Shown here piece after piece: positions 1-64,000 of a DNA stretch of 64,000 bases. How positions within the stretch are numbered: position 1 is the stretch's first letter; each line of letters opens with the position of its first letter. Origin of the DNA: Ostreococcus lucimarinus (taxonomy: Eukaryota); assembly GCA_000092065.1 (NCBI GenBank), contig CP000581.1. One strand, written 5' to 3'. Under the pieces are notes generated by a model, which saw nothing but the letters and a program-made list of their open reading frames with translations, searched no databases and had not been told where the DNA came from. The translations under genes and the position numbers were made by a program.

Positions 1-410
1 CATTCCGTCGCCACCGAGCTCGACGCGATCGCACTTCCGCATCCGAACGTCTTGAAGCACGAGTCCACGATGTTGCCCTCGTCGTCCACCTTAATCTGCA
101 GCTTCATCACGTCCCCGCACGCGGGAGCCCCGACGACGCCCGTGCCGACGTTCAGATCGCTCTTATCGAACGAACCAACATTTCTTGGGTTTTCGTAATG
201 ATCCACCACCTGCGATGCGCGCGTCGCACGCCTCGGTTAGTCTCATTCTTGGCTTTCTCTTCGAGTCGCGTCGACGACGACGATTCCACCGCGCGCTTCC
301 GTCGCGCGCACCTTTTTGTCGTAGGCGCGTTCGAAAACTCGAGAGCACGCGACGGATTTCGCGCTCGTCGTCCCTCGGCGCGCCGTTCGTTCGATCGCAC
401 GTCGTAACAT
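1..410 (-). CDS. ISCU: Fe-S cluster assembly scaffold ISCU (mitochondrial type); join(complement(312..410),complement(1..209)); 3' end runs off window start
   Basis: Minus-strand translation of 209..1 gives VVDHYENPRNVGSFDKSDLNVGTGVVGAPACGDVMKLQIKVDDEGNIVDSCFKTFGCGSAIASSSVATEW, the ISCU core with its conserved Cys residues. An upstream 33-codon micro-exon (MLRRAIERTARRGTTSAKSVACSRVFERAYDKK, presequence-like) is joined through a GTGCGC...GACTAAC...CAG intron, restoring the conserved YxKKVVDHYENP junction. Neither ORF-track frame covers this. Confidence 0.8.
210..311 (-). other. intron (ISCU), 102 nt
   Basis: Donor GTGCGC, branch-like GAGACTAACCG about 30 nt upstream of acceptor CGCATCGCAG|; phase 0; the splice restores a conserved protein junction. 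Confidence 0.7.
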
Positions 411-570
411 ATCGCGTTGTCGCGCGCGAAGTGACGTCGGGGGCCTGCGACCACGGCGCTGGGGGGGGCGATCGGGGCGACACGAGGCGGCGCTCGAGCT
501 CGTCAGCGCGGGTCTGAAACGCGTGCGTGAGCGAAATTTGCAGAAGTGTGGTGGGCTAATAATATTTTGA

Positions 571-2670
571 CTAAACGTTTTCTAGGTCTCCAAGAACTCT
601 ACGGCTCGACTGGCTCGTTTGCCTGTTGACGAGCCTGTCGACGAGCGTGCGCGTGGAGTCAGCCGTGGAGGTTCCCATGGAGGTGATGGACTGCGACGCC
701 TCGGTACTGCCCGCGGCTAAATCAGAAAGCACCGCGGCGACTTTATCCGGGAAGTGATCGGCGAAGAATCCGTACTGAATCATCATCCCACGGTCCATGA
801 GTTCGTGGGCTTCCACGAGGCGCGGGGCGTATGAACCATTGGGAAGCCGGAGCAAGTGAATGAGTTGTCCCGGAGGATGCAACGGCGCCGCCATCATGGG
901 TGTCGAGTCGACTTGCGCCCGTGAGAACGTTCTGAAATCCTCGCGAAGCGCTGTAGACTCACTCGCCGCACTTTCTGGGTCAAGAACGTCAGAAATTTGC
1001 AACTTGGTGCCGTTGAACGTCATTCGCATCATCAAAGAAAACTTGTTCAGCTTTGCGTTGGTCAGCGAGTCCATCATGTCGCTACGGAGCTTCAACAACA
1101 CTGGTCCCGATAGTCGACAGAATAAATCACAGTGATGCACCGTGCTATACGTCCAAGCCTTAGTGATATTGCTTAACTTTGGACTCAACACGCCTCCAGG
1201 AGGTTCGATGCACCACACTTTCAAGTTGGGAAACTTTTTGCGAAGATGCAAGGACAACGCGGCGGCGACGCCCGCGCCCAAGGAGTGCCCAGTTAAGACC
1301 AAGTCCCAGTCGTGACAATCGACGGCGCTGCTCGGAAGCGGCGCACTCTCTGCGGACGGCTGCTCTCCTAAAATTGTCTGTTCTAAAATTCGATTCGCGT
1401 TCAAGTCCGAGAGAATAAAATTGGTCGCTCGAAAAACGCCCGAGTGCACGTGAAGATCAGAACCTTGAAGTCCTGGCTCATGTATGGCATCGGCGTTTAA
1501 CATGCACGGCTTATACATGCTATCCGTGACACAGTCTGCGATGCTCAATGTACCCCGTACCGAGAGCACCACCGCCTTGCGACGAACGTCTCGAGCAATA
1601 AAATATGGCGGTTCACCAATGCCGTTCGCCATCGACACGTAAAACAAATCATCCGACGCAATCCCCGCGCACTTTTTCAACGCTTCACGGTTCAAATCGT
1701 GCGGATCGCGATGGTCCTGCGATTTCCTCAAGCATTTTCGACAACCGCAACAACTCATGCATGCCTCGGACGAACACGCCATTCCGATGCCGGAACGCGG
1801 ATCCGCCCAAGCGAACAGCGCCCATCCGTACGCTGCGAGCGCCCATCGAGAATAATGTGCTGCATCCTCGTACATCGCGTTGAGAGACTTGTACGGCGCG
1901 AGCGCGTCCGAATCTGTTGCGAGCGGCTTACCCAACGGCTCGTTCTCGATCATGTGTCTATGCTGAATCGCGAGCAAGCCCATGCCTGCGGCGATGTCGC
2001 TCGGAACCACATCTGCGCCCTGAAAAACCTCCGCGAAACAATTTGCTACGTGACCTAACGTCCCTTGCTCCGCTAACTGCCTGTCCACTTCGGGATCCTC
2101 CGTTCTCTCTCGACGTCTGATGCACAAAACCGTCGCGATGATGTTGAAAATCTTGTACCACTTTTGATCGCTCGGTAAGTGTCCAAACATGCTAAACATC
2201 AGCATAATTCCACAGAAATGCACGCCGATGACGATGAAATTCCCAATGATGATGCTCAACACCATTCCCCGCACGCGTGCGCGATCCATGCACGCCGATA
2301 ACTCCGCATCCACAACAGTACCCAAAATTGTAAACGCAATGTCCACGGACAACAGGAACAAGTGCGCGTACAAGAAGTATGGCACCAAACGTCTCTTCTC
2401 CGGTTCTAAGATTCTCCCTCGCAGGGAGAGATGAAGCAGGATCGCCTCTACGCACAGCGCGACGAAATAACACGAGAACGTCGCGTAAAACCATGCCATC
2501 GCGTGTTCCCCGCCCGCGCAGTTTTGTCGCAACGTCCTGTGCGCGCGCTCGTACACCACCAATATGATCACGCACCACAGCGTGTGCACCGTCATCAATC
2601 CCGCCATGGGCAGCGGCAAATCATCGCTCGACAACAGCCAGTGGCGTCCGAACAAGCGAATGGCCGGCAT
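571..2670 (-). CDS. sn1-specific diacylglycerol lipase-like protein (4 TM helices + lipase class 3 domain)
   Basis: GHSLGAGVAAALSLHL nucleophile-elbow motif of class-3 lipases sits C-terminal to four hydrophobic helices (LWCVIILVVY, AMAWFYATFSCYFVALCVEAILL, VPYFLYAHLFLLSVDIAF, GMVLSIIIGNFIVIGVHFCGIMLMF). Start set at internal ATG (MPAIRLFG) because the first 119 codons of ORF 571..3027 are Arg-rich low-complexity read-through. Confidence 0.7.
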   Translation of the reverse strand: MPAIRLFGRHWLLSSDDLPLPMAGLMTVHTLWCVIILVVYERAHRTLRQNCAGGEHAMAWFYATFSCYFVALCVEAILLHLSLRGRILEPEKRRLVPYFLYAHLFLLSVDIAFTILGTVVDAELSACMDRARVRGMVLSIIIGNFIVIGVHFCGIMLMFSMFGHLPSDQKWYKIFNIIATVLCIRRRERTEDPEVDRQLAEQGTLGHVANCFAEVFQGADVVPSDIAAGMGLLAIQHRHMIENEPLGKPLATDSDALAPYKSLNAMYEDAAHYSRWALAAYGWALFAWADPRSGIGMACSSEACMSCCGCRKCLRKSQDHRDPHDLNREALKKCAGIASDDLFYVSMANGIGEPPYFIARDVRRKAVVLSVRGTLSIADCVTDSMYKPCMLNADAIHEPGLQGSDLHVHSGVFRATNFILSDLNANRILEQTILGEQPSAESAPLPSSAVDCHDWDLVLTGHSLGAGVAAALSLHLRKKFPNLKVWCIEPPGGVLSPKLSNITKAWTYSTVHHCDLFCRLSGPVLLKLRSDMMDSLTNAKLNKFSLMMRMTFNGTKLQISDVLDPESAASESTALREDFRTFSRAQVDSTPMMAAPLHPPGQLIHLLRLPNGSYAPRLVEAHELMDRGMMIQYGFFADHFPDKVAAVLSDLAAGSTEASQSITSMGTSTADSTRTLVDRLVNRQTSQSSRRVLGDLENV

Positions 2671-3179
2671 ACCGCGCGCGCGCGATCTTCCCGCGTCGCT
2701 CCCGCGCAGGCGTCTCTCGGACCGTGTGATTCGCGCGTCGCTCGCGCCTCTCGCCTCTCGCCTCGCGCGCGCGTCTCGGCGCCTCGCGCGGCGCGACGAA
2801 CGCCCGCGCCTTCGTTCGCGCGCCGCGCTCGATCGCCGCGCTCGATCGCCGCGTTCGATCGACGACGCGCGCGTCGATTTGCCGCGCAACACCATTGTTG
2901 GTCCAGAGCAAAAAGAGCGAAATTCGACCGACCGGCGTGTCGGGAAAGACGACGGCGCGCGGCAGAAGACGCCGCCACCATGGTCGCGCGCGGTGCGACG
3001 GTGTGCGTGGGAGCGCGGTGTGGACACGCCTCTTGGCGTGCGCGCGAGAGACGAACGACGAGGTGCGCGCGACTACGACACGAAACGACGAGACGACGAC
3101 GCGCGTGCTGAATTTGAAATTTCAATCGGCGCGCGAGGCTGCGCGACGATGACGCGTTCGGGTTCGCGATCGAGCGGTC

Positions 3180-6100
3180 GTGGGACGAGACAGGGCGCGA
3201 AAGACTGACGCAGATGCGGTGCCGTGCGGTGATGCCGACCTTAGGCGTGTCGATCGTGGTGGGTGGCTCGACGGCGACGCGAGACTATCGACGCGAGGCG
3301 GACGCGTCGACGCTTCGGTGGCGGAGGGCGAGACGACGTGGCGAGGGGATTCGGGAAGTGATGCGGACGATGGAACGAGCGTGCAGGATGGTAGGGAATG
3401 GTACACGTTTAAGCACGGAGAGAACGTGCGGTGGTTGGTGGAACAGAGTGGGTTAGACTGGGCCACTCTGGAGCAACTGAATCCAGACATGGATTTGACG
3501 ACGACGTTTCCGGGAGATAGAATTGTTATCCGTGGACCACCGAGTTTAAAGCCGAACGATCGTGTGGTTGCAGCAGTGGTGGCACAACCGACGTCTTCCG
3601 TCGTGGTGACGCCAAGATTATCGACGTGGAGCTCACCCGTCGCATTAGCGGGTGTGCTCATCGTGGGTATCGTCACCGGCGCAGCTTTCGCGGGGAAAAG
3701 GCGGCTATCCACGGTCATCATGGCGCTCACGGGGAACGCGGACCCACAACTCGAGGCAAAAGACAACGAAATTGACGCTCTCAGAGCCCACCTGGATGTC
3801 GCGGAACGTGATCTCACGGACATGCGAGAGAAGTGGCTGAGGAACGAACAGTCGCTGGAAAACTTGCAACAGCTCCTGGAAAGTGCGTCGCGAGCCGACG
3901 CATCTTTGAGAGACCAAATCAGCGTGCTGAAAGAGTCCCTAGACTCAAGAAATAACGATGTCAAACGTCTCGAAAGCTCGAACGCTGAAGCCAATGAGCT
4001 TGCGGAGCAGTACAAAACCAAGCTTAAGAACGCTCAAGGTGAAGTTGACGCGCTGCGGGAAACTGAGAGAAACAGTGCGTCTCAACTTGCCCAAGTCACG
4101 CAGATGACAACGCAGTACGAAGGCGATATTTTGAGTTATAAAAGTAAATTATTGGACATCGAGGCGGAGCTGATGGCTCTCAGAGAGCTCAACGACGGTT
4201 ATTCTGATGAAGCAAATACCTCAAAAGAAAAGTACAAAGAGACACTGAGCGAAATTGCCAAAGTGACAGAGTTGAATGACAAGCTCGAGGCAGAGCTTTC
4301 AAAAACGAACGAACAGGTGATAAATCATCTAAACCAGCTAGCCATTCATAAGCACGACATGGAAAAGCTGGAATTAGAACTCGCGGCTTCTCGCAACGAT
4401 CTGTCAGAGTTGACGGTTGATTTTGAAAGCGCGAATACAAAATTGAGTTCACTTACGTCTGAACTGGAAGATAGCCGATCAGAGGCACTCGCATACTCGA
4501 ATGAGCTTCAAACTGTGAAAACCGACCTCGAGATTTCGATGGACGAACTCGAAACACTCAGAAAAAGTCTTAAAGCTTCGCAAGATCACGTTTCAGAATA
4601 TGAGATCAATCTCTCGGGTTACAAAACAAAGCTCGAAATGGTTCAATCGTCGCTTGAGATATCTCGTAATGAAGCCACAAGCTATCATGATGATCTTACT
4701 TTAAATAAACGTGAACTTGAGGAGGTGCGCGATGGACTTGAGCAGATAACGAGCGAGCTACGAGCTTCAAAGACTGAAAATTCCAGCTTATCTGATGAAC
4801 TCGACTGCTTAAAAAGCGAGCTTGAAATGCTTCAATCACAACTTGCTACTGCGAATGACGAGTCCTCAACACTCTCGATCGATCTTGCAGGGATTAAAAG
4901 TAAGCTCGAAATGGCTGAAAAAGCTCTGGAAGAGTCTCGCAATCAGGCATCTGGGTATAAGGGCGAGCTGGAAGTAGCACGTAATGAGGCTGTACAATTG
5001 TCTAGCGAGCTCATGGGCTTGAAAGTTAAGGTAGACGAGTTGGAGGTAGCGCTCAATGAAACCAGCGGAGAGTCGTCGACTCTTTCCATCGACCTCGCTG
5101 GTTTCAAGAGCAAGCTAGCAATGGTCGAGGAAGCTCTCGAGCAAGCGCGCACGCAGTCCTCTGAGTATGAAGGCGAGCTCGCTCGCGCTCGCGAGGCGCT
5201 CGAGAATGAGGCAAACGAGAAGAGATCCATGGAAGAGAAGTTTTCGAAGATGTGCGAGGAGCTATCTCAGCAGGGCATGCAAGCGTCGGAGGAAGGGGGA
5301 CGCCTAGAGCGCGAGCTCGCTTACACTCGCGAGGCGCTCGAGAATGAGGCAAACGAGAAGAGATCCATGGAGGAGAAGTTTTCAAAGACGTGCGAAGAGT
5401 TATCTCAGCAGGGCATGCAGGCGTCGCAGGAAGTTGATCGCCTGCAAGGTGAGTTGCAAAAGTCTAGAACCGCACTTGATAAAGCTAACGGCGAATCTTC
5501 ACTTCTTTCCATTGACCTCGCTGGTTTCAAGAGCAAGCTAGCAATGGTCGAGGAAGCTCTCGAGCAAGCGCGCATGCAGTCCTCTGAGTATGAAGGCGAG
5601 CTCGCTCGCGCTCGCGAGGCGCTCGAGAATGAGGCAAACGAGAAGAGATCCATGGAAGAGAAGTTTTCGAAGATGTGCGAGGAGCTATCTCAGCAGGGCA
5701 TGCAAGCGTCGGAGGAAGTTGATCGCCTGCAAGGTGAGTTGCAGGCGGCGCAAGCGGCGCTCGATAGCGCGTCGGGCGAGTCGTCGACTCTTTCCATCGA
5801 CCTCACTGGTTTCAAGAGCAAGCTAGCAATGGTCGAGGAAGCTCTCGAGCAAGCGCGCACGCAGTCCTCTGAGTATGAAGGCGAGCTCGCTCGCGCTCGC
5901 GAGGCGCTCGAGAATGAGGCAAACGAGAAGAGATCCATGGAAGAGAAGTTTTCGAAGATGTGCGAGGAGCTATCTCAGCAGGGCATGCAAGCGTCGGAGG
6001 AAGGGGGACGCCTAGAGCGCGAGCTCGCTCGCGCTCGCGAGGCGCTCGAGAATGAGGCAAACGAGAAGAGATCCATGGAAGAGAAGTTTTCGAAGATGTG

Positions 6101-7805
6101 CGAGGAGCTATCTCAGCAGGGCATGCAAGCGTCGGAGGAAGTTGATCGCCTGCAAGGTGAGTTGCAGGCGGCGCAAGCGGCGCTCGATAGCGCGGTGCGG
6201 GATTCAACGGAGATTCGCATTTCTGCTGATGGCTACAAGATGAATCTTGAAGCAGCGCAATGCGAGCTTGATGCGTTACGATCGCAAAGCGGTGACACGT
6301 CATCAGACCTTACAGAATATAAGAACAAGGTTGAATCATTGCAGTCCGAGCTTTTGTCTGCCCGTGAGGACTCTATGAAAACAGCAGAGGCTTTATCGCG
6401 AGAACAAATCAAATTTCAAGGCATGGAGGAAAAGTTGGCAAATATCGTAGCATCGAGCGGGGCAGACAACGTTGAGATTGAAACTTATAAATCACGGCTT
6501 GCGAGCAGTGAATTAGAACTCGAAACTCTTAGGGTGAAAGCAGCGGTAAATGCTGAAGAAGCAGAAAAGTATCAAGTAAATCTCATCGACGCCCGTGAGG
6601 AAGTTGCAAGATTAGCCGATGAAATTGGCGAGTGGAAGAGCAAAGCAGATTCTCTCGAACACCAACTCGGTCAAGTTCAGATGGAGCACCCCGACAAAGA
6701 TGAAGATGCAGAAAAAAATCGTCAGCTTGAGGACGAGTTAGAACTCTTAAAAGAAAAAGTCTCAGCGTCATCGGCTGAAATAGAGTCATACATGGGTAAG
6801 TTGGAGCACGCGGAATCTGAACTTTCAGTGATGCGAGCTGAGATTGAAGGAGGAAAACACGAAAGATCCGAACAAAACCAGGAAGTGATCGCGCGCATGC
6901 AAATTGAAGTTAGTGCAGCAAATGAGCGAGCTGATCGCTATAAGCAGCGTTTGCTTGAGCTCGAGGAAAATATGCAGCTCAAGTTAGAATCCCTTGAGTC
7001 GATTGCTGAATTTTCTGAAACAGAGGAAGTGCGATTGCTGCAGGAACAAATTTCGAGGCTTGAGTCAGAAAACGCCGAGGCGAACTCAATGCTGAAAAAC
7101 ATGGAACAGGATATAGCGAAAATGCGTGTCTCTTCTATCGAGCCTTCTCAGTCTCCAATGTGGCTGATCGAGGAAGAGCGGCGTGACATGGAATTATCTA
7201 TGCTTGAAGCGAGACAAGCAGCACAGCTCTCATTGGCACAAGTGTCGCAGGCGGTAACCAAAATGAGACAACAAGCGCGAGGCGAGCTGGTTTCGCATGC
7301 CATCTCTTGCGAGTTCAAAGTACGCAAAGATGTTGGCGAACATCAATTCCTTTGTTTGGTAGGAAGTTGGCACGAGTGGGATGTACAGACAGCTGATTAC
7401 ATGCAGCGCGGCGCTGATGGTACCTGGCAAGTTGCCATCACGCTCTTTGCAGATGAGGCGTACGAATATAAATACTGTGTTTGCGAGGTAAATGAGCACG
7501 GTCAGCGTGTTCCAATAGAGTGGCAAGTAGGCCACAATCACGGCTTTGCCTTCGATTCAAATCTAATCGTCAATCAGAACATGAAGGCCAAGGCGCAGAT
7601 CCGAGATAAATTTCTCGCGGATCCAGCGCATACCCCAATAATCTTATTTGGGCCAAATGGTGAAAAGTTTGAGACGGGTAGTACGGCGCTGCTCCACAAC
7701 TTCTCGAATCACATCGCTGAAAGTGGATTTGAGAATTTGCGAACGAGTCTTGAGCGTTTAAATGCCATCCTCGCGAAGTCACAGCGTAAAAATCTTGAGG
7801 CGTAG
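3180..7805 (+). CDS. Giant LysM - transmembrane - coiled-coil (internally repeated) - CBM20/48-type starch-binding domain protein
   Basis: N-terminal LysM-like segment YTFKHGENVRWLVEQSGLDWATLEQLNPDM...FPGDRIVIRGPP; one TM helix WSSPVALAGVLIVGIVTGAAFAG followed by KRR; about 1150 aa of E/L/K/A-rich heptad coiled coil; C-terminal FKVRKDVGEHQFLCLVGSWHEWD...GTWQVAITL...EYKYCVCEVNEHGQRVPIEWQVGHNHGFAF matches the CBM20/CBM48 fold signature. True start uncertain (first 60 aa D/G/R-rich). Confidence 0.7.
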   Translation: MGRDRARKTDADAVPCGDADLRRVDRGGWLDGDARLSTRGGRVDASVAEGETTWRGDSGSDADDGTSVQDGREWYTFKHGENVRWLVEQSGLDWATLEQLNPDMDLTTTFPGDRIVIRGPPSLKPNDRVVAAVVAQPTSSVVVTPRLSTWSSPVALAGVLIVGIVTGAAFAGKRRLSTVIMALTGNADPQLEAKDNEIDALRAHLDVAERDLTDMREKWLRNEQSLENLQQLLESASRADASLRDQISVLKESLDSRNNDVKRLESSNAEANELAEQYKTKLKNAQGEVDALRETERNSASQLAQVTQMTTQYEGDILSYKSKLLDIEAELMALRELNDGYSDEANTSKEKYKETLSEIAKVTELNDKLEAELSKTNEQVINHLNQLAIHKHDMEKLELELAASRNDLSELTVDFESANTKLSSLTSELEDSRSEALAYSNELQTVKTDLEISMDELETLRKSLKASQDHVSEYEINLSGYKTKLEMVQSSLEISRNEATSYHDDLTLNKRELEEVRDGLEQITSELRASKTENSSLSDELDCLKSELEMLQSQLATANDESSTLSIDLAGIKSKLEMAEKALEESRNQASGYKGELEVARNEAVQLSSELMGLKVKVDELEVALNETSGESSTLSIDLAGFKSKLAMVEEALEQARTQSSEYEGELARAREALENEANEKRSMEEKFSKMCEELSQQGMQASEEGGRLERELAYTREALENEANEKRSMEEKFSKTCEELSQQGMQASQEVDRLQGELQKSRTALDKANGESSLLSIDLAGFKSKLAMVEEALEQARMQSSEYEGELARAREALENEANEKRSMEEKFSKMCEELSQQGMQASEEVDRLQGELQAAQAALDSASGESSTLSIDLTGFKSKLAMVEEALEQARTQSSEYEGELARAREALENEANEKRSMEEKFSKMCEELSQQGMQASEEGGRLERELARAREALENEANEKRSMEEKFSKMCEELSQQGMQASEEVDRLQGELQAAQAALDSAVRDSTEIRISADGYKMNLEAAQCELDALRSQSGDTSSDLTEYKNKVESLQSELLSAREDSMKTAEALSREQIKFQGMEEKLANIVASSGADNVEIETYKSRLASSELELETLRVKAAVNAEEAEKYQVNLIDAREEVARLADEIGEWKSKADSLEHQLGQVQMEHPDKDEDAEKNRQLEDELELLKEKVSASSAEIESYMGKLEHAESELSVMRAEIEGGKHERSEQNQEVIARMQIEVSAANERADRYKQRLLELEENMQLKLESLESIAEFSETEEVRLLQEQISRLESENAEANSMLKNMEQDIAKMRVSSIEPSQSPMWLIEEERRDMELSMLEARQAAQLSLAQVSQAVTKMRQQARGELVSHAISCEFKVRKDVGEHQFLCLVGSWHEWDVQTADYMQRGADGTWQVAITLFADEAYEYKYCVCEVNEHGQRVPIEWQVGHNHGFAFDSNLIVNQNMKAKAQIRDKFLADPAHTPIILFGPNGEKFETGSTALLHNFSNHIAESGFENLRTSLERLNAILAKSQRKNLEA
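5070..6190 (+). repeat. Near-identical in-frame tandem DNA repeats inside the coiled-coil gene (alternating ~138-nt and ~285-nt units)
   Basis: The block GCGAGGCGCTCGAGAATGAGGCAAACGAGAAGAGATCCATGGAAGAGAAGTTTTCGAAGATGTGCGAGGAGCTATCTCAGCAGGGCATGCAAGCGTCGGAGGAAG recurs about 5 times (near 5190, 5328, 5613, 5899, 6037). The longer unit beginning GAGTCGTCGACTCTTTCCATCGACCTCGCTGGTTTCAAGAGCAAGCTAGCAATGGTCGAGGAAGCTCTCGAGCAAGCGCGCACGCAGTCCTCTGAGTATGAAGGCGAG recurs 3 times (near 5071, 5491, 5771) with only scattered substitutions. Confidence 0.85.
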
Positions 7806-8152
7806 ATCAGTAGCAAAATGTTGGGGCGAGATTCCTTCAGGCATAGATTCCTTCAGGCTTAGACACGAAGTAGTTCTTCCTTAACAAATTCAATTTCAAA
7901 ACAAACTATAAATTTTATTTACTGAGCGGCTGCACATGTACTAAGTAATGTCGTTTAATATTCTCCTGGCGATGCGACGAGTATCCCACCTTGCGTCAAG
8001 TCTGCCCATTTCAAACACTTCACTGCACGGCGTGTCGCTACGCTTGCGGCGCGCGCGCTACGACTCTGAATTGACGCAACGTCCAGGTCGCACGCATTAG
8101 CCGAACGCGCTCCACGCGTCGTCGTGCACAGTCAAATACGCTCGACGGCGAG

Positions 8153-9322
8153 ATGATCGACGCCGCGGTGGGTGTTGGCGGCAACGTTGTCGAGTCCGAG
8201 GCTCTGTTGGAGCCTGCGAGTGGGTCGGGACGCGATCGTCGTCTCGCACGCAAAGCATTACAATGGTCCGGCGCGATGCTGACGTTTGCGTCGTTCATCG
8301 CGCTCGGCGTCGTTGCAAAGCGGCGCTGGGTTGGCGTTGAGCGCGCGAGCGCGGCGGCGTTGGGAGACACGCCTGGAACAGTGCGCGTGGAATCGTTCGA
8401 CACCGCGGCTTGTCAGTGGCGTCTTGATCGTGCGCTTGACGAGAATATTCGGTGTAATCCGGCTGGCACAGACGTCGTGGTAGTGCCCAAACTCAAAGCG
8501 GTGTACGTGGATGTGACGAAGGCGGCGAGTGAAAGTATACGAAGTCGTCTATTAGATGTCTACAACTCAAGCTGGACAAATGAAGAATACGCCATGGACG
8601 AAGGGAACAACATCGTTCGTTCGACTACTTCTTCGTTGTCGGATGAATTGTTGGATTCATACAAATTCTTCACGTTTGTACGAAATCCAAGTGAGCGTTT
8701 CGTCTCTGGCTATCAGCAGGCTTTCTGTCGCTCTTTGTGTCAGGGATGCATGCATGGAAAGACACCCACCCGGCCTCCGACGATTGAGCAGACGATCGAT
8801 TTGATAGAAATCATGCGCGGTAGGGCGAAGCATGACGACAGCTTTTGCTCGAATCGTCTGGGGGCGCCGCAAGACCAGAGCTTTTTGAACAATCCTTGGT
8901 TGGATGAGCACTTACAATCAACCGTATCGAGGCTCAGTGGTGTAACTCGACGTGGCTCGCGCGTACCAATGCACTTTATAGGTCGAACTGAGTCGTTGGA
9001 CGAAGATTGGAACCGTCTTATGGATGAGCTCGGCGTCGAACCAAGTCACCCTGTTCGTGCTCCGCTCAAGCACGTCGAGCACGAGTGCGCGATCTCCGAG
9101 CGCGAAAGACATTTGAAAGCCCAACGTGACGTATTCTTCTCTCACATAGTCCGTGGTGAACGAGCTCCAGAATCAGGCGAGCTTTATGAACCAGTGGAAG
9201 TCATTTACTCACGCGACAGAGCCGAGGTACACATCCCGAAGCCGAGTACCGCAAACGGTGGTGCGTACTTTGATAGATTCAAAACGCTCTACGAGGACGA
9301 TTACCGATGCCTCGATTATTAG
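8153..9322 (+). CDS. Carbohydrate sulfotransferase-like protein (Sulfotransfer_2 family), type II membrane topology
   Basis: N-terminal TM AMLTFASFIALGVVA; 3'-PAPS-binding-like FTFVRNPSERFVSGY; HFIGRTESLDEDWNRLM and C-terminal YFDRFKTLYEDDYRCLDY resemble conserved blocks of Golgi carbohydrate sulfotransferases. 5'-PSB motif is degenerate. Confidence 0.5.
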   Translation: MIDAAVGVGGNVVESEALLEPASGSGRDRRLARKALQWSGAMLTFASFIALGVVAKRRWVGVERASAAALGDTPGTVRVESFDTAACQWRLDRALDENIRCNPAGTDVVVVPKLKAVYVDVTKAASESIRSRLLDVYNSSWTNEEYAMDEGNNIVRSTTSSLSDELLDSYKFFTFVRNPSERFVSGYQQAFCRSLCQGCMHGKTPTRPPTIEQTIDLIEIMRGRAKHDDSFCSNRLGAPQDQSFLNNPWLDEHLQSTVSRLSGVTRRGSRVPMHFIGRTESLDEDWNRLMDELGVEPSHPVRAPLKHVEHECAISERERHLKAQRDVFFSHIVRGERAPESGELYEPVEVIYSRDRAEVHIPKPSTANGGAYFDRFKTLYEDDYRCLDY

Positions 9323-9469
9323 CCATTTAGCCAACACTTACCATTAGCGTTCATCATTAGCTAGCTCGATGAATTAGACTCCTTCAACTTTCAACTTTCA
9401 ACCACGCCCGATGTCCCCCACAACGCTTCAGACGCCGCCGCGTAGTTCGGCCGATCCCACCGCGGCGTC

Positions 9470-11215
9470 ATGGAGCTTGCATCGCGCGACACCGCGCGAT
9501 CGACACTGACGCGCGCGTTACCATTCGACGTATTCGACGCCGACACCGACGCACCGTCGTGCAGCGACACCGACGCCACGAACGGCTTGGCTGCGACGAA
9601 CAAACCGTTGAATCGCAGCGACGAAGACGCCGTCGTTGAGCTTCGGGCGATCGATGCAGCGCTCCGTGCGGCGCTGCACCGCGCACCACGAACGATGAAT
9701 GAAGTTGTGACGAAAGGGGCGACGCTGGATCTGTGTGCGGACCTCATAGAGCGCGAGGATGAGGCGATGCGCGCGGCGGGAGCAGGACGTCGTCGAGCGA
9801 CAAGCTCGAGCGAAACCGAACGCGAGGAAGACGTGCCATGGGGCACACCGACGAAGGCGGCGGTGGAACGATTTGCAGAAGAGCTGGAGGTGGTTCTCAA
9901 AGAGAAGGAGAACGCGGTGATTGGACTTGAGAAGACTTTGGCATCGAAGCGCGAAGCGACGCTTGCATTTGAGCAGCAAAGAGCGCGGGCAGCGCAGAGC
10001 GAAAAAGCGCTGCACTTCGCCGAAGGCGAGATTGTGAGACTATCGAAGAAGGTGAATGAGCTCTCCAAAGTTTTGGAAGGCTCGAGGGCAGAGTCCGCCC
10101 AACGTTGGGAAAAATTAAAGAAGGTAGAGAAGCGACTTGCGGAGGCGCAAGCCAAGGACGAGGAAAATCTGCGTGCGCTTGCGATGCTTCGAAAAGATTT
10201 GCAAACTGAGCGTCAAATGAACAAGTCAAAAGAAGCCGAGATATCTCGACTGCGCGATGCGTTCCGAGATGTCAGCAACGGTAAAAAGATTGAAAACGTG
10301 GGTGATGAGCAGAATTTGAAGCGAATTCAAGACCTGGAAGAAAAGATTGTTCAGTTGGCTGTTTCCGTATCAAAGCAGTCTTCTGCATCTTCAGTACCAC
10401 GACGTTCGAACGAGCGCGAGTTGAATTTGTTAGTCCACGAGCTCGCTAAAGAAGAGTTGAAATCCAGAGCTCGAGCGGACGCCGCTGAGCAACTCGTTAC
10501 TACGATGCGAGCAGAGTTAGATTCAAAGACGGTCGAAGTTATCACGCTGCGTCAGCACATCAATACTCTTGATCAAAAACATCCCGTTAGAACCATCTCA
10601 CGCGGGTCCTTAGACTCACCGCGATCGGTGTCAGTTTCTCTAGAAGAGATTGATCAGAACCTTCAACGAAGTTGCGATCGCGCCGAACAGCTTTGCCAAC
10701 GTCTTTCAACGGTGATGTCTTCTGGTGGAGCATCAACGGGTGGATATTCTCAGAGAATGATGGAAACCCCTCTTAGTGTGTCGAGCGATCGTTCAGAGGA
10801 CAAGATTCGCGAGCTTCAAGAAGCGCTTGATGATCAATCTCAGCGTCGAGACGAGGCTGAGAAACTGGCAGCCAAGGCGGCGAGTGATGCATCAGCCTTG
10901 CGAGATTTGATCACCGCAGAACGCATAGCATCTGCTGCTGCAATGATGGCTGAGTCGAGGGGCTTGACAGGAGCGTATGTCGCGCGAGGAAATACGCACA
11001 ATATGTCTCCATCAACTTCTGATGTCACATCGACACCGAGCCGTAGTCCTCGACCGTTTCAACACACACCACGAACGACGTCGTCGATCTTCGGAGGTGC
11101 TCCCGTAGGCCTTTCAAAAGAGTTGGAAGAAGCGCGGCGCACCGCTAATAAAGAGCGTAAGCGCGCGGAAGTGGCCGAGGAGACAATATCTCGATGGAGC
11201 CGTCTCGCAGATTAG
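9470..11215 (+). CDS. Hypothetical coiled-coil protein
   Basis: 581-aa ORF with long heptad-like E/K/R/L/A stretches and S/T/P-rich C-terminus; overlapping minus-strand ORFs are Ser/Ala/Arg low-complexity antisense. No recognisable catalytic domain. Confidence 0.45.
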   Translation: MELASRDTARSTLTRALPFDVFDADTDAPSCSDTDATNGLAATNKPLNRSDEDAVVELRAIDAALRAALHRAPRTMNEVVTKGATLDLCADLIEREDEAMRAAGAGRRRATSSSETEREEDVPWGTPTKAAVERFAEELEVVLKEKENAVIGLEKTLASKREATLAFEQQRARAAQSEKALHFAEGEIVRLSKKVNELSKVLEGSRAESAQRWEKLKKVEKRLAEAQAKDEENLRALAMLRKDLQTERQMNKSKEAEISRLRDAFRDVSNGKKIENVGDEQNLKRIQDLEEKIVQLAVSVSKQSSASSVPRRSNERELNLLVHELAKEELKSRARADAAEQLVTTMRAELDSKTVEVITLRQHINTLDQKHPVRTISRGSLDSPRSVSVSLEEIDQNLQRSCDRAEQLCQRLSTVMSSGGASTGGYSQRMMETPLSVSSDRSEDKIRELQEALDDQSQRRDEAEKLAAKAASDASALRDLITAERIASAAAMMAESRGLTGAYVARGNTHNMSPSTSDVTSTPSRSPRPFQHTPRTTSSIFGGAPVGLSKELEEARRTANKERKRAEVAEETISRWSRLAD

Positions 11216-11243
11216 AGTAGCTGAATAGAATTCAATTTGTATA

Positions 11244-11705
11244 TCAACACGCTAGCTTAGTCCATCGCACTTTGCCAAACTTGACGAGTTTAATCACCAA
11301 CTCACTTACTTCGTCTTCCTTGACGAAGCACTCACACTGCTCTGGAAGGATGGTTAGCGGGAGCTCGGCGACGGCGAAGCGATACGATCTTGCTGTCGCA
11401 GCAAGCTCGATGGAGAAACTTTGCGATCCGAATTTGCGATCAACTATTCTAAATGACGAACTTTCCTTTGGTAGTTGAACAAACACGTGCGCAAAACGCT
11501 CGTCGTCGTACCAGACGTACTCGTGCAAACTGATGGCGTCCTTTGCTGTGCCCGTTGCACGGATCCGAACGTCTTCACGAGAGACCACCGGTGGTTCAAA
11601 CGTCCTCCCTTGAATCCTGAGGTGATCTTCCCGTCGTTTACTAATCACTGGCTCCTCCTCGGAATCCGATAAAGACGACGCGAGGGCGTCCCACTTCGCA
11701 TACAT
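11244..11705 (-). CDS. CS/p23-like (HSP20-like co-chaperone fold) domain protein, hypothetical
   Basis: HEYVWYDDERFAHVFVQL...SFSIELAAT...RFAVAELPLTILPEQCECFVKEDEVSELVIKLVK fits the CS-domain beta-sandwich pattern; N-terminus MYAKWDALASSLSDSEEE is acidic. Assignment tentative. Confidence 0.35.
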   Translation of the reverse strand: MYAKWDALASSLSDSEEEPVISKRREDHLRIQGRTFEPPVVSREDVRIRATGTAKDAISLHEYVWYDDERFAHVFVQLPKESSSFRIVDRKFGSQSFSIELAATARSYRFAVAELPLTILPEQCECFVKEDEVSELVIKLVKFGKVRWTKLAC

Positions 11706-11767
11706 ATTGCCTGCGCCTGAAAATGAAGCGACAGGATGGGTGTGCCACTCTCACAACTCCAATCGCG

Positions 11768-12355
11768 TTAGTAAGAGTCATATGCCAAGACATCTTCATA
11801 GTCATACGGGTTCCCACTCATCGACAGCTTTTCCGTCGTTCCTCGTCCCTTGAAAGCCTTTAACTTGAGAGGCAGCGGTTGGGACGCGCCGACTGTGAGT
11901 TCCAATCGAGCATCGTTCTCTCCCGGCTGCAACTCTTTGATGCTGCCAATTCTACCAGAGTTCAACACGTCGTCATTTGCCTGGTCTTTCACCGATCCGA
12001 ACACATCGGCGTTGTACACGACATCCTTCGTTGGGTTAAGCGCTTTGAAACTCAACAGAATACACTTCGCCTTGTATGTCCCTGATCCGGGAACGCCTCC
12101 CGCCATCCCGCATGACGATTGTTCAATCGTACTCGCATCGATCGCGATCTCCACCGGTTTGGCTTGCACCAAACTCGCACCGAGCATCGTCGCGAGCGCG
12201 GTCGCGGCGGCGATCGACTTGGCGGAGTTGGACACGCGTCCATAGGATATGGCGTCAACTTTGACGCATCGCGACGTCACGCGAGCGCTGTTGGCGCGGG
12301 TGGGAGTCCTAAAGAGGCTCACGCGTGCGTGCGTGGAGACACACGAGTTCGTCAT
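11768..12355 (-). CDS. Hypothetical protein with bipartite chloroplast transit / thylakoid-lumen-type presequence
   Basis: N-terminus MTNSCVSTHARVSLFRTPTRANSARVTSRC (S/T/R-rich) followed by hydrophobic AAATALATMLGASLVQA (AxA-type lumen signal). Mature part not recognised. Confidence 0.35.
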   Translation of the reverse strand: MTNSCVSTHARVSLFRTPTRANSARVTSRCVKVDAISYGRVSNSAKSIAAATALATMLGASLVQAKPVEIAIDASTIEQSSCGMAGGVPGSGTYKAKCILLSFKALNPTKDVVYNADVFGSVKDQANDDVLNSGRIGSIKELQPGENDARLELTVGASQPLPLKLKAFKGRGTTEKLSMSGNPYDYEDVLAYDSY

Positions 12356-12417
12356 CGTCTCGCGCGCGAACGTTTGAAGTTTTGGCTGTTCGGTGGTTTG
12401 CTACAAGAAATGCTGCA

Positions 12418-13405
12418 CTAGTTCGAGGGAACGGCTTCGGGTTCGACGGTGGGCGCGGAAGCGTCTTGGACTTGCGTAAGATCGACATTGACTTCAGGTT
12501 CGCCCACCTTGGCCGTCGCCTTTGCCTCCGCCGTGACCGCCTTCACCTTGTTCGTCGCCTGACTCAAGCCTTCGCCGATGGTCGTCGTGGCGCTACTTAT
12601 CACCTTGCTCTCCATCGCCTTGTTCATCGCCATGCCAGCAGCGTCTCGTCCGATCCCCACCACAGCGTTCGTCGTCGCAGTTATCTTCAGCGACTTGTCA
12701 ATCTCTGCGACCTGCGCCGACGCGGTGGTTGACAGTTTCTTGACGCCCGTCGACAAACCAGCCTTTTCATCAAATTTCTTCATGCTGGACGATATTTGTA
12801 ATTTCTCATCCATAGCCTTGATATTTTCTTTCGTCTTAGCCGTGATTTGATTTCTCTCGTCGAAATCCTTCACCGCCGCCATGGCTTGCTTGCCAGCGAG
12901 AAGCGTCTTGCCTAAAAATCCAGCGAACTTGGATTCAAAGCTGTTCAGCGTCGTGCCCTCGTTCGCGACGTCGTCCGAAACCGGGTACGCGCACTCCGCG
13001 ATGTTCAACGGATGATTGAGTAACAAACATCCGTTTAATAGCACCGCCGCGCTCACCGCCTCCTTGTGCGTGAACTCGATCACGGCTTTGCGTCCGCTCT
13101 TCGTGGCGACGTTGAAGATGCGCACGCGCTCAATCTCCCCTGCCGTGCTGAAGAATTCCCTCAAATTAGACTCTTCCGCGCTTGGAGCGACGTTTGTGAC
13201 CTGTGTGATGCACGATCGAGCGTGTGCGCGTCAGTAATCACGCGCGAGGCGAGAGATCTCGAACGAAATCTTATTTCAACGTGCCCAGTCGGAGAGGCGA
13301 GAATCGTGCCGTTGGGAGCGAAACTGCGCGTACGGCGCGTGACGATCGCGAGCAAAGACGCCGCGCATCGCGTTTCGTCCGCTGACGCACCGTAATGGCT
13401 GACAT
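12418..13405 (-). CDS. RRM-domain RNA-binding protein with LEA/apolipoprotein-like K/A/T-rich repeat tail; join(complement(13391..13405),complement(12418..13200))
   Basis: Exon 2 frame extends upstream of the TTG-started ORF as VTNVAPSAEESNLREFFSTAGEIERVRIFNVATKSGRKAVIEFTHKEAVSAAVLLNG (RRM). A 5-codon exon ATGTCAGCCATTACG (MSAIT) spliced via GTGCGT...TACTGAC...CACAG gives RNP2-like ITVTNV. Tail has repeated KxxxAxxK motifs. Confidence 0.55.
13201..13390 (-). other. intron (RRM gene), 190 nt
   Basis: Donor GTGCGT immediately after ATGTCAGCCATTACG; branch GATTACTGACGCG about 30 nt upstream of acceptor CACACAG|GTC; phase 0. Confidence 0.55.
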
Positions 13406-13484
13406 AGTGTCGATGACTTGCGTCGGGTTGTGTTGAGATGTTACAGTGAGTGACAGGTGGTGTGGCTGGGTGAGTGCTCCATAA

Positions 13485-15551
13485 CTAATCGTCCCGGGAG
13501 GACGTACCGCTTAGGGCGGCAGCTTTTAGAGTCTCTATATCTATGGGTATTGCGCTCGTTGACGAAGAAGCGCCGGTGAGCTCGTCGAGGACTTGCGTGA
13601 TAGCGGCTTTGACAACGGTGCGGCGTTCAGGTTCAAGGCCTTCGCAGGCCTCGAGCGCAGCGCCAAGAGAGCGACCTGTGATGGCGACGACTTTACCTCG
13701 AGTCTGCGCCACTAATAAAGGAACGACAATCAACAAAGCTTTTGAGATGTCTGTCGCGGCGCGAAGCTGCTCTTCGAGGCCTTTCTTGTGCACGTGCAGC
13801 ATCGAGCGTTCCGTTTTTTTATTCGGCGCCGGAAGGCGGACTCCAAATAATTCGCAAAGTCTTCCTAGGGAATCCATGACGTCCATGGGTGATTTCTCAC
13901 GACGGATTGCGTCGATTAAGTCGCGACCTAAAGCTTTCGCTTTGTTGCCATCCGAAAAACTTTCCACGATGAATGCACGAAGCTTTTCTGTCAAAGGCGC
14001 TGCGCTATCGCCCTCATCGAAACTCTTTTCGGCTTTCGATCGTAAAAATGCGTCCGCACATGGCACGGCGTATCTTCTGCATGTGTATGTCATGGCGTGT
14101 GAGTCGTGCGACAACACCTCTGCGGTTCCCTTGGAGCATAACAATGCCGTCGGGTACGACGCCAGGAATATCTTCTTTGCCGCGTCGCAAGACATTCTGA
14201 GCTTATCGCCGTGACTCGCTATCGCGAATGAAATGCGTTCTTTAAATGCCAATACTGCCGCAACTTTATGCACTCGCACCAGTTCTTGAATCAAGTCGGC
14301 TTCCACGCCCGGAACGGCGCGTTTGACGGCTGCGATGACGTCTGAATCTCCGACCGAATTTGCCACGAGGAATTCACGCAGCGTGGCAACATCCTTCTTC
14401 TCGTTCTCGCGTATGGCTTTTTCAGCAGCCAATTCCCCGAAGCGTTTAATCGCATCTGTGCACTTTTTGATGAAGGATTTCGTAACCACGTACTCCCTGC
14501 CAAACTCGACATGCTTCTGCAACACACTCGTCTGGGCGAGCGTCTCGGCACAACTTGTCAAGCCTTCCGGTAAGACGTCCGGCGTGTAACAATAGCCATC
14601 TTCGTCGAGCGCTTCTGAGACGGCAGTTTCGAACTGATCTAGAACTCTTTTAGCGACGAAACACGCCGGCGATCCGAACTCCAAGTGTGACTCGTCCGCT
14701 TCTGAGAGAATTTTCTTTGCTTGCTTTGCATCAAAACCGACGCGTGCCGCGGCGTCGACGCTCACAACGCCCATTTGTGCAAACATCTCCAAAAGCTTCT
14801 TGCGCTGACGATCCAAGTGCGCCGCTGGGTACCAAACGCCTCCAGACATCTCACCACTGAGTCTCACCGCTTTCGACTTGATAACTTCGCTCAATACGCT
14901 TCCCACAAGCTGCGCTCTGGCCTCCTCGCCGAGCGCCTCGCGGAGCAGAGCGTCGCGAGAAGTTGGCACCGCACACGCCATCAAAGTCTCACGCACGCGC
15001 GATGTGAGTTTCGCGACGTACTCGGAGGTGTAAACTAAACTTCCGTCCATCTTAACGTCCGACGCGCCGACGACGCGTTCGCGCAAAACTTTCACCACCA
15101 AGTCGGCACCGAGCGAAAACTTACGCGCGACGTCCGAAACAGTCGCCGTTCCGTTTTCGCGCAAAATCTCCTGCGTCTCCCTCGCGACGTCGTCAAAGTA
15201 TCCATCCGTCATGAGTTCCCCCTCCAAGAACCGCGCGCCGCTCGACGCGTTTTCTCGAGCCAAAGCCTTGGCCGCGCGTTCGCACGTCGACGCGTCCACC
15301 CCGAGCGCCGTCGACAACGCCACCACTCCAACGCGCCCTCCGCATCGCTCCACCTCTCGCATCACCTCTTCCCGCACCCTCTCCGTCGTCACGTACGCCT
15401 TCCCATCACCCGCGCGCGTCAAAGATTCGTTCGCCACGACCCCCAGCTCGCGCATCTTCGCGACGAGCGCGACGGCGTGCGCGTCTCGCCACGCGAACGC
15501 CGCGCGTCCCCCCTGTGCGTCCCTCGCGCGAGATTCCTCGACATCTCCCAT
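13485..15551 (-). CDS. UFL1: E3 UFM1-protein ligase 1 (UFL1) homologue
   Basis: From internal ATG: MGDVEESRARDAQGGRAAFAWRDAHAVALVAKMRELGVVA...EVMREVERCGGRVGVVALSTALGVDASTCERAAKAL aligns with the UFL1 N-terminal winged-helix region (MADAWEEIRRL...[25 protein letters not shown]...). The first 246 codons of the GTG-started ORF are Arg/Pro-rich antisense read-through. Confidence 0.65.
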   Translation of the reverse strand: MGDVEESRARDAQGGRAAFAWRDAHAVALVAKMRELGVVANESLTRAGDGKAYVTTERVREEVMREVERCGGRVGVVALSTALGVDASTCERAAKALARENASSGARFLEGELMTDGYFDDVARETQEILRENGTATVSDVARKFSLGADLVVKVLRERVVGASDVKMDGSLVYTSEYVAKLTSRVRETLMACAVPTSRDALLREALGEEARAQLVGSVLSEVIKSKAVRLSGEMSGGVWYPAAHLDRQRKKLLEMFAQMGVVSVDAAARVGFDAKQAKKILSEADESHLEFGSPACFVAKRVLDQFETAVSEALDEDGYCYTPDVLPEGLTSCAETLAQTSVLQKHVEFGREYVVTKSFIKKCTDAIKRFGELAAEKAIRENEKKDVATLREFLVANSVGDSDVIAAVKRAVPGVEADLIQELVRVHKVAAVLAFKERISFAIASHGDKLRMSCDAAKKIFLASYPTALLCSKGTAEVLSHDSHAMTYTCRRYAVPCADAFLRSKAEKSFDEGDSAAPLTEKLRAFIVESFSDGNKAKALGRDLIDAIRREKSPMDVMDSLGRLCELFGVRLPAPNKKTERSMLHVHKKGLEEQLRAATDISKALLIVVPLLVAQTRGKVVAITGRSLGAALEACEGLEPERRTVVKAAITQVLDELTGASSSTSAIPIDIETLKAAALSGTSSRDD

Positions 15552-16024
15552 CACGCGCGACGCGCGCGCGACGTCGCGCGCCCCGCAATCGCCCCATCGC
15601 CGGGCGCCGGTCGCCGTCGCGATCGCGCCCGTTCGTCTTCTTTTTTCTCGAACGCGCGCGAAAACGCGTAAAAAAACGCCGATTCCCGTCGCGCGCCTTT
15701 CGGATTTCGCGACGACGGTTCGCGACTCAAATGCGACCCCCTCCCCGCGCGGGGTCCGCGATCGCGCGCGACGCGGCCCTTTCGCGCGCGTGCCGCGACG
15801 CCGCTGATGGGGGCTGGCGTCGCGGGAGAACACCGCGCGCGGTGGTGCGCGTCGTCGGCGCGCGCGGATCGCCCGTCGAGCGCGCGCGCGGTCGTCTCTT
15901 GCGTCGCGTCGCGCGTCGCGCGTATTTCGCGTCGCGACGCGCGCGCGGGCGACGCGCGATCGCGGCGACGATCGAGCGATCGTCGCGAATTCGCGCGCGA
16001 AAACTTTGCGCGATCGCGCGCGCG

Positions 16025-17788
16025 ATGGTGACGCCGGTGACGGGGCAAACGGCGCGTGCGGTGGATGAGAGCGAGGAGAACGAGGTCGTTGACGCCGCGC
16101 GCGGTGATGCGCGCGAACGCGCGGCGGCGTTTCGACGAGACGTCGAGATGCGATGCGACGCCGTGCGACGGGACGCGGAAGCCGCGAGCGCGGAGCAGGA
16201 GGAGTTGCGAGCGAAATTGGCGACGACGACCACGGAGAACGCGAGTGTGAGAGAGAGCGAGACGGACACGAAGATTTTGAAGACACCACCGGCGACGCCG
16301 AGCGATTGCGTGCATCTTTCGTTGAATGCGTGCGATTTCAACGTGAGCGCAGACGCGGAGGAGCTCGTCAAGGCGTTGTTGAAGAGTCAACGCGAACGGG
16401 AGAGTTTCGTCGAAGTGGCGCAGGAGACGGGCGCGGCGCGCTCGAAGGGATCTTCGAATAGAAGTGGGCACTCAACTCCGGACGATATCAACTATGGATT
16501 TCACAAAGCGCAGTTGCGCGATGAGTTGGAGAAGATTCGGCGTCAAGTGCTCGAGGAGACGCTCACGCTCGAAGGGCTTCGTCGGGAAACGGCTGAGTTA
16601 CGAACGACGCGCGCGGCGACGTCGAGCGATGAGGCCGTGGTGAAAGACAAGCTCACCAAGACTCGCACGCAGTTGACGCTCCTCGAAAACGAGCAAGCGC
16701 AATTGACGGAGGACCTGGAGTACCAGCACAAGAGTTCCGCGGCGGTGCGCAAGGCGTGTCAGGATGAAGAGCACAGGTTGAGAAAACAGATTGATGAACT
16801 GAGGAAAGAGGCCGCGGATGAGGAGGAACGCGCGATGCAGTTGAAGTCCGATACTTGTATCACCGTGGAAATTCTCGAAGAGCACGAACAGTACATCGAG
16901 AAGGTTAAGGGAAAGTTGGAAGGATTAGAAGCCGAAGTCGAATCAAAGACGAAGCTCTTGAGAGAGCTCGACTGCGATCAAGGTTCGATTGAAGAGGAGT
17001 TGGAAGCGTTGCGGACAAAGCTTAAGGAAGAAAGTGAACTAGGTGACAGATTACGGGCGAAAGAAGCGGAAGATAGAGCGAATGCGCAACGCGCGTTGGA
17101 AGCCATCAAGACTGAGGCTGAAAAACTTAAAGAGGACAAGCGCAGTTACGAAGCCGACATCGAGCGATCACAAGAGGCACTCGCCGAGGCTGTGCACCTA
17201 TTGCAAGTTGCAAAGGATACGGCGGAGCAAGAAATGTCATGGACTGCGAACCCGCTTCGAACACCACCACCGTACCGTCAAGTTGGACATTCTTATGTGT
17301 ATGACAGCGCGCAAAATTCACCGTTGGAAGCCCCGATGCAGGGTGTTCGTTTGTTCGACGACAGCCCGATGATGAAAGTCTCGGCAGAGGACAAAGCGTA
17401 CCATCGTCTGATGATCATGGAAAAAGCGGCAAAAGATGCCGAAGCTCGCAGAATGGCAGCTGAATCCGGCGCCCACACCGCTGAAGTACGCCTGCGAAGA
17501 ATGGTTGAATTTGTCAACCGCCTCGGGCCCTCCGCGACGTCTTCACCATCTCGACCACGCTCACCGCAATCGGGAGACTATGCCATCTATCGTCGGGACT
17601 CTCCGACGAACTCCGTCATAGATTCTCTCGATTCTCTTCGGTTGCAGCTCGCTTCGGCGGTCAAGCAAAAATCTCGAGCGGGACTTGACAAAGTCTCGCG
17701 ACGCCGCGAGAGCGCGCCTCGAGAAGAGCTTCACTTTAAGCTCAATCAACTCATAGATGAGATTGGGAAGACACGTAAGCACTACTAG
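16025..17788 (+). CDS. Hypothetical coiled-coil protein (divergently transcribed from UFL1)
   Basis: Start at ATGGTGACGCCGGTGACGGGG (MVTPVTGQ); the first 170 codons of ORF 15515..17788 are Arg-rich and overlap the UFL1 5' end. Long E/L/K/R heptad regions; no catalytic domain recognised. Confidence 0.45.
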   Translation: MVTPVTGQTARAVDESEENEVVDAARGDARERAAAFRRDVEMRCDAVRRDAEAASAEQEELRAKLATTTTENASVRESETDTKILKTPPATPSDCVHLSLNACDFNVSADAEELVKALLKSQRERESFVEVAQETGAARSKGSSNRSGHSTPDDINYGFHKAQLRDELEKIRRQVLEETLTLEGLRRETAELRTTRAATSSDEAVVKDKLTKTRTQLTLLENEQAQLTEDLEYQHKSSAAVRKACQDEEHRLRKQIDELRKEAADEEERAMQLKSDTCITVEILEEHEQYIEKVKGKLEGLEAEVESKTKLLRELDCDQGSIEEELEALRTKLKEESELGDRLRAKEAEDRANAQRALEAIKTEAEKLKEDKRSYEADIERSQEALAEAVHLLQVAKDTAEQEMSWTANPLRTPPPYRQVGHSYVYDSAQNSPLEAPMQGVRLFDDSPMMKVSAEDKAYHRLMIMEKAAKDAEARRMAAESGAHTAEVRLRRMVEFVNRLGPSATSSPSRPRSPQSGDYAIYRRDSPTNSVIDSLDSLRLQLASAVKQKSRAGLDKVSRRRESAPREELHFKLNQLIDEIGKTRKHY

Positions 17789-17932
17789 TTGTTGTTAATT
17801 TAATTAGCGCGATTAACAAAAGCGACACGGATCGATATGCGTCCTCCGTCGCTGCGAGTCGGTTCGTCGCGAGCGAGCGTCCGCCGCACGGGCTGCCGCA
17901 CTCGTCCGCGCGCGCGGCAGCCCGTGCGCGAG

Positions 17933-19216
17933 ATGGGCGCGCGTCGAAGGAACGATATGAACATGGCGTTCGTGTGCGCCGTCATCCTTCGCCTCGTCCT
18001 CATCGCTTGGAGCGCGTATCAAGACGCAAACTTTGACGTCAAGTATACCGACATTGACTACTTCGTCTACACCGACGCCGCGCGTCATGTCGTCCGCGGC
18101 GGATCGCCGTATGAACGAGCAACGTATCGATATCCACCGCTATTGGCCGTCTTACTCGCGCCGAACGTGTTGGTGCACGAAATGTGGGGGAAAGTGTTCT
18201 TCAGCACGTTGGACATCGCGGTGGGCGGTTTGATTTTGAAAATCGGTCGGCGACGCGGTATGAACGCGCGAGAGCTCAAATATGCTTTGTGGTGTTGGTT
18301 ATTTAATCCGTTCACGTGCGCGATAAGCACGAGGGGAAGCTGCGAGGCATTGACGGGAGTGTTGATGCTGTTGACGGTTGAGGCTCTCACCGCGGGCGCA
18401 ACGACAAGGGCCGCAATCGCGTACGGATTCGTCGTTCACATGAGGCTGTATCCAATCATACACGCATTGATGTTCGTTGCGTTTCTTAATAAGGATTACA
18501 TGGGCAATCGCGCTTTGTTCGGTAAGCGAGGATCCAAAGCGCTTTCGTGGGTGACGGTAGAAAACGTCAAGTTTGCCGTGGTTTCGTCGGCGACATTTTT
18601 CGCGCTAACGGCTGGTTCGTACGCCGTGTATGGCATGGATTACATCGATGAGGCAATTCTGTATCACGCGCAAAGAAAAGACCATCGTCACAACTTCTCA
18701 CCGGCGTTTTACGGGATATATCTGAGCATTCATCCGACGACGGACGCTCCAGACTTGAACGGTTCAGCAATCGTTCAAACCGCCGATCGGTTGGCTATGA
18801 GTCCGTTGCCCATGCTTACAGTCGTTCTATCACTTGGGTTTGCGTTTGCTAGCGACATGCCTTTCGCACTTTTTGTGCAGACACTCGCGTTTGTAGCTTT
18901 CAACAAGGTGTGCACGGCGCAATACTTTGTTTGGTGGTTCATGCTCTTGCCACTCGTTTTACCATCGCTGATGCGAAGTGCGAATCGAAAACGTGTGGTG
19001 TTCGCCACGCTGATTTGGCTCATCGCCCAGTTACACTGGCTGGCTTGGGCGTACGCCCTCGAATTCAAAGGGGCGCAAGTATTTGAGAGCGTGTGGTTGG
19101 CGTCCATCGCGTTCTTCGGCGCAAACATTTGGCTCTTGTTGAACATCATCGCAGCGTATGCGCACGCACCGATATTTTCCAGAGGTCGCTTGCAGAAGTT
19201 TTCAAAAGTAGAATAG
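17933..19216 (+). CDS. PIGM: GPI mannosyltransferase I (PIG-M)
   Basis: DIDYFVYTDAARHVVRGGSPYERATYRYPPLLAVLLAPN matches the PIG-M signature (DxDYWVFTDAAR...SPYER.TYRYTPLLAWLL); multiple TM helices. Start chosen at MGARRRNDMNMAF; alternative ATGs at 17957/17963. Confidence 0.7.
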   Translation: MGARRRNDMNMAFVCAVILRLVLIAWSAYQDANFDVKYTDIDYFVYTDAARHVVRGGSPYERATYRYPPLLAVLLAPNVLVHEMWGKVFFSTLDIAVGGLILKIGRRRGMNARELKYALWCWLFNPFTCAISTRGSCEALTGVLMLLTVEALTAGATTRAAIAYGFVVHMRLYPIIHALMFVAFLNKDYMGNRALFGKRGSKALSWVTVENVKFAVVSSATFFALTAGSYAVYGMDYIDEAILYHAQRKDHRHNFSPAFYGIYLSIHPTTDAPDLNGSAIVQTADRLAMSPLPMLTVVLSLGFAFASDMPFALFVQTLAFVAFNKVCTAQYFVWWFMLLPLVLPSLMRSANRKRVVFATLIWLIAQLHWLAWAYALEFKGAQVFESVWLASIAFFGANIWLLLNIIAAYAHAPIFSRGRLQKFSKVE

Positions 19217-19351
19217 TTCCTTAGCTCCCGATAGCTCTAGCGTTCTCATGATGATTCAATTCATCACCGTTGCCGAAACCTCAAACGAGGTCATTTCGGG
19301 AGAGGCTGACCGCATAATCGTTCGCGCAGCGTCTTCACGAACACTTACGCC

Positions 19352-20302
19352 ATGCTTGCTAGCATCACGACTACACCCCTCATCGTGAGACCGGTGCATC
19401 GCCGCGCGCGCGTCGATCGAACGCGCGTCGTCGCCAGAGACGCCTCATCGCTCGCGCCGAAGAAGGTTCACGAACGCACGCAGGAAATCGCGAGTATCGC
19501 CGCCAAACCTGCGCCGGTGCCGGTAAAGAAGCCGCTCTTCGCAGATGTGTCTCCGGTGCAAGCCTTTGGCGTGGGCGGCTTCCTCGCGGCGGCGATCATC
19601 AAGGGTCACATCGCGGCAAAATCGGGAAGCACACTGCGCAAGACTCGAGCCACGCTGCGCTACTTCGACGCACGAGGCGCGGCGGAGGTCATTCGCACGA
19701 TTTTTGCCGCGGCAAACGTCGATTACGAGGATTATAGATACACCTTCTCTATGGATGGGCCGAAGCCGCAGATCTGTGAGCAGCACGGGGTCGATAAGGA
19801 GGCGGGGATGTTCGATGCGAATCTTAAGCGTCTTCCTGTTCTCGAGGTCCAAGGCGAGATGATCGGGCAGAGCCGCGCGATTGAGCGATTTGTCGCCAAA
19901 GATTTGGGACTCATGGGCAAAGGGAAGATAGACGAGGCTAAAATCGATGCGATTTGCGAACATGTGCGAGATCTGCGGGACGCGTATCAAAAAGCACGCG
20001 GTAATCCGTTCGCGCCGCCGACGCCTGAAATTGAAGAAGCGATGGCGAAGTGGTACGATGAGACGATGAAGACGTGGATGGGCAAACTTGAATCCGTCGT
20101 CGGCGACCAATGGTGCGTCGGAAAAAAGATGTCACTCGCGGATATTGTGCTTTACGTCGCGTTAACGCAGGCCTTCTCCGATGCGGAAAAGGCGGCGGCA
20201 TCGTATGTCGACTGCCCCAAAGTGTCCGCCATAGTCGACAAGGTAGGCGAAAACGCGGGCATTCAAAAATGGTTAGAAACGCGACCGGAGAACCGATTCT
20301 AA
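19352..20302 (+). CDS. Glutathione S-transferase with organellar presequence
   Basis: Thioredoxin-like GST N-domain (RYFDARGAAEVIRTIFAAANVDYEDYR...LPVLEVQGEMIGQSRAIERFVAK) and helical C-domain; N-terminus MLASITTTPLIVRPVHRRARVDRTRVVARDASS is transit-peptide-like. Confidence 0.7.
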   Translation: MLASITTTPLIVRPVHRRARVDRTRVVARDASSLAPKKVHERTQEIASIAAKPAPVPVKKPLFADVSPVQAFGVGGFLAAAIIKGHIAAKSGSTLRKTRATLRYFDARGAAEVIRTIFAAANVDYEDYRYTFSMDGPKPQICEQHGVDKEAGMFDANLKRLPVLEVQGEMIGQSRAIERFVAKDLGLMGKGKIDEAKIDAICEHVRDLRDAYQKARGNPFAPPTPEIEEAMAKWYDETMKTWMGKLESVVGDQWCVGKKMSLADIVLYVALTQAFSDAEKAAASYVDCPKVSAIVDKVGENAGIQKWLETRPENRF

Positions 20303-20424
20303 GACGTCCAAAAGTTCTCGGAATCTTCGCGCAAAAGAGATTCATATCGAGCGAGACTTATTACTCGCCACGTGGCTGAAACGTTTGCAATTATTACAGA
20401 ACAAAGAAAGAGACGCAATCCGTG

Positions 20425-21471
20425 TTAATAATCGTCATCTAGATAGTTGCCGTCGTCGATTCCATCTCCATCGATTTCGTCGTACCCCCACGGACTCGAT
20501 GTCTTGACCGGGGGCTCGCGGGCAACATCGATGATGGCGTTGATGGCGTCGAGGCACTGAAGCCCCTCGGCGTCGTCCGCCGTCGGTCCCGGCTGCGTCG
20601 GCCCGAGCGGTACGCTCGGAGACAAGTCATGCAAAAACCAAGGATGATGGTATATCCCTGAGACAGTTATTCTATTCTTCGGATCGACGTTGAAAATTTG
20701 CGTGAGCAAATCCTTGCACTCGTCTGTCATATTCTGCGGAAGGTCGAATTTGGCCGACAACACGCGCTGCATCATCTTGTGCGAGTTGTTTGGATCTTGA
20801 GGATCCGAAAACGGATATCTACCCACTAACATGACGTACAATAAAACCCCACACGCCCACACGTCCGATGCCGCGCCATCGTACGGTTGCGCCCCGCTAT
20901 ACACCTCCGGCGAAATGTACGCCGGCGTCCCGATTTGCGTCTTTGGCTGACTGTCGAATCCCCCTTTGGAGAACCCAAAATCACAAATCTTCAGCACCGG
21001 CGTCGTCGTGAGATCCACCAGCGTGTTCTCAAGTTTCAAATCTCGGTGCGATATTCTCATATTATGCAAATACTCCACCCCCGAGATCAAGTGTTGAAAA
21101 AAATACCTCGCCTGCGACTCCGTAAAATTCCCTTGCTGCTGCACGTACCCAAACAGTTCGCCCCCCCCGATCGCCTCCATCGCCACCGCCAGGTGCGTCG
21201 GCGTCACCAGCACCTCCTTAAACTTCACGATGTTCGGATGGCTCAGGTTCCGATGATTCGTGATCTCTCGTCGCACGTGTTCGGTGATCTTTTCACCGCG
21301 TTCGATGTACTTCAGCGCGTACATTCGCCCCGTGGTTTTCTCGCGCATGAGTTTCGTGTACCCGTACGACCCGGTGCCGAGCAGGGCGTCGTTCACCGGT
21401 TCGTACCGCGCGTCGTGATCATCGACGTCGACGTCCGCGCGCGCTCGCGTCGCGGTCGCGGGCGTCGCCAT
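20425..21471 (-). CDS. SnRK2-type serine/threonine protein kinase
   Basis: GTGSYGYTKLMREKTTGRMYALKYIERGEKI...HRDLKLENTLVD...LKICDFGFSKGGFDSQPKTQIGTPAYISPEV closely matches the SnRK2/OST1 family. Start at MATPATATRA; the upstream 198 codons of ORF 20425..22065 are Arg/Ser-rich and span the (CGAT)n microsatellite. Confidence 0.8.
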   Translation of the reverse strand: MATPATATRARADVDVDDHDARYEPVNDALLGTGSYGYTKLMREKTTGRMYALKYIERGEKITEHVRREITNHRNLSHPNIVKFKEVLVTPTHLAVAMEAIGGGELFGYVQQQGNFTESQARYFFQHLISGVEYLHNMRISHRDLKLENTLVDLTTTPVLKICDFGFSKGGFDSQPKTQIGTPAYISPEVYSGAQPYDGAASDVWACGVLLYVMLVGRYPFSDPQDPNNSHKMMQRVLSAKFDLPQNMTDECKDLLTQIFNVDPKNRITVSGIYHHPWFLHDLSPSVPLGPTQPGPTADDAEGLQCLDAINAIIDVAREPPVKTSSPWGYDEIDGDGIDDGNYLDDDY

Positions 21472-21538
21472 GCCGTCGCGCCGTCGCGACGCCGTCGTCG
21501 CGGTCTGCGCCCCGGGCGCGCGCGACGCCGCCGACGCC

Positions 21539-21572
21539 GCCGATCGATCGATCGATCGATCGATCGATCGTG
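21539..21572. repeat. (CGAT)n tetranucleotide microsatellite, about 8 units
   Basis: CGATCGATCGATCGATCGATCGATCGATCG read directly; lies about 70 nt upstream of the SnRK2 ATG in a divergent intergenic region. Confidence 0.9.
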
Positions 21573-21815
21573 GACGACGGTTCGCGATCGGGACGCGAAT
21601 CGACGCGCGCGATATCGACGCGTGTGACGGCGCGCGCGCGCGCGGTGACGGCCAGTGCGCGACGCGCGCGCGAGCGGAGCGTCGAAGACGACGCGCGCGC
21701 GCGTCTGAATCGTCGCGGCGGCGCGCGGTCGAGACGCGGGACGACGGGACGAGGGGAAGGGATACGGCGCGACGCGTCTCGCGGCGACGTCTCGAGCGCG
21801 GGACGAAGGCGCGGG

Positions 21816-23642
21816 ATGGAGGACGACGCGGAGTGCGAAACGGAATCGACGAACGCGACGAGCGCGAAGGATGCGACGACGTTGGGCGAAGTTGGAGCGG
21901 TGCCGCCGTTACCGTCGGAACCGCGACCGAGGGGAAGAGGAGAGCGGGGCGGGGGCGGGGACGGCGCGCGAAGCGTTCCCGGCTGGCTTCACGCGGCGGA
22001 GGTTGGAGGGAAGATTCAGCGCGAGCGCGGGATGAGGAGCGCGAACAATATCGAGGGATTGCCACTCGATGAATTTACGAGGGATATGACGAGTCTGGGA
22101 CAGTGGGCGCGCGTGGGAAACGGGGGTAAGAGGGCGATGGGTGACGCGCTTCGAGCGACGTCGTTTGCGTCGCTCGAGTCGGCGGTCGTGCGAGAGACCT
22201 GGCCGCGAGGGATGATGGATGCGTACCTCGACGCGCAATTTCTCAGAAGTGTCGAGCAAGGAAAGATGGTGCAATGCTTCACTGAATCTGGAGACGCGGC
22301 GTGGGCGACGTTTCACACGAATTTACTGTCGTACGACGAGTTCCCTCTCTTCGCGATGTTTGGCCGAGAATTTACACGAATCGACAAGTCCCAAGCCGTT
22401 AACGGAGGGAAATGGGAGCTGGTGGGGTTCGTCGATGATGTCACCTTGCGCGACCCATCGCAGCCGTGGAACGCGATCGAGCCAATCTTGCACGTGCCAC
22501 CGCGACCGACGTTTGTGGAGGATCCGTGCGATTGTCTCTGGATCGCCGATGAAACCGGCGACGACGTCGTCCTTGAAATCGACGCGCGTTTTTGGGAATC
22601 TCTCGAGTCAGATGCCGTTGTCGCTCTTCTGAAGGAATTTTCAACGTTGACTGCGCGTCATCACGCCGGGATGAGTGCGATTTCGCGATTGGCGCGCTTG
22701 GTGTCGTACGGCTTCCACGCTCCGGTGCCGAGATTCGCGCGCTTGCAAGGCGCTCGCGGTCCTGGGAAGGTACAAATGCTGCTCCCATTCAAAGCGGATT
22801 CGAAATCCATGCAAACGCGCGCCGCGGTGGTGGTAGATATAATCAAAAGTCGCCGCGGTGGGAGGATGTATCGGGCCGTCGGTGTCGTATCGCTTCGAGA
22901 GGCAGTGTTTACCGCGCGCGTCATCGGACCGCTGACGACGTCCGATTGGTTAAACGCAGACGCCATCGAACGCTCGCCCTCGATTTCGGTTTCGCCTCCG
23001 GAGAGCGAGAACGCCTGGGATGAACGGAAAGACGACTATCCTACTAAAGTCGCGTACGCGACGATGGCGACGAAAGCGCCGGCCCAACCAGCTGACGGAA
23101 TTCAAATTGCGTCTCCAACGCAACCCGTCGGCAAAATCCAAATTCAAAAAACGTCAAAGCCTTCGTCGGCTTCAAACGGAACAACGCCAGCGATGCCGAC
23201 GCGCATGAAAATTGATGACTGGTACAAGGCCACGATCGCCGATGATGGTCCGCCGAAAATTGTGAACCCAAAGGTGAACTTGAAAATGTTGCCGTTTGAA
23301 TTCATGCAAGCTGTTTGCAAAAAGCTTCACCTCGATGATTCGATTCTTCGGTTGTCAGACGCTCCGTCGGAGAGCGAATATCGCTTGACTCAAGCGTTAT
23401 CAACCGAAGCGAGTGGATGGGTGAGATCGATCATGTCTTCCTACGGCATAATCGATCGCGTGTACGTCGGGGTCAGTCGACGGGTGCGGTGTTTCTTCGC
23501 CGTCGTGTCATTTGAGAAGTGGACGGATCTCGAAGTCCGCAACGCGCTGGTTTCAGGCGAGACGATTCAAGTCGCTGGTTTCAGATGTCGAGAGAAGGTG
23601 TACATGCGACTGTCTCTTCAAGACAAGCGTAGTGCATTGTGA
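21816..23642 (+). CDS. Hypothetical protein (no recognisable domain); start uncertain
   Basis: Long ORF 21570..23642 with coding-like composition after about aa 150 (MRSANNIEGLPLDEF...); the N-terminal third is R/G-rich. Candidate starts at 21816 (MEDDAEC) or 22032 (MRSANN). Confidence 0.3.
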   Translation: MEDDAECETESTNATSAKDATTLGEVGAVPPLPSEPRPRGRGERGGGGDGARSVPGWLHAAEVGGKIQRERGMRSANNIEGLPLDEFTRDMTSLGQWARVGNGGKRAMGDALRATSFASLESAVVRETWPRGMMDAYLDAQFLRSVEQGKMVQCFTESGDAAWATFHTNLLSYDEFPLFAMFGREFTRIDKSQAVNGGKWELVGFVDDVTLRDPSQPWNAIEPILHVPPRPTFVEDPCDCLWIADETGDDVVLEIDARFWESLESDAVVALLKEFSTLTARHHAGMSAISRLARLVSYGFHAPVPRFARLQGARGPGKVQMLLPFKADSKSMQTRAAVVVDIIKSRRGGRMYRAVGVVSLREAVFTARVIGPLTTSDWLNADAIERSPSISVSPPESENAWDERKDDYPTKVAYATMATKAPAQPADGIQIASPTQPVGKIQIQKTSKPSSASNGTTPAMPTRMKIDDWYKATIADDGPPKIVNPKVNLKMLPFEFMQAVCKKLHLDDSILRLSDAPSESEYRLTQALSTEASGWVRSIMSSYGIIDRVYVGVSRRVRCFFAVVSFEKWTDLEVRNALVSGETIQVAGFRCREKVYMRLSLQDKRSAL

Positions 23643-23701
23643 CGTGAACGTGCAATTGTGTCCTTTTTGTTACAAATACCGATGCATTCTTTCAGAATCT
23701 T

Positions 23702-24631
23702 TCACTCCTTCTGAAACCGATCGCGATTTTCGCCGAGTACGAATCGACCAAACATTTTGCGCAACGCCACATCCGGCGTTAAAATCTTGATCGCGATCGT
23801 CTTATTCACCGAATCTGGAGAAACCGTCGCCACTTTCAGTTTATCCACGATCTGCTCCGCCGCTACCTCGGCCGGCTCGGCGAGCGCGTTGACAAACATT
23901 CTTCCTTGACTGCCAAACGCGTCGCGCCCACTCGAAATCAATTCGGTGAAAACCATTCCGGGGCTAATCGTGTGCACGCCGATGGGCACATCCTTGAGCT
24001 CCACCGCCATCGTTTTCGCCAGCTGCGACATCCCAGCCTTGGTGTGCCCATACGCTGCAAACTTACGCGTCGCCGCGCCGTCGCTCCCCGCGCCCTCCAT
24101 GTTGAACACGTGCCCGCGTCCCGTCGTCGCCTTCATCGTCTTTATCGCCTGCCTCGTGCACAACAACGACCCGAGCGAGTTGGTCAAAATAATTTCTTCC
24201 AGCACCTCCGGCGTCGCGTCTTCCAAATTATCGTACGAGTACCCGTTACTCGCGGCGTTATTCACCCACACGTCCACGCCGCCGAAGGCTTCGCAGCACG
24301 CCGCCGCCATCGCCTCGACGCTCTCCGCTCTGCGCACGTCCGCCGCCACGCCCGCGACGCGCGCGTCACCATACTCTCGACGAAGTCCCTCGACCACCTC
24401 GCGCACTTTATCGTCGTCCCGCGACGTCACGAACACCGCGTCCCCGCGCTTGAGAAAGCTCTTCGCCAACTCGTATCCCAAGCCTCGCGTGCTCCCCGTG
24501 ATCAGCACGCGCTGCGCCTCGGACGCGCGCGCGGCGCCGTCGGCGCGAACGATCGCGCGCGCGCGTCCGCGCGGCGCCCGGACGGCCCGCGGCGTCGCGG
24601 CCGACGGGCGACGCGCGAACGCCCGCGTCAT
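23702..24631 (-). CDS. NOL: Chlorophyll(ide) b reductase NOL-like short-chain dehydrogenase, plastid presequence
   Basis: VLITGSTRGLGYELAKSFLKRGDAVFVTSRDDDKV matches the NOL/NYC1 motif ITGSTRGLGKALAREFL; catalytic Y...K region (AYGHTKAG); N-terminus MTRAFARRPSAATPRAVRAPRGRARAIVRA is cTP-like. Confidence 0.65.
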   Translation of the reverse strand: MTRAFARRPSAATPRAVRAPRGRARAIVRADGAARASEAQRVLITGSTRGLGYELAKSFLKRGDAVFVTSRDDDKVREVVEGLRREYGDARVAGVAADVRRAESVEAMAAACCEAFGGVDVWVNNAASNGYSYDNLEDATPEVLEEIILTNSLGSLLCTRQAIKTMKATTGRGHVFNMEGAGSDGAATRKFAAYGHTKAGMSQLAKTMAVELKDVPIGVHTISPGMVFTELISSGRDAFGSQGRMFVNALAEPAEVAAEQIVDKLKVATVSPDSVNKTIAIKILTPDVALRKMFGRFVLGENRDRFQKE

Positions 24632-24666
24632 CGTGTGTCGTGCGTCACCGGTGCAGTTCGCGACGC

Positions 24667-25464
24667 ATGGCGTCGACGCGCTTCGCCTTGGACGTTCCCG
24701 CGCGCTGCGCGAGCGCCGGAACGCTCGCGCCCGATGTACCCCTGTGCCTGGTGTTCGGTTGGGTGAACGCGCGCGACGCGCACGTCAAGAAATACACCGA
24801 CGTGTTGACGCGCGAGCTCGAGTGTTGCGCGACGGTTCGAGCGACGATGCCGACCGCGCGCGCGTTCAGCCCGTTCGAGCGGTCGAGGGTGGCGTACGTG
24901 ACGGAGGCGCTGACGTTCGCGCGTCGCGCGTACGGCGGACAGACGCCGAGGAAGGTGTACCTGTTTTGCTTCTCCAACGGTGGATGCTGGGTCCAAGCCA
25001 CGCTCGCGCGAGCGCGCGCCGAGGGAACCATCGCGCGCGAGTTGATGTTTGATTTCGAGGGCGTGATATTTGATTCGTGTCCAGCGTTCATGTCGATGAA
25101 ATCGGGCGGCGACGCGCTGACGGCGGTGATGCGGCAACCGCTCGCGCTCGTCGTGCGATTGACATTCTACGCGCTGGTTTTAGTGCTCGCGACTGTGCAT
25201 CTATGCACGGGGACGTACGATCAAATGTTGACGAGGAAGTTTTGGACGACGATGCTGAACATGCCGAACGAAAAGAAGGAGTTGTATATTTATTCCCTAA
25301 GTGATACGTTGACGGATCCGCAGAAGCTCGAGGCGTTAATCGCTCATCGAGCGAAAAACTCGGCAAACGTCAAGGTGCTCTGTTTCGAGCAGTCGCCGCA
25401 CTGCGCGCATTTGAGAAAGCATCCGGACGAGTACGTCAAGGCGTTGCGCGAATTCATCGTGTAG
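24667..25464 (+). CDS. DUF829/TMEM53-family alpha/beta-hydrolase-fold protein
   Basis: PLCLVFGWVNARDAHVKKYTDVL...VYLFCFSNGG matches the DUF829 (TMEM53) N-terminal signature PLVVLLGW.....KYA. Start at MASTRFAL, inside the CTG-started ORF 24640..25464. Confidence 0.5.
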   Translation: MASTRFALDVPARCASAGTLAPDVPLCLVFGWVNARDAHVKKYTDVLTRELECCATVRATMPTARAFSPFERSRVAYVTEALTFARRAYGGQTPRKVYLFCFSNGGCWVQATLARARAEGTIARELMFDFEGVIFDSCPAFMSMKSGGDALTAVMRQPLALVVRLTFYALVLVLATVHLCTGTYDQMLTRKFWTTMLNMPNEKKELYIYSLSDTLTDPQKLEALIAHRAKNSANVKVLCFEQSPHCAHLRKHPDEYVKALREFIV

Positions 25465-25506
25465 TCAGTTTTAGCAGCATCTCATTGTATTCTATTCTAT
25501 AGTGGT

Positions 25507-26493
25507 CTATTGATCGTTGCGCTTCTGCTTCTTTTTGGCTAAAAAGGACTCCCATCTGTTGTGATTCAGCTCGGAAAAATCATCTAGACTGGCGATTTCT
25601 TCTAGATACTCGCTCAATCGTAACAGTTCGCGGTCGGTCGCCCGACTCGTGTGCGCGTTTCTGAATGGTCTAATTTTCAGTCCAAGCTGTGGGTTCATGA
25701 TGAAGTTGCGAGACAAATCGTCAAACATGAGGGTTGTTTTAGAGTCATACTCGCACCAATCCTGCGCGAACAAGTACCCGAGTGGCTTGCAATTGAACAC
25801 GCCGTACTTGGCCGTCTCCACGGTAATCATCGCCGACGAATCAATCAAACCAACAATTTTGTAATCATTGTGAGTCAACACTCCAAGCTCGGTCATCTTT
25901 AACTCGATCCACTTCAAAGACGTCGCTGACCAAATGAATATGTCAAAGTTCGCCGCGTACGCTCGCGATAAAAATTCGTGGAGGAAAGGTCGCATAATCT
26001 CGCTCGGATTCTCCGCCGTCGTCCGATGATCAAACAGCGTGTAATCGATATCTAACACCAGACACTTCGCCCCCGGACGTGGGTCGGAAAGTTTCTTCGG
26101 AAACTTGCAATCCCGCACGCGCCGTTCGAGCTTCGCGATGAACTCGGGATTCGCCATCGCCGCCGTCGTCGTCCGCGCATCCAGCTCAAAATCATCCTCG
26201 ACCTCGGGCGCCATCGACGACGCCAACGCCTCCGCCGTGGCGTGCGCTTCGATCTGCGATTCGCGTTTTCCCATCATCATCACCTGCTTCGGGAACTTGC
26301 CGATCTCGGACAGCGCGTCGTCATCCATCGCCGGTTTCGCGCCGATTCGCAGGTTGAGAAGTTTGATGCGCGCCGCGCGCACTTGCGTCGTCGTTTCGAT
26401 CGATCGTTTCAGGTCGGCGACCGTGGCGTCGTCGTCGACGTCGATGTCGAACGTCGGCGGCGTTCCGCCGGACCAGCGCACGGAGACGCGCAT
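25507..26493 (-). CDS. UBLCP1: Ubiquitin-like domain-containing CTD phosphatase (UBLCP1-like)
   Basis: N-terminal ubiquitin-like fold MRVSVRWSGGTPPTFDIDVDDDATVADLKRSIE...KQVMMMGKRE, then FCP1/NIF phosphatase domain with DxDx(T/V) catalytic motif in KCLVLDIDYTLFDH. ORF codons 1-142 upstream are read-through. Confidence 0.75.
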   Translation of the reverse strand: MRVSVRWSGGTPPTFDIDVDDDATVADLKRSIETTTQVRAARIKLLNLRIGAKPAMDDDALSEIGKFPKQVMMMGKRESQIEAHATAEALASSMAPEVEDDFELDARTTTAAMANPEFIAKLERRVRDCKFPKKLSDPRPGAKCLVLDIDYTLFDHRTTAENPSEIMRPFLHEFLSRAYAANFDIFIWSATSLKWIELKMTELGVLTHNDYKIVGLIDSSAMITVETAKYGVFNCKPLGYLFAQDWCEYDSKTTLMFDDLSRNFIMNPQLGLKIRPFRNAHTSRATDRELLRLSEYLEEIASLDDFSELNHNRWESFLAKKKQKRNDQ

Positions 26494-26635
26494 CGTCGTC
26501 GGCGGGTTGTGTGGACAGTTGGAGCGGCGCGCGGCACGGCGGAGCGGTCGCGGATTCGAACTACGGTGTCTAGTGATGATTTCAAAGTCGTCAAGGGCTA
26601 CGGAAAATGCACACGCGGCATCTTTGAGCTTTCGC

Positions 26636-27364
26636 TTAAATATCGGCGTCCGCGATCGCGTCTTCGCCGCGGGTTTCCTGTTCTTTGTCGAGCGCGCGAG
26701 CGGCGGCTCGACGAGCGCGCACCTGCTCGGGCGATTCGCCCACCTCACCGCGCTTGCGCGTTCTCTGCGGCCGCTCGGCGACGATAAACTTTTCTCCTTC
26801 GCGTGACCGTTCTTCGTATCCCGCCCACGACGCGAAGTGATGCATGACGATGGACGCCGCGACGGACACGTTGAGAGACGCCGTCCCGGGTCCGTATTGC
26901 GGTATGTACACGAAACCATCGCAAATCGCCTTCTGTGCCTCCGTCATCCCGTGTCCTTCGTTACCCATGATGAACGCCGTGTTCCCCGTGAACGGATGGC
27001 TCTCGATCGCCCGCGCGTCGTCCACTATCTCCACCCCTAAGATTTGCGTGCACCCTCGCTCGCCCTTCAACTTTTCCCTCGCCTCCTCGAGCGAGTCAAA
27101 GTGTTCAAAGTGCACGTGCCCGTCCGCCCCGTGCGAACCGAACGTGTTGAACTGTCTCGACCCGATCAACACGAGCGATTTCACGCCGAACGCGGTGCAG
27201 CACCGCGCCATGGTTCCGATGTTGTGCTTCTTCGCCACGTTGTGCGCGAGAAAGTACATCTCCGCGCGCTCGCTCGCGCGTCGCGTCGTCGCGTCGTCCG
27301 TCGTCATCGCGCCGTTCGTCGTCGTCGCCATCGCGCGCGCGCGCTCGTCTGGGCGGTGATCCAT
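26636..27364 (-). CDS. SpoU/TrmH-family RNA 2'-O-methyltransferase
   Basis: YFLAHNVAKKHNIGTMARCCTAFGVKSLVLIG...NTAFIMGNEGHGMTEAQKAICDGFVYIPQYGPGTASLNVSVAASIVMHHF matches the SPOUT knot motifs of TrmH-like methyltransferases. Confidence 0.65.
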   Translation of the reverse strand: MDHRPDERARAMATTTNGAMTTDDATTRRASERAEMYFLAHNVAKKHNIGTMARCCTAFGVKSLVLIGSRQFNTFGSHGADGHVHFEHFDSLEEAREKLKGERGCTQILGVEIVDDARAIESHPFTGNTAFIMGNEGHGMTEAQKAICDGFVYIPQYGPGTASLNVSVAASIVMHHFASWAGYEERSREGEKFIVAERPQRTRKRGEVGESPEQVRARRAAARALDKEQETRGEDAIADADI

Positions 27365-27491
27365 CGGCGCGTCGGCGTGTGCGCGCGGCGCCGCCGACGC
27401 GACACACCTCAGCGAGCGCGGTCGCGACGACGACGACGCGCGACGCGAGCGCGGGTCGAGGGCCCGAGTCGCGGGCGAAAATGCGGTTTCA

Positions 27492-28163
27492 GTGCTCGAG
27501 CGGCGGGGCGTGCGCGGTCGGCGCGGTGAGGTGCGCGGTCGATGGTCATCGTTCGCGACGATTCGCGTCGTCTTCGTTGACTCGACGGTTGGTGCGAAGC
27601 GATCGATTGACCGACGTCTGAACCGCGTGCGCAGGGAAGCCGAGCGTCAGTGGAACGCCGAGCGGGGAAAATTGCGCAAGGAGATGGAGTGCCACCGCGC
27701 GAGCGCGTTGAAGGCGAAACGAGAGCTCGACATGGTGAAAAGGTTGAGAGACGCGGAGCGGGACGAGTTGCGCGCGACGCGCGCGGCGTTGATGGAGATG
27801 AATCGAGACGCGAAGGGAGATGAAGTGAATCGAGTGAAAGAGATGACAGGATTTGAAAATACGATTCGCCATGAGCGCGCGCGGCGAGAGGCGGCAGAAT
27901 CGGAGAGGGATGAGTTGATGGATTTGCTGCATATGGCGCACGCAAAATTGGAGCACGCCGACGCAAAGATTCGCAGTGTCGATCGCATGATTGCGAACGA
28001 CGTGCGGCGAGTATGCGACGCGATCAATGACGAACGCATGCGTTCTATTGACTGCACTGTTTCCAACGTTGGCACGACGCAAACATTACTCGATCGTTTG
28101 TCAGAGTTGTATGAGTCTCGGTTTGCGAAGTCTCGCGAGGCGTTGCGAGAAATTTCAAGCTGA
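27492..28163 (+). CDS. Hypothetical coiled-coil protein; start uncertain
   Basis: E/R/K/L-rich heptad-like sequence (ELDMVKRLRDAERDELRATRAALMEMNRDAKGDEV...); no domain recognised; the first about 40 codons are Arg/Gly-rich. Confidence 0.3.
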   Translation: MLERRGVRGRRGEVRGRWSSFATIRVVFVDSTVGAKRSIDRRLNRVRREAERQWNAERGKLRKEMECHRASALKAKRELDMVKRLRDAERDELRATRAALMEMNRDAKGDEVNRVKEMTGFENTIRHERARREAAESERDELMDLLHMAHAKLEHADAKIRSVDRMIANDVRRVCDAINDERMRSIDCTVSNVGTTQTLLDRLSELYESRFAKSREALREISS

Positions 28164-28248
28164 GCGCACCATCATTGGATAGGATTGTATTTACAAATAT
28201 GCCGCAACACGGTGGTATTATCGATGGTGAGTCACCCAAGTTTAAGTC

Positions 28249-29841
28249 TTAACTCGCGTCATCGGGTAAGCCAATGATTGCTTGTTTCTCCGCCGCCGTC
28301 TTCTTTTTCTGCACTGAAGTGTGCTTCTTTCGAAGTGTTTGCTCATCCATGTGGAAATCCTTCGGCCAAAGCTCCACAACTTCTTTCCACACCGCGCCGG
28401 CGGTTGCCTTGGAGGTTGCAAAGAAGATACGCACGAGCGTGACGAACATGAGCTCGGCGATTTCCTTCGTCCATTCAAATGTGTAGCTCTCAGACGTCGC
28501 CACTCCTGTTTTGATTCGTTCAGACTCGCGAATCGTTTCGCACTGCTTATCGACCAAAGCCTTGATCTTTGCAAACTCCGCAGCTTTGCCATCGACTATC
28601 TTCTTCCTCGCCTCGGGATGCCTCGGGTCGGTCACGTCAAGGTTGGCGGCGCCACGGGAAGCCGTGGCGTTGGAAGATTTTGTCTTTTGCGAGGAAGAGT
28701 TGACAACCGCAGCCGCGTGCTGCGAACGCCTGGGCGTGCTCAAACCATCCTCTTCACCTTCCTCCTCCTCTTCGTCGTCGTCTGTTTCCTTGACATTCAT
28801 CATCGATGGTGGTTTAGGTGGCACCTTCGGGATGACGATGTCGATCCCGAGCGCCTGCAAATCCTTCTCCATCGCGTCCCATTGTTTGCGCATGCGATGA
28901 GTCGAATACGACTTCAGCTCGGGGTACTCGCCACAATCAAGGATCATCTGCCATCTTTTACCGTACGTCGTCACCGCCTTTCGAAGCGTTTTCTTGGTCT
29001 CCTCCGTCCATTCCACCATCTTGGCTGGCGCCGGCTTCTCCTTCTTCGCCGGGGGTTTGTCGTCAGACGTCATCGCCACATGCTTCACGGGAGTTCGCCC
29101 CTCTTCATCGACCTTTTGCAACTCGCCCTTATTGATGAAGAATCCACTATGTTTGGTTTTTAAGCCATCGTCTTCAAAGTACTCATCCAGTTCGTCGTCG
29201 TCGATGAAATCGTCGTCGACGTCGTACCAGTCCACGTCTCTCTTTCTCTTCGCCTGTTTCTTCTTCTTCGCCGGTTTCCCTTTCTTTTCCTCGGACGACT
29301 TCGCCGCAGGAGGCTGTTCAATACGCTGCGTACCGTTGGGCGTCATCGTCGGCTTATCATCCGGGTCCTCCATTTCACTTCCGGAGTCCTCCTCGTCTCC
29401 GCTCTCTCCGAGCTCGTCGTCGTCGCCCTCGCCTTCTTCACCACTCTCACCCTCTTCATCGCCCTCGTCGTCTTCGTCTTCTTCAGAATCCTCCTCTGAC
29501 CCGTCCTCGTCGTCGTCCTCTTCATCATCGCTCGACGCGTTCCCCGGTCCACCTTGATACAGCGCCTCGATTCTTCGAATCACCGCCGCCATGTGTCCGC
29601 CCCCGCCCGCGCCGCCGCTCTCCAACAAAGATTTCGGCGATTTCATCGCCGCCTCGCTCGCCGTCGCCGTCGCCGACTTCTGCTTCGCTTCCTTCTCCGC
29701 CGACGCGCGCGTCTCCCCGCTCTGCTCCCTCAACAGCTTTTTATAATTCACGCACGGCACGTCTTCGCCGTCGACGTCGAGCAGCTGCACCAACCGCCGC
29801 GGCGCCGCCGGGCTCCCCCCCCCTCGTCTCGCCGGCGTCAT
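28249..29841 (-). CDS. Acidic nuclear protein with HUN-like (HPC2/ubinuclein) and Myb/SANT-like motifs, hypothetical
   Basis: Long D/E tracts (SSDDEEDDDEDGSEEDSEEDEDDEGDEEGESGEEGEGDDDELG), K/R-rich NLS-like KKGKPAKKKKQAKRKRD, then DWYDVDDDFIDDDELDEYFEDDG resembling the HUN motif, and WTEETKKTLRKAVTTYGKRWQMILD...YSTHRMRKQW resembling a SANT/Myb helix. Tentative. Confidence 0.4.
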   Translation of the reverse strand: MTPARRGGGSPAAPRRLVQLLDVDGEDVPCVNYKKLLREQSGETRASAEKEAKQKSATATASEAAMKSPKSLLESGGAGGGGHMAAVIRRIEALYQGGPGNASSDDEEDDDEDGSEEDSEEDEDDEGDEEGESGEEGEGDDDELGESGDEEDSGSEMEDPDDKPTMTPNGTQRIEQPPAAKSSEEKKGKPAKKKKQAKRKRDVDWYDVDDDFIDDDELDEYFEDDGLKTKHSGFFINKGELQKVDEEGRTPVKHVAMTSDDKPPAKKEKPAPAKMVEWTEETKKTLRKAVTTYGKRWQMILDCGEYPELKSYSTHRMRKQWDAMEKDLQALGIDIVIPKVPPKPPSMMNVKETDDDEEEEEGEEDGLSTPRRSQHAAAVVNSSSQKTKSSNATASRGAANLDVTDPRHPEARKKIVDGKAAEFAKIKALVDKQCETIRESERIKTGVATSESYTFEWTKEIAELMFVTLVRIFFATSKATAGAVWKEVVELWPKDFHMDEQTLRKKHTSVQKKKTAAEKQAIIGLPDDAS

Positions 29842-30700
29842 CCCGCCCGTCCCGGTCGCGCGCGCGTCGTCCCCCTCCTCTTCCCTCGCCTTCCTTCACG
29901 CCGCGCGCGTCCCGCGCCTCGCCTCCGATCCACCCGCGCGCGTCCCGCGCCTCCGCTAAGCGCGCGCCCCGCGCGTTTCAAACGGATGCGCGCACGAATC
30001 GATTCACGCGGAGCGTCCCCGACGCGCCTGGCGCGCGCGCGCGTCGTCTCGATCCGTCGCCCGCGTCGTCGCGGTTTGCGGCGTCGCGCGCGCGTCGTCT
30101 CGATCCGTCGCGCGCGTCGGTCGTCGTCGGTCGTCGTCGGATGTCGGACGTCGTCGGATGTCGGATCCGTCGTCGGCCGGCGTCGAGTGGCGTCGCGCGA
30201 TCGACGCGATATCGGCGCGTCGCGCGACCGACGCGATATCGGCGCGACGGCGCGGGACGGGACCGGCGACGCGATATCGGATATCGGCGCGGCGCGGCGC
30301 GGTCGCGCGCATGGGTGTACGTGTATCGTAAATACGCCTAAAGCGGCCGTATTCGAACGCATCGATGCGGGATCGCGCGTCCACGATCGATCGCGGTCGC
30401 GTCGCGCGCGCGGGCGCGCATGCATTGATTATGGGTGTACGTGTATCGTAAATACGCGACCGCGGCCGTATTCGAACGCATCGATGCGGGATCGCGGATC
30501 CCGGATAGATCGCGGGCGCGTCGCGCGCGCGGTCGCGCATGCGTCGATTATGGGTTTACGTGTATCGTAAATACGCGACCGCGGCCGTATTCGAACGCAT
30601 CGATGCGCGATCGCGCGTCCACGATGGAGCGCGGGCGCGTCGCGCGCGCGGTCGCGCATGCATCGATTCGTGCGTTCGCGACGGGGCGATAGAGTCGGAC
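29842..30700. repeat. Repeat-rich intergenic/promoter region with nested short direct repeats and 3 x ~119-bp tandem units (30301..30665)
   Basis: Unit: GCATGCATTGATTATGGGTGTACGTGTATCGTAAATACGCGACCGCGGCCGTATTCGAACGCATCGATGCGGGATCGCG...CGCGGGCGCGTCGCGCGCGCGGTCGC, repeated at about 30308, 30428 and 30547 with few substitutions; each carries the perfect palindrome CGCATCGATGCG and TTCGAA. Upstream: duplicated GCGCGCGTCGTCTCGATCCGTCGC (30041-30115), GCGATATCGG x4 (30200-30290), CGCGCGCGTCCCGCGCCTC x2 (29905-29955). Confidence 0.85.
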
Positions 30701-30703
30701 GCG

Positions 30704-31490
30704 ATGGACGCGACGTGCGCGCCGCCGCCGGCGAGACCGAATTGCGATTGCGGTGCGCGCGACGCGACGCTGCGCGACGCGACGGGACGCGGGACGACGC
30801 GACGACGACGCGCGGGCGATCGAGGGTCGAGGGCGCGCGGTCGAGGGCGGGATCTCGACGGCGCGCGAGCGACGGCGCGCGGGACGCGCGCGGGACGCGG
30901 GCGACGGCGACCGCGCGATCGGGGAGTGGGGAGACTGACGGATGCGGTGATCGCGCGCGAGAACAGCGGTGTGCGTGCCGAAGGCGCTGAAAGATGGGGA
31001 TTACGACGCCTCGCTCAAGGGGCCGACGAGCCCGTTTCAGCCGTACAAGCTGGTGAAGGTGGAGTTGGACGGCACGCGAAGACCGCTGACGGCGCAGGAG
31101 CTGAACGCGCTCGAAAAGTCGAATCCGACGGTTTGTGAGTGGCAAACGCCGCTCAGTCAGGCGAAGCGGATGTGGCAGAAGACGTGCGCGGGGATTTTGA
31201 AAAAGTTGTTTACGTACAAAAAGTTGGCGTGGCCGTTTACGGAGCCGGTGGATTGGGAGGTTTTGAACATCCCGGATTACCCGGTCATCATCAAGCATCC
31301 CATGGACTTGAAAACGATCGAGTCGAAGTTGCACGACGGGCACATCGAAAGCCCTGATGAGTTTGTCGCCCTCGTGCGCACGGTTTTCCGTAACGCGTAC
31401 GTGTACAACGCGGTGGGCGATCCCAGCGGCGTTCGCGAGTGCGCGGAGAAGCTCTCGCAAATTTTCGAGAAGGAACTCGCCAAATTGTAA
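30704..31490 (+). CDS. Small bromodomain protein; join(30704..30752,30967..31490)
   Basis: Exon 2 encodes a BET-like bromodomain (ILKKLFTYKKLAWPFTEPVDWEVLNIPDYPVIIKHPMDLKTIESKLHDGHIESPDEFVALVRTVFRNAYVYNAVGDPSGV). The ORF-track start is a GTG; a Cys-rich micro-exon ATGGACGCGACGTGCGCGCCGCCGCCGGCGAGACCGAATTGCGATTGCG (MDATCAPPPARPNCDC + 1 nt) followed by GTGCGC...GAGACTGACGG...GAACAG| joins in phase 1 to give ...CDC-A-VCVPKALK. Confidence 0.65.
30753..30966 (+). other. intron (bromodomain gene), 214 nt, phase 1
   Basis: Donor GTGCGC at 30753; branch GACTGACGG about 30 nt upstream of acceptor AACAG at 30962-30966. Confidence 0.55.
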
Positions 31491-31567
31491 TACGAAAATA
31501 GAAGAAAATAGAAGAATGATGGCTACATCTCGTACTGCCGTGCTAATTTACTAAAACTACTGCGTTA

Positions 31568-34500
31568 CTACTGAGCGCCGGCGACGTAGAGCGACGCGCT
31601 GAAGACAATGTCGCGTTTAATCGCCGCGCTCGCTTCTTCCATTTTCGCGAACAAGGTGCTATCGCCCATGATTCTCGCCGCGTTCCTCACGTCGCGGCAC
31701 ATTTCATCGAGTCGAACGATGGTGCGAACGACGCTTCCCTCTTGCACGTCGGTGAGCTGACAGATGTCCGCGAACGGCGTGCCGCGCGCCCACTCGTAGA
31801 CGACTTCGGATAAACCAAAGCGCATGGTCGTCTCTACGAATTCATCAGGCGCAATCGGTAGACCATGTGCCATCTGTATCTCGCCGGCGGCAAACGCTAG
31901 CTCTTTCGCGCGATCACACGCCGCTTTGAGCGAGCCTTCGAGGTTGGGCGGGGAAGCATTCTTTTCTTGAAAGACGAGCGCCGCGAGAAGCGCCACGGCT
32001 TCCTCTGAAGGTATATCCGTGAGCACGCCCGCAAATATAATTTCTGTTCCGACGAGCTCGTCCCCAGTGGCAATTTCACACGCCACGCGACCTTTCAACG
32101 TCACCGTCCTGTTTTCGTCGAGATAGCCCATGCGCTGGAGCACAGCGACGCGCGCTTCAAAATCGGGCATTTGGAGCAAGTTTGCGTCTGACAATCCGAA
32201 CTCCAGCTCGGCGACACGAGAAGTGAGAACATGTTTTGCTCGCAGCAACGCCGACCATTCACGAAGTTTCTGCGCCGATGCGACCGGTCTCGGGGGCAAG
32301 CTCTTCACCAAGTCGGCGTGATGCTGACAAGCTTCCACGGTGACGATGTCTTGTATCTTCAAATCCTTGAGCGGGTGGAGAGCTTCAAACGAGGTCTCAC
32401 TCGACAATTTCTCCATCGATAGGAGCGCTCGAGAAGTCGCCGCTACGTCACCACTACCATCTAGTATTGCGTCCGCTTCTACGCTCAACCGACTAGTCGT
32501 GATAGCGAGTATCGCGGTCTCAGGAACGCTCGCGACAATGTAATCGATGCCGCCCGCTTGTCGAAACCACGGAAGGCCGTCGGGCATTTTATTTGAGGTC
32601 GTGCCACCGCGCTTACCTCCGCCGGCGGACTTCTTGGACATGCCGAAGAAATCATCGTCGTCATCTTTGTCCTTACTATTCATGGACTTCATCGCCGTGG
32701 GTGCGTTGTCTCGGGCAGCGTCTTCAGCTTCGGCGACACCTTTGGAGGCATGGCCTTCAGGACACGAAACAAGAACCACGAAAGACTTTCCATTCGTCGC
32801 AGAAGTCACCACGCGCAGGAGCACGCAATGTTTTGCGACACCACCTCTTGGTAGTCCGTCCACACTCTCACCTCCCTCGCCTTCAGGAGCGACGAGCAAG
32901 ACCCTTCCCGGGCTGAGTGCGTTTTGCGCCCCTCGACTCGTCATGATGGCTTCTCTCACGTGCTCCACGCTTCGTGCAATCTCTCTCGCATGGTCGTCCC
33001 AATGAACGGCTTTCTGCCATTCATCCGGTGAAAACTGCGCTTCAGTTTGCATGAGCGACTCTACTTTGCGAAGAGCAGCGGTGTCGATAGCGAGATCGCC
33101 TCGTCGATCTATGACGCTGCGCTGTGCATGGAATTCGGCAAACGAGCGCGCGAGCATATCCTCGACGCGCAAGTCCTCGACTCGCATGAGGTTGAGAATC
33201 ATGCCGTACGTCAATCGGAACTGTGACTGCAATTTCGTTGCTTGACCCGACAGCAACTGACGAAGCTCAAGTTCTGGAGGAAAGTTCTCCCAAGCTGCCA
33301 AGATGACGGTGCCGACTGTGTCGAGGCCTCGACGTCCAGCGCGGCCAGCCATTTGCGTATATTCACCACTTAGAAGACCTCTGAAATCTTGCCCGTCATG
33401 TTTGCGCAGACTTTGGAAGCACACACAACGAGCTGGAGCGTTTACACCCATCGCAAAAGTTTCCGTGCAATAGAGAACTTTAAGCAAACCACGACAAAAC
33501 AACATCTCGACAATCTCCTTGACGATTGGCAGTAGACCAGCGTGATGCACGCCGAGACCTCGACGAAGGAGTTCGCGCACGCGAAGGACTTGCGGTAACT
33601 TGCGGTCGGTGACGGATAATCGACTCAGCGCGCGTTCACAAAATACGTGGATTTCGTGCTTCTCAGAGCTTGATGTGAGATCCATCGACGTCAGGCTGTC
33701 GACGAGAGTGTCGCATCGTTTCTTGCTAAACGCAAATACAACCATGGGTAGTAGTTCTCGACGTTCAAGATTGCGAATGAGCTCTACCCACATATTCTTA
33801 TCGCGCCCAGCGTTGGGTCCAAACGAGCTTCCTCGTCCACCGGTGACGTTTTGGGTTCCTCCGCGCCCGCCCACTCGGCCTCCTCGCCCTTGTTGGGCTC
33901 CACCACGGCCGCCCCGTCCGGCGAGCGCGGTTTGTTTCGCAGCTTGCGCATTTGCTGGTGTTGCCGTCGTCGTTTTGTTACCAAGTAGCTTCTTTTTGTG
34001 CGCATCTGACGCGACTTTATACCCAGTCGGCAAGAATGCTTCGTGCTCTCCGACCTTGTAAAAGTCCTTCTCCTTATCGCCTCCGAAGTAGATGCAGTGT
34101 TCGAGCGGCACAGGTCGCTTCTTCGTTCCCGTGACGAATATTTTCTTTCTCTTCGTTCTTCCAACCCAATCAGCAAACTCGAAAACGTTTGGTACCGTGG
34201 CAGACAACAAAATCAAACCAACGTGCGCGGGAAGCATGATGATGACCTCTTCCCACACGACACCTCTCTCGGCGTCATTTACGTAGTGCACCTCGTCAAA
34301 GATAACCCATTCGACGTCGCGTATCAGATCCGCGCCTCGATACAGCATACTCCGCAAAATTTCCGTCGTCATGATGAGACAAGCCGCTTCTGGTTTGATG
34401 GAAACGTCACCTGTCAACAGGCCGACGTCGAACATCTTCCCAAAATCTCTAAACTTTTGGTTGCTAATCGTCTTGATTGGAGACGTATAGATGGCGCGCG

Positions 34501-35737
34501 TGCAGTGTTTCGTAGCCAGCGCAAAGGCGTATTCCGCAACCACGGTCTTGCCCGCGGAAGTGTGCGCTGCAACGAACACATTCTCGGACTTTTCCAAGTG
34601 GACGATGGCTTCTTTCTGAAATAAATCGAGTTCGAATGGGAAATCGTGCGCCGGTTCGGGTACCTCGCGTCTATACGCTTCCTGAACGTCGTCAAATCTC
34701 TCCATGACGGCCCATGTCTCTCCTTTCTTCTTCCTCGACTTACTTCGCCTTCGAGCCGCAATAATGGATTTTGTGCCGTTCAGTAATGCCTCGACTTCGG
34801 CTTCGCCTTCGAGCGTGACTTCGTCGACCGCTTCGCCGTCCTCTTCCGTTTCGTCCTCCGTTTCGTCCTCCGTGTCATCCTCCTCGCTCGATGATTCCTC
34901 CGGTCGAACAGCGCCGCGAAGCGCATCGATGAATAAATCGTCGTACGACATCGGTAACTCTTCATCGTCCATCACTGTCAGCTTTTCAAGCTCGAGCTCC
35001 ATTTGCTCCATGCCACTGTCTAAATCAAACATTTCTCGCATCCCGTGCAGCGTGTTTGGTAGAGTCGACGCTGAGAGATACGTCCCCGCTTCAAACTCTT
35101 CCAACCACGCCTTTCCCGCGCGACTCGCCAGCTCCATACGCTTTGCCGCGCTCTCTCGCGCGGCTGCGTCCCATCCTTCTCCTCCCGGCGTGAACGGCAC
35201 TTGACTAAACGAACCTCGCACGAAATCGCTCTGCGGCGCGGGCGAACGCGCCAACGAACTCGAATCTCCAGCCCCACCTTCGGCGAGAAGTTCGACCTCG
35301 ATCCAATCCGTCGTCGCCAACGTCTCCCCTCGCGCTTGTCGCTCGGCCCAATCCTTTGACGGCGTCGGCGTCGAGTGTGCGTCGTATGCGTCCACGTCGT
35401 ACGGCGTCGGCGTCGGCGCGCGCGGAAGCACCGCCGCCTCCGCCTCGCTCGGCTCTGCGCCCGCGCAGTGCGCGCTCAGCTTCACGCGGGCCATCATCGA
35501 CGCGGACGCAATCAGGGCGTCATCCAGTTCGCTCGCGCGCCGCGCTCGCGCGTCGTGCGCAGCGCCGTCGTCGTTCGGGACGACGGTTGGGTCAAAGCGG
35601 AGCGCGCGCGCGGGGACGCGTTCGACGGCGTCGACGTCCGCGACGTCGTCCTCGTCCACGACGACGATGCGGACGTCACCGCTCGATGTGGGGACGAGGG
35701 CCACGCGATCACCGACGCCCTCGACGAGGAGTCGCAT
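31568..35737 (-). CDS. SKI2: SKI2-type DExH-box RNA helicase (cytoplasmic exosome cofactor, SKI2/SKIV2L-like)
   Basis: 1389 aa; helicase motifs AHTSAGKTVVAEYA (I), DEVHYVND (II), LSATVPN (III), FAMGVNAPARCV and QMAGRAGRRG (VI); arch/insertion and C-terminal DSHCT-like region (GSVVRTIVRLDEMCRDVRNAARIMGDSTLFAKMEEA). The long N-terminal extension is typical of Ski2 as opposed to Mtr4. Confidence 0.85.
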   Translation of the reverse strand: MRLLVEGVGDRVALVPTSSGDVRIVVVDEDDVADVDAVERVPARALRFDPTVVPNDDGAAHDARARRASELDDALIASASMMARVKLSAHCAGAEPSEAEAAVLPRAPTPTPYDVDAYDAHSTPTPSKDWAERQARGETLATTDWIEVELLAEGGAGDSSSLARSPAPQSDFVRGSFSQVPFTPGGEGWDAAARESAAKRMELASRAGKAWLEEFEAGTYLSASTLPNTLHGMREMFDLDSGMEQMELELEKLTVMDDEELPMSYDDLFIDALRGAVRPEESSSEEDDTEDETEDETEEDGEAVDEVTLEGEAEVEALLNGTKSIIAARRRSKSRKKKGETWAVMERFDDVQEAYRREVPEPAHDFPFELDLFQKEAIVHLEKSENVFVAAHTSAGKTVVAEYAFALATKHCTRAIYTSPIKTISNQKFRDFGKMFDVGLLTGDVSIKPEAACLIMTTEILRSMLYRGADLIRDVEWVIFDEVHYVNDAERGVVWEEVIIMLPAHVGLILLSATVPNVFEFADWVGRTKRKKIFVTGTKKRPVPLEHCIYFGGDKEKDFYKVGEHEAFLPTGYKVASDAHKKKLLGNKTTTATPANAQAAKQTALAGRGGRGGAQQGRGGRVGGRGGTQNVTGGRGSSFGPNAGRDKNMWVELIRNLERRELLPMVVFAFSKKRCDTLVDSLTSMDLTSSSEKHEIHVFCERALSRLSVTDRKLPQVLRVRELLRRGLGVHHAGLLPIVKEIVEMLFCRGLLKVLYCTETFAMGVNAPARCVCFQSLRKHDGQDFRGLLSGEYTQMAGRAGRRGLDTVGTVILAAWENFPPELELRQLLSGQATKLQSQFRLTYGMILNLMRVEDLRVEDMLARSFAEFHAQRSVIDRRGDLAIDTAALRKVESLMQTEAQFSPDEWQKAVHWDDHAREIARSVEHVREAIMTSRGAQNALSPGRVLLVAPEGEGGESVDGLPRGGVAKHCVLLRVVTSATNGKSFVVLVSCPEGHASKGVAEAEDAARDNAPTAMKSMNSKDKDDDDDFFGMSKKSAGGGKRGGTTSNKMPDGLPWFRQAGGIDYIVASVPETAILAITTSRLSVEADAILDGSGDVAATSRALLSMEKLSSETSFEALHPLKDLKIQDIVTVEACQHHADLVKSLPPRPVASAQKLREWSALLRAKHVLTSRVAELEFGLSDANLLQMPDFEARVAVLQRMGYLDENRTVTLKGRVACEIATGDELVGTEIIFAGVLTDIPSEEAVALLAALVFQEKNASPPNLEGSLKAACDRAKELAFAAGEIQMAHGLPIAPDEFVETTMRFGLSEVVYEWARGTPFADICQLTDVQEGSVVRTIVRLDEMCRDVRNAARIMGDSTLFAKMEEASAAIKRDIVFSASLYVAGAQ

Positions 35738-35869
35738 CGCGAACGACGCGGCTGGCTGTGAGGTCGAGCGCGTCGGTTGTCAACGCCGAAGAGCGGAGCA
35801 TCGAGACATCGAATCGCTATAGTATTGAAAAAATAAATTGCGCGCGCTACGCGTGTGAAATAGTTACGC

Positions 35870-37357
35870 TCAAGTTTCGTAACGCTGCTCGCCGAGCAAG
35901 AAAACCTTGTCCGTTCTCGACAAGTCGTGTTCGAATCCGCCATGGCCGATGCGCTCCAGGGCGTCTGCAGGAGAAATATCGAGAAGTTCGTCGCCGAGAA
36001 GGGCGCGCCAGGTGTTGAGATCGGTGATTCCCGTTTCTGGTAAGCGATTACTCGCTTGGAAAGTCAGAAGAGCCGCGGAGGTGGTGCTACCGAAGTACCA
36101 ATACTCCATGTCCTCTTCGCCCGAATCGAAACCTTGTTCGGAGAGGATGACTTGCATCTTGTGAACTTCCATACCGCCGTCGTCTTCGCGAAGGACGGGC
36201 CACTTATGAGCACCTATTTTACCGTTCGTTTCGAATGAAGCGCCTTGAGGCGCACCTCGCTCGTCGTCGTGGCCAAAAGGATCGTAATCATCCGGGGCGT
36301 AGTCCTCTTCCGCCATGACATATTTCGGGTTCGCAGTGGCCGCTTCTGCTGCGGGCGCTTCTACCGAGGGCACCTTGTCCACGACCTCTGGAATCTTGCT
36401 CTCATCGAATGCGATCGCACCCGGTGGAGGTCCCCACTTGAATGCTTCTTCACCGAGCAATGCGCGCCACGTATCCGAATCCACGAGCCCAGTCTCGGGG
36501 ATCCCAGCGTTGGCTTGGAAATACAACAACGCGACCTTCGTCGTTTCGCCGAAGAACATATCCTCCTCGTCGTCTTCCCCGGCCCAGAATCCCGCCTCGT
36601 TTAATTTGTAGTGAATCGTCGTCATCAGATAGATGTCGTCGTCATTTTTCTTGACGAGCGGCCACTCCCCCGAACGATCCGTGCCGTCGCCTCTCCACTC
36701 GCTCACGTCGAGCACGGGCTCGACAATCGGTTCGCTCGCCTCCACATCCACCGCGCCTAACCCACCACCACCAACGCCAAGCATGGCCAACATATCCGCA
36801 TCACTCTTCTCTCCCTTCACGGCGTTCATGCTCGAGCCCGCGTCGAGCGTCCCTCCTCGCGTCGTCGCCGCTCGCACCTCCTCCTTCAGCTCCCGCACCT
36901 CCTTCGTCAACGACCGAATCTCTTTCAGCAGCTCCATCTGCACTTGCGCCGCATCCAAGACTATTTCTCCTCGCTCTTCGCGTATCTCCCGCAGTTCATT
37001 ATCGATCAGCGTGCGTTCGACGCGCAGGCGCGACGTCTCCACCAACGCCGCCTCCGCCGCGTCCCCAGCCTTCTTGAGAAATCCTCGAAGCTTCTTCTTC
37101 CCTCGCGCCACCACCGCGCCGCGCGGAGCGTCCGCGCGCGCGCGTCGCGACGGCGCGAGCGTCACCGGCGTCGCCCCGTCCGCGCGCGCGCGAAGGACGC
37201 AGCGCGCGCGCGGCGTCGCGGCGTCGCCGAATCCACGCCCGACGACGACGACGGCGGCGCGCGCGACGCCTCGAGCGCGCGCCGCGCCGCGCGACGACGA
37301 CGGCGCGCGCGCCGCCGTCGATCGCGTCGACGCGGCGATGGGCGCGCGCGCGCGCAT
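35870..37357 (-). CDS. Protein with two peptidoglycan-binding (PG_binding_1) domains and transit-peptide-like N-terminus
   Basis: Two copies of the PF01471-like pattern: ...HYKLNEAGFWAGEDDEEDMFFGETTKVALLYFQANAGIPETGLVDSDTWRALLG and ...VILSEQGFDSGEEDMEYWYFGSTTSAALLTFQASNRLPETGITDLNTWRALLG. N-terminus from internal ATG MRARAPIAASTRSTAARAPSSSRGAARARG is S/T/R/A-rich. Upstream ORF codons overlap the LRR gene on the other strand. Confidence 0.6.
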   Translation of the reverse strand: MRARAPIAASTRSTAARAPSSSRGAARARGVARAAVVVVGRGFGDAATPRARCVLRARADGATPVTLAPSRRARADAPRGAVVARGKKKLRGFLKKAGDAAEAALVETSRLRVERTLIDNELREIREERGEIVLDAAQVQMELLKEIRSLTKEVRELKEEVRAATTRGGTLDAGSSMNAVKGEKSDADMLAMLGVGGGGLGAVDVEASEPIVEPVLDVSEWRGDGTDRSGEWPLVKKNDDDIYLMTTIHYKLNEAGFWAGEDDEEDMFFGETTKVALLYFQANAGIPETGLVDSDTWRALLGEEAFKWGPPPGAIAFDESKIPEVVDKVPSVEAPAAEAATANPKYVMAEEDYAPDDYDPFGHDDERGAPQGASFETNGKIGAHKWPVLREDDGGMEVHKMQVILSEQGFDSGEEDMEYWYFGSTTSAALLTFQASNRLPETGITDLNTWRALLGDELLDISPADALERIGHGGFEHDLSRTDKVFLLGEQRYET

Positions 37358-37475
37358 GTCGGAAGACGACGCGACGCGACGAGAGCGCGCGTGACAATGC
37401 CGACACCGACGCGCTGCGCGCGAGACGTCGACGCGCGACGCGCGGACGACGCGTCGAGGCGTCGAGTCGACGGCG

Positions 37476-38078
37476 ATGACGCGGTCGAGCGCGATGCGCG
37501 CGCTCGCGCGCGCGCGCGCGCGCGTCGTCGCCGCGCGCGCGCGCGGTGGGAACGTTTCGTCGTCGTCAAAGTTCGCGTCGATGACGACGACGACGACGAC
37601 GCGCCCGAGCGACGACGTCACCGCGCGCACGCTGCTCGAGGCGAACGGCAAGCGATTCGACGTCGCGATGCCGCGCGGCGTGGCGCTGCAGGCGCTGTTG
37701 CTCGCGCGAAGCGACGACTTGAAGTGCGTGGACATCATGTGTCAGTGGGTGGGGGACGCGTGCGCGTGCAGGCTCGCGCGCGCGCTCGACAGGCGAGGGG
37801 AGGCGCTCAGGGTGCTGGATGTTTCTGGGAACAGGCTGCGCGCGCTGCCGAGCGCGGTGTGGGCGATGCGGGCGCTGGAGGTGTTGGACGCGAGCGACAA
37901 CGCGTTGACGCCGGCGGACGTCCCGTTCGACGATTTGATGGACGAGACCAAGGATGTGGCGCCGAATCTCAAGGTTTTGAATTTAAGGGGGAACGTGGCG
38001 GTGATAGATGGGTTAGAGGGGCGATTGAGAGAGGTCGTGGACGCCATGGCGCGTCGCGGCGTGAAGCTCGTGTTGTAG
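37476..38078 (+). CDS. Leucine-rich-repeat protein, small
   Basis: LRVLDVSGNRLRALPSAVWAMRALEVLDASDNALT...LKVLNLRGNVAV: consecutive LxxLxLxxNxL repeats. Confidence 0.5.
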   Translation: MTRSSAMRALARARARVVAARARGGNVSSSSKFASMTTTTTTRPSDDVTARTLLEANGKRFDVAMPRGVALQALLLARSDDLKCVDIMCQWVGDACACRLARALDRRGEALRVLDVSGNRLRALPSAVWAMRALEVLDASDNALTPADVPFDDLMDETKDVAPNLKVLNLRGNVAVIDGLEGRLREVVDAMARRGVKLVL

Positions 38079-38216
38079 TAAAGCGGTTAGCGTTTGATTA
38101 AACGTCATTCGTCGTCGCGCATGTCAGCGTCATCGCGTTGCGGTGCGCGAGCCGCCTCGACATCGTCGCCGTCGCGTCATCTCTCGCGTCGCCGCCCTTC
38201 GCGCGCGCGCGCGTCG

Positions 38217-39284
38217 ATGGCGTCGGTTGCCAGCCAGCTCCCGGTGCTGTCGCTGCCGCGAGAAGACGCCGACGAAAACTCACACCGCGCGTTCGCCGCG
38301 GAGCTGTGTCGAACGTGTCACGACGTTGGATTCTTTTATTTATCGAATCACGGCGTCGAGCAGGCGTGCGACAACGTTCTCGACGCGTCGAGGGCGTTCT
38401 TCGCGTTGCCACTGGCTGAGAAGAAAGAGATAGACTACACGCGAAGTCGAGCGTTTCGAGGATACATGTACGACGGCGCCGAAAACACCGCTGGAAAGCC
38501 AGATCGAAGAGAGCAGATTGAATTCGGTGTCGAGTGCGCCGAAACGTGCGCCACCGAAGGGCCATATTACGAGCGATTAAAAGGTCCAAATCAGTGGCCG
38601 GCTCAGGTGCCGCTTCGCGCACCAGTGGAAGATTTCCAAAACAAAATGGCGACGTTGAGTCGAAGAATCATGACTTATTTGGCGATCGGACTAGACCTCG
38701 ACGGCGGTTATTTCGATTCCATGTTCGGCGACGAACCGAACGTGCAGATGAAAATTTGCCGGTATCCGCCGAGCGACGGATCCGTCGGCGAACACAGCGA
38801 CACTGGAATTCTTTCTTTTGTCGTCCAAGACTCGGTCGGTGGTTTGCAAGTGCAGCTTCACGATAGCGGTGAATGGATTGATGCGCCGCCGATCGACGGA
38901 ACGCTCGTCGTCAACTTGGGGGAGATGATTCAACTAATCACCGGCGGCTACTTTCTTGCCACGCCGCATCGCGTTCAAAACCTGAACGGCAGCCAGGCGC
39001 GATACTCGGTGCCTTACTTTTGGAATCCGGAGCTAGACTATCGAGTCGAATTTATAGAGTCCTCCATATTGGACAGTTTGGTTTGGCATCGGCCGCGACC
39101 GTCGGACGATTCCTTCAGAGCGACGGGATCGCACGGCGGCGCGAATCGACTCATCTCAGCGTACGGCGAAAACGCGTTCAAATCGTTCGCACGGTCTCAT
39201 CCCGTAGTCATGCGAAGGCATCATTCAGACTTAGTGATGAACCCCGACGGTAGTATAACTAGTCCTAGCAGCTCAATATTATAA
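38217..39284 (+). CDS. 2-oxoglutarate/Fe(II)-dependent oxygenase (DIOX_N + 2OG-FeII_Oxy)
   Basis: N-terminal LPVLSLPREDADENSHRAFAAELCRTCHDVGFFYLSNHGV (non-haem dioxygenase N-terminal pattern); HxD...H core (EHSDTGILSFV...ATPHRV). Start at MASVASQ; alternative ORF-track start at 38094, only 16 nt after the LRR stop. Confidence 0.6.
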   Translation: MASVASQLPVLSLPREDADENSHRAFAAELCRTCHDVGFFYLSNHGVEQACDNVLDASRAFFALPLAEKKEIDYTRSRAFRGYMYDGAENTAGKPDRREQIEFGVECAETCATEGPYYERLKGPNQWPAQVPLRAPVEDFQNKMATLSRRIMTYLAIGLDLDGGYFDSMFGDEPNVQMKICRYPPSDGSVGEHSDTGILSFVVQDSVGGLQVQLHDSGEWIDAPPIDGTLVVNLGEMIQLITGGYFLATPHRVQNLNGSQARYSVPYFWNPELDYRVEFIESSILDSLVWHRPRPSDDSFRATGSHGGANRLISAYGENAFKSFARSHPVVMRRHHSDLVMNPDGSITSPSSSIL

Positions 39285-40154
39285 TCGTTCCGCCGGCGCA
39301 GGAACCGGCGTTTTCTTTTTCTGCGGTAAACTAACTTCTAACGTCACCTTCACGTCATCATCCGCACCGACTGTGGTGATGATGTTCACGCGCTCTTGCG
39401 ACGGCTTTGGAGTTTTCGGCTTCTTCGGTGGCTTGACCTTTTTCGGCGCGTACTTCGTGTTATATCTCGTCATCGCGTCACCAAACTTGTTGTCAAGCAA
39501 CACCTCCTGCAACGCCTCCACGGCGTCTTCCACGGCGCCATTCACCTTGACCGCGTCGTCCTCATCGAACCTCGAAAGCACGTACTCGTACACCGCCGTA
39601 TTTTCATCTTTAGGCCGTCCAATCCCAATCTTAACTCGCGCGAAAGATCTATCGCCGCGCGTCGCGTCGTCGATGACGCTTCGCACACCGTTATGCCCAC
39701 CATGACTCCCGCTCGTCTTCATCCTCAACTCTCCAAGCTTGGTCTCTAAATCATCGTACACGATCACGATTCGCGACTTACCGATCTTAAACGCCCGCAT
39801 CATCTCTCGCACGCTCTTGCCGCTCAGGTTCATAAAAGTCTGCGGCTTCGCCAGAACCACCGCGCTGCGTCCAAGCTTCCCCACCCCGAGCACCGCGCGG
39901 TGCTTCGTCGACGTCAGCTCGATCCCAGCGCGTCGCGCGAGCGCGTCCACGACCTCGAAACCGACGTTGTGTCTCGTGCCGGCGAATTTCGCGCCTGGGT
40001 TCCCGAGTCCACAAATCAACCACGCGTCGCGTTCGACGCCGCGCGCGCCCATCGCGCGCGTCGACACCGCGCGCACCGCGCGCGCGGGCAAGCCGACGAT
40101 CGCCACCGACGCGCGCGCGGTGGCTCGCAGCGCGCCCGCGAGCGCGCGCTTCAT
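39279..40154 (-). CDS. PTH: Peptidyl-tRNA hydrolase (bacterial/organellar Pth type) with organellar presequence
   Basis: WLICGLGNPGAKFAGTRHNVGFEVVDALARRAG...KPQTFMNLSGKSV...SGSHGGHNGVRSV matches Pth motifs (GLGNPG, catalytic H in TRHNVG, GHNG). N-terminus MKRALAGALRATARASVAIVGLPARAVRAV is targeting-like. Stop codon overlaps the convergent oxygenase gene by about 6 nt. Confidence 0.75.
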   Translation of the reverse strand: MKRALAGALRATARASVAIVGLPARAVRAVSTRAMGARGVERDAWLICGLGNPGAKFAGTRHNVGFEVVDALARRAGIELTSTKHRAVLGVGKLGRSAVVLAKPQTFMNLSGKSVREMMRAFKIGKSRIVIVYDDLETKLGELRMKTSGSHGGHNGVRSVIDDATRGDRSFARVKIGIGRPKDENTAVYEYVLSRFDEDDAVKVNGAVEDAVEALQEVLLDNKFGDAMTRYNTKYAPKKVKPPKKPKTPKPSQERVNIITTVGADDDVKVTLEVSLPQKKKTPVPAPAERL

Positions 40155-40292
40155 GCCGCGGTGGCGAGTGGCGCGTGCCGCAGTGCTCGACGCGACGACG
40201 CGAGACGAAGACGAGATGAGCGCGCGACAGGTGCGAACGACGCGACGCGGCGCGGCGCGACGCGACGATGTCGCGCGTCGGGCGACGCGACG

Positions 40293-41015
40293 ATGCGACG
40301 GGCCGCGCGCCGTTCGAATCGATTCGATTCGATTTCGATGCGATCGAGCGATGCGTTGGCGTCTAGGGCGACGACGCGAAGCGCGTTCGAGCGCGTCGAG
40401 ACTCGCAGAGCCCCCCCCGCGCGCGATGACGACACGACTGACGCCGAGCGCGTCGAGCGCGCGCGATCGAAGAAACAAACCGCCGAGGACGTGGCGGCGC
40501 AGATGGAGAAACGCGCGGCGGCGCAGGCGAGACTCGCGGCGGCGCAAGCGGCGGCGGCGGCGTCCGCGGCGGCGGCGAAAAAGAAGACCGATGATGGTGG
40601 TCACGCGATCTCCAAGGATGAGCTTCAGGAGCTGCTGAAGGAGTTCGCGCCGGGAGAGAGCTTCGAACCGGAGGTTGAGGAAATGCTGTTGGAGATTACG
40701 GACGACTTCGTCGACAACGTGCTCGAACACGCGGCGCGATTAGCGAGACATCGAGGAAGCGAGGCGGTGGAACCGAAAGATGTGTTGTTACATCTCGAGC
40801 GGCAGTGGGATATGCACATTCCCGGGTACGGTGGTGAAGAGGTGCCAAAGTATACGGAGAAGCAAAGCGTGGAGACGCACTCGAGACGACTGGCGGCGGT
40901 GCGACGGTCGGTAGCCGCGGCCACGGCGGCGCAAAACGAGCAACGCAAGCAAGCTCGACTCGCAGCCGATCGTGCGACGAAAGGAAAAGGAGATATGGGC
41001 GCGGAAGACGCATAG
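40293..41015 (+). CDS. TAF12: TFIID subunit TAF12-like histone-fold protein
   Basis: ISKDELQELLKEFAPGESFEPEVEEMLLEITDDFVDNVLEHAARLARHRGSEAVEPKDVLLHLERQWDMHIPGYG aligns nearly residue-for-residue with the TAF12 histone fold. Start at MRRAARRS; upstream ORF codons overlap Pth. Confidence 0.65.
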   Translation: MRRAARRSNRFDSISMRSSDALASRATTRSAFERVETRRAPPARDDDTTDAERVERARSKKQTAEDVAAQMEKRAAAQARLAAAQAAAAASAAAAKKKTDDGGHAISKDELQELLKEFAPGESFEPEVEEMLLEITDDFVDNVLEHAARLARHRGSEAVEPKDVLLHLERQWDMHIPGYGGEEVPKYTEKQSVETHSRRLAAVRRSVAAATAAQNEQRKQARLAADRATKGKGDMGAEDA

Positions 41016-41082
41016 AAATGTTTTAGTAATCTTCACTTAATTAGTCATACATCATCAAAAGCCGCATCTGTGCGCGCTTCCT

Positions 41083-41675
41083 CTACACCTCATCCTCGTT
41101 GAGCAGCATATTCGGAATCCCTTTATTAATGGGAAACTTTCTCCCGCTCTCCGGGCACACCAACGTGCCTTCCTCCACGTGCACCTCTAAAAGCGCGTGA
41201 TGAAACGTTCTCAAAAACTCCTCGTCGCTCGCCGCGTCGTCGGGAATCTCGCTCGGTAGTCCCTCAAGCCCGATCTCCTTCGCCGCATTCACAAACGCAC
41301 TCCACTCCATCTTCGGCAGCATGTGCGTCAAGAATTCGGCGTTAAAGTCCACTTCGACCTCGCGCGTTTCCTTCGGGACAATCTTCAGCGGGAACCCGTT
41401 CACCACGCCCTGCGCGCGCCCGGTCCAGTCGACCTCGTTCGTCAGTCGCGCGTCACGCTCGCGCGCGGCATCACCACGTCCGACTCGTTCGCGTTTCGCA
41501 TCGCGCGCGTCGTCGTCGTCGTCGTCGCTGCCGCCGTCGTCGTCGCGCATCACCGCCGCCGGCGCAACTTTCGTCGCCGCTCGCGCATCGCGCCGCGTCG
41601 CGCTCGCGCCATCGCGCGTCGCATCGCGCGCACCTTGGCGTTACACGCCAGCATGTTGTGCGCCAGCAGCCGCAT
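41083..41675 (-). CDS. TRM112: Trm112 methyltransferase-activator subunit; join(complement(41634..41675),complement(41083..41409))
   Basis: Exon 2: GVVNGFPLKIVPKETREVEVDFNAEFLTHMLPKMEWSAF...GTLVCPESGRKFPINKGIPNMLLNEDEV (Trm112 zinc-ribbon-like C-terminus). Missing conserved N-terminus found as micro-exon ATGCGGCTGCTGGCGCACAACATGCTGGCGTGTAACGCCAAG (MRLLAHNMLACNAK) spliced via GTGCGC...CGACTGACGAAC...GCGCAG|. ORF-track N-terminus MMRDDDGGSDDDDDD is intronic read-through. Confidence 0.75.
41410..41633 (-). other. intron (Trm112), 224 nt, phase 0
   Basis: Donor GTGCGC; branch CGACTGACGAAC about 35 nt upstream of acceptor GCGCGCAG. Confidence 0.65.
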
Positions 41676-41750
41676 CGCGCGCGCGTCGTCGTCGTCGTCG
41701 TCGAACCGTCGCGCTCTGCTGTCTCGTCACTCGCGCGCGCGCGATCGACC

Positions 41751-44606
41751 ATGGTCACCGCGCTCGCGCCTCGCGACCGCGCGCGCGCGCCAGACGTGGA
41801 CGTCGACGAAGCGCGCGCGATAGCGAGCGATCGCGCGGACGCGGAGACGCTCACCGAGGGCGAACGCGTGGCGATCGTCCCGAAGGAATGGTTTGAAGCC
41901 TTCGCGCGGTCGTTCGCGGGCGCGACGTCGATGAAACGCGTGGACGGAGGCGAAGAGGGCGAGAGTGCGGTCGGGGCGATCGATACGCGCGAGTTGTTGC
42001 TCGCGACGGCGTCGACGACGGCGGTGCGGGCGGATGACGACGACGACGCGCGCGACGAGGCTATCCTGAAACCGGCGCTCGCCGAGGGCGTGGACTTTGA
42101 AATCGTGCGCGAGCGAGCGATGGTGAAGCTTGAGGGGTGGTACGGACACGTGGAAGGGTCGAGATCGATTTATAGGACGTGCGTGCGACGGGGGAGTGGG
42201 ATATACGTCGATGTGTATGGATTGGGGTTGGTGGCGAAATTCGGCGACGAGGAGCGAGCGGTGGAGGTGCGAAGGGAGAGCGCGGCGAGTGAGCTCGTGC
42301 GTGTGGTGAAGAAGGCGTTTGCGGCGCTAAAGGACGTGGATGATGCTGATGTGCGCGTGGCAGATTACTTGTACGGTAATCGAGGCGAAGTGCTGACGAG
42401 AAACCCGAGGAAGTTGTTGGAAGAATTTCACCTGTTGCCGGGACAGGAGGTTCTAGTGGAGACGAAATCCGCTGGCGGTTCGTGGAACGAAGACGAGGAT
42501 TCGGTCATAGCGTTGCCGGGAACGAGCGAAGATGAAGTTATGGAAGACACGACTTTTGGATGCGATGTGAGTTTGACGCCAAAGAACGACGTGACGACTT
42601 GCGCTGAGGAGGCAAAAGTAGGAACGAGGGGCAAAGCCGGACTGAGCAATCTCGGGAATACGTGCTTTATGAATAGCGCATTGCAGTGTCTCAGTCACTC
42701 TTCGCTTTTGACGGATTACTTTCTGTCCGATAAATACGAAGTGGACATTAATACGGACAATCCCATCGGTATGGGCGGGGAGCTGGCGAAGGAGTACGCG
42801 AATTTGATAGGCGCACTTTGGCGGGACGGCGCGCTCACGGTCACGCCGCGCAAGTTCAAGTCTTCCTTGGCTCGTTTCGCGCCTCAGTTCAGTGGATATA
42901 TGCAACAAGATGCACAAGAGCTGTTGGCGTTTTTACTAGATGGCTTGCACGAAGATTTAAATCGCGTCAAGAACAAACCGTACGCCACAGAGCGAGACGC
43001 GGAGGGAAGAAGCGACGAGGACGTTGCAAACGAATCTTGGGAAGCACACACGGCTCGCAACAATTCTTGCATCGTCGATACTTTTCAGGGTCAGTATCGA
43101 TCGAAGTTGGTTTGCCCGTCATGCAGCAACAAATCGGTCAAGTTCGATCCGTTCATGTACCTTTCCATTCCGGTCCCGTCGGCTCGTGAGCGCATGATTA
43201 AAGTCACACTCGTATCGTACGGCGACGAACTTTCTGCAATCACGTACGGTTTGAAACTGCCTAAGAATGGTGAGATTGCCATGTTACTTAGTGCTCTATG
43301 CGAAGCCGCTGATATCGATACGATGGACGAACGTGTGGTACTTTGCGAAGTGTACAATCATCGAATGGAAAAGACTCTTTCGAACATGTCCTACTCACTC
43401 ACAGACATCAGAGAACGCGACGTGATATACGCGCACCGCTTACCGGCGATAAAAGACAACGACAACGTGGAAACAGTCGACACCGTTCTTGTGCACAGAA
43501 AAGAGTTGAATCAAAACAAGACGCCGTATTCGCACGTTAGCTCCGTGGCGGCGACGACGATGGTCCGATTTGGCTTTCCGTGGATCGTTCCAGTGAGCGT
43601 GCCAAAAGGCACGAAGGCTGGTCCCGACCACGCGAGATTCGTAGAGAAGGAGGTGGAAAAGTTTAGCGCAAAGTTTGCACACACAAATTCGATGGAGAAA
43701 TCGTGTTCGCCTACCACGAGCGGCGATACAGAAGGAAGTGCGTCTCGACGCGCCGTCGCAGAAAAGGACTCTCGACTCTTCAAAATGAAGTACACGAATA
43801 AGAGCGCCTCGGCATCGTTCCACGAGTATGGTTCAACGACCGCATCGACGTCGGACTCGCACGAAATGCAGTACACCATCGCCTCCTCCATGCATTGCGT
43901 TGCGATAGACTGGTCTTCGAAGGCTCTGAGCCAGTTCTTTGACGAAGAATTGTTGGAGCGTGAAATCGAGGAGCACCCAAGCGTGACGGAGAACGCGATT
44001 GAGAACAGCGGGACTCAAGGCACACCACTAGCGTCGTGCATCGAGTCTTTCATTCAAGAAGAGCCGCTCGGTAAGGATGACATGTGGTATTGCAAGCAGT
44101 GCAAGGACCACGTCCAGGCGATGAAAAAGCTCGATTTGTGGCGCATGCCGCCGATTCTCGTCATGCACCTCAAGCGTTTCAGCTACAGTCGAACGTGGCG
44201 AGATAAGATCGATACGTTGATTGATTTTCCACTCAACACGCTTGACATGACGCCTTACGTACTCCCGAACGCTTCCAGTGGGCCGGCGCCGATTTATGAC
44301 TTGTACGCGGTGGTGAACCACTTTGGCGGCATGGGCGGCGGTCATTACACCGCGTACACGAGACACGCCGAGGAGGGCACGTGGCACTTGTACGACGATA
44401 GTCGTTGTACCGCAGTAGACGTCGGTGCGGCGCTGAACAACAGCGCGGCTTACGTCTTGTTCTACAAGCGCCGCGACGTCCCGATGCGCCAAGCCATGTC
44501 TCGCGCCGGCTCGCTGTGCAACATGGCCGCCATGGACAGCGTCGCGAACACGCGTACCCCATGCGACGACGACGACGACGAACCTAGAGAAATGGAACTC
44601 AACTAG
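41751..44606 (+). CDS. Ubiquitin carboxyl-terminal hydrolase, DUSP-UBL-USP architecture (USP4/11/15-like)
   Basis: DUSP-like ERVAIVPKEWFEAFARSF; Cys box GLSNLGNTCFMNSALQCLSH; QQDAQELLAFLLDGLHEDL; His box GGHYTAYTRHAEEGTWHLYDDSRCTAVD. Start at MVTALAP, because the GTG-started ORF overlaps Trm112 exon 1. Confidence 0.85.
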   Translation: MVTALAPRDRARAPDVDVDEARAIASDRADAETLTEGERVAIVPKEWFEAFARSFAGATSMKRVDGGEEGESAVGAIDTRELLLATASTTAVRADDDDDARDEAILKPALAEGVDFEIVRERAMVKLEGWYGHVEGSRSIYRTCVRRGSGIYVDVYGLGLVAKFGDEERAVEVRRESAASELVRVVKKAFAALKDVDDADVRVADYLYGNRGEVLTRNPRKLLEEFHLLPGQEVLVETKSAGGSWNEDEDSVIALPGTSEDEVMEDTTFGCDVSLTPKNDVTTCAEEAKVGTRGKAGLSNLGNTCFMNSALQCLSHSSLLTDYFLSDKYEVDINTDNPIGMGGELAKEYANLIGALWRDGALTVTPRKFKSSLARFAPQFSGYMQQDAQELLAFLLDGLHEDLNRVKNKPYATERDAEGRSDEDVANESWEAHTARNNSCIVDTFQGQYRSKLVCPSCSNKSVKFDPFMYLSIPVPSARERMIKVTLVSYGDELSAITYGLKLPKNGEIAMLLSALCEAADIDTMDERVVLCEVYNHRMEKTLSNMSYSLTDIRERDVIYAHRLPAIKDNDNVETVDTVLVHRKELNQNKTPYSHVSSVAATTMVRFGFPWIVPVSVPKGTKAGPDHARFVEKEVEKFSAKFAHTNSMEKSCSPTTSGDTEGSASRRAVAEKDSRLFKMKYTNKSASASFHEYGSTTASTSDSHEMQYTIASSMHCVAIDWSSKALSQFFDEELLEREIEEHPSVTENAIENSGTQGTPLASCIESFIQEEPLGKDDMWYCKQCKDHVQAMKKLDLWRMPPILVMHLKRFSYSRTWRDKIDTLIDFPLNTLDMTPYVLPNASSGPAPIYDLYAVVNHFGGMGGGHYTAYTRHAEEGTWHLYDDSRCTAVDVGAALNNSAAYVLFYKRRDVPMRQAMSRAGSLCNMAAMDSVANTRTPCDDDDDEPREMELN

Positions 44607-44704
44607 AACGTAATACCTTTTGAAGCCAAAGTAATAGCTCGCCAAAGCCGCCGCCGCTCGAGCCGTCGCGCGTCGTCGTCGCGTCACTCGCGACCTCGCG
44701 CGCG

Positions 44705-45925
44705 ATGTCCGTCGTCGTCGACGACGACGGCGACGCTCCGGCGCCATCGCCACTAAAATTTCGAATCATCGCCACGGACGGTCGCGCTCGCGCGACGTCG
44801 CTGACGCTTCCGCATCACGAATGTTTCACGCCGATGTTCATGCCCGTCGGTACGCAAGGCTCGGTGAAAGGCTTGACGAGCGCGCAGCTGGAGGCGATCG
44901 AGTGCCAGGTGATTCTCGGGAACACGTATCACTTGGGAAATCGCCCCGGGGCGGACGTGCTCGCCAAAGCCGGCGGTCTGCACGGGTTCATGAACTGGCG
45001 TCGAGCGATGCTCACCGACAGCGGCGGGTTCCAGATGGTGTCGCTGCTTGATTTAGCGGATATCACCGAGGAAGGGGTGACGTTTCAAAGCCCGACCGAT
45101 GGGAAACAGATGTTACTCACGCCCGAGCGAAGTATTCACATACAGAACGATATAGGGGCGGATATCATCATGGCGTTGGACGACGTGGTGTCGAGCGTGA
45201 CGGCGGACCGAGCGAGGTTCGAGGAGGCAACGCATAGAACGACGCGGTGGATAGATAGATGCATCGCGGCGCACAAGCGACCGCACGAACAGTGCTTGTT
45301 CGGCATCGTGCAGGGGGGGTTAGACTTAGATTTGAGAGATGTATCGCTGGAAGGGTTGTTGGCGCGCGGCGACGCGTTGCCGGGCATGGCGGTGGGCGGT
45401 TTAGCTGGCGGCGAGTCCAAGGAAGATTTCGTGCGCGTCGTGTCGCACTGCACGGCGAAGTTACCCGATCACAAACCAAGATACGTCATGGGCGTGGGCT
45501 ATCCGTTGGATTTAGTGTTGTGCACCGCGCTCGGGGCGGACATGTACGACTGCGTGTACCCGTCGCGCACGGCGCGATTCGGCACGGCGCTCGTGCCCGA
45601 GGGCGTTCTTCGACTGAAGAGCTCCGCTCTCGAACACGACCACCGGCCTATCGACGAAACGTGCGACTGTTTGACGTGCAAAACGTACACGCGCGCGCAA
45701 ATGCACGCCATCGCGACGAAGGAGCCTCGCGCGGCGCAGTTGCTCACGATTCACAACTTGCGCTATCAAATGCGTCTCTGCGCCGCGATGCACCACGCCA
45801 TCGTCGAGCAACGTTTCGCCGATTTCGTTCGAGATTTCATCGAGAAGCAGTATCCCGACGACACCGCCCCACCGTGGGTGCGTCAAGCGTTGGAGTACGC
45901 CGGAATTACCCTTCGCGTCGCGTGA
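44705..45925 (+). CDS. QTRT1: Queuine tRNA-ribosyltransferase catalytic subunit
   Basis: TPMFMPVGTQGSVKGLTSAQLEAIECQVILGNTYHL...DSGGFQMVSL...zinc-site CxCxxC...H (ETCDCLTCKTYTRAQMHAI) are all canonical TGT motifs. Confidence 0.9.
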   Translation: MSVVVDDDGDAPAPSPLKFRIIATDGRARATSLTLPHHECFTPMFMPVGTQGSVKGLTSAQLEAIECQVILGNTYHLGNRPGADVLAKAGGLHGFMNWRRAMLTDSGGFQMVSLLDLADITEEGVTFQSPTDGKQMLLTPERSIHIQNDIGADIIMALDDVVSSVTADRARFEEATHRTTRWIDRCIAAHKRPHEQCLFGIVQGGLDLDLRDVSLEGLLARGDALPGMAVGGLAGGESKEDFVRVVSHCTAKLPDHKPRYVMGVGYPLDLVLCTALGADMYDCVYPSRTARFGTALVPEGVLRLKSSALEHDHRPIDETCDCLTCKTYTRAQMHAIATKEPRAAQLLTIHNLRYQMRLCAAMHHAIVEQRFADFVRDFIEKQYPDDTAPPWVRQALEYAGITLRVA

Positions 45926-46010
45926 CGCCTTGTAGCGCGCACCTTTGCCCGTCGTCAGAGCGTCGCCTTTGCTCCCGCACACGTCGCCTCGCGTCGTCGT
46001 CTCGCCACGC

Positions 46011-46502
46011 ATGGGCGCCGCGAAATCGAAATCAGCGTCCATCGTGAACGCGTCGAAACCCGCGCGCGCGCTCCCTCGTCCCGGCGCGACGCCCATCGCG
46101 CCGTACGTCCCGCCCGACACTTTCGTCCAGGCGTCCCCGGTCGACGACGCGCGAGCCGACGACACCGCGCTGCGCGAGATGATGTCCAAGCTCGTCGTGC
46201 GCACCACCGATGTCTCCGCGGAGGACTACGGCTACGCCCCGTCGCCAGCGAGCGCGGTGAAGCGAAGGGAACCGCCGGGGACGGAGGCGCTGCTGAAGCC
46301 GCGCGACGTCGCCGAAGCGCTCGAGCGACACCGCGCGAGCGCGTTCTCAGACGCGATCGTGGAAGAGATCGCGCGAGAACGACGCGGAAAGTTAGATTCA
46401 AAAGTGCTGGGGCTGATGATGAAGCACGTGCGCGCGCACGCGTACGCGGAGGAGGAGGACGAGCGGCGGCCGGGCGGGACGCTGCGCGTCGGGAGATGGT
46501 AG
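46011..46502 (+). CDS. Small hypothetical protein with N-myristoylation-type start MGAAKSKS
   Basis: ATGGGCGCCGCGAAATCGAAATCAGCG gives an MGxxxS/K consensus; C-terminal KLDSKVLGLMMKHVRAHAY weakly recalls UPF0240/NDUFAF4-like proteins (unverified). Confidence 0.35.
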   Translation: MGAAKSKSASIVNASKPARALPRPGATPIAPYVPPDTFVQASPVDDARADDTALREMMSKLVVRTTDVSAEDYGYAPSPASAVKRREPPGTEALLKPRDVAEALERHRASAFSDAIVEEIARERRGKLDSKVLGLMMKHVRAHAYAEEEDERRPGGTLRVGRW

Positions 46503-46725
46503 CGCGTCGACGCCGTCGGAAACGGCGATGGACGCGCGAGCGATGGTGGAAGAGAAACCGTATTTCGCGTCATCGATCGATGCGTTCGTAGTACTTGTAG
46601 GTAGCATTCATAGTTGTCATCGTTCCTTCGCGCGGCGCGTCGTCGGTTGCCGCCGCCCGCCGAGGCGCTCGCGTCGCGACACACTCGCGCGCGCGATCGG
46701 TCGACGTCCACGGTCCCGCGCTGAG

Positions 46726-47587
46726 ATGACTAAAACGGGCGTGCGCGTAGATCGCGCCGCCGGCGCCGCGCACGCCGTCGTGTGGCTCGAACGCGAGCCC
46801 GTCAACTCGATGACGTTGGAATTCTGGCGCGCGCTCGCGGACGCGCTGACAGCGCTCGAGAACGACGCTACGGTGCGCGCGACGCGCGCGCGAGGCAAAG
46901 ATGGGAAGACTGACGGTGCGCGCTCGCGTCGAACAGGTGCACGGGGTGATTTTCGCCAGCGGGTTGCGACGGTCGGTGTTCACGGCTGGGAACGACATCG
47001 CGGAGCTGTACGCGCCGAAGACGACGTGGAAACGATACCGAGAATTCTGGCTCACGCAGACGACTTTTTTGTCTAGACTGTTGAGCACTAGATTGGCGAC
47101 GGTGTGCGCGATTCGAGGCGCGTGCCCGGCGGGAGGATGCGTCGTGGCGCTGTGTTGCGATTATCGGTTGCAGACGACGAGCGGGTCGCTCGGGCTGAAC
47201 GAAGTCGCGTTGGGTATCGCGGTGCCACAGTATTGGGCCGAGTTGTTTCTGTATCGATGTATCGATCGTGTGAAGGGAGAGAGCTTACTGCAGCGTGGGG
47301 TTTTAGTGCGACCTTTAGAGGCGCAAAGTCTTGGATTAATCGACGAAGTCGTCGGCGAAGGCGCGCTCATGTCGGCGGCGGCGAGCGCCATGGAACGCTA
47401 CTTGAAGCTTCCTTCGAGCGCGCGGGCGACGACTAAGCGGACGATTCGTTCACATTTCAGCGCATCGTGGGCGGCATACGCGGAAGAGGAGGCGAAGGGA
47501 GGATGGAAGATGTTGAATGAGCCGCACATCGTCAAGGCACTCGGGGGGGTATTGATGAAATTGAGCGGTGGGAAAGCAAAGCTGTAG
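46726..47587 (+). CDS. Enoyl-CoA delta-isomerase (crotonase superfamily, ECI1/DCI-like); join(46726..46872,46937..47587)
   Basis: Two ORF-track ORFs in different frames (46528..47076 and 46901..47587) each carry half of one domain: ...WLEREPVNSMTLEFWRALADALTALENDAT and VHGVIFASGLRRSVFTAGNDIAELYAP...AIRGACPAGGCVVALCCDYRL. A 64-nt GTGCGC...GACTGACGG...GAACAG| intron (length 1 mod 3) joins them collinearly with ECI1 (LENDKSIRGVILTS...GIFSAGLDL). Start taken at MTKTGVRV; an upstream ATG at 46528 is possible. Confidence 0.65.
46873..46936 (+). other. intron (enoyl-CoA isomerase), 64 nt
   Basis: Donor GTGCGC after ...GCTACG; branch AAGACTGACGG; acceptor CGAACAG; accounts for the +1 frame change between the two ORFs. 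Confidence 0.65.
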
Positions 47588-47689
47588 AAGCGCCTAATGC
47601 AATGCAAGTTTCTAATATCAAATTAAATGTACTGTAAACTGTAACCTCGTAAATCGCATACCGCAAACGCGTGATTAAATTGTGAGTGA

Positions 47690-50600
47690 TTACTTTTTCG
47701 GGGAAGTCGCCTCATCGACGAGGTACACCAACCCGCGGAAGGGGACGCCGTCCGCGTGGTTGGAGAGGTTCACTTCGCACGTGCGGCTAGTGGAGTAGCC
47801 ATCGGTACAACCCTTAGGGAGGTTCATGTAGCCCAAGGCAGAGTCGGTGATTTCGGGGTATCGCATACCGCGATCACCAGCCATACCGCAACACGGGATA
47901 CCGGAGCCGGAGACCTCGTCGGCGCACTTGCTCGCCAACTTCATAAAGGTTTGCTCGACGCCCATCTTCTTCGACGAGCACGGCACGTGCACGGCGATGT
48001 GCTTCTTCACCTTGTTCCATTCGAGCTTATCGATAAGGTGGTTGGCGATGAACTCAGACGGCTCGTAAAGCGCGAAACGAAGCTCAGGGCTTTCGAGTTG
48101 CTCCTTGATCTGCGCCAAGCACGGAGACGTGTCGACAATGATCGGGTACTTGCCCCCTTCGGAAGCCTTCAAGAGCGCTTGCTCGAGATCGTAACCCTTA
48201 GCTAAAGATTGGTCCTTGAGACCACGAGAGTTGAAGATCATCCCGCAGCATTGGGAGTTGAGACCTTCGGGGTAAACAACTTCGTACTTGGCCTTATCCA
48301 AGATGCTCATCATCGCGTCGGCAACGCCGCCGTTCGCTTCTTCGCCCTTCACCGGACCCATCATGCGAGTCACGCACGACGGCAAGTAAACCACCTTGCG
48401 AGGAATACCCTTGGACGGTGCCGCGTCGGCACGCGCCGGAAGCGGCGCCGGAAGCTTGGGAGCACCAGTGGGCATGTACGGGTTCCAAACCGGAATCATG
48501 GCGCCCGAAGCCTTGTTCAACATCTTCGAGACGCCCTTCAACACACCTTCACCGAGGATACCGTGCGCCATAGAGACCGTGTTCAAGAGCGGCGGCACCA
48601 CAGACGTGGCGGCACCAAAGTTGCGCGCGACCATGCCAGCCATGGACTTGGCCGATCGCGCGGTTTCCATCTCGCGGTTGCGGATGCTCTTGACGAGCTC
48701 GCCGGTGTTGATGCCAACCGGGCACTTCACTTCACACATACCATCAGCTGCGCACGTGCTGTTACCAGCGTACGCGAAGATGTCAAGGAATTCGTCCAAT
48801 CGGCTCTGGTCTTCCTTCGTGCGAGTGTTCGGTTCAATCGCCTGGAGGCGAGAGATTTCGCGGTACACGGTGATGCGCTGTCGCGGCGTGAGCGAGACGT
48901 CGCGAGTCGGGCAGTTGGATTCGCAGAAGCCACACTCCATGCACATGTCGACGATGGGATCGGCGACCGGCTTGGGCTTGAGGTTCTTCTCGTGCACGTG
49001 CGGATCTCTGTTGAGGATGACACCCGGGTTCAACACGTAGTTCGGGTCGAAGAGCTCCTTCAACTCCCACATGATGTCGTACGCCTTGGTACCCCACTCC
49101 ATCTCCACGAACGGCGCAACGTTACGACCGGTACCGTGCTCAGCCTTGAGGCTGCCCTGGTACTTGACGGCGACGATTTCGCACATCTCTTGCATCATCG
49201 CCGAGTACATCTTGACTTCTTCGTCGGTTCGGAAACCTTGAGAGAAAACCAAGTGCAAGTTGCCCTCCAGGGCGTGACCCATGCAAGACGCATCGTCGTA
49301 TCCAAACTTTTCAAACATGGCGATCAAGTCTTTCGTCATGTTACCGAGCTTGTCGACTTCGCACGCGACGTCTTCGATGAGCACAGACGTACCGGCTTCG
49401 CGGCTGGAACCGACCATCGGGATGAGACCCTTGCGGACGTCCCAGTACACCTTGTAAACGTCTTCCTCCTTGCTGAAGGGGTACTTTTCCGTGCGCGGGT
49501 GCAAGAATCGCACACCAGCGTTGTCGATGGACTTCTCGACGGCAGAGATACCTTTGTTCAGCTCTTCATCCGTCGCACCTCGGCACTCGATGAGAAGCGC
49601 GGCGCCGTACTTGGGCGCCTCCTTAATCGTCGGCACCAAGTTCATGATCTTTTCGTGACCTTCGCACTGCGTCAGCGAGGCACGATCGAACAACTCGACG
49701 GCATCGACGTCGGTTTCCCGACGTAACACGGCCGCAGCCTTGCACGCATCCTCGACGTCTTGGAACACGATGAACGCGCTCGCCTTGTGCGGGTGGTCGA
49801 CGACGGTCTTGTACGTCGCCTGGCTCACGAAACCGAGCGTACCTTCGCTGCCAATCATCAAACGCTTGATGATTTCGATCGGGTCGTCCACCGGGTGATC
49901 CACCAAGGCGTTGATGGAGTAACCAGTGGTGCACTTGATGGCGAACTTCTTCTTGATGAGCGCGGTGAGCTCCTCGTCCGCTTGCACGCGGCGCGCGAGC
50001 GCTTGCACACCCTCGACGAGCGGCTTGTGCGTGCGCATGAAAGATTCGCGGCTGGCTTGGTCGGACGTGTCGAGAACGGTACCGTCGACGAAGACGATGC
50101 GCATGTCCTTGAGCGTGTGGTAGGTGTTTTGAGACACGCCGCAGCACATGCCCGAGGAGTTGTTCGCGACGACGCCGCCAATCATGCACGAGTCGATGGA
50201 CGACGGATCGGGACCCATCTTGTACTGAACGTCGTGACCACCCTTGATTTTGTGTGCTTGAAGTAATCGGTTGACTTCACCCAAAATCAATCCCGGTTCG
50301 ACGGTAATTTCGCTCCCGTCCCCCTTGATTTCGTACTTTCTGAAATTCTGCCCCGTGTGCGACAGCTTGAGCAAGATGGAGTCCGACACCGCTTGACCCG
50401 AGAGCGAGGTCCCGGCGGCTCGGAAAGTCACCGGCGTTTCATTTTCTGCCGCGACGGGCAAAACCTTCTTCACCTCGGTCTCGTTGTGGATCTTCACCAC
50501 CGCCTGCGGCAGGAGACGATAAAACGAGGCGTCCGTCCCGTACGCGAACGTCTTCACCGGATCGGTGTAAATGCGTTCCTCGGGAATGATGCTCTTGATG

Positions 50601-51103
50601 TCGTTCTGAAACTTGGTATATCTCCCATCGTTCACCCGCATGCCGTCCGCGTTCTCGTACACCTTGTTCGTCAACGGCTTCACCGGGTACACCCCCGTCT
50701 CCACCGTCCCCGCGAGCCCGTAATCGATCGATTTGACCGTCGTCGCCGCCGCCGGCGACGCCTTCGCCCGCGCCGTCTCCCGTCCCGGCGCGCGCAGCGC
50801 ACCATTCACCGGCTTCGCGTCGCCTCGCACGCCTCGTCGCGCGTGCACCGACCGCTTCGCATCGCTCGTCTTCATTCGCCGCGACGTCGGCATGACGCCC
50901 CCTGTGCTTCGCGTCGTCGCGCGATCGACGCCCGTCTTCACCGTCGCCGACGTGCTCGCGCCGAGCGCTTTCGCACCGCGCGCGATGACATCGCGCACGA
51001 CGTCGTGCCGTCGTCCCATCGCGGAGAACCCGTCACCACTCGCGCGCGCGCGTCGCGCGATGCCGCGCCCGTCGGCGTCGTCGCGTCGCCGTCGCGACGT
51101 CAT
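47690..51103 (-). CDS. Glycolate dehydrogenase-type FAD-linked oxidase / Fe-S (GlcD-GlcF-like fusion; D-lactate/D-2-hydroxyacid dehydrogenase family)
   Basis: 1137 aa: PCMH-type FAD-binding domain (...VTFRAAGTSLSGQAV...), FAD-oxidase C-terminal domain (KYQGSLKAEHGTGRNVAPF), 2 x CxxCxxCxxxCP ferredoxin motifs (CMECGFCESNCP; CEVKCPVGI), then two CCG cysteine-rich domains. This architecture is the one described for chlorophyte glycolate dehydrogenase. N-terminus is presequence-like. Confidence 0.7.
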   Translation of the reverse strand: MTSRRRRDDADGRGIARRARASGDGFSAMGRRHDVVRDVIARGAKALGASTSATVKTGVDRATTRSTGGVMPTSRRMKTSDAKRSVHARRGVRGDAKPVNGALRAPGRETARAKASPAAATTVKSIDYGLAGTVETGVYPVKPLTNKVYENADGMRVNDGRYTKFQNDIKSIIPEERIYTDPVKTFAYGTDASFYRLLPQAVVKIHNETEVKKVLPVAAENETPVTFRAAGTSLSGQAVSDSILLKLSHTGQNFRKYEIKGDGSEITVEPGLILGEVNRLLQAHKIKGGHDVQYKMGPDPSSIDSCMIGGVVANNSSGMCCGVSQNTYHTLKDMRIVFVDGTVLDTSDQASRESFMRTHKPLVEGVQALARRVQADEELTALIKKKFAIKCTTGYSINALVDHPVDDPIEIIKRLMIGSEGTLGFVSQATYKTVVDHPHKASAFIVFQDVEDACKAAAVLRRETDVDAVELFDRASLTQCEGHEKIMNLVPTIKEAPKYGAALLIECRGATDEELNKGISAVEKSIDNAGVRFLHPRTEKYPFSKEEDVYKVYWDVRKGLIPMVGSSREAGTSVLIEDVACEVDKLGNMTKDLIAMFEKFGYDDASCMGHALEGNLHLVFSQGFRTDEEVKMYSAMMQEMCEIVAVKYQGSLKAEHGTGRNVAPFVEMEWGTKAYDIMWELKELFDPNYVLNPGVILNRDPHVHEKNLKPKPVADPIVDMCMECGFCESNCPTRDVSLTPRQRITVYREISRLQAIEPNTRTKEDQSRLDEFLDIFAYAGNSTCAADGMCEVKCPVGINTGELVKSIRNREMETARSAKSMAGMVARNFGAATSVVPPLLNTVSMAHGILGEGVLKGVSKMLNKASGAMIPVWNPYMPTGAPKLPAPLPARADAAPSKGIPRKVVYLPSCVTRMMGPVKGEEANGGVADAMMSILDKAKYEVVYPEGLNSQCCGMIFNSRGLKDQSLAKGYDLEQALLKASEGGKYPIIVDTSPCLAQIKEQLESPELRFALYEPSEFIANHLIDKLEWNKVKKHIAVHVPCSSKKMGVEQTFMKLASKCADEVSGSGIPCCGMAGDRGMRYPEITDSALGYMNLPKGCTDGYSTSRTCEVNLSNHADGVPFRGLVYLVDEATSPKK

Positions 51104-51384
51104 CGCGCGCGCGATGGGTCGATCGCGGCGCGCGAACCTCGATCGCGCGGGTCGATCTCGATCGCGCGCGTTATCGGAACGGAAGGCCCCCTATCGTCGA
51201 AATCCGCGCGCGATCGCGCGTATTCTACGTGTAACGAACGGGATTAAAATCAATGCGTCATGCGCGTAATCATGCACGACGATAAAACCGCGCGGCGCGG
51301 GATCGGGCGGTCGGTCGCCGCGCGCGACTCCACGCGCGCGCGCGCGCGACGCCGCACTCTTCGCATCCGACGACTATCGACACG

Positions 51385-52957
51385 ATGCTCGCCTCCGCTT
51401 CCACGTTCACCGGCGTCAAGGTCGTCGCGAAGGCGACCGCCAAGACGACCGTCGCCAAGCGCGCCGCGTGCGTGACGCGCGCGGGGCAATACGACGATGA
51501 ATTGCTCGAGACCGCGGTGCGCGCGACGACGCGACGCGACGCGACGCGGGACGACGCGATGACGCGGTGATGCGCGCGCGACGCGCGCGGGAATCCGGCG
51601 ATGCGCGCGGGAGTTGGGATGGAAAATATTTTCGCGTCGAACGCGCGCGGGCGCGGCGGTCGGGGGGGGCGCGCGCGTCGGGGGGGGGCGACGGCGCGAC
51701 GGCGCGAGATCGGATAGGGTTGTTCGGGCGAGGGTGATAATCCATCAATCCATCGATCGAAACGACTCGCGTCGCGACGGAATCGATCGAACGCGGTGAC
51801 TGACGAGGATGGAAACGCGATTCGCGACGCGCGCAGACCAACATGACCAAGCCGGGTAAGGGTATCCTCGCCATGGACGAGTCCAACGCCACGTGCGGTA
51901 CCCGACTCGAAGGCGTCGGGGTCGAAAACACCGAAGAAAACCGCCGCCGCTACCGCGAGTTGCTCATCAGCACCAAGGGTATGGGCGAATACGTCGGCGG
52001 TGCGATTCTCTTCGAAGAAACCTTGTACCAATCTTGCAAGGATGGCACCTCGTTCGTCGACGCGCTCCGCAAGGAAGGCATGTACCCGGGTATCAAGGTT
52101 GACAAGGGCCTCCGGCCGCTCGCCAACTCCAACGGCGAGTCTTGGTGCCAAGGTCTCGACGGCCTCGCCGAACGCGCGGCTGAGTACTACAAGCAAGGCG
52201 CGCGCTTCTGCAAGTGGCGCTCCGTCGTCTCCATCCCGGCCGGTCCGTCCAAGATCGCCGTGACGGACTGCGCTTACGGCCTCGCCCGCTACGCGGCCAT
52301 CTGCCAAAACGCCGGTCTCGTCCCGATCGTCGAACCGGAGATCCTCCTCGACGGTGACCACGACATCGACCGCAACTTCGAAGTCGCCTCCATGGTTTGG
52401 GCGGAGACCTTCAAGTACTTGGCCGACAACAACGTCAAGTTCGACCGCATGCTCTTGAAGCCGTCCATGGTTGCCCCGGGCGCCGACTGCACGAAGAAGT
52501 CCAACGCCAAGGAAGTCGCCGCGTACACCTTGAAGATGCTCAACTCCCGAGTCCCGCCGGAAACCGCGGGCATCATGTTCTTGTCCGGTGGCTTGTCCGA
52601 GTTGGACTCCACCATGTACTTGAACGCCATGAACCAGCAACCGAACCCGTGGCACGTGTCTTTCTCGTACGCGCGGGCTCTTCAAAACTCGGTACGTATT
52701 TTTTTTTGTGAGCGCCTCGTCACGCGTCTGAGAAGCGTCTGAGAATCGCGAGAATAACGCGTACTGACGACTGACGAACACTTATAACGCGCCAGGTTAT
52801 TAAAACGTGGGCGGGCGATGATTCTCGAACCGCGGAAGCGCAAGAAATCCTTCTCCGCCGCGCTCGCGAGAACTCTGAAGCGCAACGCGGCGTCTTCGAC
52901 GTGACGAAGTCGCAGACGGAAGGTTCTTCGATGTATGAGAAGGGCTACGTGTACTAA
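51385..52957 (+). CDS. FBA: Fructose-bisphosphate aldolase class I, plastid-targeted; join(51385..51516,51837..52691,52796..52957)
   Basis: Exon 2: TNMTKPGKGILAMDESNATCGTRLEGVGVENTEENRRRY... (class-I FBA, Schiff-base Lys region present). Exon 1 (small ORF 51385..) MLASASTFTGVKVVAKATAKTTVAKRAACVTRAGQYDDELLETA is a transit peptide ending in the conserved mature N-terminus (plant plastid FBA: ...YADELVKTAKTIASPGRGILAMDES). Exon 3 supplies the conserved C-terminus VIKTWAGDDSRTAEAQEILLRRARENSEAQRGVFDV...YEKGYVY*, whereas the ORF-track tail VRIFFCERLV is intronic. Confidence 0.85.
51517..51836 (+). other. intron 1 (aldolase), 320 nt, phase 0, separates transit peptide from mature protein
   Basis: Donor GTGCGC after GAGACCGCG; branch GGTGACTGACGAGG about 30 nt upstream of acceptor CGCGCAG|ACCAACATG. 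Confidence 0.75.
52692..52795 (+). other. intron 2 (aldolase), 104 nt, phase 0
   Basis: Donor GTACGT after ...CAAAACTCG; T-rich tract; branch GTACTGACGACTGACGAAC; acceptor CGCCAG|GTTATTAAAACGTGG. Confidence 0.8.
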
Positions 52958-53156
52958 ATCAGTACGCTACGCGCTTCCTCGTCGAGCCACTCGTTTCAAT
53001 GAAATCTTCTTTACATGAATTACATCAACCTTCCCTCGCACGACTCAAAACCGAAACGACAACTGCGAGCTGAAAGCTGTTCAGCTCACAGTTGTCCCGC
53101 GTATCTCCACCCAGACCTCGCCACAGCGCGCCGCGTCGCGCGCGACGACCCGTCTC

Positions 53157-56100
53157 ATGCGGTCGAACGTCGCGCTCCGAGCGTCCACGACGTCCGCGCA
53201 CCGATGGTCTCGCTTTTCGTCGTCGCCGTCGTCCACGAGACGTCGCCAACATCAGCGCCAACATCACCATCTTGATGTCCAACACCGTCCTTCTCGTCCC
53301 GTTCGCGTCGCCGCCGCGCCCGCGGAGAAGCCGACGGTCGAAGAAGACACCGCGCGCGTGCTTCGCGTGCGATATCACCGCAAAGATGGCGCGTACGCGC
53401 GATGGGGCGCACACGTTTGGGGACGCGGCGCGGCGTCGCCGACGCCATGGGACGCGCCGCTTGCGGCGACGACGGATGACGCGTCGGAATGGGTGACCTT
53501 TGACGTCGAGCTCTCGGATATCTCTCGCGGTGATGGATCGGTGAGCGTGCTGATTCATAAGGGCGAGGCGCAAGACTGTCGAGTAGAGGATTTCGACGCG
53601 ACGGCGGCGCCAGAGGTGTTTTTGGTGAGCGGATATTCGAGCGCGTTCGAGACGGAGCCCGATTTGACGTCGTTGCCGAAAGGAGACATAGAAAAGTATC
53701 GCGCGATCTGGGTCGCCGAGCGCGTGATCGCGGTGCCGGGGGATTTCGCGAACGATGGGGACTCGTTCACGCTCGTGAGCTCGTCCACGGCGGATTTGAA
53801 AGTCACGGGCGAAGGCGTCGTCGGCGGCGACGACGTCGTCACCGTGGTTCGTTCGGGTGAGTTACCTTCGAGCGTGTGCGCAAAGTTTCCACACATCAAA
53901 GCTGCGGGCTATCGCGCGCTCGAAGTTCCTTCGAGCGTCAACGTGCGAGACGCGTTGAAGCGCCAAATCGCCGTAGCCGCGGTGGACGCCGCGGGTAAGC
54001 CGACGGATGCCACGGGCGTGCAGTTGCAAGGCGCGATCGATGATTTATTCGCTTACGATGGACCTCTCGGAGCGGAATTTGGAGTGAACGACAAAGTCAC
54101 GCTACGCGTGTGGGCGCCCACGGCCTTGAACGTCGCGTTGGCGTTGTTCGACGAACCCAGAGGAGAGGAGACGAGACGCGTCGTCGCGATGACGCGGGAC
54201 GAGACGTCGGGGGTGTGGAGTGCGACCGGTGACGATTTCAAGGATAAATATTACAATTTCGAAGTCACCGTATTCAACCCGACGACTGGGAAAGTGTCGA
54301 CGAACGTCGCGTCGGATCCGTACGCTCGGAGCCTCGCCGCCGACGGTCGCCGAGCGCACGTGTGCGACATTTCGCGAGACGACCTCAAACCCAAGGGATG
54401 GGAGACGTTTGAGAAGCCAAAGTTCACGCATCCCGTGGATTGTTCAATCTACGAGCTACACGTGCGAGATTTCAGCGCGTTGGATGAAACCGTGAGCGCT
54501 TCTGCGCGAGGCAAGTATTTAGCGTTCTGCGAAGAATCGAGCGTGTGCGTGTCCCATCTCAAAAAGCTCGCCGACGCCGGTCTCACGCACGTGCACCTGT
54601 TGCCGTCTTACGACTTTGGTTCCGTGCCCGAGCTCCCAGAAAATCAGCTGTCGGTAGACTTCAAAGAGTTGGCCAAATTACCACCGAATTCTCGAAAGCA
54701 ACAAGAAGAAATCAGTAAAATTGCATGGTCTGATTGCTTCAACTGGGGATACGACCCCGTGCACTACGGCGTGCCCGAAGGCAGTTACGCCACCAATCCA
54801 GACGGTCCCCGGCGCATTTTCGAGTACCGCCAGATGGTGCATGCGCTCGCCTCGAACGGATTACGCGTCATATGTGATGTGGTGTATAATCACACCTTGT
54901 CGTCCGGACCGAGTGACGTCAACAGCGTCTTGGATAAAATTGTCCCGGGGTACTACCATCGACGCAACTTTGACGGATTCATCGAGGCGAGCACGTGTTG
55001 CAACAACACGGCCAGCGAGCATTACATGATGGATCGTCTCATTGTGGACGATCTCGTGCACTGGGCGAAAGATTATAAGGTTGATGGATTCCGATTTGAT
55101 TTAATGGGGCACTTGATGCTGTCCACGATGCTTCGAGCGAAGGACGCGCTCCAATCGTTGACGCTCGAGAAGGATGGTGTCGATGGTAAATCACTGTACC
55201 TGTACGGAGAAGGATGGGATTACGCCGAGGTGGAAAAAGGTCGCGTCGGCAAGAATGCATCGCAGCTAAATTTGGCTCACACTGGTATCGGAAGCTTTAA
55301 CGACCGCGTCCGCGAGGGTTGCATCGGAGGCAGTCCCTTTGGCGATCCTCGCATGCAAGGTTTCCTCACGGGCTTGTACTACACCCCCAACGGCGCCGTC
55401 GATCAAGGAGACCAAGACTCCCAACGCTATAGAATGATGGAGGACGGCGAGAAGATAATCGCCGCGCTCGCTGGAAACGTCCGTGATTTTGTCTTTGTCA
55501 ATCGCCACGGCGTCGAGGTTCCGTCGAGTTCGGCGGCTTGGCCAGACTCAAACGTTGCCTACGCGGGCGAACCGGAAGAAACGGTGAACTACGTCAGCGC
55601 GCACGATAACGAAACCCTATTCGATTGCATCATGTTAAGAGCGGCGGCGTCTGTGTCTCTGGAACAAAGGTGCCGAATCAATCATTTAGCGACGGCGATT
55701 GTGGCGTTGTCGCAAGGCGTGCCATTCTTCCACGCGGGCGACGAAATCTTACGGAGTAAATCTTTAGACCGAGACTCGTACTCCAGCGGTGACTGGTTCA
55801 ATAGGCTGGACTACTCTGGGGACACGCACAACTTCGGCGTCGGGTTGCCCGGGGAGCAAAAGAACGGCGATAGATACGACTTCATCACGCCCATGCTCGC
55901 CGATACGTCGATGCGCCCCTCGAAAGAGTTCATCGAAGAGGCGACGAGAAACTTTTGCGAACTTCTGAGCATCCGTCAATCGACGCCACTGTTGCGTCTT
56001 CAAACCACGCGAGACATTCAGCGTCGCATGAAGTTTTATAACCGCGGACCGGCGCAAACGCCTGGGCTCATCATCGCTAGTATCAACGACGGCGACGCGT

Positions 56101-56345
56101 CCACGCCTGGGTTACCATCGCTCGACGCGAACTACAAGCGCGTCGTGCTCGCGTTCAACGCCACTCCGAACGAAATTTCACATCACGAGGCTGGGCTTAA
56201 AGTTGATTTCGCTGGCGTCGATCTCGAATTACATCCGCTCGTCGGCGGCGTCACCGCGGACGCCGTCGCGATGAGGAGCGTCTTCATCGAAGGCGTTCCC
56301 ACGATTCCTCCGTACACGTGGACCGTGTTCGTACAGCATAGATAA
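53157..56345 (+). CDS. Pullulanase / limit dextrinase-type starch debranching enzyme (GH13), plastid presequence
   Basis: 1062 aa; CBM48/N-domain then the GH13 catalytic barrel with the typical pullulanase blocks YNWGYDPVHYGVPEGSYAT, GLRVICDVVYNHT, DGFRFDLMGH, YLYGEGWDY, YVSAHDNETLFD. N-terminus MRSNVALRASTTSAHRWSRFSSSPSS is cTP-like. Confidence 0.85.
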   Translation: MRSNVALRASTTSAHRWSRFSSSPSSTRRRQHQRQHHHLDVQHRPSRPVRVAAAPAEKPTVEEDTARVLRVRYHRKDGAYARWGAHVWGRGAASPTPWDAPLAATTDDASEWVTFDVELSDISRGDGSVSVLIHKGEAQDCRVEDFDATAAPEVFLVSGYSSAFETEPDLTSLPKGDIEKYRAIWVAERVIAVPGDFANDGDSFTLVSSSTADLKVTGEGVVGGDDVVTVVRSGELPSSVCAKFPHIKAAGYRALEVPSSVNVRDALKRQIAVAAVDAAGKPTDATGVQLQGAIDDLFAYDGPLGAEFGVNDKVTLRVWAPTALNVALALFDEPRGEETRRVVAMTRDETSGVWSATGDDFKDKYYNFEVTVFNPTTGKVSTNVASDPYARSLAADGRRAHVCDISRDDLKPKGWETFEKPKFTHPVDCSIYELHVRDFSALDETVSASARGKYLAFCEESSVCVSHLKKLADAGLTHVHLLPSYDFGSVPELPENQLSVDFKELAKLPPNSRKQQEEISKIAWSDCFNWGYDPVHYGVPEGSYATNPDGPRRIFEYRQMVHALASNGLRVICDVVYNHTLSSGPSDVNSVLDKIVPGYYHRRNFDGFIEASTCCNNTASEHYMMDRLIVDDLVHWAKDYKVDGFRFDLMGHLMLSTMLRAKDALQSLTLEKDGVDGKSLYLYGEGWDYAEVEKGRVGKNASQLNLAHTGIGSFNDRVREGCIGGSPFGDPRMQGFLTGLYYTPNGAVDQGDQDSQRYRMMEDGEKIIAALAGNVRDFVFVNRHGVEVPSSSAAWPDSNVAYAGEPEETVNYVSAHDNETLFDCIMLRAAASVSLEQRCRINHLATAIVALSQGVPFFHAGDEILRSKSLDRDSYSSGDWFNRLDYSGDTHNFGVGLPGEQKNGDRYDFITPMLADTSMRPSKEFIEEATRNFCELLSIRQSTPLLRLQTTRDIQRRMKFYNRGPAQTPGLIIASINDGDASTPGLPSLDANYKRVVLAFNATPNEISHHEAGLKVDFAGVDLELHPLVGGVTADAVAMRSVFIEGVPTIPPYTWTVFVQHR

Positions 56346-56424
56346 TATTAGCGTTATAGCTGCGGTAAGCTCAATTAGAGTCAAGCTGAGAAACAACTTT
56401 CTGACGCGCGTTCCTTTCCGGTCG

Positions 56425-57147
56425 TTACAATTGGAGATGTTTGCGCAAAAACGCGTCTACGCGCGACCACGCGAGCTCGACCGCGGACTCATCGAGCTTT
56501 GGAAACCCTTGCACTTTCTCTCGCTCCTCAAAGTTCGGATACGGTTGAGGCGTCGTGTTCATGAAGGCGTGCCCGACGTTTTCGTAAAAGTGTATCTCGC
56601 CCTGGCGAAGTCTCTCTCGCAATTTCTTCGCGCTGCCGGGATCCGAAAATCCAACCAAATTGTCCTTCTCCCCGAAGTGTCCTTGCACCGGAACCTCGAT
56701 CGCGCTCACATCGCACGCGTCGTCGCCCGGAATCCCGTAAAACGGCACCGCGCAATCCACGCTCGCCTTTGCCGCGGCGATGAGCGTCAGCGCGCCGCCC
56801 ATGCAGAATCCCACGACGCCCACTCTTTCCGCCTTTCGCTCCGCCCGCAGCCACGCGGCCGCCTCGCGGATCTCTTCGGTCGCCACTTTCCAATCCATGT
56901 TCGTCATCAGGTGATGCGCTTCCTCGACGTCGACGCCGAGCTCGCCGCGGTACAAGTCAGGGACGAGCACCGTCACGCCCAGTTCGTCGCGCAATCGTCG
57001 AGCGTGCGCGAGGACGACGTCGTTGACGCCCCACCACTCCTGCAGGACGATCACCGCCGCGCGCGTCGACGCGGACGATGGCGCGGCGAGGACGCGGGCC
57101 CGCGCGCCGGCGGCGCCGAACGCGACATCCTCGAACGACGACGACAT
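56425..57147 (-). CDS. Dienelactone hydrolase family protein (carboxymethylenebutenolidase-like)
   Basis: AAVIVLQEWWGVNDVVLAHARRLRDELGVTVLVPDLYRGE...VGVVGFCMGGALT...H near C-terminus: DLH-fold catalytic triad arrangement (C/S-D-H). Confidence 0.75.
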   Translation of the reverse strand: MSSSFEDVAFGAAGARARVLAAPSSASTRAAVIVLQEWWGVNDVVLAHARRLRDELGVTVLVPDLYRGELGVDVEEAHHLMTNMDWKVATEEIREAAAWLRAERKAERVGVVGFCMGGALTLIAAAKASVDCAVPFYGIPGDDACDVSAIEVPVQGHFGEKDNLVGFSDPGSAKKLRERLRQGEIHFYENVGHAFMNTTPQPYPNFEEREKVQGFPKLDESAVELAWSRVDAFLRKHLQL

Positions 57148-57312
57148 CGTCGGGTTGTGTCGCGCGCGGCGCCGCTACGAAAAAATGAAACCAAGACACC
57201 AGGGACAATTACGGTACCGACTGCTCGACGAAAATCGGGCGCGCGCGGGCGCGCGGGCGCGACGGCGCAAAGTTACGGTTTCTTCGAGAGGTGGTTAACA
57301 ACCGACGCGGGC

Positions 57313-58368
57313 CTAGGCGCCGTATCCGAACACTTGTCGAATGCGACCGAAGATTAAATTCTTCCACCCGTTTTCGGTGGTGTCCATCACCGTCTCGTTG
57401 CCGAACTTGTCGCACTCCGGGACGTTGGTTTGCACGAGGTCGACGAAGCAGTTGCCGGGCTCGGGCTCGCGAAACGTGACGGTGACGACGGAGAAGTGGT
57501 CGTCGGGCCACGACGAGAATCGCCAGTTTTGAACTATTTTTTCGCCCGGAACGTACTCCGTCGTTTCGCCTTGAACGTTTCCGTCGAACATTTCGAATTT
57601 ACCCGTCGAACCGTTCAATCCGGACGCTCGACTTTGCGTGAAATGTTGCACGCGATTTCCGTCGAGCAAGGCGTCGCAAATATCTCTCGGGCGACAGTAA
57701 AAATTCTCCGTCAGCCGGATGGTGTGGTTCGTTTGCGATAACGGCGCGGTTTTATCGCTCCTAGGCACCGACGCGCTCGATTTCGCCTTGGCCGCCTTGG
57801 CCGCCTCGGCCGCCTCGGCCGCCTCGGCCGCCGCCTCGGCGCTCGCCGGCGCGTCGCCTCCCGGCCCGCCCGCCGCCATCTCCTTCACCCACGTCCTCAC
57901 GCCCTCTAAAACCTTCGGCACGATCGATTTCAAAATCAGCGCCTTCACTCGCGCGTCCTCGTTCGTATCGTTCGCCGGCACCACGACGCACTCCGGGTCC
58001 TCGTCCGCGTTTTCGTCCGCCACGTACGGCAGCCGAATCTTCCCGTCGCGCGTCTTCCCGTCCCTCAGCTCCGCGACGTACGACATCTCCAGCTCCAGCT
58101 CGTACCCGGGTATAATTTTTCCTTTTCTTTTGTTCACGTACGCCTCGCCCTCGCACTTCGTCACGCCCGTCACCGCGACGCGCGTCACGACGCCGTCGCC
58201 ATCGCCGTCGCCGTCGCCGTCGATCGCGCGTCGCGCGCACAGCGCGTCCAATCGCGCGCGCGCCCAGGGCAGGGCGTCCTTCTCCTGCCAGTGCCACCCG
58301 TGGACGTTGGTGCCGTCCGCGCGATCCTCGACGATCCATCGCGCGTCGCCCTCGCCCGCGCGCGCCAT
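57313..58368 (-). CDS. AHA1: Activator of Hsp90 ATPase (Aha1)
   Basis: MARAGEGDARWIVEDRADGTNVHGWHWQEKDALPWA matches the Aha1 N-terminus (MAKWGEGDPRWIVEERADATNVNNWHW); C-terminal AHSA1/SRPBCC domain ...ICDALLDGNRVQHFTQS...FSSWPDDHFSVVTVTF...GNCFVDLVQTNVPE. Linker carries an Ala/Glu repeat AEAAEAAEAAKAAKA encoded by (GCCTCGGCC)n at about 57781-57850. Confidence 0.8.
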   Translation of the reverse strand: MARAGEGDARWIVEDRADGTNVHGWHWQEKDALPWARARLDALCARRAIDGDGDGDGDGVVTRVAVTGVTKCEGEAYVNKRKGKIIPGYELELEMSYVAELRDGKTRDGKIRLPYVADENADEDPECVVVPANDTNEDARVKALILKSIVPKVLEGVRTWVKEMAAGGPGGDAPASAEAAAEAAEAAEAAKAAKAKSSASVPRSDKTAPLSQTNHTIRLTENFYCRPRDICDALLDGNRVQHFTQSRASGLNGSTGKFEMFDGNVQGETTEYVPGEKIVQNWRFSSWPDDHFSVVTVTFREPEPGNCFVDLVQTNVPECDKFGNETVMDTTENGWKNLIFGRIRQVFGYGA

Positions 58369-58558
58369 CGCTTCTCGAAGCTTCGCGGCGCGGAGTGGCG
58401 ATCGATCGCCGCGCGACGGTCGACCCTCGGCGCGAGGGTCGAGGCGCGCGCGCGAACCTCGCGGCGAGGGTCGCGGCGCGCGCGCGACGACGCGCGGGGA
58501 CCGACCGTCGCGCGCGACGGACGACGCGCGCGACAGACGACGACGACGACGACGCGCG

Positions 58559-59160
58559 ATGCGGGCGGCGGCGACGACGACGATGCTGGGACGCTCGACG
58601 ACGACGGGCGCGCGCGCGCGCGCGCGCGCGGCGCCGGCGCGCGCGTCGACGCGGAAATATCCGGTCGTCTCGAGGTTTTCGGCGACGCGCGACGCGAGGA
58701 CGGGCGCGGGCGCGTTTCGCAACGCGCCGGAGCCGCAGACGGAGGAAGAGGAGGGGTCGGTTTTGGATTTCCCGGAGGAGTACCAGCGCGCGGTGCCGTC
58801 GAGACGACCGGACATATTTCCAGACCTGAAGGAGCCGAAGACGCCGATGCCGCGACCGATGCCGGGCGACCCGGAGATGCCAGGTACGCGACGACGACGT
58901 CTCGTGTGGTCACCGTGTTGACTAATTTTTTACGCGCAGATGAGGAGGAAGAGGAGAAGGAGCGCAAGGAGAATCCCGGTGAACCGGGGGTAAGTTTTGG
59001 TTTCGACCGACGCGCGTTCGCGACTCGAGCTCGCGCGAACGCTCGACTGACTCCTCGCTTTCGCGTCGCGTCGTAGGAAAAACCGGAAGATGAGGAAGAA
59101 GAAGAAAACGAAAAGAAGAAGAAGAAGAAGATCAAGAAGGATGACGAAGAAGAAGAGTGA
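58559..59160 (+). CDS. Hypothetical three-exon gene: transit-peptide-like N-terminus, disordered Pro-rich middle, poly-E/poly-K C-terminus; join(58559..58883,58940..58989,59077..59160)
   Basis: Exon 1 (internal part of ORF 57719..58921): MRAAATTTMLGRSTTTGARARARAAPARASTRKYPVVSRF...EEYQRAVPSRRPDIFPDLKEPKTPMPRPMPGDPEMP. Donor CCAG|GTACGC, branch TTGACTAAT, acceptor CGCGCAG; 50-nt exon 2 encodes DEEEEEKERKENPGEPG; donor GGG|GTAAGT, branch CGACTGACTCC, acceptor GTCGTAG; exon 3 encodes EKPEDEEEEENEKKKKKKIKKDDEEEE then TGA. All junctions are in frame and the terminal stop closes the frame exactly. Confidence 0.4.
58884..58939 (+). other. intron 1 of hypothetical gene, 56 nt, phase 1
   Basis: GTACGCGACGACGACGTCTCGTGTGGTCACCGTGTTGACTAATTTTTTACGCGCAG. 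Confidence 0.45.
58990..59076 (+). other. intron 2 of hypothetical gene, 87 nt, phase 0
   Basis: GTAAGTTTTGG...CGCTCGACTGACTCCTCGCTTTCGCGTCGCGTCGTAG; acceptor position corroborated by an ORF-track stop at 59074-59076 in another frame. Confidence 0.45.
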
Positions 59161-59234
59161 GAGAAAAGTAGAAGATGAGTTGTCACGATGCGTAAATAGT
59201 TCTTCGCTATCTCAGACGCCTATCCTCCTAATTC

Positions 59235-60248
59235 CTAATCTATCGTCCTAATGCTAATGTTAATGCGCGTGTGGGAGATGTATTCCGCGAACTCTTCATC
59301 CCAGGCATCGGCGCCGAGCGCGTCAGGAAGCTCGAATCCACGCTCGTTTGATTCGAAGACCCTCGGCACGCCGTGGTAACAGTTTCGCGACTCTCCGCCG
59401 AGGATCACGGCGTCGCCCGTTCGCAGCACCAGGGCCGTCGGTGCGCGGTTTCGGTCTTCGTATCCGAGTAGGAAAATTGCGGGACACCCGAGAGAAATAC
59501 TCACTATCGGGCGGTCCAAATTGGACTCAGCGTCGTCCACATGCCCATTCAACGTGTCGCCCGGTTGATAATAATTCACCAATCCCGCCTGCGCCTCAAA
59601 TTCCCAGTTTTCCGGCGCCACGCTCGCGATTCGCCGCGTCAAACTCACGAGCTCTTCGCTTATCGCCCGTCTCGGCACGTCCGGTTCGTATATCCGCGAC
59701 GTCCAGTTGAATGAAGGGCCCACCGTCGCCCAACGCAGCTTTGATAGCAACCGCCTGGCGAGGAGTCGCTCGTCAGCGTCGCCTCGCTTCACCTCACGCG
59801 CTGGCCTGGCCCATCGCTCACCATCGATTAACATCAAATCCTCCCGCGCGGCGTCCCACAACCCAGGAGGCAAGTCTCCGAGCTCTTTTCCAAAGTTTGT
59901 TCGCGCCGGCGGCTCGCACAGCTCCGTCGCCGCCGCTCGCACCCACGTCCGCTGTTCATCGCTCGACAGCGCGTTCGAGACGTAATAAAACCCCGGATGC
60001 TCGTCCAGGGCGTAGACTTTCACCGCGCCTTCCTCGCGCGCGAGCGTCGCGCCGTGCGCGTTCGCCGCGTCCTTCGACAGGTCGAGCGCGTCGCGCAGGT
60101 CTACCGGCTCGGCGACGAATCGACCGCCCCTGCGTCGTCCGTTCGCGCTCGTTCGGAACTGCTCGACGAGTTTCAGCTGGTACTTTTTCTCCGCCGCGCG
60201 AAACGCGGTTTGCGCCGGGGGATCGGTGCCGGGATCGCGAGCGTACAT
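59235..60248 (-). CDS. AlkB-family 2OG/Fe(II) dioxygenase, ALKBH1-like
   Basis: KVYALDEHPGFYYVSNAL, LLSKLRWATVGPSFNW, LVNYYQPGDTLNGHVDDAE...RPIVSISLGCPAIFLLG...SRNCYHGVPRV align with ALKBH1 blocks (KGYPGFIFIPNPFL; LLEKLRWVTVGYHYNW; ILNYYRLDSTLGIHVDRSE...SFSFGQSAIFLLG). Start at MYARDPG, only 38 nt downstream of the DHX15 stop. Confidence 0.65.
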   Translation of the reverse strand: MYARDPGTDPPAQTAFRAAEKKYQLKLVEQFRTSANGRRRGGRFVAEPVDLRDALDLSKDAANAHGATLAREEGAVKVYALDEHPGFYYVSNALSSDEQRTWVRAAATELCEPPARTNFGKELGDLPPGLWDAAREDLMLIDGERWARPAREVKRGDADERLLARRLLSKLRWATVGPSFNWTSRIYEPDVPRRAISEELVSLTRRIASVAPENWEFEAQAGLVNYYQPGDTLNGHVDDAESNLDRPIVSISLGCPAIFLLGYEDRNRAPTALVLRTGDAVILGGESRNCYHGVPRVFESNERGFELPDALGADAWDEEFAEYISHTRINISIRTID

Positions 60249-60286
60249 CCGCGCAGTGAGGTTGGTTCGGTTGCTATTCACAAAGA

Positions 60287-62623
<2,337 letters not shown>

Positions 62624-62639
62624 TCACTAAAGCGAAGCG

Positions 62640-63498
62640 TTACAACATCATACCGCCGGACGCGCCTTGATGACCGTGACGCGCGATCTCGGGACGACCG
62701 CGACGCTGCGAGAGCTCGCCCAACACCGGTGGGACGTCGCTGCCCTGAATGAACGTCCTGTGAATGCCCGACGCGTCGACGGCGTTGAGGCGAATGCAAC
62801 CGCCCGAGGAACCGTCGACGGACATCGCGAGGGCGATAGCCTTGGCGACGAACGCCTCGCACTCCTCCCGGGTCATCCCTTCGCGCCACCCGCTGTCTAA
62901 AAAACCCCAAATATACGTCGACCCGCTGCCGTCGGTGGTCCATCGCTCCTTGATCATGTTCCCGCCCGCCGTGCACGCGTACACCTGCGACCCGCGGCGC
63001 TTGTCCCAACCGCCCACGATGGTGTACGCGCTCAGCCCTCGGCCTCGATTCGCGCCCTTGTTCTGATACCCTATTTGATTCGCGATCGTCGCCACCGTTT
63101 TCACGTCCGCGATTTCGTCCAGCTCCATCTCGTGCTGACTCACGATGTTTCGCACGTACCCCGCGAGCGCCTCGGTGTCCGCCGCGGAGCCGGATCGACA
63201 CATGATCGTGCGATCGTTCAGCGCGCACATCTTATCCGACGCCCGGTTCGAGACGTATATCCCTGCGCGCGCGTCGCGATCGACGGCGTCGTCGCGTCGT
63301 CGTCAGTCTTCGCGCTCGATCGCGTCGTCGTCGAGTCAAACGCCGCGGTCGTCGTTCGAACCGCTCGCGCGCGTTCGCACCCGTGCTGACGCGAGAGTCC
63401 GCGCCGAGGACCACGCCGCCGGCGTATTCGCACGCGACGATGGTCGTCCCCGTGTGCGGGGCCTCGCTCGCGTCCGCGTCGCGCGCGTCGAGGCCCAT
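62640..63498 (-). CDS. PSMB6: Proteasome subunit beta type-1 (PSMB6/Pre3-like, catalytic Thr1); join(complement(63381..63498),complement(62640..63262))
   Basis: Exon 1 (inside ORF 63232..63990): [40 protein letters not shown] (propeptide + Thr1). Exon 2 in the frame of ORF 62640..63230, extended 11 codons upstream: (G)[32 protein letters not shown]... Spliced product aligns with PSMB6 [53 protein letters not shown]. Confidence 0.8.
63263..63380 (-). other. intron (proteasome beta1), 118 nt, phase 1
   Basis: Donor GTGCGA after ...AGCACGG; branch GAAGACTGACGACG about 38 nt upstream of acceptor GCGCGCAG|GG. Confidence 0.7.
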
Positions 63499-63648
63499 GT
63501 CGACGTCGAGCGCGCGATTGTGTCGCGCGGCGGGCGCGCGCGGTCGCACATCTCGACGCCGACGTCGCGAGACCGCGAGACCGCGCGCTCGGACGAGCGA
63601 AACAATCGTCGCGGGTCGCGTCGCGCGCGCGCGGGCGCGAGAAGCGCC

Positions 63649-64000
63649 ATGCTCGACGCCGGGGCGCGTCGTTTGGGTCGGTGTCACAACGCCCTCGTGA
63701 CGGCGCTGCTCACGGATACGTACCAGCTCACGATGGCGTACGCGTACTGGAGGAACGGCACGCACGACCGACGCGCGGTGTTCGAGCTGTTCTTTCGAGC
63801 GAACCCGTTCCAGGGCGAGTTCACCGTGTTCGCGGGGTTGGAGGAGGCGCTGCGATTCGTGAGCAACTTTGAGTTTACGGAGCGGGACGTGGAGTACTTG
63901 AAATCGACGCCCGTGGGGGAGAACATGGAGGATGAGTTCTTCGAGTTTCTCCTCGGACTCGACGCGAGCGAGGTGAGGGTATACGCGCAAAAGGAAGGGT
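63649..64000 (+). CDS. NAPRT: Nicotinate phosphoribosyltransferase (NAPRT), 5' part; continues beyond window end
   Basis: MLDAGARRLGRCHNALVTALLTDTYQLTMAYAYWRNGTHDRRAVFELFFRANPFQGEFTVFAGLEEALRFVSNFEFTERDVEYLKS...FLLGLDASEV matches the NAPRT N-terminus (LLTDLYQFTMAYGYWKAGRH...VFELFFR..PFGGEFTVFAGLEE.LRF). Confidence 0.8.
   Translation, partial: MLDAGARRLGRCHNALVTALLTDTYQLTMAYAYWRNGTHDRRAVFELFFRANPFQGEFTVFAGLEEALRFVSNFEFTERDVEYLKSTPVGENMEDEFFEFLLGLDASEVRVYAQKEG

What the first reader, a model, noticed from the sequence alone, without database searches (positions are those of the whole stretch)
3180..7805. Giant LysM-TM-coiled-coil-CBM20 protein
The combination of an N-terminal LysM-like module, a single TM helix, about 1150 aa of coiled coil and a C-terminal CBM20/CBM48-type starch/glycogen-binding domain is not an architecture I recognise from characterised proteins. 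Coiled-coil + CBM48 without LysM/TM is the PTST starch-targeting architecture; STBD1 is TM + CBM20. Positive residues after the TM (KRR) suggest LysM outside or luminal and the CBM20 cytosolic. A glucan-binding domain on a cytosolic coiled-coil tether in a green alga with plastidial starch is unexpected. It could instead mark a granule/pyrenoid tether if the real N-terminus is a transit peptide.
Basis: partly seen in the sequence, partly recalled or inferred. Interest (0 to 1): 0.7.

Follow-up and report, generated by a model that had tools for sequence, protein, structure and literature searches.

The report
Membrane-anchored coiled-coil starch-binding tether protein
A marine green picoalga encodes a conserved, roughly 1550-residue protein with a sugar-binding LysM-like module, one membrane anchor, a rod about 170 nm long and a starch-binding domain, which most likely ties starch to a chloroplast membrane and has not been described before.

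Summary
The architecture is real. One uninterrupted reading frame (3245-7805) encodes a LysM-like module, one transmembrane helix, about 1160 residues of heptad-periodic, almost proline-free helix, and a CBM20 starch-binding domain followed by a conserved 60-residue extension.

All four parts are kept in five related syntenic lineages. The CBM20 assignment is solid: a family profile matches the glucoamylase starch-binding domain at E 1e-9, and the site-1 residues (two Trp, Lys, Asn) are invariant. LysM is supported by fold and profile, but the window protein itself falls below Pfam's cut-off.

The gene start is not 3180. A transcript-derived contig from a sister lineage shows a 5' intron. By homology, the window gene has an 83-nt first exon (2980-3062) and a 182-nt intron (3063-3244). 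The resulting N-terminus is arginine-rich and resembles a transit peptide.

The rod length varies between strains (1259-1728 codons) through 46- and 49-residue modules. The CBM20-plus-extension module also defines a wider, unnamed family of TM-coiled-coil-CBM20 proteins.

Function and localisation are inferred, not shown. I rate it a new variant of known starch-tethering scaffolds (SAGA1/2, PTST2-MFP1, STBD1), of moderately high interest.

The parts
2980..3062 (+). Inferred exon 1 (83 nt). The ATG sits in a gccaccATGG context. It encodes MVARGATVCVGARCGHASWRARERRTT plus 2 nt of the next codon.
   Evidence: Same length (83 nt) and phase as exon 1 of the sister lineage, whose splicing is shown by transcript contig L022 aligned to genomic L020. 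Not observed directly for the window: junction searches gave 0 hits.
3063..3244 (+). Inferred 182-nt intron: gag|GTGCGC donor, GACTGAC branch-point-like motif at 3203-3209, CCGACCTTAG|g acceptor.
   Evidence: Homologous to the verified 141-nt intron aag|GTGCGA...GACTAAC...TATGTAG|a in L020. The same donor and branch-point pattern occurs in L002, L016 and L017. This stretch is identical in 8 of 10 conspecific assemblies (one mismatch in the other two), so the missing ATG is not a sequencing error.
3245..7805 (+). Exon 2, to the stop codon at 7803-7805. Together with exon 1 it gives a 1547-aa protein.
   Evidence: Open frame; model translation has no internal stop.
3402..3533 (+). LysM-like module (model aa 81-124).
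   Evidence: - Orthologues reach Pfam LysM 20.2-20.4 bits against a cut-off of 20.9; 3 of 5 lineages hit, best E 3.4e-5.
- The N-terminal profile hits solved LysM domains first, 5bum at E 0.017, and a Pfam-annotated LysM protein at E 4e-7.
- A low-confidence AF2 model shows beta-alpha-alpha-beta, and Foldseek's top 30 or so PDB hits are nearly all LysM.
- dN is 0.18-0.26 with dS saturated.
3630..3704 (+). Single TM helix SSPVALAGVLIVGIVTGAAFAG (aa 157-178) plus the conserved basic flank KRR.
   Evidence: Hydropathy. The TM and the motif [KR]xRL[SA]T after it are conserved in all lineages.
3729..7211 (+). Coiled-coil rod, about 1160 residues, about 172 nm if fully extended.
   Evidence: Heptad test 95% against 41% in shuffles; 4 prolines; generic coiled-coil Pfam hits such as Filament and Fez1; length estimate.
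5169..6161 (+). Tandem coding repeat inside the rod: 46-aa 'A' and 49-aa 'B' modules, arranged BAABABAA in the window.
   Evidence: TRF periods of 138 and 285 nt. Conspecific alleles are BA, BAABABABAA, BAABABAABAA and BAABAABAABAA.
7296..7616 (+). CBM20 starch-binding domain (model aa 1379-1485). Site-1 equivalents are W1406, K1437, W1454 and N1459.
   Evidence: - Pfam CBM_20 24.7 bits.
- The family profile matches glucoamylase SBD 1ac0 at E 9.6e-10 over its full length and STBD1 CBM20 at E 1.6e-5.
- These residues are invariant in 16 diverse family members.
- Foldseek top hits are CBM20 structures 2z0b and 8x8k.
- Residue numbers.
7617..7802 (+). Conserved C-terminal extension ADPAHTPIILFGPNGEKFETGSTALLH followed by a predicted helix.
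   Evidence: Nearly invariant among orthologues. The motif P[ND]P..PI.L...G...E.GST.LL recurs after the CBM20 in about 45 distant representatives. It has no Pfam or PDB match, and its model confidence is low.

Best explanation
The gene encodes a plastid-targeted, single-pass membrane protein that works as a long tether between a chloroplast membrane (thylakoid or inner envelope) and starch.

Proposed organisation:
- After import, the TM helix anchors the protein.
- The basic flank, the roughly 170-nm coiled-coil rod (probably a parallel dimer) and the C-terminal CBM20 face the stroma.
- The CBM20 grips the surface of the starch granule through its conserved site 1.
- The acidic N-terminal tail with the LysM-like module lies on the far side of the membrane (lumen or intermembrane space), where its ligand is unknown.
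- The rod acts as a spacer whose length changes through gain and loss of 46- and 49-residue modules.

Shown: the domain content, its conservation, the 5' intron in a sister lineage and the allele lengths.

Inferred: the window's splice junction, the transit-peptide function, the topology, starch binding, and the tether role.
For: 1. The CBM20 is genuine and its glucan-contacting site-1 residues are invariant. In green algae starch is plastidial (established knowledge). The window also encodes a plastid-type pullulanase.
2. The revised N-terminus is basic and rich in hydroxyl and Ala residues (net +7 in 45 aa). It resembles this species' pullulanase presequence. All five lineages have such a short first exon, verified by a transcript in one of them.
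3. The basic residues conserved directly after the TM place the C-terminal part on the stromal side by the positive-inside rule. The segment between presequence and TM has net charge -7.
4. Relatives sharing the CBM20-plus-extension module (P0099, P0101, P0103) have long Arg-rich presequences, then a hydrophobic stretch ending in A-x-A, then TM, coiled coil and CBM20. This is the pattern of thylakoid-targeted proteins.
5. Precedents exist in which a starch-binding CBM is fused or coupled to a localising element: SAGA1/2 and PMST (CBM20), and PTST2 (CBM48) with the coiled-coil protein MFP1, which sets where in the chloroplast granules are initiated.
6. O. tauri keeps one central granule that stretches across the plastid division plane (PMC1939878). 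Chlorophytes lack the plant SS4/PTST2/MFP1/MRC machinery.
Against: - No localisation or targeting prediction could be run.
- The window's exon 1 and its junction are inferred only; three searches found no conspecific transcript.
- The presequence contains acidic residues from position 23, earlier than in the pullulanase, where the first is at position 40.
- Moving a folded N-terminal tail of about 100 residues across a plastid membrane without a cleavable signal peptide is unusual.
- A LysM module has no obvious ligand in the lumen or intermembrane space. Ostreococcus and Bathycoccus keep only DDL and MURE of the peptidoglycan pathway (PMC4815162).
- CBM20 site 2 is only partly conserved: the Tyr527 and Tyr556 equivalents are absent.
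- The structure models are of low confidence, pLDDT 58 and 48.
Confidence: 0.45

Rival explanations
1. The protein is a signal-anchored protein of a non-plastid membrane (ER, plasma membrane or chloroplast outer envelope). The LysM is luminal or extracellular. The rod and CBM20 are in the cytosol, binding cytosolic glucans, as STBD1 ties glycogen to the ER.
For: - The positive-inside rule puts the C-terminal part on the cytosolic side if the membrane is ER-type or outer envelope.
- LysM domains usually face extracytoplasmic glycans (established knowledge).
- The STBD1 CBM20 is among the best structural and sequence matches.
- The presequence is not a textbook transit peptide, since it has acidic residues from position 23.
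Against: - There is no signal peptide, and 156 residues precede the TM. That is long for an N-out signal anchor.
- The newly found first exon gives a basic organelle-type presequence in all five lineages.
- Starch is plastidial in green algae (established knowledge).
- Distant relatives with the same C-terminal module carry clear Arg-rich presequences.
Confidence: 0.2
2. The CBM20-like domain no longer binds alpha-glucan. The protein is a general membrane-attached structural filament, for example for thylakoid or organelle spacing, with the C-terminal module serving protein-protein contacts.
For: - The window protein's own CBM_20 score is borderline, and site 2 is incomplete.
- A strongly conserved extension of unknown function follows the CBM.
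- The module also occurs in giant multi-TM proteins of unidentified organisms.
Against: - The site-1 residues (two Trp, Lys, Asn) are invariant across 16 diverse members.
- Distant members score up to 49.7 bits on CBM_20.
- Such conservation of the ligand-contacting residues is hard to explain without glucan binding.
Confidence: 0.15
3. A gene-prediction artefact: the LysM/TM part and the CBM20 part belong to different genes, or the protein is an SMC-type ATPase, as one database label suggests.
For: - One JGI record names an orthologue 'chromosome segregation ATPase'.
- Some metagenome pipelines split the gene.
Against: - The frame is uninterrupted in five lineages and several gap-free conspecific assemblies.
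- The splits coincide with assembly gaps (N runs) or a 1-nt frameshift in repeat DNA.
- There is no Walker A motif and no SMC Pfam domain.
Confidence: 0.02

Closest known systems
SAGA1 / SAGA2 (Chlamydomonas) and PMST (Chlorella): CBM20 fused to a long region that localises starch to the pyrenoid
   Same: A CBM20 joined to a very long non-enzymatic region, whose proposed job is to fix starch at a defined place in an algal chloroplast.
   Different: - In those proteins the CBM20 is N-terminal and the localising element is a set of Rubisco-binding motifs. Here the CBM20 is C-terminal and the localising element is a TM helix.
- No [DN]W[RK]xx[LIVA] motif is present.
- BLAST against the SAGA1 CBM20 is not significant, E 0.7.
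- There is no LysM in SAGA or PMST.
PTST2 with MFP1 (Arabidopsis starch granule initiation)
   Same: Taken together, MFP1 (described in the paper read as a coiled-coil plastidial protein that sets the sub-chloroplast site of granule initiation) and PTST2 (which carries a CBM48) supply the same functional parts as this single polypeptide. The transit peptide, TM helix and thylakoid attachment of MFP1, and the coiled coil of PTST2, are from my own knowledge of the literature.
   Different: - In Arabidopsis these are two proteins, not one.
- The domain there is CBM48, not CBM20. Here CBM_48 scores only 15.1 bits, E 0.03.
- MFP1 and PTST2 were reported as absent from chlorophytes.
- There is no LysM.
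- Sequence homology to MFP1 was not tested because no sequence was at hand.
STBD1 (animal starch-binding domain-containing protein 1)
   Same: A membrane anchor plus a C-terminal CBM20 that ties a glucan to a membrane. Its CBM20 matches the family profile at E 1.6e-5 and the model at Foldseek probability 1.0.
   Different: - STBD1 is short, has its TM at the extreme N-terminus, and has no coiled-coil rod and no LysM.
- It is ER-anchored and binds cytosolic glycogen (established knowledge).
BSG1 (Chlamydomonas; coiled coil + CBM20; needed for new stromal granules)
   Same: A non-enzymatic coiled-coil protein with a CBM20 that affects granule formation.
   Different: No TM or LysM is reported for BSG1. 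Homology beyond the CBM was not tested.
PPASP (streptophyte TM + LysM protein that co-occurs with the plastid peptidoglycan pathway)
   Same: One TM helix plus one LysM in a plant-lineage protein (PMC4815162).
   Different: - The order is reversed: TM first, LysM C-terminal.
- PPASP is small, with no rod and no CBM.
- It was not detected in prasinophytes, and the window's relatives lack the peptidoglycan pathway.

Membership tests
CBM20 (Pfam PF00686, starch-binding domain) | Profile score at or above the curated cut-off | tested here: met
   24.7 bits against 23.3 on the C-terminal fragment. The score is 21.4 when the whole protein is scanned. Orthologues reach 27.7 bits and distant family members up to 49.7 bits.
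CBM20 (Pfam PF00686, starch-binding domain) | Full-length similarity to solved CBM20 domains and the beta-sandwich fold | tested here: met
   Family profile A3 against A. niger glucoamylase SBD 1ac0 gives E 9.6e-10 over residues 4-107 of 108. Foldseek top hits are 2z0b and 8x8k at probability 1.0; the model pLDDT is 70-80 in the sandwich but 58 overall.
CBM20 (Pfam PF00686, starch-binding domain) | Site-1 ligand residues (glucoamylase W543, K578, W590, N595) | tested here: met
   The equivalents W1406, K1437, W1454 and N1459 are invariant in 16 diverse members. Site 2 is only partly kept: the W563 equivalent is present, Y527 and Y556 are not.
CBM20 (Pfam PF00686, starch-binding domain) | Binds starch or maltodextrin | not testable with these tools
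   Needs a binding assay.
LysM (Pfam PF01476, CBM50) | Profile score at or above the curated cut-off | tested here: not met
   The window protein has no hit, even at E 10. Orthologues reach 20.2-20.4 bits against 20.9; 3 of 5 lineages hit, best E 3.4e-5.
LysM (Pfam PF01476, CBM50) | Beta-alpha-alpha-beta fold and profile similarity to known LysM domains | tested here: met
   The AF2 secondary structure is E-H-H-E (low pLDDT). Foldseek's top 30 or so PDB hits are nearly all LysM, with probability up to 0.98 and rmsd 1.9 A over 42 residues. The profile hits the LysM of chitinase A at E 0.017 and a Pfam-annotated LysM protein at E 4e-7 in 5.8 billion sequences.
LysM (Pfam PF01476, CBM50) | Binds GlcNAc-containing glycans (peptidoglycan, chitin) | not testable with these tools
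   Relatives of this alga keep only DDL and MURE of the peptidoglycan pathway, so the ligand is open.
PTST family | C-terminal CBM48 plus a short coiled coil; soluble stromal protein | tested here: not met
   CBM_48 scores only 15.1 bits against a cut-off of 22.4, and CBM_20 scores higher. The protein also has a TM helix and a 1160-residue rod.
SAGA1/SAGA2 | N-terminal CBM20 plus Rubisco-binding motifs | tested here: not met
   The CBM20 is C-terminal. No [DN]W[RK]xx[LIVA] motif is present. BLAST against the SAGA1 CBM20 gives E 0.7.
SMC / chromosome segregation ATPase (a database label on one orthologue) | Walker A/B ATPase head domains flanking the coiled coil | tested here: not met
   No Walker A motif and no SMC domain in Pfam.
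Plastid-targeted protein | Cleavable N-terminal transit peptide | tested here: inconclusive
   The revised N-terminus is basic (+7 in 45 aa) and resembles the pullulanase presequence. No predictor or localisation data were available, and exon 1 of the window gene is inferred by homology.

The most novel reading that the evidence does not exclude
The protein is the device that holds the alga's single starch granule at a fixed distance from the plastid envelope or thylakoids and makes sure it is shared out when the chloroplast divides. The LysM module on the far side of the membrane would recognise a still unknown GlcNAc-type glycan, or a division-site partner, in an alga that no longer makes peptidoglycan. 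The strain-variable 46/49-residue modules would set the spacing.
Probability: 0.12. Interest if true: 0.85.

Novelty: new variant of a known kind. Interest (0 to 1): 0.6.

Why it matters
How green algae outside the land-plant line start, place and inherit starch granules is an open question. The plant SS4/PTST2/MFP1/MRC machinery was reported as absent from chlorophytes. Ostreococcus keeps exactly one granule, which is stretched and split at plastid division.

A conserved protein that joins a membrane anchor, a 130-200 nm rod and a starch-binding domain in one chain is a concrete candidate for this job. It could be tested by knockout in a genetically tractable alga.

The finding also defines an unnamed family, CBM20 plus a conserved extension behind a TM helix and a coiled coil. 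It adds a LysM-like module to a plastid-type protein of an alga without peptidoglycan synthesis. And it shows that the published-style ORF call misses a 5' exon that changes the predicted compartment.

Tried and rejected
**Start of the gene**
- I first read the start as a lost ATG (AAG at 3201-3203 aligns with the 'ATG ACT AAC' of L001), or as a 34-nt mini-intron after the ATG at 3149. I dropped both once transcript contig L022 showed that the 'ACTAAC' is the branch point inside a 141-nt intron.
- Start at Met104 (3489): rejected. It would cut the conserved LysM module, which is under purifying selection, and no such product is on record.

**Direct proof of the window's splice junction: none found**
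- Two pattern scans of JGI metagenome contigs gave 0 hits.
- A protein search with the spliced N-terminus found no conspecific transcript.

**Other searches that gave nothing**
- AFDB fold search, to get organism names: the library was not available.
- Cluster look-ups gave no accession numbers and no informative protein names (one JGI 'chromosome segregation ATPase' label), so the organism is inferred, not read from a record.
- Viral contigs: no relative.

**Labels and matches set aside**
- Coiled-coil Pfam hits (Filament, Fez1, WEMBL, CCDC39 and others) are composition-driven noise, all below their cut-offs.
- The SMC/ATPase label is rejected.
- The model of the C-terminal extension has pLDDT below 50, so I drew no fold conclusion from it.
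Full report
**1. Observation**

The window holds an open frame at 3180..7805 on the + strand, 1541 codons from a GTG. All four reported parts are present.

- **TM helix.** A single strongly hydrophobic stretch, SSPVALAGVLIVGIVTGAAFAG followed by KRR, has Kyte-Doolittle values up to 2.26.
- **Coiled coil.** Between residues 186 and 1345 there are only four prolines. In a simple heptad test, 95% of residues 190-1350 of the revised model lie in 28-residue windows with at least 75% hydrophobic a/d positions. Composition-matched shuffles give 41 +/- 6%.
- **CBM20.** Pfam gives CBM_20 at 21.4 bits on the whole protein and 24.7 bits on the C-terminal fragment, against a cut-off of 23.3. CBM_48 scores only 15.1 bits.
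- **LysM.** The window protein's own N-terminus gives no Pfam LysM hit.

**2. Gene model**

The frame has no ATG before codon 104, and an in-frame stop lies at 3150. The 5' region is identical in 8 of 10 independent conspecific assemblies and has one mismatch in the other two, so this is not a sequencing error. Three of five related lineages show the same problem.

The solution came from a 190-aa protein, P0231, found with the N-terminal profile.
- Its 1140-nt contig (L022) aligns to genomic L020 in two blocks, 2371-2481 and 2621-3645.
- It therefore lacks exactly 141 nt, bounded by aag|GTGCGA and TATGTAG|a, with GACTAAC 28 nt before the acceptor. This is a spliced transcript.
- The 'ATG ACT AAC' that I had first taken for the start codon is the branch point.
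- A 4-nt indel between two strains lies inside the intron.

The window has the same layout:
- An ATG at 2980 in a gccaccATGG context.
- An 83-nt exon of the same length and phase as in L020.
- A gag|GTGCGC donor at 3063.
- GACTGAC at 3203-3209.
- A CCGACCTTAG|g acceptor at 3244.

L002, L016 and L017 show equivalent signals. The model protein has 1547 residues and starts MVARGATVCVGARCGHASWRARERRTTRRVDRGGW....

The window's junction itself is inferred. Two junction scans and one protein search found no conspecific transcript.

**3. Domain tests**

*CBM20*
- A profile of 16 diverse C-terminal modules (A3) matches the archetypal A. niger glucoamylase starch-binding domain (1ac0) at E 9.6e-10 over its full length. 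It matches the STBD1 CBM20 at E 1.6e-5.
- The equivalents of glucoamylase W543, K578, W590 and N595 (binding site 1) are invariant. In the model they are W1406, K1437, W1454 and N1459.
- Site 2 is only partly kept.
- The AF2 model has mean pLDDT 58, with 70-80 in the sandwich. Its best PDB matches are CBM20 domains: GDE5 (2z0b) and STBD1 with maltotetraose (8x8k).
- Distant relatives reach 49.7 bits on Pfam CBM_20.

*LysM*
- Orthologues reach 20.2-20.4 bits against a cut-off of 20.9. Three of five lineages hit, best E 3.4e-5.
- The N-terminal profile finds solved LysM domains first (5bum at E 0.017; also intimin and autolysin LysM).
- It also finds a Pfam-annotated LysM protein at E 4e-7 in a database of 5.8 billion sequences.
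- A low-confidence model (pLDDT 48) has the beta-alpha-alpha-beta order, and almost all of its top 30 Foldseek hits are LysM domains.
- The module is under purifying selection: dN 0.18-0.26 with dS saturated, and dN/dS 0.12 where it could be computed.
- I call it LysM-like. The fold and remote homology are supported, but curated-threshold membership is not met for the window protein.

*C-terminal extension*

After the last CBM20 strand (..AQIRDKF) comes ADPAHTPIILFGPNGEKFETGSTALLH and then a helix. This stretch is nearly invariant among orthologues and has no match in Pfam or PDB.

**4. Conservation and organism**

Ninety-four proteins of 1047-1317 aa share the whole architecture, and P0098 adds a fifth lineage.

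All five lineages share synteny: S6PP, NifU, Lipase_3 (-), this gene (+), then isochorismatase-guanylate cyclase (-), TIR_2 (+) and Sulfotransfer_2 (+).

The organism was never named by any record. I infer that it is a marine green picoalga of the Ostreococcus/Bathycoccus group, for these reasons:
- The window carries eukaryotic housekeeping genes (UFL1, PIG-M, SKI2-type helicase, USP).
- It also carries a pullulanase-type debranching enzyme.
- Genes are compact and nearly intron-free, and GC content is 58%.
- The neighbouring sulfotransferase protein occurs, with identical sequence, in 1271 blocks of the searched public assembly collection. The records returned include Tara Oceans and other marine metagenome contigs.

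**5. Wider family**

An exhaustive profile search with the C-terminal module found 137 representatives. About 45 of them keep both the CBM20 and the extension motif P[ND]P..PI.L...G...E.GST.LL, usually behind one hydrophobic helix and a coiled coil. Only the five lineages above have the LysM-like module.
- One subgroup (P0099, P0101, P0103; a 62.7% GC marine contig) has long Arg-rich presequences, then a hydrophobic stretch ending in A-x-A, an acidic segment, and a TM helix. This pattern is typical of thylakoid-targeted proteins.
- Two members are giants of 4091 and 4842 aa with several TM helices.
- The source organisms of these relatives are unknown.

**6. Rod-length variation**

Gap-free conspecific assemblies give 1259, 1541 (the window), 1636, 1682, 1682 and 1728 codons, counted from the same codon. 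They differ only in the number and order of a 46-aa module A (..ALENEANEKRSMEEKFSKMCEELSQQGMQAS..) and a 49-aa module B.
- The arrangements are BA, BAABABAA (the window), BAABABABAA, BAABABAABAA and BAABAABAABAA.
- The sister lineage has 1-3 copies of A.
- Short-read assemblies often break here with N runs, and the shortest allele may be a collapsed assembly.
- The megabase-scale contigs agree on 1636-1682 codons.
- At 0.1485 nm per residue, the rod would span about 130-200 nm.

**7. Mechanism**

I favour a plastid membrane-to-starch tether.

The argument has shown and inferred steps:
- The starch-binding site is conserved (shown).
- Starch is plastidial in green algae (established knowledge).
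- The corrected N-terminus is basic (+7 in 45 aa) and resembles the pullulanase presequence of the same genome (shown; its function is inferred).
- The basic flank after the TM puts the rod and CBM20 on the stromal side, and the acidic (-7) LysM tail on the far side (inferred from the positive-inside rule).
- Relatives look thylakoid-targeted (inferred).

The scale fits. O. tauri cells are 1-2 micrometres across, about half of the volume is chloroplast, and one central granule is stretched across the division plane.

Weak points:
- An N-terminal tail of about 100 residues has to cross the membrane without a signal peptide.
- The LysM has no obvious ligand, because Ostreococcus and Bathycoccus keep only DDL and MURE of the peptidoglycan pathway.
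- No localisation evidence exists.

The last of these is excluded by the uninterrupted frames and the absence of ATPase motifs.

**8. Comparison with known systems**

*Function.* The protein resembles starch-organising scaffolds:
- SAGA1/2 and PMST: a CBM20 fused to Rubisco-binding regions.
- PTST2 (CBM48) with the coiled-coil protein MFP1, which sets the sub-chloroplast site of granule initiation.
- BSG1.
- The animal STBD1.

*Membership.* It belongs to none of these families:
- The domain order, the anchor type and the CBM family differ.
- There are no Rubisco-binding motifs.
- The SAGA1 CBM20 is not significantly similar, E 0.7.
- PTST2, MFP1 and MRC were reported as absent from chlorophytes.
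- The streptophyte TM + LysM protein PPASP has the opposite order and was not detected in prasinophytes.

Literature searches found no description of a LysM-TM-coiled-coil-CBM20 protein.

**9. Verdict**

This is a real, conserved and undescribed architecture, and a new variant of a known kind of system (non-enzymatic starch tethers). The gene model is corrected, which removes most of the apparent paradox of a cytosolic starch-binding domain. Function and compartment remain hypotheses. I score interest at 0.6. The protein gives a concrete, testable candidate for how a one-granule alga positions and inherits its starch, but nothing here shows that it does so.

Noticed in passing
window 35870-37738 (-): A 621-aa protein with two PG_binding_1 (PF01471) domains, E 2.7e-21, and a transit-peptide-like N-terminus. 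The alga's relatives keep only DDL and MURE of the peptidoglycan pathway. Together with the LysM-like module, this makes two 'peptidoglycan-binding' folds without an obvious ligand.
   Followed up: partly
window 7806-8152; loci L001, L002, L016, L017, L011, L003: Presence/absence polymorphism. Sister lineages carry an isochorismatase-guanylate cyclase gene and a SAM/TIR_2 gene between the coiled-coil gene and the sulfotransferase gene. The window strain has neither, only a 347-nt spacer. Conspecific L011 has the cyclase gene and L003 the TIR gene.
   Followed up: partly
window 5169-6161 and conspecific loci L008, L009, L011, L013, L015: A coding tandem repeat of 138- and 147-nt modules varies between strains, giving 1259-1728 codons. 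It breaks many short-read assemblies (100-N gaps in L006, L007, L010, L014; a 1-nt frameshift in L012).
   Followed up: yes
window 53157-56345 (+): A pullulanase-type starch debranching enzyme (PUD, Pullulanase_N2, CBM_48, Pullul_strch_C) with a Ser/Arg-rich presequence. It is a second starch-related gene in the same 64 kb.
   Followed up: partly
window 571-3027 (-): The Lipase_3 ORF runs on to 3027, but the start that matches the sister lineages is MAGLM.. (ATG on the complement at 2607-2609). The 818-aa ORF and the overlapping 214-aa + strand ORF at 2564-3208 are therefore over-extensions.
   Followed up: partly
window 3122-4021, 5812-6303, 7230-7541 (all -): Long antisense ORFs lie inside the gene. 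Some metagenome pipelines call them as genes, for example the 299-aa call in L010. They are most likely spurious.
   Followed up: no
window 7829-7863: A 16-nt tandem repeat (2.2 copies, AGATTCCTTCAGGCAT) lies 24 nt after the stop codon.
   Followed up: no
window 9470-11215 (+): A 581-aa ORF with a coiled-coil-like, Glu/Lys/Ala-rich sequence and no Pfam match. It is conserved next to the sulfotransferase gene in all conspecific contigs.
   Followed up: no
proteins P0123 (4091 aa) and P0125 (4842 aa): Giant relatives carry the same CBM20-plus-extension module at the C-terminus, behind 4-9 predicted TM helices and thousands of residues of other sequence. Their source organisms are unknown.
   Followed up: no

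What the first reader, a model, noticed from the sequence alone, without database searches (positions are those of the whole stretch)
5070..6190. Near-identical tandem DNA repeats build the coiled coil; possible assembly collapse or recent expansion
Units of about 138 nt and about 285 nt recur with nearly perfect nucleotide identity (3-5 copies), all in frame, encoding REALENEANEKRSMEEKFSKMCEELSQQGMQASEE... modules. Such identity implies very recent duplication or concerted evolution. The true copy number is easily mis-assembled from short reads, so the protein length is likely polymorphic or uncertain. More diverged copies flank the core (about 4850-5070 and 6190-6300), pointing to repeated rounds of expansion.
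Basis: seen in the sequence. Interest (0 to 1): 0.5.

Follow-up and report, generated by a model that had tools for sequence, protein, structure and literature searches.

The report
Variable tandem repeats in starch-tether gene
A long rod-shaped protein of the tiny marine alga Ostreococcus lucimarinus contains near-identical in-frame DNA repeats whose number differs between strains and assemblies, so the reference protein length is uncertain by at least 141 residues; this is a well-known kind of repeat behaviour, here in an undescribed membrane-anchored starch-binding protein.

Summary
Window 5067-6197 is a gap-free, in-frame array of three 123-nt A modules and five B modules. Each B has a 105-nt core plus a 33- or 57-nt tail. 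Four of the five B cores are 105/105 identical.

The window is Ostreococcus lucimarinus CCE9901. The gene (ORF 3180-7805) encodes a LysM-like domain, one transmembrane helix, a coiled coil of about 1150 residues and a C-terminal CBM20 starch-binding domain.

The repeats are real and recur in more than 20 independent contigs. Short-read assemblies cannot resolve them: five scaffolds have N-gaps exactly there, five contigs end there, and one contig with identical flanks collapses the array to a single unit.

Three chromosome-length contigs with flanks identical to the window (0-1 mismatch) carry exactly one more 423-nt unit. Either the reference collapsed a unit or it is a very recent deletion allele. 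Other large contigs carry 4A/6B, about 5A/6B and 6A/8B.

Lineage-specific substitutions sit in all copies within a lineage, which is concerted evolution. A sister Ostreococcus clade varies the orthologous 138-nt module from 1 to 3 copies.

This is a known kind of phenomenon, a coding minisatellite. The protein architecture appears undescribed. A role as a membrane-to-starch tether of variable length is inferred, not shown.

The parts
3180..7805 (+). Open reading frame of the host gene (1541 codons as listed; the true 5' end is unresolved because there is no in-frame ATG upstream of the LysM-like domain)
   Evidence: orthologues of 1047-1317 aa with conserved synteny next to the lipase gene
3390..3545 (+). 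LysM-like domain (aa 71-122 of the ORF)
   Evidence: All PDB hits of the orthologue profile are LysM domains, best E 0.0026. The AF2 model has beta-alpha-alpha-beta topology. Foldseek top hits are LysM, TM 0.7-0.84, rmsd 1.4-1.5 A. Pfam LysM scores 20.4 bits against a cut-off of 20.9 in orthologues.
3639..3695 (+). Single transmembrane helix (aa 154-172, VALAGVLIVGIVTGAAFAG), followed by KRR
   Evidence: Kyte-Doolittle 19-residue mean of 2.26. It is the only segment above 1.6; the next best is 0.73.
3747..7199 (+). Coiled-coil rod, about 1150 residues (E 18%, L 12%, only 3 Pro)
   Evidence: Heptad tracker; composition; only coiled-coil Pfam families match
4857..4979 (+). Older diverged A-like module (67% nt, 68% aa to A1), conserved in the sister species
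5067..6197 (+). Near-identical in-frame array: A1 B s1 B2 L1 A2 B L2 A3 B s2 B L3 (3 A and 5 B modules)
5067..5189 (+). A module copy 1 (further copies at 5490-5612 and 5775-5897)
5190..5294 (+). B core copy 1 (identical copies at 5613-5717, 5898-6002 and 6036-6140; older copy at 5328-5432, 98/105)
5372..5513 (+). Diverged 'old' patch (end of B2, L1, start of A2). It is shared with other lineages and is the only internal landmark of the array.
5805..6096 (+). Interval within which one extra 423-nt unit (B3-L2-A4-B-s2) is present in three chromosome-length contigs. Any of the 292 insertion points reproduces their array exactly.
7299..7676 (+). CBM20 starch-binding domain plus a conserved C-terminal extension
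   Evidence: Pfam CBM_20 22.8 bits against a cut-off of 23.3. PDB profile hits: glucoamylase SBD 1ac0 at E 2e-7 and STBD1 CBM20. AF2 pLDDT 82. The Foldseek top 50 are all CBM20. Site-1 residues are invariant.
7680..7799 (+). C-terminal amphipathic helix after the CBM20
   Evidence: H161-200 of the model

Best explanation
The region is a genuine coding minisatellite inside the coiled-coil rod of an Ostreococcus lucimarinus membrane protein.

SHOWN:
- The array is built from two modules, A (41 aa) and B (35-aa core plus an 11- or 19-aa tail).
- Its copies are near-identical at the DNA level.
- Its copies evolve in concert within lineages.
- Its copy number differs between lineages, from 3A/5B in the window to 6A/8B.
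- Short reads cannot resolve it.
- Three chromosome-length contigs with identical flanks have exactly one more 423-nt unit than the window.

INFERRED mechanism:
- Unequal crossing-over and gene conversion between units sharing 123-224 nt of exact identity add, remove and homogenise units.
- Each unit (46 or 95 aa, which is 7n+4) carries its own heptad stutter at QQ|GMQAS. Whole-unit gains and losses therefore recreate junctions that already exist, and change only the rod length, in steps of about 7, 14 or 21 nm.
- The window's 3A/5B state is either a collapse of one unit in the Sanger reference or a very recent one-unit deletion allele. I cannot separate these two and rate them about equally likely.

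INFERRED function:
- The protein is a LysM-like domain, a transmembrane helix, a rod of about 170 nm and a CBM20. I read it as a membrane-anchored tether that reaches the starch granule, with the repeats setting its reach.
For: Repeat anatomy.

Organism: the neighbouring gene product equals XP_001415521.1 of O. lucimarinus CCE9901, and the lipase equals XP_001415849.1.

Reality of the repeats: the same modules in the same order occur in more than 20 independent contigs.

Short-read failure: N-gaps in L001, L002, L005, L022 and L028; contig ends in L010, L012, L015, L055 and L056; a collapsed array in L003 with 100% identical flanks.

One extra unit: L024, L025 and L030 (contigs of 1,130,612, 1,130,901 and 1,131,266 bp from three samples) have identical 1554-nt arrays. 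Their flanks show 0 mismatches in 8.3 kb and 1 mismatch in 12.6 kb.

Real polymorphism between large contigs: L006 (947 kb) has 4A/6B with different alleles, L053 (385 kb) has 6A/8B, and L054 (430 kb) has about 5A/6B.

Concerted evolution.

Parallel variation of the orthologous 138-nt module in a sister clade: 74, 16 and 1 protein clusters carry 1, 2 and 3 copies. L026 has 3.0 copies at 99%, and two of them are 138/138 identical.

Purifying selection on the old copy: 5 synonymous against 2 non-synonymous differences.

Heptad stutter once per unit.

Domains.
Against: - I could not confirm that the 0.4-1.13-Mb contigs come from long reads. That rests on their length, their names and the single-base indels in L024 and L054.
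- Several intermediate architectures come from short-read metagenomes and may be mis-threaded assembly graphs rather than alleles. These are L004, L007, L008 and L009.
- No reads were available, so copy number in strain CCE9901 itself is not measured.
- The function is entirely inferred. The 5' end and targeting signal are unresolved. Ostreococcus lacks most peptidoglycan-synthesis genes (PMC4815162), so the ligand of the LysM-like domain is unknown. The compartment of the CBM20 (stroma or cytosol) is not established.
Confidence: 0.85

Rival explanations
1. The reference (window) array is a Sanger assembly collapse. Strain CCE9901 really carries the 1554-nt 4A/7B array, and the protein is 141 residues longer than the window implies.
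For: - Three chromosome-length contigs from three samples have flanks identical to the window (0 mismatches in 8.3 kb; 1 in 12.6 kb) and all carry the extra 423-nt unit.
- Natural genotypes typically differ by 2-24 mismatches per 21 kb, so these contigs are at least as close to the reference as any natural genotype.
- The missing unit is about 99% identical to its neighbour, which is the situation in which overlap assemblers merge units.
Against: - An unequal crossover within the identical B-s2 stretch would give exactly the same structure.
- The window differs from L025 at position 10125. An independent short-read contig (L015, SRR23274481) agrees with the window there, so the reference lineage is not identical to that of L025.
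- The reference was a finished Sanger assembly with reads longer than any exact repeat here; the longest is 224 nt. The statement about the sequencing method rests on my own knowledge.
Confidence: 0.5
2. All copy-number differences are assembly errors. The species has one invariant array and there is no real polymorphism.
For: - Most ungapped variants come from short-read metagenomes.
- The short ones (A-B-L; A-B-L-A-B-L) look like shortcut paths through one assembly graph.
- L004 and L007 lack the old patch although their flanks are identical to the window.
Against: - The large contigs disagree with each other in structure and in alleles. L024, L025 and L030 have 4A/7B. L006 has 4A/6B with 100G>C in every copy. 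L053 has 6A/8B with its own fixed substitutions and a duplicated old patch.
- These allele patterns are internally consistent within each lineage, which random mis-threading would not produce.
Confidence: 0.08
3. The repeats are an assembly duplication artefact and do not exist in the genome.
For: None beyond the general risk that comes with near-identical repeats.
Against: - The same modules occur in tandem in more than 20 independent contigs from different projects and in a sister species.
- The copies carry ordered, reproducible allele differences.
- The reading frame stays open in every version.
Confidence: 0.01
4. Copy-number change is not neutral slippage but is selected. Rod length is tuned, for example to the distance between a membrane and the starch granule, which would explain why the same module varies in two species.
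For: - The orthologous 46-aa B module varies independently in the sister clade.
- Another orthologue (P0094) has a different near-identical repeat elsewhere in the rod.
- The array is by far the most variable part of a locus whose nucleotide diversity is only about 1e-4 to 1e-3.
- Only whole, frame-preserving units are seen.
Against: - High mutability of long exact repeats, plus purifying selection against frameshifts, explains the same pattern without positive selection.
- There are no phenotype or population-frequency data.
- Many of the counts in the sister clade come from short-read assemblies.
Confidence: 0.2

Closest known systems
Coding minisatellites (in-frame VNTRs) evolving by concerted evolution, as in coiled-coil and surface proteins such as streptococcal M proteins, fungal adhesins and involucrin (from my own knowledge)
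   Same: Head-to-tail units whose length is a multiple of three. DNA identity is near-perfect within a genome. Copy number differs between strains. Substitutions are homogenised across copies. Short reads mis-assemble the array.
   Different: The array has two nested periodicities, 138 nt and 285/423 nt, built from two modules. It sits in the rod of an intracellular or organellar tether-like protein, not in an exposed antigen or adhesin. The orthologous module also varies in a sister species.
Chlamydomonas SAGA1/SAGA2 and BSG1 (CBM20 plus coiled coil; PMC6744930, PMC13167743, PMC6374437)
   Same: Non-enzymatic proteins that combine a CBM20 starch-binding module with a long coiled coil. They are involved in starch granule shape, number and placement.
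   Different: In those proteins the CBM20 is N-terminal, after a transit peptide. Here it is C-terminal, and the N-terminus carries a LysM-like domain and a transmembrane helix. Only the CBM20 could be tested for homology: I had no SAGA or BSG1 sequences to compare, and Rubisco-binding motifs were not looked for.
Arabidopsis PTST2/PTST3, MFP1 and MRC/PII1 (starch granule initiation; cited in 10.1101/2024.10.03.616402)
   Same: Coiled-coil proteins, some with a CBM48 (related to CBM20) and one (MFP1) membrane-associated. They position and initiate starch granules.
   Different: The domain composition differs (CBM48, not CBM20; no LysM). They have no near-identical tandem array. No orthology was shown.
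Animal STBD1 / genethonin-1 (PDB 8x8k)
   Same: An N-terminal membrane anchor with a C-terminal CBM20 that tethers a glucan particle to a membrane. The STBD1 CBM20 is among the best sequence and fold matches.
   Different: STBD1 (from my own knowledge) is a short protein without a long coiled coil or a LysM domain, and it binds glycogen. Similarity here is limited to the CBM20.

Membership tests
Coding minisatellite under concerted evolution | Head-to-tail units with high DNA identity | tested here: met
   The array at 5067-6197 is contiguous. Four B cores are 105/105 identical and A copies are 93.5-98.4% identical.
Coding minisatellite under concerted evolution | Unit length a multiple of three, with the reading frame kept in all alleles | tested here: met
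   Units of 138, 285 and 423 nt. There are no stops in the arrays of the window or L025, or in the called products spanning the arrays of L004, L006 and L053.
Coding minisatellite under concerted evolution | Copy number differs between individuals or strains | tested here: met
   Large contigs carry 4A/7B (three times), 4A/6B, about 5A/6B and 6A/8B, against 3A/5B in the window. Caveat: the sequencing technology of these contigs is not documented, and no reads were examined.
Coding minisatellite under concerted evolution | Copies within a lineage are more alike than orthologous copies between lineages | tested here: met
   100G>C is in all B copies of group 2. 72C>T and 93C>G are in all six A copies of L053, and six substitutions are in all eight of its B copies. 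The sister species has 138/138 identity within but only 64% to the window module.
Assembly collapse of a tandem repeat | Assemblies of the same genotype give different copy numbers, and contigs break at the array | tested here: met
   L003 has 100% identical flanks but a 285-nt array. There are five N-gaps and five contig ends at the array. Contigs with identical flanks carry +423 nt. Whether the window itself is collapsed remains undecided.
CBM20 starch-binding domain | Score above the Pfam CBM_20 gathering threshold | tested here: inconclusive
   The window protein scores 22.8 bits against a cut-off of 23.3. Orthologue P0093 scores 27.7, and distant relatives P0139, P0142 and P0136 score 41-47 bits.
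CBM20 starch-binding domain | CBM20 beta-sandwich fold | tested here: met
   AF2 model with pLDDT 82. All of the top 50 Foldseek PDB hits are CBM20 domains, with probability 1.00 and target TM 0.72-0.80 against the isolated-domain entries. The profile hit to glucoamylase SBD 1ac0 has E 2.2e-7.
CBM20 starch-binding domain | Binding-site 1 residues (two Trp, Lys, Glu and Asn of the glucoamylase SBD) | tested here: met
   W60, E89-Y90-K91, W108 and N113 of the 201-aa segment are invariant in 20 sequences. They align with D-W-E, E-Y-K, E-W and N-R of 1ac0. Assigning these to site 1 rests on my knowledge of the glucoamylase SBD.
CBM20 starch-binding domain | Binds starch or alpha-glucan | not testable with these tools
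   Needs a binding assay.
LysM (CBM50) | Score above the Pfam LysM gathering threshold | tested here: not met
   No hit for the window segment. Orthologues score 20.3-20.4 bits against a cut-off of 20.9.
LysM (CBM50) | Beta-alpha-alpha-beta fold matching solved LysM domains | tested here: met
   Model topology E-H-H-E, pLDDT 72. Foldseek top hits are nearly all LysM, with TM 0.7-0.84 and rmsd 1.4-1.5 A but E only 0.01-0.1. All PDB hits of the profile are LysM, best E 0.0026.
SAGA1/SAGA2/BSG1-type proteins | N-terminal CBM20 followed by a coiled coil | tested here: not met
   Here the CBM20 is C-terminal and the N-terminus is a LysM-like domain plus a TM helix. Architecture of BSG1 taken from PMC6374437.
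SAGA1/SAGA2/BSG1-type proteins | Plastid transit peptide, Rubisco-binding motifs | not tested
   The 5' end of the gene is unresolved. No targeting predictor was available.
STBD1-like membrane-glucan tether | N-terminal membrane anchor plus C-terminal CBM20 | tested here: met
   One TM helix at aa 154-172 and a CBM20 at about aa 1374-1499. This is resemblance of layout only. Homology is limited to the CBM20.

The most novel reading that the evidence does not exclude
The array is an evolvable molecular ruler. The protein spans from a plastid or other membrane (LysM-like domain on the far side) to the single starch granule through its C-terminal CBM20. Gain and loss of 7-21-nm rod modules would be selected in natural Ostreococcus populations to tune granule position, size or partitioning at division. 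That would explain why the same module is copy-number variable in two species. It would give a first molecular handle on how the smallest eukaryote partitions its one starch granule.
Probability: 0.12. Interest if true: 0.7.

Novelty: new member of a known kind. Interest (0 to 1): 0.42.

Why it matters
Practical consequences:
- The reference gene model for this O. lucimarinus protein is probably one 141-residue unit short, or represents only one of several alleles.
- Any short-read or metagenome-derived version of this gene is unreliable between window positions 5067 and 6197.
- The locus could serve as a simple PCR-sizable strain marker in a species whose nucleotide diversity is otherwise only about 1e-4 to 1e-3.

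Biological consequences:
- The host protein belongs to a family found so far only in Ostreococcus and a few more distant relatives of unidentified origin, with an architecture I found no description of: LysM-like domain, TM helix, coiled coil of about 170 nm, and CBM20.
- That makes it a candidate for anchoring or partitioning the single starch granule of Ostreococcus. How this happens has been open since Ral et al. 2004 (cited in 10.1101/2024.10.03.616402).
- The natural allelic series of rod lengths is a ready-made experiment for testing that idea.

Tried and rejected
- Exact look-ups of the window ORF product and of the L003, L004 and L006 variants found nothing. The search for homologous proteins returned no same-species protein, only orthologues at 31-50% identity. 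All same-species evidence therefore had to come from neighbour-gene anchors.
- I first read L004, L007 and L001 as a 1%-diverged upstream haplotype. This was an alignment artefact from running through the array. Their unique flanks are identical to the window or differ by a single mismatch (L001).
- I considered that the LysM-like domain binds plastid peptidoglycan and links the division site to starch. This is weakened because Ostreococcus retains only DDL and MURE of the pathway (PMC4815162).
- I tried to establish what the 1.13-Mb JGI contigs and SRR23274481 are. A paper search for their identifiers gave nothing, and papers mentioning long reads with O. lucimarinus were irrelevant.
It was solved through lipase cluster members instead.
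- Cluster look-ups for names of orthologues and distant relatives gave no useful names.
- I tried to define the true start codon or first exon by eye. This is unresolved.
- TRF on the P0094 locus did not detect its protein-level repeat.
Full report
**Observation**

Tandem Repeats Finder reports a 285-nt period (5311-6003, 2.4 copies, 91% matches, no indels) and a 138-nt period (5169-6161) inside ORF 3180-7805(+). This is the strongest tandem repeat in the 64-kb window.

I dissected it into two modules:
- A is 123 nt and encodes GESSTLSIDLAGFKSKLAMVEEALEQARTQSSEYEGELARA.
- B has a 105-nt core encoding REALENEANEKRSMEEKFSKMCEELSQQGMQASEE. It is followed by a short tail s (33 nt, GGRLERELARA) or a long tail L (57 nt, VDRLQGELQAAQAALDSAS).

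The array runs from 5067 to 6197 without gaps, in the order A1 B s1 B2 L1 A2 B L2 A3 B s2 B L3.
- Four B cores are 105/105 identical.
- The copy at 5328 differs at 7 sites, 5 of them synonymous.
- A copies are 93.5-98.4% identical.
- The longest exact internal repeats are 224, 176, 143 and 123 nt.

An older A-like copy lies at 4857-4979 (67% nt), with weaker ones further upstream. The claimed downstream copy at about 6198-6320 is barely above background.

**Organism and gene**

The neighbouring gene product (8153-9322) is identical to XP_001415521.1 of Ostreococcus lucimarinus CCE9901. The lipase upstream is XP_001415849.1, on a 1,152,508-bp record.

The ORF encodes four parts:
- A LysM-like domain at aa 71-122. 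All PDB hits of the orthologue profile are LysM domains. The model has beta-alpha-alpha-beta topology with LysM fold matches. Pfam is just below threshold in orthologues.
- One transmembrane helix at aa 154-172.
- About 1150 residues of coiled coil.
- A C-terminal CBM20. The profile hit to the glucoamylase starch-binding domain has E 2e-7, and STBD1 CBM20 is also hit. The model has pLDDT 82. The top 50 fold matches are all CBM20. The site-1 Trp/Trp/Lys/Glu/Asn residues are invariant.

There is no in-frame ATG upstream of the LysM-like domain, so the first exon is unresolved. Orthologues of 1047-1317 aa with conserved synteny exist in other Ostreococcus lineages and in at least one more distant relative whose organism I could not name. 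The CBM20 plus a conserved extension occurs in about 70 representative proteins, several of those I examined carrying coiled-coil regions.

**Are the repeats real, and is the copy number right?**

Using neighbouring genes as anchors, I retrieved the locus from more than 20 independent contigs. The same modules appear in the same order everywhere, so the repeats are not an artefact.

Short-read assemblies fail exactly here:
- Five scaffolds carry a 100-N gap in the array (L001, L002, L005, L022, L028).
- Five contigs end in it (L010, L012, L015, L055, L056).
- L003 (MEGAHIT k127) has flanks 100% identical to the window but only A-B-L, 285 nt.

Three contigs of 1.1306-1.1313 Mb from three JGI samples (L024, L025, L030) share one 1554-nt array. 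It equals the window array plus a single 423-nt unit (B3 L2 A4 B s2), placed anywhere within 5805-6096, and differs in nothing else. Their unique flanks show 0 mismatches in 8.3 kb (L030) and 1 mismatch in 12.6 kb (L025, at window 10125). Natural genotypes differ from the window by 2-24 mismatches per 21 kb.

So either the Sanger reference merged two units that are 99% identical, or it carries a one-unit deletion that arose faster than point mutations accumulate. A crossover within the identical B-s2 stretch would give the same structure, so I cannot tell these apart.

A short-read contig of another run (L015) matches the window at 10125. This shows that the reference lineage is at least slightly distinct from that of L025.

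**Polymorphism and concerted evolution**

Other large contigs differ from each other in both structure and alleles:
- L006 (947 kb): A B4 s1 B2 L1 A2 B5 L2 A3 B5 L2 A4 B4 s1 B4 L4, which is 4A/6B.
- L054 (430 kb): about 5A/6B.
- L053 (385 kb), a lineage 3-5% diverged in the flanking coding sequence: 6A/8B, 1986 nt.

The substitution 100G>C (E to Q) is present in every B copy of the L006 group, but only in the old copy B2 of the window. In L053, all six A copies share 72C>T and 93C>G, and all eight B copies share six substitutions.

The strongly diverged patch B2-L1-A2 (window 5372-5513) is nevertheless shared by the window, L006 and L053. So at least two units predate these lineages, and the rest has been homogenised within each lineage. 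That is concerted evolution by unequal crossing-over and gene conversion, combined with recent expansion.

**Parallel variation in a sister species**

In the sister Ostreococcus clade (41-50% protein identity), the orthologous 46-aa B module is present 1, 2 or 3 times in 74, 16 and 1 protein clusters. At the DNA level L026 has 3.0 copies of a 138-nt period at 99%, with two copies 138/138 identical. These are only 64% identical to the window module.

A more distant species (P0093) has single, diverged A and B. Another orthologue (P0094) has a different near-identical repeat elsewhere in the rod.

**How it works**

A simple heptad tracker shows an unbroken a/d register within each unit and one shift at QQ|GMQAS per unit. 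This fits unit lengths of 46 and 95 residues, which are 7n+4. Whole-unit gains and losses therefore recreate junctions that already exist and change only the rod length. At 0.1485 nm per residue the steps are about 6.8, 14.1 or 20.9 nm. Observed arrays range from 95 to 662 residues (the 1986-nt array of L053), or about 14-98 nm; the 95-564-residue steps were computed and the upper value follows.

The functional reading is inference from the domain layout. It treats the protein as a membrane anchor with an extracytosolic or intermembrane LysM-like domain and a rod of about 170 nm ending in a starch-binding module, that is, a tether to the starch granule.

Ostreococcus lacks most peptidoglycan-synthesis genes (PMC4815162), so the LysM ligand is unknown.

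**Comparison with known systems**

The repeat behaviour is that of a coding minisatellite, a known kind of phenomenon.

The protein resembles the CBM-plus-coiled-coil starch proteins of Chlamydomonas (SAGA1/2, BSG1; PMC6744930, PMC13167743, PMC6374437) and Arabidopsis (PTST2/3, MFP1, MRC; 10.1101/2024.10.03.616402). It has the opposite domain order and adds a LysM-like domain and a TM helix. Its layout of membrane anchor plus C-terminal CBM20 recalls animal STBD1. I found no description of this family.

**Verdict**

The phenomenon is of a familiar kind. Its main values are three:
- It corrects or qualifies the reference gene model.
- It gives a strain marker in a species of low diversity.
- It flags an uncharacterised candidate for starch-granule anchoring whose rod length varies naturally.

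Noticed in passing
window 7806-8152 (compare L006/L023, L019, L026, L027, L041-L044, L053, L054): The window has only a 347-nt spacer between the coiled-coil gene and the sulfotransferase. Other lineages and the sister species carry 2.3-5.3 kb more here: a guanylate-cyclase/isochorismatase-like gene, and often a TIR+SAM-domain gene as well. This is a gene presence/absence polymorphism next to the repeat gene.
   Followed up: partly
window 30311-30668: A tandem repeat of 119 nt x 3.0 copies at 90% identity. It lies in a stretch of about 1.7 kb (29842-31567) with no convincing ORF, between two minus-strand genes.
   Followed up: no
window 3149-3390: There is no in-frame ATG between the upstream stop and the LysM-like domain. 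The ATGs at 3149 and 3214 are in other frames. The gene probably starts with a short exon and an intron, or the start is non-canonical, so targeting signals cannot be read from the ORF.
   Followed up: partly
window 10125 (gene 9470-11215): This is the single flank difference between the window and the 1.13-Mb contig L025 over 12.6 kb. Only two contigs in the collection encode the window's exact 581-aa product, and the one shown (L015, a 15-kb contig of run SRR23274481) is 100% identical to the window over 13 kb.
   Followed up: partly
window 7554-7676 (C-terminal extension of the CBM20): After the CBM20 fold there is a strongly conserved motif (DPAHTPIILFGPNGEKFETGSTALL) that is not part of Pfam CBM_20. 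It is shared by about 70 representative proteins, several of those examined carrying coiled-coil regions. It may define a sub-family of CBM20 tether proteins.
   Followed up: partly
L027 5001-8954 (orthologue P0094): A more distant orthologue has a different near-identical repeat (LESELMQLRTQVVSGDSVATGYVEKLAAAEFEITK, 2-3 copies) in another part of the rod. Recent internal duplication therefore seems to be a recurrent property of this family.
   Followed up: no
window 7837-29216 compared with L031-L040: Natural metagenome genotypes from many sites differ from the reference by only 2-24 mismatches in about 21 kb (1e-4 to 1e-3). Nucleotide diversity is very low, which makes the repeat array the most variable feature of the locus.
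   Followed up: partly
L024 (contig Ga0494222_0007) and L054: These large contigs carry single-base indels that split the coiled-coil gene into fragments (263+1318 aa; 602+286+73+671 aa). This looks like long-read consensus error rather than biology.
   Followed up: no

What the first reader, a model, noticed from the sequence alone, without database searches (positions are those of the whole stretch)
29842..30968. 1.1-kb repeat-laden promoter with 3 x ~119-bp tandem units bearing a perfect CGCATCGATGCG palindrome
Intergenic spacers in this window are typically 30-300 nt, but the divergent spacer between the acidic HUN-like gene (start 29841, minus) and the bromodomain gene (ATG 30704) is about 860 nt and almost entirely direct repeats. 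Three near-identical ~119-bp units each carry the 12-bp perfect palindrome CGCATCGATGCG plus TTCGAA and a TGTATCGTAAATACG element. Shorter duplicated blocks also occur: GCGATATCGG x4, GCGCGCGTCGTCTCGATCCGTCGC x2, CGCGCGCGTCCCGCGCCTC x2. Palindromic 12-mers in tandem arrays are what dimeric transcription-factor binding-site clusters or a satellite/insulator element look like. The array ends about 40 nt before the bromodomain ATG.
Basis: seen in the sequence. Interest (0 to 1): 0.55.

Follow-up and report, generated by a model that had tools for sequence, protein, structure and literature searches.

The report
Polymorphic minisatellite in an algal promoter
A 119-bp stretch just upstream of a small bromodomain gene of the marine picoalga Ostreococcus lucimarinus is repeated three times head to tail, and contigs assembled from wild populations show one, two or three copies, so it looks like an ordinary fast-evolving promoter minisatellite rather than a conserved array of regulatory sites.

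Summary
Window 30311-30668 holds 3 x 119/120-bp tandem units, 89-92% alike. Each carries CGCATCGATGCG, TTCGAA and TGTATCGTAAATACG, and the array ends 35 nt before ATG 30704.

The window is Ostreococcus lucimarinus CCE9901. The flanking genes are a ubinuclein/HUN gene (XP_001415857.1, minus strand) and a two-exon bromodomain gene (XP_001415528.1). The ATG-to-ATG spacer is 862 nt and 79% tandem repeats. The rest of the reported interval is exon 1 plus a 214-nt intron.

The same three-unit array appears in 11 independent metagenome assemblies, so it is not an artefact. Other contigs carry 2 or 1 units with their own sequence variants.

The unit and both motifs are absent from the orthologous spacers of O. 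tauri, O. mediterraneus, a fourth Ostreococcus lineage and a lower-GC relative. O. tauri has an unrelated 28-bp minisatellite (2-5 copies) at the same spot. No other copy of the unit was found. Perfect 12-nt palindromes are common in this genome.

Verdict: a young, lineage-specific, copy-number-variable promoter minisatellite. Any effect on expression is inferred, not shown. Modest interest.

The parts
28249..29841 (-). Ubinuclein/Hpc2-like (HUN domain) gene, 530 aa, = XP_001415857.1 of Ostreococcus lucimarinus CCE9901. This is the left-hand divergent gene.
   Evidence: Exact protein match and names. Pfam PF08729 HUN, E 2e-14. The O. tauri orthologue is named Ubinuclein/Yemanuclein.
29842..30703 (.). 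Divergent ATG-to-ATG intergenic spacer, 862 nt, 70-79% G+C, 79% covered by tandem repeats. GC skew changes sign at about 30050-30100.
   Evidence: Neighbouring spacers are 35-200 nt.
29899..29976 (.). 33-nt repeat x2.4, containing CGCGCGCGTCCCGCGCCTC x2.
   Evidence: TRF score 82; family D4.
30034..30125 (.). Two copies, 51 nt apart, of CGCGCGCGCGTCGTCTCGATCCGTCGC. One copy (51 nt) is missing in a Tara contig (L147).
   Evidence: Family D3, 97% identity. 51-nt deletion at 30034 in L147.
30115..30176 (.). GTCGGTCGTCGTCGGAT-type 17/10/7-nt repeats.
   Evidence: TRF.
30190..30307 (.). 27-nt repeat x2.4 with CGACGCGATATCGG x3, then GATATCG x2 and (CGGCG)4.4. Population variants include a CGGCG insertion (L005) and loss of the GATATCGG copies (L150).
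30311..30430 (.). Minisatellite unit 1 (120 nt). Palindrome CGCATCGATGCG at 30358-30369. A CCTAAAG / CGACCG patch at 30337-30343 is polymorphic in the population.
30431..30549 (.). Minisatellite unit 2 (119 nt). Palindrome at 30477-30488.
30550..30668 (.). Minisatellite unit 3 (119 nt). Palindrome at 30596-30607. It ends 35 nt before the bromodomain ATG.
30704..30752 (+). Exon 1 of the bromodomain gene (MDATCAPPPARPNCDC + first base of an Ala codon).
   Evidence: The translation matches the N-termini of orthologues, including a complete MMETSP transcript. The exon is conserved in four Ostreococcus lineages. The spliced product is identical to XP_001415528.1.
30753..30966 (+). Intron 1 (214 nt, GTGCGCG...ACTGAC...AACAG, phase 1). 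It is G-rich and itself full of short CGCGACG-type repeats.
30967..31490 (+). Exon 2 of the bromodomain gene, through the stop codon. The whole protein is 190 aa.
   Evidence: Pfam PF00439, E 5e-16; exact match to XP_001415528.1.

Best explanation
The array is a young, lineage-specific minisatellite (VNTR) that varies in copy number. It lies in the shared promoter region of the divergent ubinuclein and bromodomain genes of Ostreococcus lucimarinus.

A roughly 119-bp segment lying 35-154 nt upstream of the bromodomain start codon was duplicated head to tail. That segment carried one CGCATCGATGCG palindrome, one TTCGAA and one AT-rich TGTATCGTAAATACG element. Unequal exchange or replication slippage between units then generates alleles with 1, 2 or 3 units. 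The same mechanisms produce the smaller repeat indels across the rest of the spacer.

What is shown: the structure, its position relative to the gene models, its reality, its polymorphism and its absence from sister species.

What is inferred only: each extra unit adds another copy of whatever proximal-promoter elements the segment contains, possibly including the transcription start region. Copy number would then most plausibly change bromodomain-gene output, and perhaps ubinuclein output, quantitatively. This is how promoter tandem repeats behave in yeast and humans. The effect may equally be nil.
For: - Structure: 3.0 copies of period 119, 90% matches; units differ at 9-13 positions.
- Position: 35 nt upstream of a start codon confirmed by orthologue N-termini and by exact identity of the spliced product to XP_001415528.1.
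- Reality: 11 of 18 independent metagenome contigs carry three units. Six are base-for-base identical to the window across the spacer.
- Polymorphism: 2 units in L146 and L154, and 1 unit in L148 (the same contig as L009) and L150. There are 10 distinct unit variants. The 1- and 2-unit haplotypes L146, L148 and L150 carry private variants, so they are not simple collapses of the common allele. The flanks are 99.2-100% identical to the window, apart from 96.9% left of the array in L150, so these are the same species.
- Other differences in the spacer are mostly repeat-unit indels: a 51-nt deletion, a CGGCG insertion and a GC insertion.
- Lineage specificity: no unit, 12-mer or 15-mer in the orthologous spacers of O. 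tauri, O. mediterraneus or a fourth lineage. Local alignment of the unit to those spacers is no better than shuffles, with 18-44 of 200 shuffles scoring as high.
- Same process elsewhere: O. tauri has an unrelated 28-bp minisatellite ending about 52 nt before the same ATG, with 2, 4 or 5 copies in different contigs.
- Uniqueness: no other copy in the window. Translated-unit searches of 1.84 and 5.8 billion proteins returned three proteins in all. The two from the representative search were checked and are allelic ORFs of this locus; the single hit from the other search was not checked.
Against: - No expression, transcription-start or binding data exist here, so any regulatory effect is analogy only.
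- Copy numbers come from short-read metagenome assemblies, which can collapse tandem repeats. L154's 2-unit allele is exactly what a u2/u3 collapse would give. Three scaffolds have N gaps inside the array.
- Differences between units cluster in unit positions ~59-87, while TGTATCGTAAATACG is invariant in all 10 variants and the palindrome is intact in 9 of 10.
- Genome-wide uniqueness was tested only indirectly, because the reference genome was not available.
Confidence: 0.7

Rival explanations
1. One reading: the array is a selected homotypic cluster of binding sites for a dimeric transcription factor that recognises CGCATCGATGCG, and perhaps the TGTATCGTAAATACG element. It would act as an enhancer or insulator for the two chromatin genes.
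For: The 5' 58 nt of the unit, which holds both motifs, is nearly invariant among the three units and among 10 population variants, while the middle third is hypervariable. The array lies 35-390 nt upstream of the ATG, where proximal elements are expected.
Against: - The motifs are repeated only through duplication of the whole unit.
- The 12-mer occurs nowhere else in 64 kb, even with one mismatch.
- Perfect 12-nt palindromes are common here: 124 against about 33 expected.
- The ATCGAT core occurs 55 times, mostly inside coding ORFs by inspection against my ORF map.
- The unit and motifs are absent from all orthologous spacers.
- Haplotype L150 has the palindrome broken, and single-copy haplotypes exist.
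Confidence: 0.13
2. The array is transcribed as part of a long bromodomain 5' leader. Its repeated upstream ATGs would then act as upstream ORFs that tune translation. Each unit begins ATGGGTGTACGTGTATCGTAA, which encodes a 6-codon ORF.
For: Only 35 nt separate the array from the ATG, so the transcription start may lie inside it. Each unit contains several ATGs. GC skew is mildly positive, as in the gene's intron, from about 30100 onward.
Against: No transcript evidence is available. The unit-initial ATG is absent in haplotype L150, which reads AGTGGGT, so the upstream ORF is not conserved even within the species. RNA folding of the units is not better than shuffles on the sense strand, z -0.6 to -1.1.
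Confidence: 0.08
3. The unit belongs to a dispersed satellite, a transposable-element remnant or a virus-derived repeat that happens to sit here.
For: Nothing positive. The genome-wide test was only indirect.
Against: - No other copy in the window.
- The only true hit among 120 metagenome loci is this same locus.
- Viral-contig scans gave no related hits.
- The translated unit found three proteins in all; the two that were checked are allelic ORFs of this locus.
Confidence: 0.03
4. The units are tandem small-RNA genes (snoRNA, tRNA-like or miRNA precursors), or the whole array is an assembly artefact.
For: The units contain several short dyad symmetries. The minus strand of unit 3 folds with z = -2.2.
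Against: - No Rfam match near any gathering score; the best is mir-592 at 24 bits against 67.
- No tRNA.
- The other fold z-scores are -0.6 to -1.6.
- Reading both strands of the unit by eye, I found no C/D boxes (TGATGA, CTGA); this was not a tool result.
- Artefact is excluded by identical arrays in independent assemblies. The three units differ enough to be placed unambiguously.
Confidence: 0.03

Closest known systems
Unstable tandem repeats in promoters. In yeast: Vinces et al., Science 2009, cited from my own knowledge because the paper is not in the held library. In humans: promoter microsatellites and VNTRs, for example as reviewed in PMC3566118.
   Same: A head-to-tail repeat lies inside the upstream region of a gene. 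Copy number differs between natural genomes. There is rapid turnover, so sister species have different repeats or none at the same promoter.
   Different: The 119-bp unit is much longer than the mono- to hexanucleotide and short minisatellite units that dominate those studies. The repeat is G+C-rich rather than AT-rich and nucleosome-excluding. No expression effect has been measured here.
Classical polymorphic promoter VNTRs such as the human INS VNTR and MAOA-uVNTR (from my own knowledge).
   Same: A minisatellite with units of tens of base pairs sits just upstream of one gene. There are a few discrete copy-number alleles in the population.
   Different: Those VNTRs have alleles whose effects on transcription have been measured. 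Here only the alleles are documented, and only from metagenome assemblies.
The 28-bp minisatellite at the orthologous Ostreococcus tauri promoter (found here).
   Same: It sits in the same intergenic spacer, a similar distance from the same start codon (~52 nt against 35 nt). It is copy-number variable (2-5) and breaks short-read assemblies.
   Different: The unit sequence is unrelated (CGCGCCTGCACACGCGGGTGTTTTCGAC) and much shorter. It has no CGCATCGATGCG palindrome. It therefore arose independently.

Membership tests
Promoter minisatellite / VNTR | Head-to-tail tandem copies with a unit of 10 bp or more | tested here: met
   Period 119, 3.0 copies, 90% matches, no indels, score 595.
Promoter minisatellite / VNTR | Lies in non-coding DNA upstream of a gene's start codon | tested here: met
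   The array ends 35 nt before ATG 30704. That start is confirmed by orthologue N-termini and by exact identity of the spliced product to XP_001415528.1.
Promoter minisatellite / VNTR | Copy number differs among individuals of the species | tested here: met
   Of 18 independent contigs, 11 have 3 units, 2 have 2 units, 2 have 1 unit and 3 have N gaps. Private unit variants in L146, L148 and L150 argue against simple collapse. Caveat: these are short-read assemblies.
Promoter minisatellite / VNTR | Copy number changes transcription of the adjacent gene | not testable with these tools
   No expression or transcription-start data are available.
Homotypic transcription-factor binding-site cluster | The motif recurs independently of wholesale duplication, or is over-represented | tested here: not met
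   The 12-mer occurs only inside the three units. Perfect 12-nt palindromes are generally abundant: 124 against about 33 expected.
Homotypic transcription-factor binding-site cluster | The motif is conserved at orthologous promoters | tested here: not met
   Absent from the O. tauri, O. mediterraneus and fourth-lineage spacers, and by eye from the spacer of a lower-GC relative. It is broken in haplotype L150.
Homotypic transcription-factor binding-site cluster | A protein binds the motif | not testable with these tools
   No binding data are available.
Dispersed satellite / transposable-element-derived repeat | Related copies at other genomic loci | tested here: inconclusive
   None in the 64-kb window. 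None among the fetched metagenome and viral loci. Translated-unit searches found three proteins, and the two checked are allelic ORFs of this locus. The complete genome could not be searched, and the metagenome scan was truncated.
Structured RNA gene (Rfam families, tRNA) | Match to a covariance model, or a fold more stable than shuffles | tested here: not met
   Best Rfam hit is 24 bits against a gathering score of 67. No tRNA. Fold z-scores are -0.6 to -2.2.

The most novel reading that the evidence does not exclude
The ubinuclein-bromodomain divergent promoter may be a hotspot where unrelated minisatellites arise again and again and stay polymorphic. O. lucimarinus has a 119-bp unit with 1-3 copies. 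O. tauri has a 28-bp unit with 2-5 copies. The fourth lineage has a 16-bp unit with 5 copies. On this reading, selection in wild picoplankton populations favours tunable expression of these two chromatin regulators, an 'evolvability' locus that can be read directly from ocean metagenomes.
Probability: 0.12. Interest if true: 0.55.

Novelty: new member of a known kind. Interest (0 to 1): 0.28.

Why it matters
The main value is as a clean negative. A striking palindrome-bearing array turns out to be a recent triplication, not a conserved regulatory code.

Three smaller points have practical value:
- The array is a ready-made length marker for tracking O. lucimarinus haplotypes in metagenomes or by PCR. 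The O. tauri 28-bp array could serve the same purpose there.
- It explains why short-read assemblies break or leave gaps at this locus.
- Two congeneric species have independently acquired variable minisatellites at the same promoter of a chromatin-regulator gene pair. That offers a small natural experiment on whether promoter repeat number tunes expression in a genome with almost no spare non-coding DNA. O. tauri is transformable, so the test is feasible.

Tried and rejected
It was swamped by chance hits in bacterial contigs, where the 18-mer can be read as the peptide RIDAFE. Only L052 was the true locus. The scan says nothing about genome-wide dispersal. A longer pattern would have been better.
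2. Viral-contig scans with a 17-mer and a 22-mer gave three unrelated low-GC chance hits and none, respectively. There is no link to viruses.
3. Rfam, ARAGORN and RNA folding of the units on both strands gave nothing convincing.
4. Local alignment of the unit plus its flanks against the orthologous spacers of three other Ostreococcus lineages was no better than shuffles. There is no phylogenetic footprint.
5. I tested whether ATCGAT, AATCGATT or CGATATCG are promoter motifs. ATCGAT is frequent (55 occurrences) but mostly coding. AATCGATT occurs twice against 2.15 expected. CGATATCG occurs four times, three of them in this spacer. This is too weak to claim.
6. I first thought ATG 30704 was wrong, because it is out of frame with the bromodomain ORF. 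I withdrew that once the intron was recognised.
7. I first noted that the bromodomain gene was probably unannotated in the reference. That was wrong: it is XP_001415528.1.
8. The apparent 4-unit allele in L011 is a scaffold with an N gap and was not counted.

Full report
**What is in the sequence**

Reading window 29500-31300 and running Tandem Repeats Finder and the repeat finder confirms the description. A 119-bp unit is repeated 3.0 times at 30311-30668, with 90% matches, no indels and score 595. The units are 30311-30430 (120 nt), 30431-30549 and 30550-30668. Pairwise they differ at 9-13 positions.

Each unit holds TGTATCGTAAATACG, TTCGAA and the perfect palindrome CGCATCGATGCG. In the whole window the 12-mer occurs only at these three places, even allowing one mismatch. 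The same is true of the 15-mer.

Upstream of the array the spacer is a patchwork of smaller tandem duplications:
- a 33-nt repeat x2.4;
- a 24-nt core duplicated 51 nt apart;
- 17-nt repeats x2.9;
- a 27-nt repeat x2.4 carrying CGACGCGATATCGG x3.

TRF arrays cover 679 of the 862 nt between the two start codons.

**Organism and gene models**

The 530-aa minus-strand protein is identical to XP_001415857.1 of Ostreococcus lucimarinus CCE9901. It carries a HUN (Hpc2/ubinuclein) domain. The O. tauri orthologue is annotated Ubinuclein/Yemanuclein.

The bromodomain ORF (30969-31490) has no in-frame ATG near its start, and ATG 30704 is in another frame. However, the peptide from ATG 30704 (MDATCAPPPARPNCDC) matches the N-termini of orthologues, including a complete MMETSP transcript. 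Splicing GT30753...AG30966 joins it in frame to the bromodomain ORF. The exon, the donor GTGCG and the acceptor CAG|CGGTGTG are conserved in four Ostreococcus lineages. The spliced 190-aa product is identical to XP_001415528.1, and the O. tauri version to XP_022838226.1 'Bromodomain'.

The true divergent spacer is 29842-30703 (862 nt), and the array ends 35 nt before the ATG. The last 265 nt of the reported interval are exon 1 and a 214-nt intron. Spacers between neighbouring called genes are 35-200 nt, so this spacer is exceptional.

Short CG-rich tandem repeats also occur at other divergent promoters and gene 5' ends in the window, for example at 21541-21666, 37181-37545, 40023-40577 and 58421-58582. 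The upstream small repeats are thus ordinary for this genome. Only the 119-bp array stands out, as the sole large-unit non-coding array in 64 kb.

**Is it real, and does it vary?**

The locus was recovered from 18 independent marine metagenome contigs. Their flanks are 99.2-100% identical to the window, except 96.9% left of the array in L150.

| Units | Contigs | Notes |
|---|---|---|
| 3 | 11 | Six are base-for-base identical to the window across the spacer |
| 2 | 2 | L146, L154 |
| 1 | 2 | L148 (the same contig as L009), L150 |
| gap | 3 | N gaps inside the array, not counted |

This excludes an assembly artefact in the window.

There are ten distinct unit variants. L146, L148 and L150 carry variants not seen in the three-unit alleles, so they are separate haplotypes rather than collapses. 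L154's second unit is exactly a u2/u3 hybrid, so it could be either an unequal crossover or an assembly collapse.

Other differences in the spacer are also mostly repeat-unit gains and losses: a 51-nt deletion in L147, a CGGCG insertion in L005, a GC insertion in L002, and loss of GATATCGG copies in L150.

**Comparison with relatives**

The head-to-head HUN/bromodomain arrangement, followed by the SKI2 helicase gene, is conserved in the following lineages:
- O. tauri;
- O. mediterraneus;
- a fourth Ostreococcus lineage with 88% bromodomain identity;
- a lower-GC Mamiellales relative, probably Bathycoccus (not verified).

Their ATG-to-ATG spacers are about 350-1025 nt, so a long spacer is ancestral. 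None contains the 119-bp unit, the 12-mer or the 15-mer. Local alignment of the unit to three of those spacers is no better than shuffles.

O. tauri has an unrelated 28-bp minisatellite (CGCGCCTGCACACGCGGGTGTTTTCGAC, 95% matches) ending about 52 nt before the same ATG. It has 2, 4 or 5 copies in complete contigs, and several contigs terminate inside it. It is the strongest non-coding tandem repeat in the 10-12.6 kb of O. tauri sequence I fetched. In the fourth lineage the strongest repeats also lie in this spacer, a 16-nt unit x5. O. mediterraneus has none above score 80.

**Is the unit dispersed?**

No other copy is present in the window. Two viral scans were negative.

As a proxy I searched the spurious ORFs that read through the units. 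The minus-strand ORF against 1.84 billion representative proteins gave two hits. Both map back to this locus as allelic forms. A plus-strand ORF against 5.8 billion proteins gave one 85-aa hit at 87% identity, which I did not map back. So there is no sign of dispersal, but the reference genome itself was not searched.

**Is the palindrome a binding site?**

The evidence is weak.
- The three copies are not independent.
- Perfect 12-nt palindromes number 124 in the window against about 33 in Markov-1 simulations, largely because of (CG)n and (GATC)n runs.
- ATCGAT occurs 55 times, mostly within coding ORFs.
- The motif is not conserved in any relative, and it is broken in haplotype L150 (CGCATCGACGCG).

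In its favour, substitutions among units and variants cluster in unit positions ~59-87. The 5' 58 nt, which holds both motifs, is almost invariant. That is compatible with constraint, but also with a hypermutable GATCGCG-rich middle or with gene conversion.

No RNA-gene signal was found.

**Conclusion**

The feature is a young promoter minisatellite, specific to O. lucimarinus and variable in copy number. It was produced by tandem duplication of the 119 bp immediately upstream of the bromodomain gene, inside a spacer that evolves mainly by repeat gain and loss. That identity is well supported.

The mechanism is inference by analogy with promoter tandem repeats in yeast (Vinces et al. 2009, from my own knowledge) and humans (PMC3566118). 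I could not find an earlier description of this in Ostreococcus. The literature searches returned only general tandem-repeat surveys.

The most interesting residue is the independent appearance of variable minisatellites at the same promoter in two species. That could be chance in the longest non-coding stretch of the neighbourhood, or a locus-specific propensity.

Noticed in passing
L158:1-660 (O. tauri-like contig ERZ24794571 k141_213199, plus 6 similar contigs not shown): Everything upstream of the 3' edge of the 28-bp minisatellite is replaced by about 660 nt of AT-richer DNA. It contains telomere-like CCCTAAA/TTTAGGG pieces, some in inverted pairs, and the contig begins there. It matches nothing else fetched. 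This may be a mobile-element insertion or a rearrangement breakpoint exactly at the array.
   Followed up: partly
window 30753-30966 and 51517-51836: The bromodomain intron and the intron of the class-I aldolase gene share several features. For the aldolase gene, exon 1 starts at ATG 51385, exon 2 starts at 51837, and the product matches PF00274. Both introns begin GTGCGCGCGACG(A)CGCGACGCGACG. Both are G-rich CGCGACG-type low-complexity sequence. Both have ACTGAC about 30-45 nt before the CAG acceptor. This may be a general intron signature of this genome or a shared origin.
   Followed up: partly
window 29996-30005, 40315-40326, 51779-51794; L017:5270-5286; L169:~3893-3902: A GAATCGAT(T/C) palindromic motif recurs near promoters:
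- about 150 nt upstream of the HUN ATG in the window;
- as CGAATCGATTCG about 22 nt before the TAF12-like ORF, in another divergent spacer;
- about 90 nt upstream of the HUN ATG in O. mediterraneus;
- about 105 nt upstream of the bromodomain ATG in the lower-GC relative.

It also occurs in the aldolase intron. It is not numerically enriched: AATCGATT occurs 2 times against 2.15 expected.
   Followed up: partly
window 21472-21815: A second divergent promoter lies between a protein-kinase-like gene on the minus strand and an ORF starting at 21816. It contains a perfect (GATC)7.5 microsatellite at 21541-21570 and a CGCGATATCG element at 21608. That element resembles the CGACGCGATATCGG repeats of the studied spacer.
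   Followed up: no
window 5169-6161: A large tandem repeat (138-nt period x7.1, 285-nt period x2.4, 91% matches) lies inside the long ORF 3153-7805. It is presumably a repeated protein module.
   Followed up: no
L013:5738-5756 and L169:3678-3706: Plant-type telomere-repeat ('telobox'-like) sequences lie in the same spacer of two relatives. The fourth Ostreococcus lineage has CCTAAACCCTAAATTT about 60 nt upstream of the bromodomain ATG. The lower-GC relative has TTTAGGGTATAGGGTTTAGGGT about 300 nt upstream. O. lucimarinus has none in the spacer.
   Followed up: no
L011, L153, L155 (O. lucimarinus); L014-L016, L019, L159-L164 (other lineages): Short-read metagenome assemblies often leave N gaps inside the 119-bp array. 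Many contigs of the other lineages end in or close to this spacer. Published MAGs of these algae are therefore likely to be broken or mis-sized at this locus.
   Followed up: partly
L165-L168 (more distant bromodomain orthologues at 58-60% identity, probably Micromonas, not verified): The HUN-bromodomain-SKI2 gene order seen in Ostreococcus and the lower-GC relative is not kept around these more distant orthologues.
   Followed up: no

What the first reader, a model, noticed from the sequence alone, without database searches (positions are those of the whole stretch)
35870..37357. Transit-peptide-bearing protein with two bacterial-type peptidoglycan-binding domains
Two clear PG_binding_1-like modules (xxFGxxTxxALxxFQxxxGLxxTGxxDxxTWxAL) follow an S/T/R/A-rich presequence. 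Some prasinophyte green algae are reported to retain a largely complete peptidoglycan (Mur/PBP) pathway, presumably building a plastid-envelope PG layer. A plastid-targeted PG-binding protein would be a candidate reader or anchor of that layer, for example in plastid division or envelope organisation. This is a specific, testable link to an otherwise cryptic structure.
Basis: partly seen in the sequence, partly recalled or inferred. Interest (0 to 1): 0.6.

Follow-up and report, generated by a model that had tools for sequence, protein, structure and literature searches.

The report
Green-algal pTAC5-like plastid protein
This Ostreococcus gene does encode a probably plastid-targeted protein with two bacterial-type peptidoglycan-binding domains, but the alga cannot make peptidoglycan. 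The protein is instead the green-algal relative of the land-plant chloroplast nucleoid protein pTAC5, so it is unlikely to read a plastid wall.

Summary
The ORF at 35870-37357 (-) encodes 495 aa with a basic Ala/Arg/Ser/Thr-rich presequence, a coiled coil and two PG_binding_1 domains (Pfam E=1.5e-21). The fold is confirmed by an AlphaFold model and Foldseek.

The peptidoglycan-layer interpretation is not supported:
- The window is Ostreococcus lucimarinus CCE9901. Residues 141-495 equal XP_001415859.1 exactly.
- Published surveys say Ostreococcus keeps only DDL and MURE, with no GT51.
- The same architecture occurs in Chlorella, Auxenochlorella and Neomeris.

The family is specifically related to angiosperm pTAC5 (AT4G13670), a chloroplast nucleoid protein (hhalign 99%, E=3e-18). 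The two share a colinear order of coiled coil, PG-binding domain and C-terminal motif. They also share two derived features that 20 bacterial PG-binding repeat proteins lack: an acidic GEEDMEY/F loop in place of DGxFG, and the motif VFLLGExR(W/Y)E.

The algal proteins differ from pTAC5. They have two PG-binding domains, no cysteines in the mature part, and no CxxCxGxG zinc finger (0 of 255 algal sequences versus 118 of 118 pTAC5).

Most likely it is a soluble, acidic, oligomeric adaptor in the plastid stroma, perhaps at the nucleoid. It is a new variant of a known kind, of modest interest.

The parts
35870..37357 (-). Complete coding sequence, 495 aa plus stop, no intron needed.
   Evidence: Translation. 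It is identical to database protein P0066, seen on 164 contigs. Residues 141-495 are identical to XP_001415859.1 of O. lucimarinus CCE9901.
37103..37357 (-). N-terminal presequence (residues 1-85), probably an organellar (plastid) targeting peptide.
   Evidence: pI 12.0, first acidic residue at 45, rich in A/R/S/T. The sequence is not conserved among homologues but the composition is. No signal-peptide core or transmembrane segment.
36860..37063 (-). Long alpha-helix, a predicted coiled coil (residues 99-166).
   Evidence: AF2 helices 99-128 and 136-166 with pLDDT 74-85. 68% hydrophobic residues at heptad a/d positions. L150 and E153 are invariant in the family. The segment aligns to the pTAC5 coiled-coil segment ESLLQEISDLQLRIQ in low-stringency hhalign.
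36671..36697 (-). WRGDGTDRS motif (residues 221-229), conserved in the Mamiellophyceae-like homologues just upstream of PGB1.
   Evidence: Alignment A1. Absent from the other chlorophyte-like members in that alignment.
36452..36664 (-). PG_binding_1 domain 1 (residues 232-302).
   Evidence: One of two Pfam PF01471 stretches. AF2 pLDDT 74-91. hhalign to the pTAC5 PG-binding domain gives E=4.3e-8.
36203..36451 (-). Acidic, low-confidence linker (residues 303-385).
   Evidence: pI 4.26. pLDDT below 50 over most of the segment.
35993..36202 (-). PG_binding_1 domain 2 (residues 386-455), carrying the family-specific acidic loop SGEEDMEYWYFG.
   Evidence: Best Pfam stretch is 397-453. pLDDT 82-93. 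BLASTP against pTAC5 residues 177-307 gives E=3e-10. hhalign gives probability 99%.
35876..35908 (-). C-terminal conserved motif KVFLLGEQRYE (residues 484-494), probably a docking peptide.
   Evidence: L487, G489, E490 and R492 are invariant. The motif is present in 136/138 Mamiellophyceae-like sequences and 118/120 pTAC5, and in 0/20 bacterial PG-binding repeat proteins. The 85 chlorophyte representatives were selected by this motif, so they are not an independent test. It is modelled as disordered in the monomer.

Best explanation
This is a nuclear gene of Ostreococcus lucimarinus for a soluble, very acidic protein that is probably imported into the plastid through an 85-residue basic presequence. 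The mature protein has a coiled coil, two PG_binding_1-type three-helix bundles joined by a disordered acidic linker, and a short conserved C-terminal peptide (VFLLGEQRYE).

It belongs to a family found in Chlorophyta from at least three classes. The family is specifically related to, and is probably the algal counterpart of, land-plant pTAC5. It lacks the C-terminal DnaJ-type zinc finger that gives pTAC5 its disulfide-isomerase activity.

Inferred mechanism:
- The coiled coil oligomerises the protein.
- The PG-binding-like domains and the C-terminal peptide act as binding modules for protein partners, or for a non-sacculus ligand, in the stroma. By analogy with pTAC5 this may be at the nucleoid or transcription apparatus.
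- The protein does not read or anchor a peptidoglycan wall, because the organism lacks the genes to make one.

Status of each step:
- Shown here: domain content, fold, family distribution, and the specific similarity to pTAC5.
- Taken from literature: the absence of the PG pathway in Ostreococcus.
- Inferred: plastid import, oligomerisation, adaptor role and nucleoid location.
For: Domains and fold.

Organism.

Loss of the PG pathway in Ostreococcus: PMC4815162 and PMC3541169.

Family breadth:
- 128 representatives at E<=1e-30 in a scan of 1.84 billion proteins.
- Named members from Auxenochlorella, Neomeris and Chlorella vulgaris.

Specific relation to pTAC5:
- BLASTP E=3e-10, spanning PGB2 and the C-terminal motif.
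- hhalign probability 99%, E=3e-18.
- Colinear coiled coil, PG-binding domain and motif.
- Shared acidic loop and C-terminal motif, absent from 20 bacterial PG-binding repeat proteins, 18 of which keep the canonical DGxFG.

pTAC5 is a chloroplast nucleoid/TAC protein: PMC4080259 and PMC11811488.

Soluble and acidic, so direct DNA binding is unlikely.
Against: - No targeting predictor or localisation data were available. A mitochondrial presequence would look similar.
- Orthology with pTAC5 is not proven. I could not sample streptophyte algae or bryophytes, so the algal family could be a paralogue that streptophytes lost.
- The only pTAC5 domain with a demonstrated activity, the zinc finger, is missing here (0/255 algal sequences). 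Function cannot simply be transferred.
- The role of the PG-binding domain in pTAC5 itself is unknown.
- Tran et al. 2023 (PMC9954125) report PG-like material around angiosperm chloroplasts despite incomplete pathways. Gene-content arguments against a PG-like ligand are therefore not absolute.
Confidence: 0.55

Rival explanations
1. One reading: the protein sits in the plastid envelope and binds a peptidoglycan or peptidoglycan-like layer, helping plastid division or envelope organisation.
For: - Two bona fide PG_binding_1 domains whose closest solved relatives are phage and bacterial wall-binding modules.
- Some relatives, probably Micromonas, live in genera that keep the full pathway (PMC4815162).
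- PG-like labelling has been reported even in angiosperms (PMC9954125).
Against: - O. lucimarinus keeps only DDL and MURE and has no GT51.
- The family is present in Chlorella, Auxenochlorella and Neomeris.
- The land-plant relative pTAC5 is a nucleoid protein, not an envelope protein.
- No transmembrane anchor.
- The canonical DGxFG loop is replaced by an acidic insertion throughout the green family.
Confidence: 0.07
2. The PG-binding domains recognise a soluble product or partner of the two PG genes that Ostreococcus retains. This could be a MurE- or DDL-derived peptide such as D-Ala-D-Ala, or the MurE protein itself. The protein would then form a repurposed 'wall-less' PG module in the stroma or nucleoid.
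For: - MURE and DDL are the only PG genes kept in Ostreococcus and Bathycoccus, and they are present across Viridiplantae.
- In Arabidopsis, both MurE and pTAC5 are recovered with the transcriptionally active chromosome / PEP fraction.
- The PG-binding-domain family is likewise retained across green lineages regardless of the rest of the pathway.
Against: - This is purely correlative. No interaction data exist.
- The ligand specificity of PG_binding_1 domains is poorly defined.
- The distribution in red algae and glaucophytes was not tested.
Confidence: 0.15
3. The protein is not plastidial. The basic N-terminus would be a mitochondrial presequence or untranslated sequence, as in the shorter RefSeq model, and the protein would act elsewhere, for example in sensing bacterial wall fragments.
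For: - RefSeq annotates a 355-aa model starting at M141 without any presequence.
- Arg/Ala-rich N-termini cannot be assigned to plastid or mitochondrion by eye.
Against: - Residues 86-140 are conserved as protein in other Ostreococcus-like homologues, so translation must start upstream of M141.
- Homologues from other Mamiellophyceae-like sequences all carry basic, acid-poor N-termini of about 60-100 residues.
- There is no signal peptide for secretion.
- The closest characterised relative is plastidial.
Confidence: 0.1

Closest known systems
pTAC5 (AT4G13670; 'protein disulfide isomerase pTAC5, chloroplastic') of land plants
   Same: - N-terminal organellar presequence and an acidic mature protein (pI 4.4 here, 4.8 for pTAC5).
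- A coiled coil followed by a PG_binding_1 domain with the derived acidic loop (S)GEEDME(Y/F).
- The motif VFLLGE(Q/N)R(Y/W)E about 30-50 residues downstream.
- Colinear alignment with hhalign probability 99%.
   Different: - The algal protein has two PG-binding domains instead of one.
- It has no cysteine in the mature part and ends 1-5 residues after the motif.
- pTAC5 continues for about 80 residues into a CxxCxGxG zinc finger, the part with reported Zn-dependent disulfide-isomerase activity.
- The (REEQRW)n repeat of pTAC5 is absent in the Ostreococcus protein. Related ER..W repeats are visible in several core-chlorophyte members.
Bacterial and phage PG_binding_1 wall-binding modules (phiKZ gp144, SleB N-terminal domain, C. 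difficile 5tv7, multi-repeat PG-binding proteins)
   Same: - The same three-helix-bundle fold, with rmsd 0.9-2.5 A.
- The same Pfam family.
- The same FQ...L..(D/T)G......TW core.
   Different: - The bacterial domains keep DGxFG (18/20), whereas the green family has an acidic 3-residue-longer loop.
- The bacterial domains are attached to hydrolase or transpeptidase domains, or occur in long repeat arrays.
- The organism here has no peptidoglycan to bind.
PPASP (the LysM protein associated with the PG pathway in streptophytes, van Baren 2016) and LMR1 of Chlamydomonas
   Same: They are eukaryotic plastid-associated proteins with bacterial wall-binding domains, discussed in the context of plastid PG.
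   Different: - They carry LysM domains, not PG_binding_1.
- PPASP has a transmembrane anchor and co-occurs strictly with the near-complete pathway. The present family does not.

Membership tests
Pfam PF01471 PG_binding_1 | HMM score above the gathering threshold | tested here: met
   76.8 bits against a cutoff of 23, in two stretches.
Pfam PF01471 PG_binding_1 | Three-helix-bundle fold superposable on solved PG-binding domains | tested here: met
   AF2 pLDDT 75-93 in both domains. Foldseek hits to 3bkh, 5tv7 and 6tci with rmsd 0.9-2.5 A.
Pfam PF01471 PG_binding_1 | Binding of peptidoglycan | not testable with these tools
   This needs a sacculus or muropeptide binding assay. The canonical DGxFG loop is replaced by an acidic loop, and the host lacks PG synthesis genes.
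pTAC5 (land-plant plastid nucleoid protein) | PG_binding_1 domain with the GEEDME(F/Y) loop | tested here: met
   (117/120 pTAC5, 138/138 Mamiellophyceae-like).
pTAC5 (land-plant plastid nucleoid protein) | Conserved VFLLGENRWE motif downstream of the PG-binding domain | tested here: met
   KVFLLGEQRYE at residues 484-494, aligned by BLASTP and hhalign. 0/20 bacterial PG-binding proteins have it.
pTAC5 (land-plant plastid nucleoid protein) | N-terminal coiled coil with (REEQRW)n repeats | tested here: inconclusive
   A coiled coil is present and aligns at its C-terminal end, but the RW repeats are absent in the window protein. ER..W repeats do occur in core-chlorophyte members.
pTAC5 (land-plant plastid nucleoid protein) | C-terminal C4 (CxxCxGxG) zinc finger conferring disulfide-isomerase activity | tested here: not met
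   There are no cysteines in residues 86-495. 0/255 algal sequences have CxxCxGxG after the motif, against 118/118 pTAC5.
pTAC5 (land-plant plastid nucleoid protein) | Chloroplast transit peptide, nucleoid/TAC association, HSP21 interaction | not testable with these tools
   Only presequence composition could be assessed. Localisation and interaction need experiments.
Proteins functionally tied to a plastid peptidoglycan layer | Occurrence restricted to lineages that retain the PG synthesis pathway | tested here: not met
   The family is present in O. lucimarinus, which has DDL and MURE only. It is also present in Chlorella, Auxenochlorella and Neomeris, and its relative pTAC5 is present in Arabidopsis.

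The most novel reading that the evidence does not exclude
The pTAC5-type PG-binding domain, MurE and DDL may form a co-retained, wall-less remnant of the cyanobacterial peptidoglycan system that was repurposed inside the plastid. The PG-binding domains would bind MurE, or a MurE/DDL-made D-amino-acid peptide, and couple it to nucleoid or transcription function. That would explain why exactly these pieces survive in Ostreococcus, which has lost every other PG gene.
Probability: 0.12. Interest if true: 0.65.

Novelty: new variant of a known kind. Interest (0 to 1): 0.3.

Why it matters
The finding removes an attractive but wrong lead: a PG-binding domain in a green alga is not evidence for a plastid wall.

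It also shows that the non-catalytic three quarters of pTAC5 (coiled coil, PG-binding domain and the GExRWE peptide) is an old module found in both chlorophytes and angiosperms. The zinc finger studied in Arabidopsis is absent from every chlorophyte member examined. Whether it was gained in the land-plant lineage or lost in chlorophytes was not tested.

This redirects the question of what pTAC5 does towards its unstudied PG-binding part. Ostreococcus tauri is transformable and has one plastid per cell, so it offers a minimal system in which to ask that question.

The result also corrects the public gene model, which starts at M141 and lacks the presequence, and a widespread mis-annotation of the family as 'antiviral helicase SKI2'.

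Tried and rejected
- **Word-indexed homologue searches.** Searches with the protein and with the family profile returned mostly unnamed marine-metagenome relatives. They could not reach land plants, so I used the exhaustive HMM scan.
- **pTAC5 sequence.** I recalled it from memory and treated the recollection only as a query. One search verified it: the real database entry is 90% identical. Real entries (P0344 and others) were used for all comparisons.
- **Zhong et al. 2013.** The primary pTAC5 paper (PMC3784589) is not held, so pTAC5 properties come from reviews and proteomics papers.
- **Localisation of a Chlamydomonas orthologue.** I looked in the Chloroplast Protein Atlas text and supplements and found none. 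Searches for pTAC5 or AT4G13670 together with algae found nothing relevant.
- **Synteny with the adjacent SKI2 helicase.** I tested this as a possible functional link. It is not conserved in Micromonas-like contigs or in a chlorophyte contig, so I rejected it.
- **The longer 622-aa ORF from the ATG at 37738.** Rejected because it overlaps the divergent LRR gene and its extra 127 residues are not presequence-like.
- **Whole-protein AF2 model.** It has low global confidence (pLDDT 59.8, pTM 0.27), so I drew no conclusion about inter-domain packing.
- **Cluster-name look-ups.** They were exhausted without identifying streptophyte-alga, bryophyte, red-alga or glaucophyte members. Orthology and the full phyletic pattern remain open.

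Full report
**1. The observation**

The region 35870-37738 (-) is one open reading frame. Pfam finds PF01471 (PG_binding_1) at E=1.5e-21 (76.8 bits, cutoff 23) in two stretches.

An AlphaFold2 model built on a 13-sequence family alignment is poor overall (pLDDT 59.8, pTM 0.27). It is confident for three elements: a long helix (99-166) and the two PG-binding domains. Foldseek against the PDB superposes these domains on phiKZ gp144 (rmsd 1.4 A over 67 columns), a C. difficile PG-binding protein (0.9 A over 66) and the SleB N-terminal domain. A profile search of PDB sequences gives the same relatives.

The first 85 residues have pI 12.0 and no acidic residue before position 45. The remaining 410 residues have pI 4.4 and no cysteine. 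There is no signal-peptide-like hydrophobic core and no transmembrane segment.

**2. Gene model and organism**

An identical 495-aa protein (P0066) is recorded on 164 contigs. The 355-aa RefSeq protein XP_001415859.1 (UniProt A4RR90, Ostreococcus lucimarinus CCE9901) is an exact substring, matching residues 141-495. The window is therefore O. lucimarinus or a near-identical strain.

The RefSeq model starts too late. Residues 86-140 (KKKLRGFLKKAGDAAEAAL...) are conserved as protein in other Ostreococcus-like homologues at 60-70% identity.

The alternative start at 37738 is unlikely. It would overlap the divergently transcribed LRR gene at 37476-38078, which has Pfam LRR matches.

An MMETSP transcript of a 60%-identical homologue shows that the gene is expressed in a related alga.

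**3. Does the organism have peptidoglycan?**

- van Baren et al. 2016 (PMC4815162) report complete pathways in Micromonas pusilla and some other prasinophytes. [quoted passage not shown]
- Cayrou et al. 2012 (PMC3541169) independently list O. lucimarinus CCE9901 with one GT28, no GT51 and no lytic glycosidase.

Without MurA-D, MurF, MraY, MurG and a PBP, the alga cannot make lipid II or polymerise glycan strands. That is the situation for the very genome the window comes from.

One caveat applies. Tran et al. 2023 (PMC9954125) report PG-like labelling in angiosperms with incomplete pathways, so gene content is strong evidence but not absolute.

**4. The family**

Word-indexed searches found about 65 clusters of close relatives, mostly from marine metagenomes. 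All share the same architecture.

An exhaustive HMM scan of 1.84 billion representative proteins found 128 representatives at E<=1e-30. About 85-90 of these match through to the C-terminal motif. Those that carry names are from Auxenochlorella protothecoides and Chlorella vulgaris (Trebouxiophyceae) and Neomeris dumetosa (Ulvophyceae).

Weaker hits are bacterial proteins with 5-12 tandem PG-binding repeats.

**5. Relation to pTAC5**

IMG labels some members 'protein disulfide-isomerase'. This suggested a link to pTAC5 (AT4G13670), a component of the plastid transcriptionally active chromosome. pTAC5 is annotated with a PG-binding domain and a C4 zinc finger that has Zn-dependent disulfide-isomerase activity (PMC4080259; PMC11811488; PMC8471720).

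I queried with a recalled pTAC5 sequence. The search returned the genuine Arabidopsis entry at 90% identity, together with more than 100 angiosperm orthologues. All later comparisons used those real entries.

Evidence for a specific relationship:
- BLASTP of the window protein against Arabidopsis pTAC5 aligns residues 388-494 to pTAC5 residues 177-307 (E=3e-10). The alignment includes SGEEDMEY/F and VFLLGE(Q/N)R(Y/W)E.
- Profile-profile comparison gives probability 99%, E=3e-18.
- At low stringency the alignment extends colinearly back into the coiled coil.
- Two derived characters are shared. The C-terminal motif occurs in 136/138 Mamiellophyceae-like sequences and 118/120 pTAC5, but in 0/20 bacterial PG-binding repeat proteins. 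The 85 chlorophyte representatives were selected by this motif, so their 85/85 is not an independent test.
- The acidic loop that replaces the canonical DGxFG occurs in 138/138, 70/85 and 117/120 green sequences, but in 0/20 bacterial ones. Of the bacterial proteins, 18/20 keep DGxFG.

Differences from pTAC5:
- pTAC5 has one PG-binding domain, and it corresponds best to PGB2.
- pTAC5 continues about 80 residues beyond the motif into a CxxCxGxG zinc finger.
- None of 255 algal sequences has that tail (median tail 5 residues), whereas 118/118 pTAC5 do.

Because this defining feature is not met, I call the protein pTAC5-like rather than a pTAC5.

**6. Mechanism**

Shown: a basic presequence, an acidic soluble body, a coiled coil, two PG-binding folds, and a conserved terminal peptide that is disordered in the monomer model.

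Inferred:
- The protein is imported into the plastid.
- It oligomerises through the coiled coil.
- Its PG-binding domains and terminal peptide are used as binding modules in the stroma, plausibly at the nucleoid as for pTAC5.
- At pI 4.4 it is unlikely to bind DNA itself.

A role as reader of a PG sacculus is unlikely (about 7%). A more interesting minority reading (12-15%) is that the PG-binding domains recognise MurE, or a MurE/DDL product. These are the only PG genes Ostreococcus keeps. In Arabidopsis, MurE and pTAC5 are recovered together with the nucleoid/PEP proteins in thylakoid sub-fractions.

**7. Context**

The gene lies 132 bp upstream of a SKI2-type helicase on the same strand (31568-35737). 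This explains the spurious 'antiviral helicase SKI2' names attached to this family in IMG. The adjacency is not conserved in Micromonas-like contigs, so it carries no functional meaning.

**8. Verdict**

The gene is already in public databases as a 'Peptidoglycan binding-like domain-containing protein'. What this work adds is:
- the corrected N-terminus;
- the specific link to pTAC5;
- the recognition of a zinc-finger-less, two-PG-binding-domain architecture found across chlorophyte classes.

I rate it a new variant of a known kind, with interest of about 0.3.

Noticed in passing
window 36936-37357 (-): The public RefSeq model XP_001415859.1 starts at internal Met141 (MELLKEIR...). It therefore omits the presequence and the first half of the coiled coil. 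Residues 86-140 are conserved as protein in other Ostreococcus-like homologues, so the 495-aa model is better.
   Followed up: yes
window 31568-35737 (-): A SKI2-type RNA helicase (DEAD, Ski2_N, MTR4 beta-barrel and DSHCT domains) lies 132 bp downstream on the same strand. Many database copies of the PG-binding-domain protein are mislabelled 'antiviral helicase SKI2', probably through a fused reference gene model. The adjacency is not conserved in Micromonas-like contigs.
   Followed up: yes
window 37476-38078 (+): A small leucine-rich-repeat protein (200 aa) is transcribed divergently. Only 118 bp separate its start from the start of the PG-binding-domain gene, so the two probably share a bidirectional promoter.
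   Followed up: partly
window 38094-39284 (+): A 2OG-Fe(II) oxygenase (DIOX_N plus 2OG-FeII_Oxy domains) with a basic Ser/Arg-rich N-terminus that also looks like an organellar presequence.
   Followed up: no
window 3180-7805 (+): A 1541-aa ORF with only weak coiled-coil-type Pfam matches (Filament, WEMBL). It coincides with the lowest-GC stretch of the window (0.475-0.50), which also shows strong positive GC and AT skew.
   Followed up: partly
P0465 (Chlorella vulgaris KAL4853320.1), not in the window: One Chlorella vulgaris gene model, named 'Holliday junction resolvase MOC1' by NCBI, falls in the same 90%-identity cluster as a member of this family. MOC1 is, from my own knowledge, a chloroplast nucleoid protein. 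The likeliest explanation is that two adjacent genes were merged into one model, but this was not checked.
   Followed up: no
residues 478-495 of the protein; window 35873-35926: The most conserved short element of the family (VFLLGEQRYE) is predicted to be disordered in the monomer model. It is C-terminal in algae but internal in pTAC5. This suggests a linear docking motif whose partner is unknown.
   Followed up: partly
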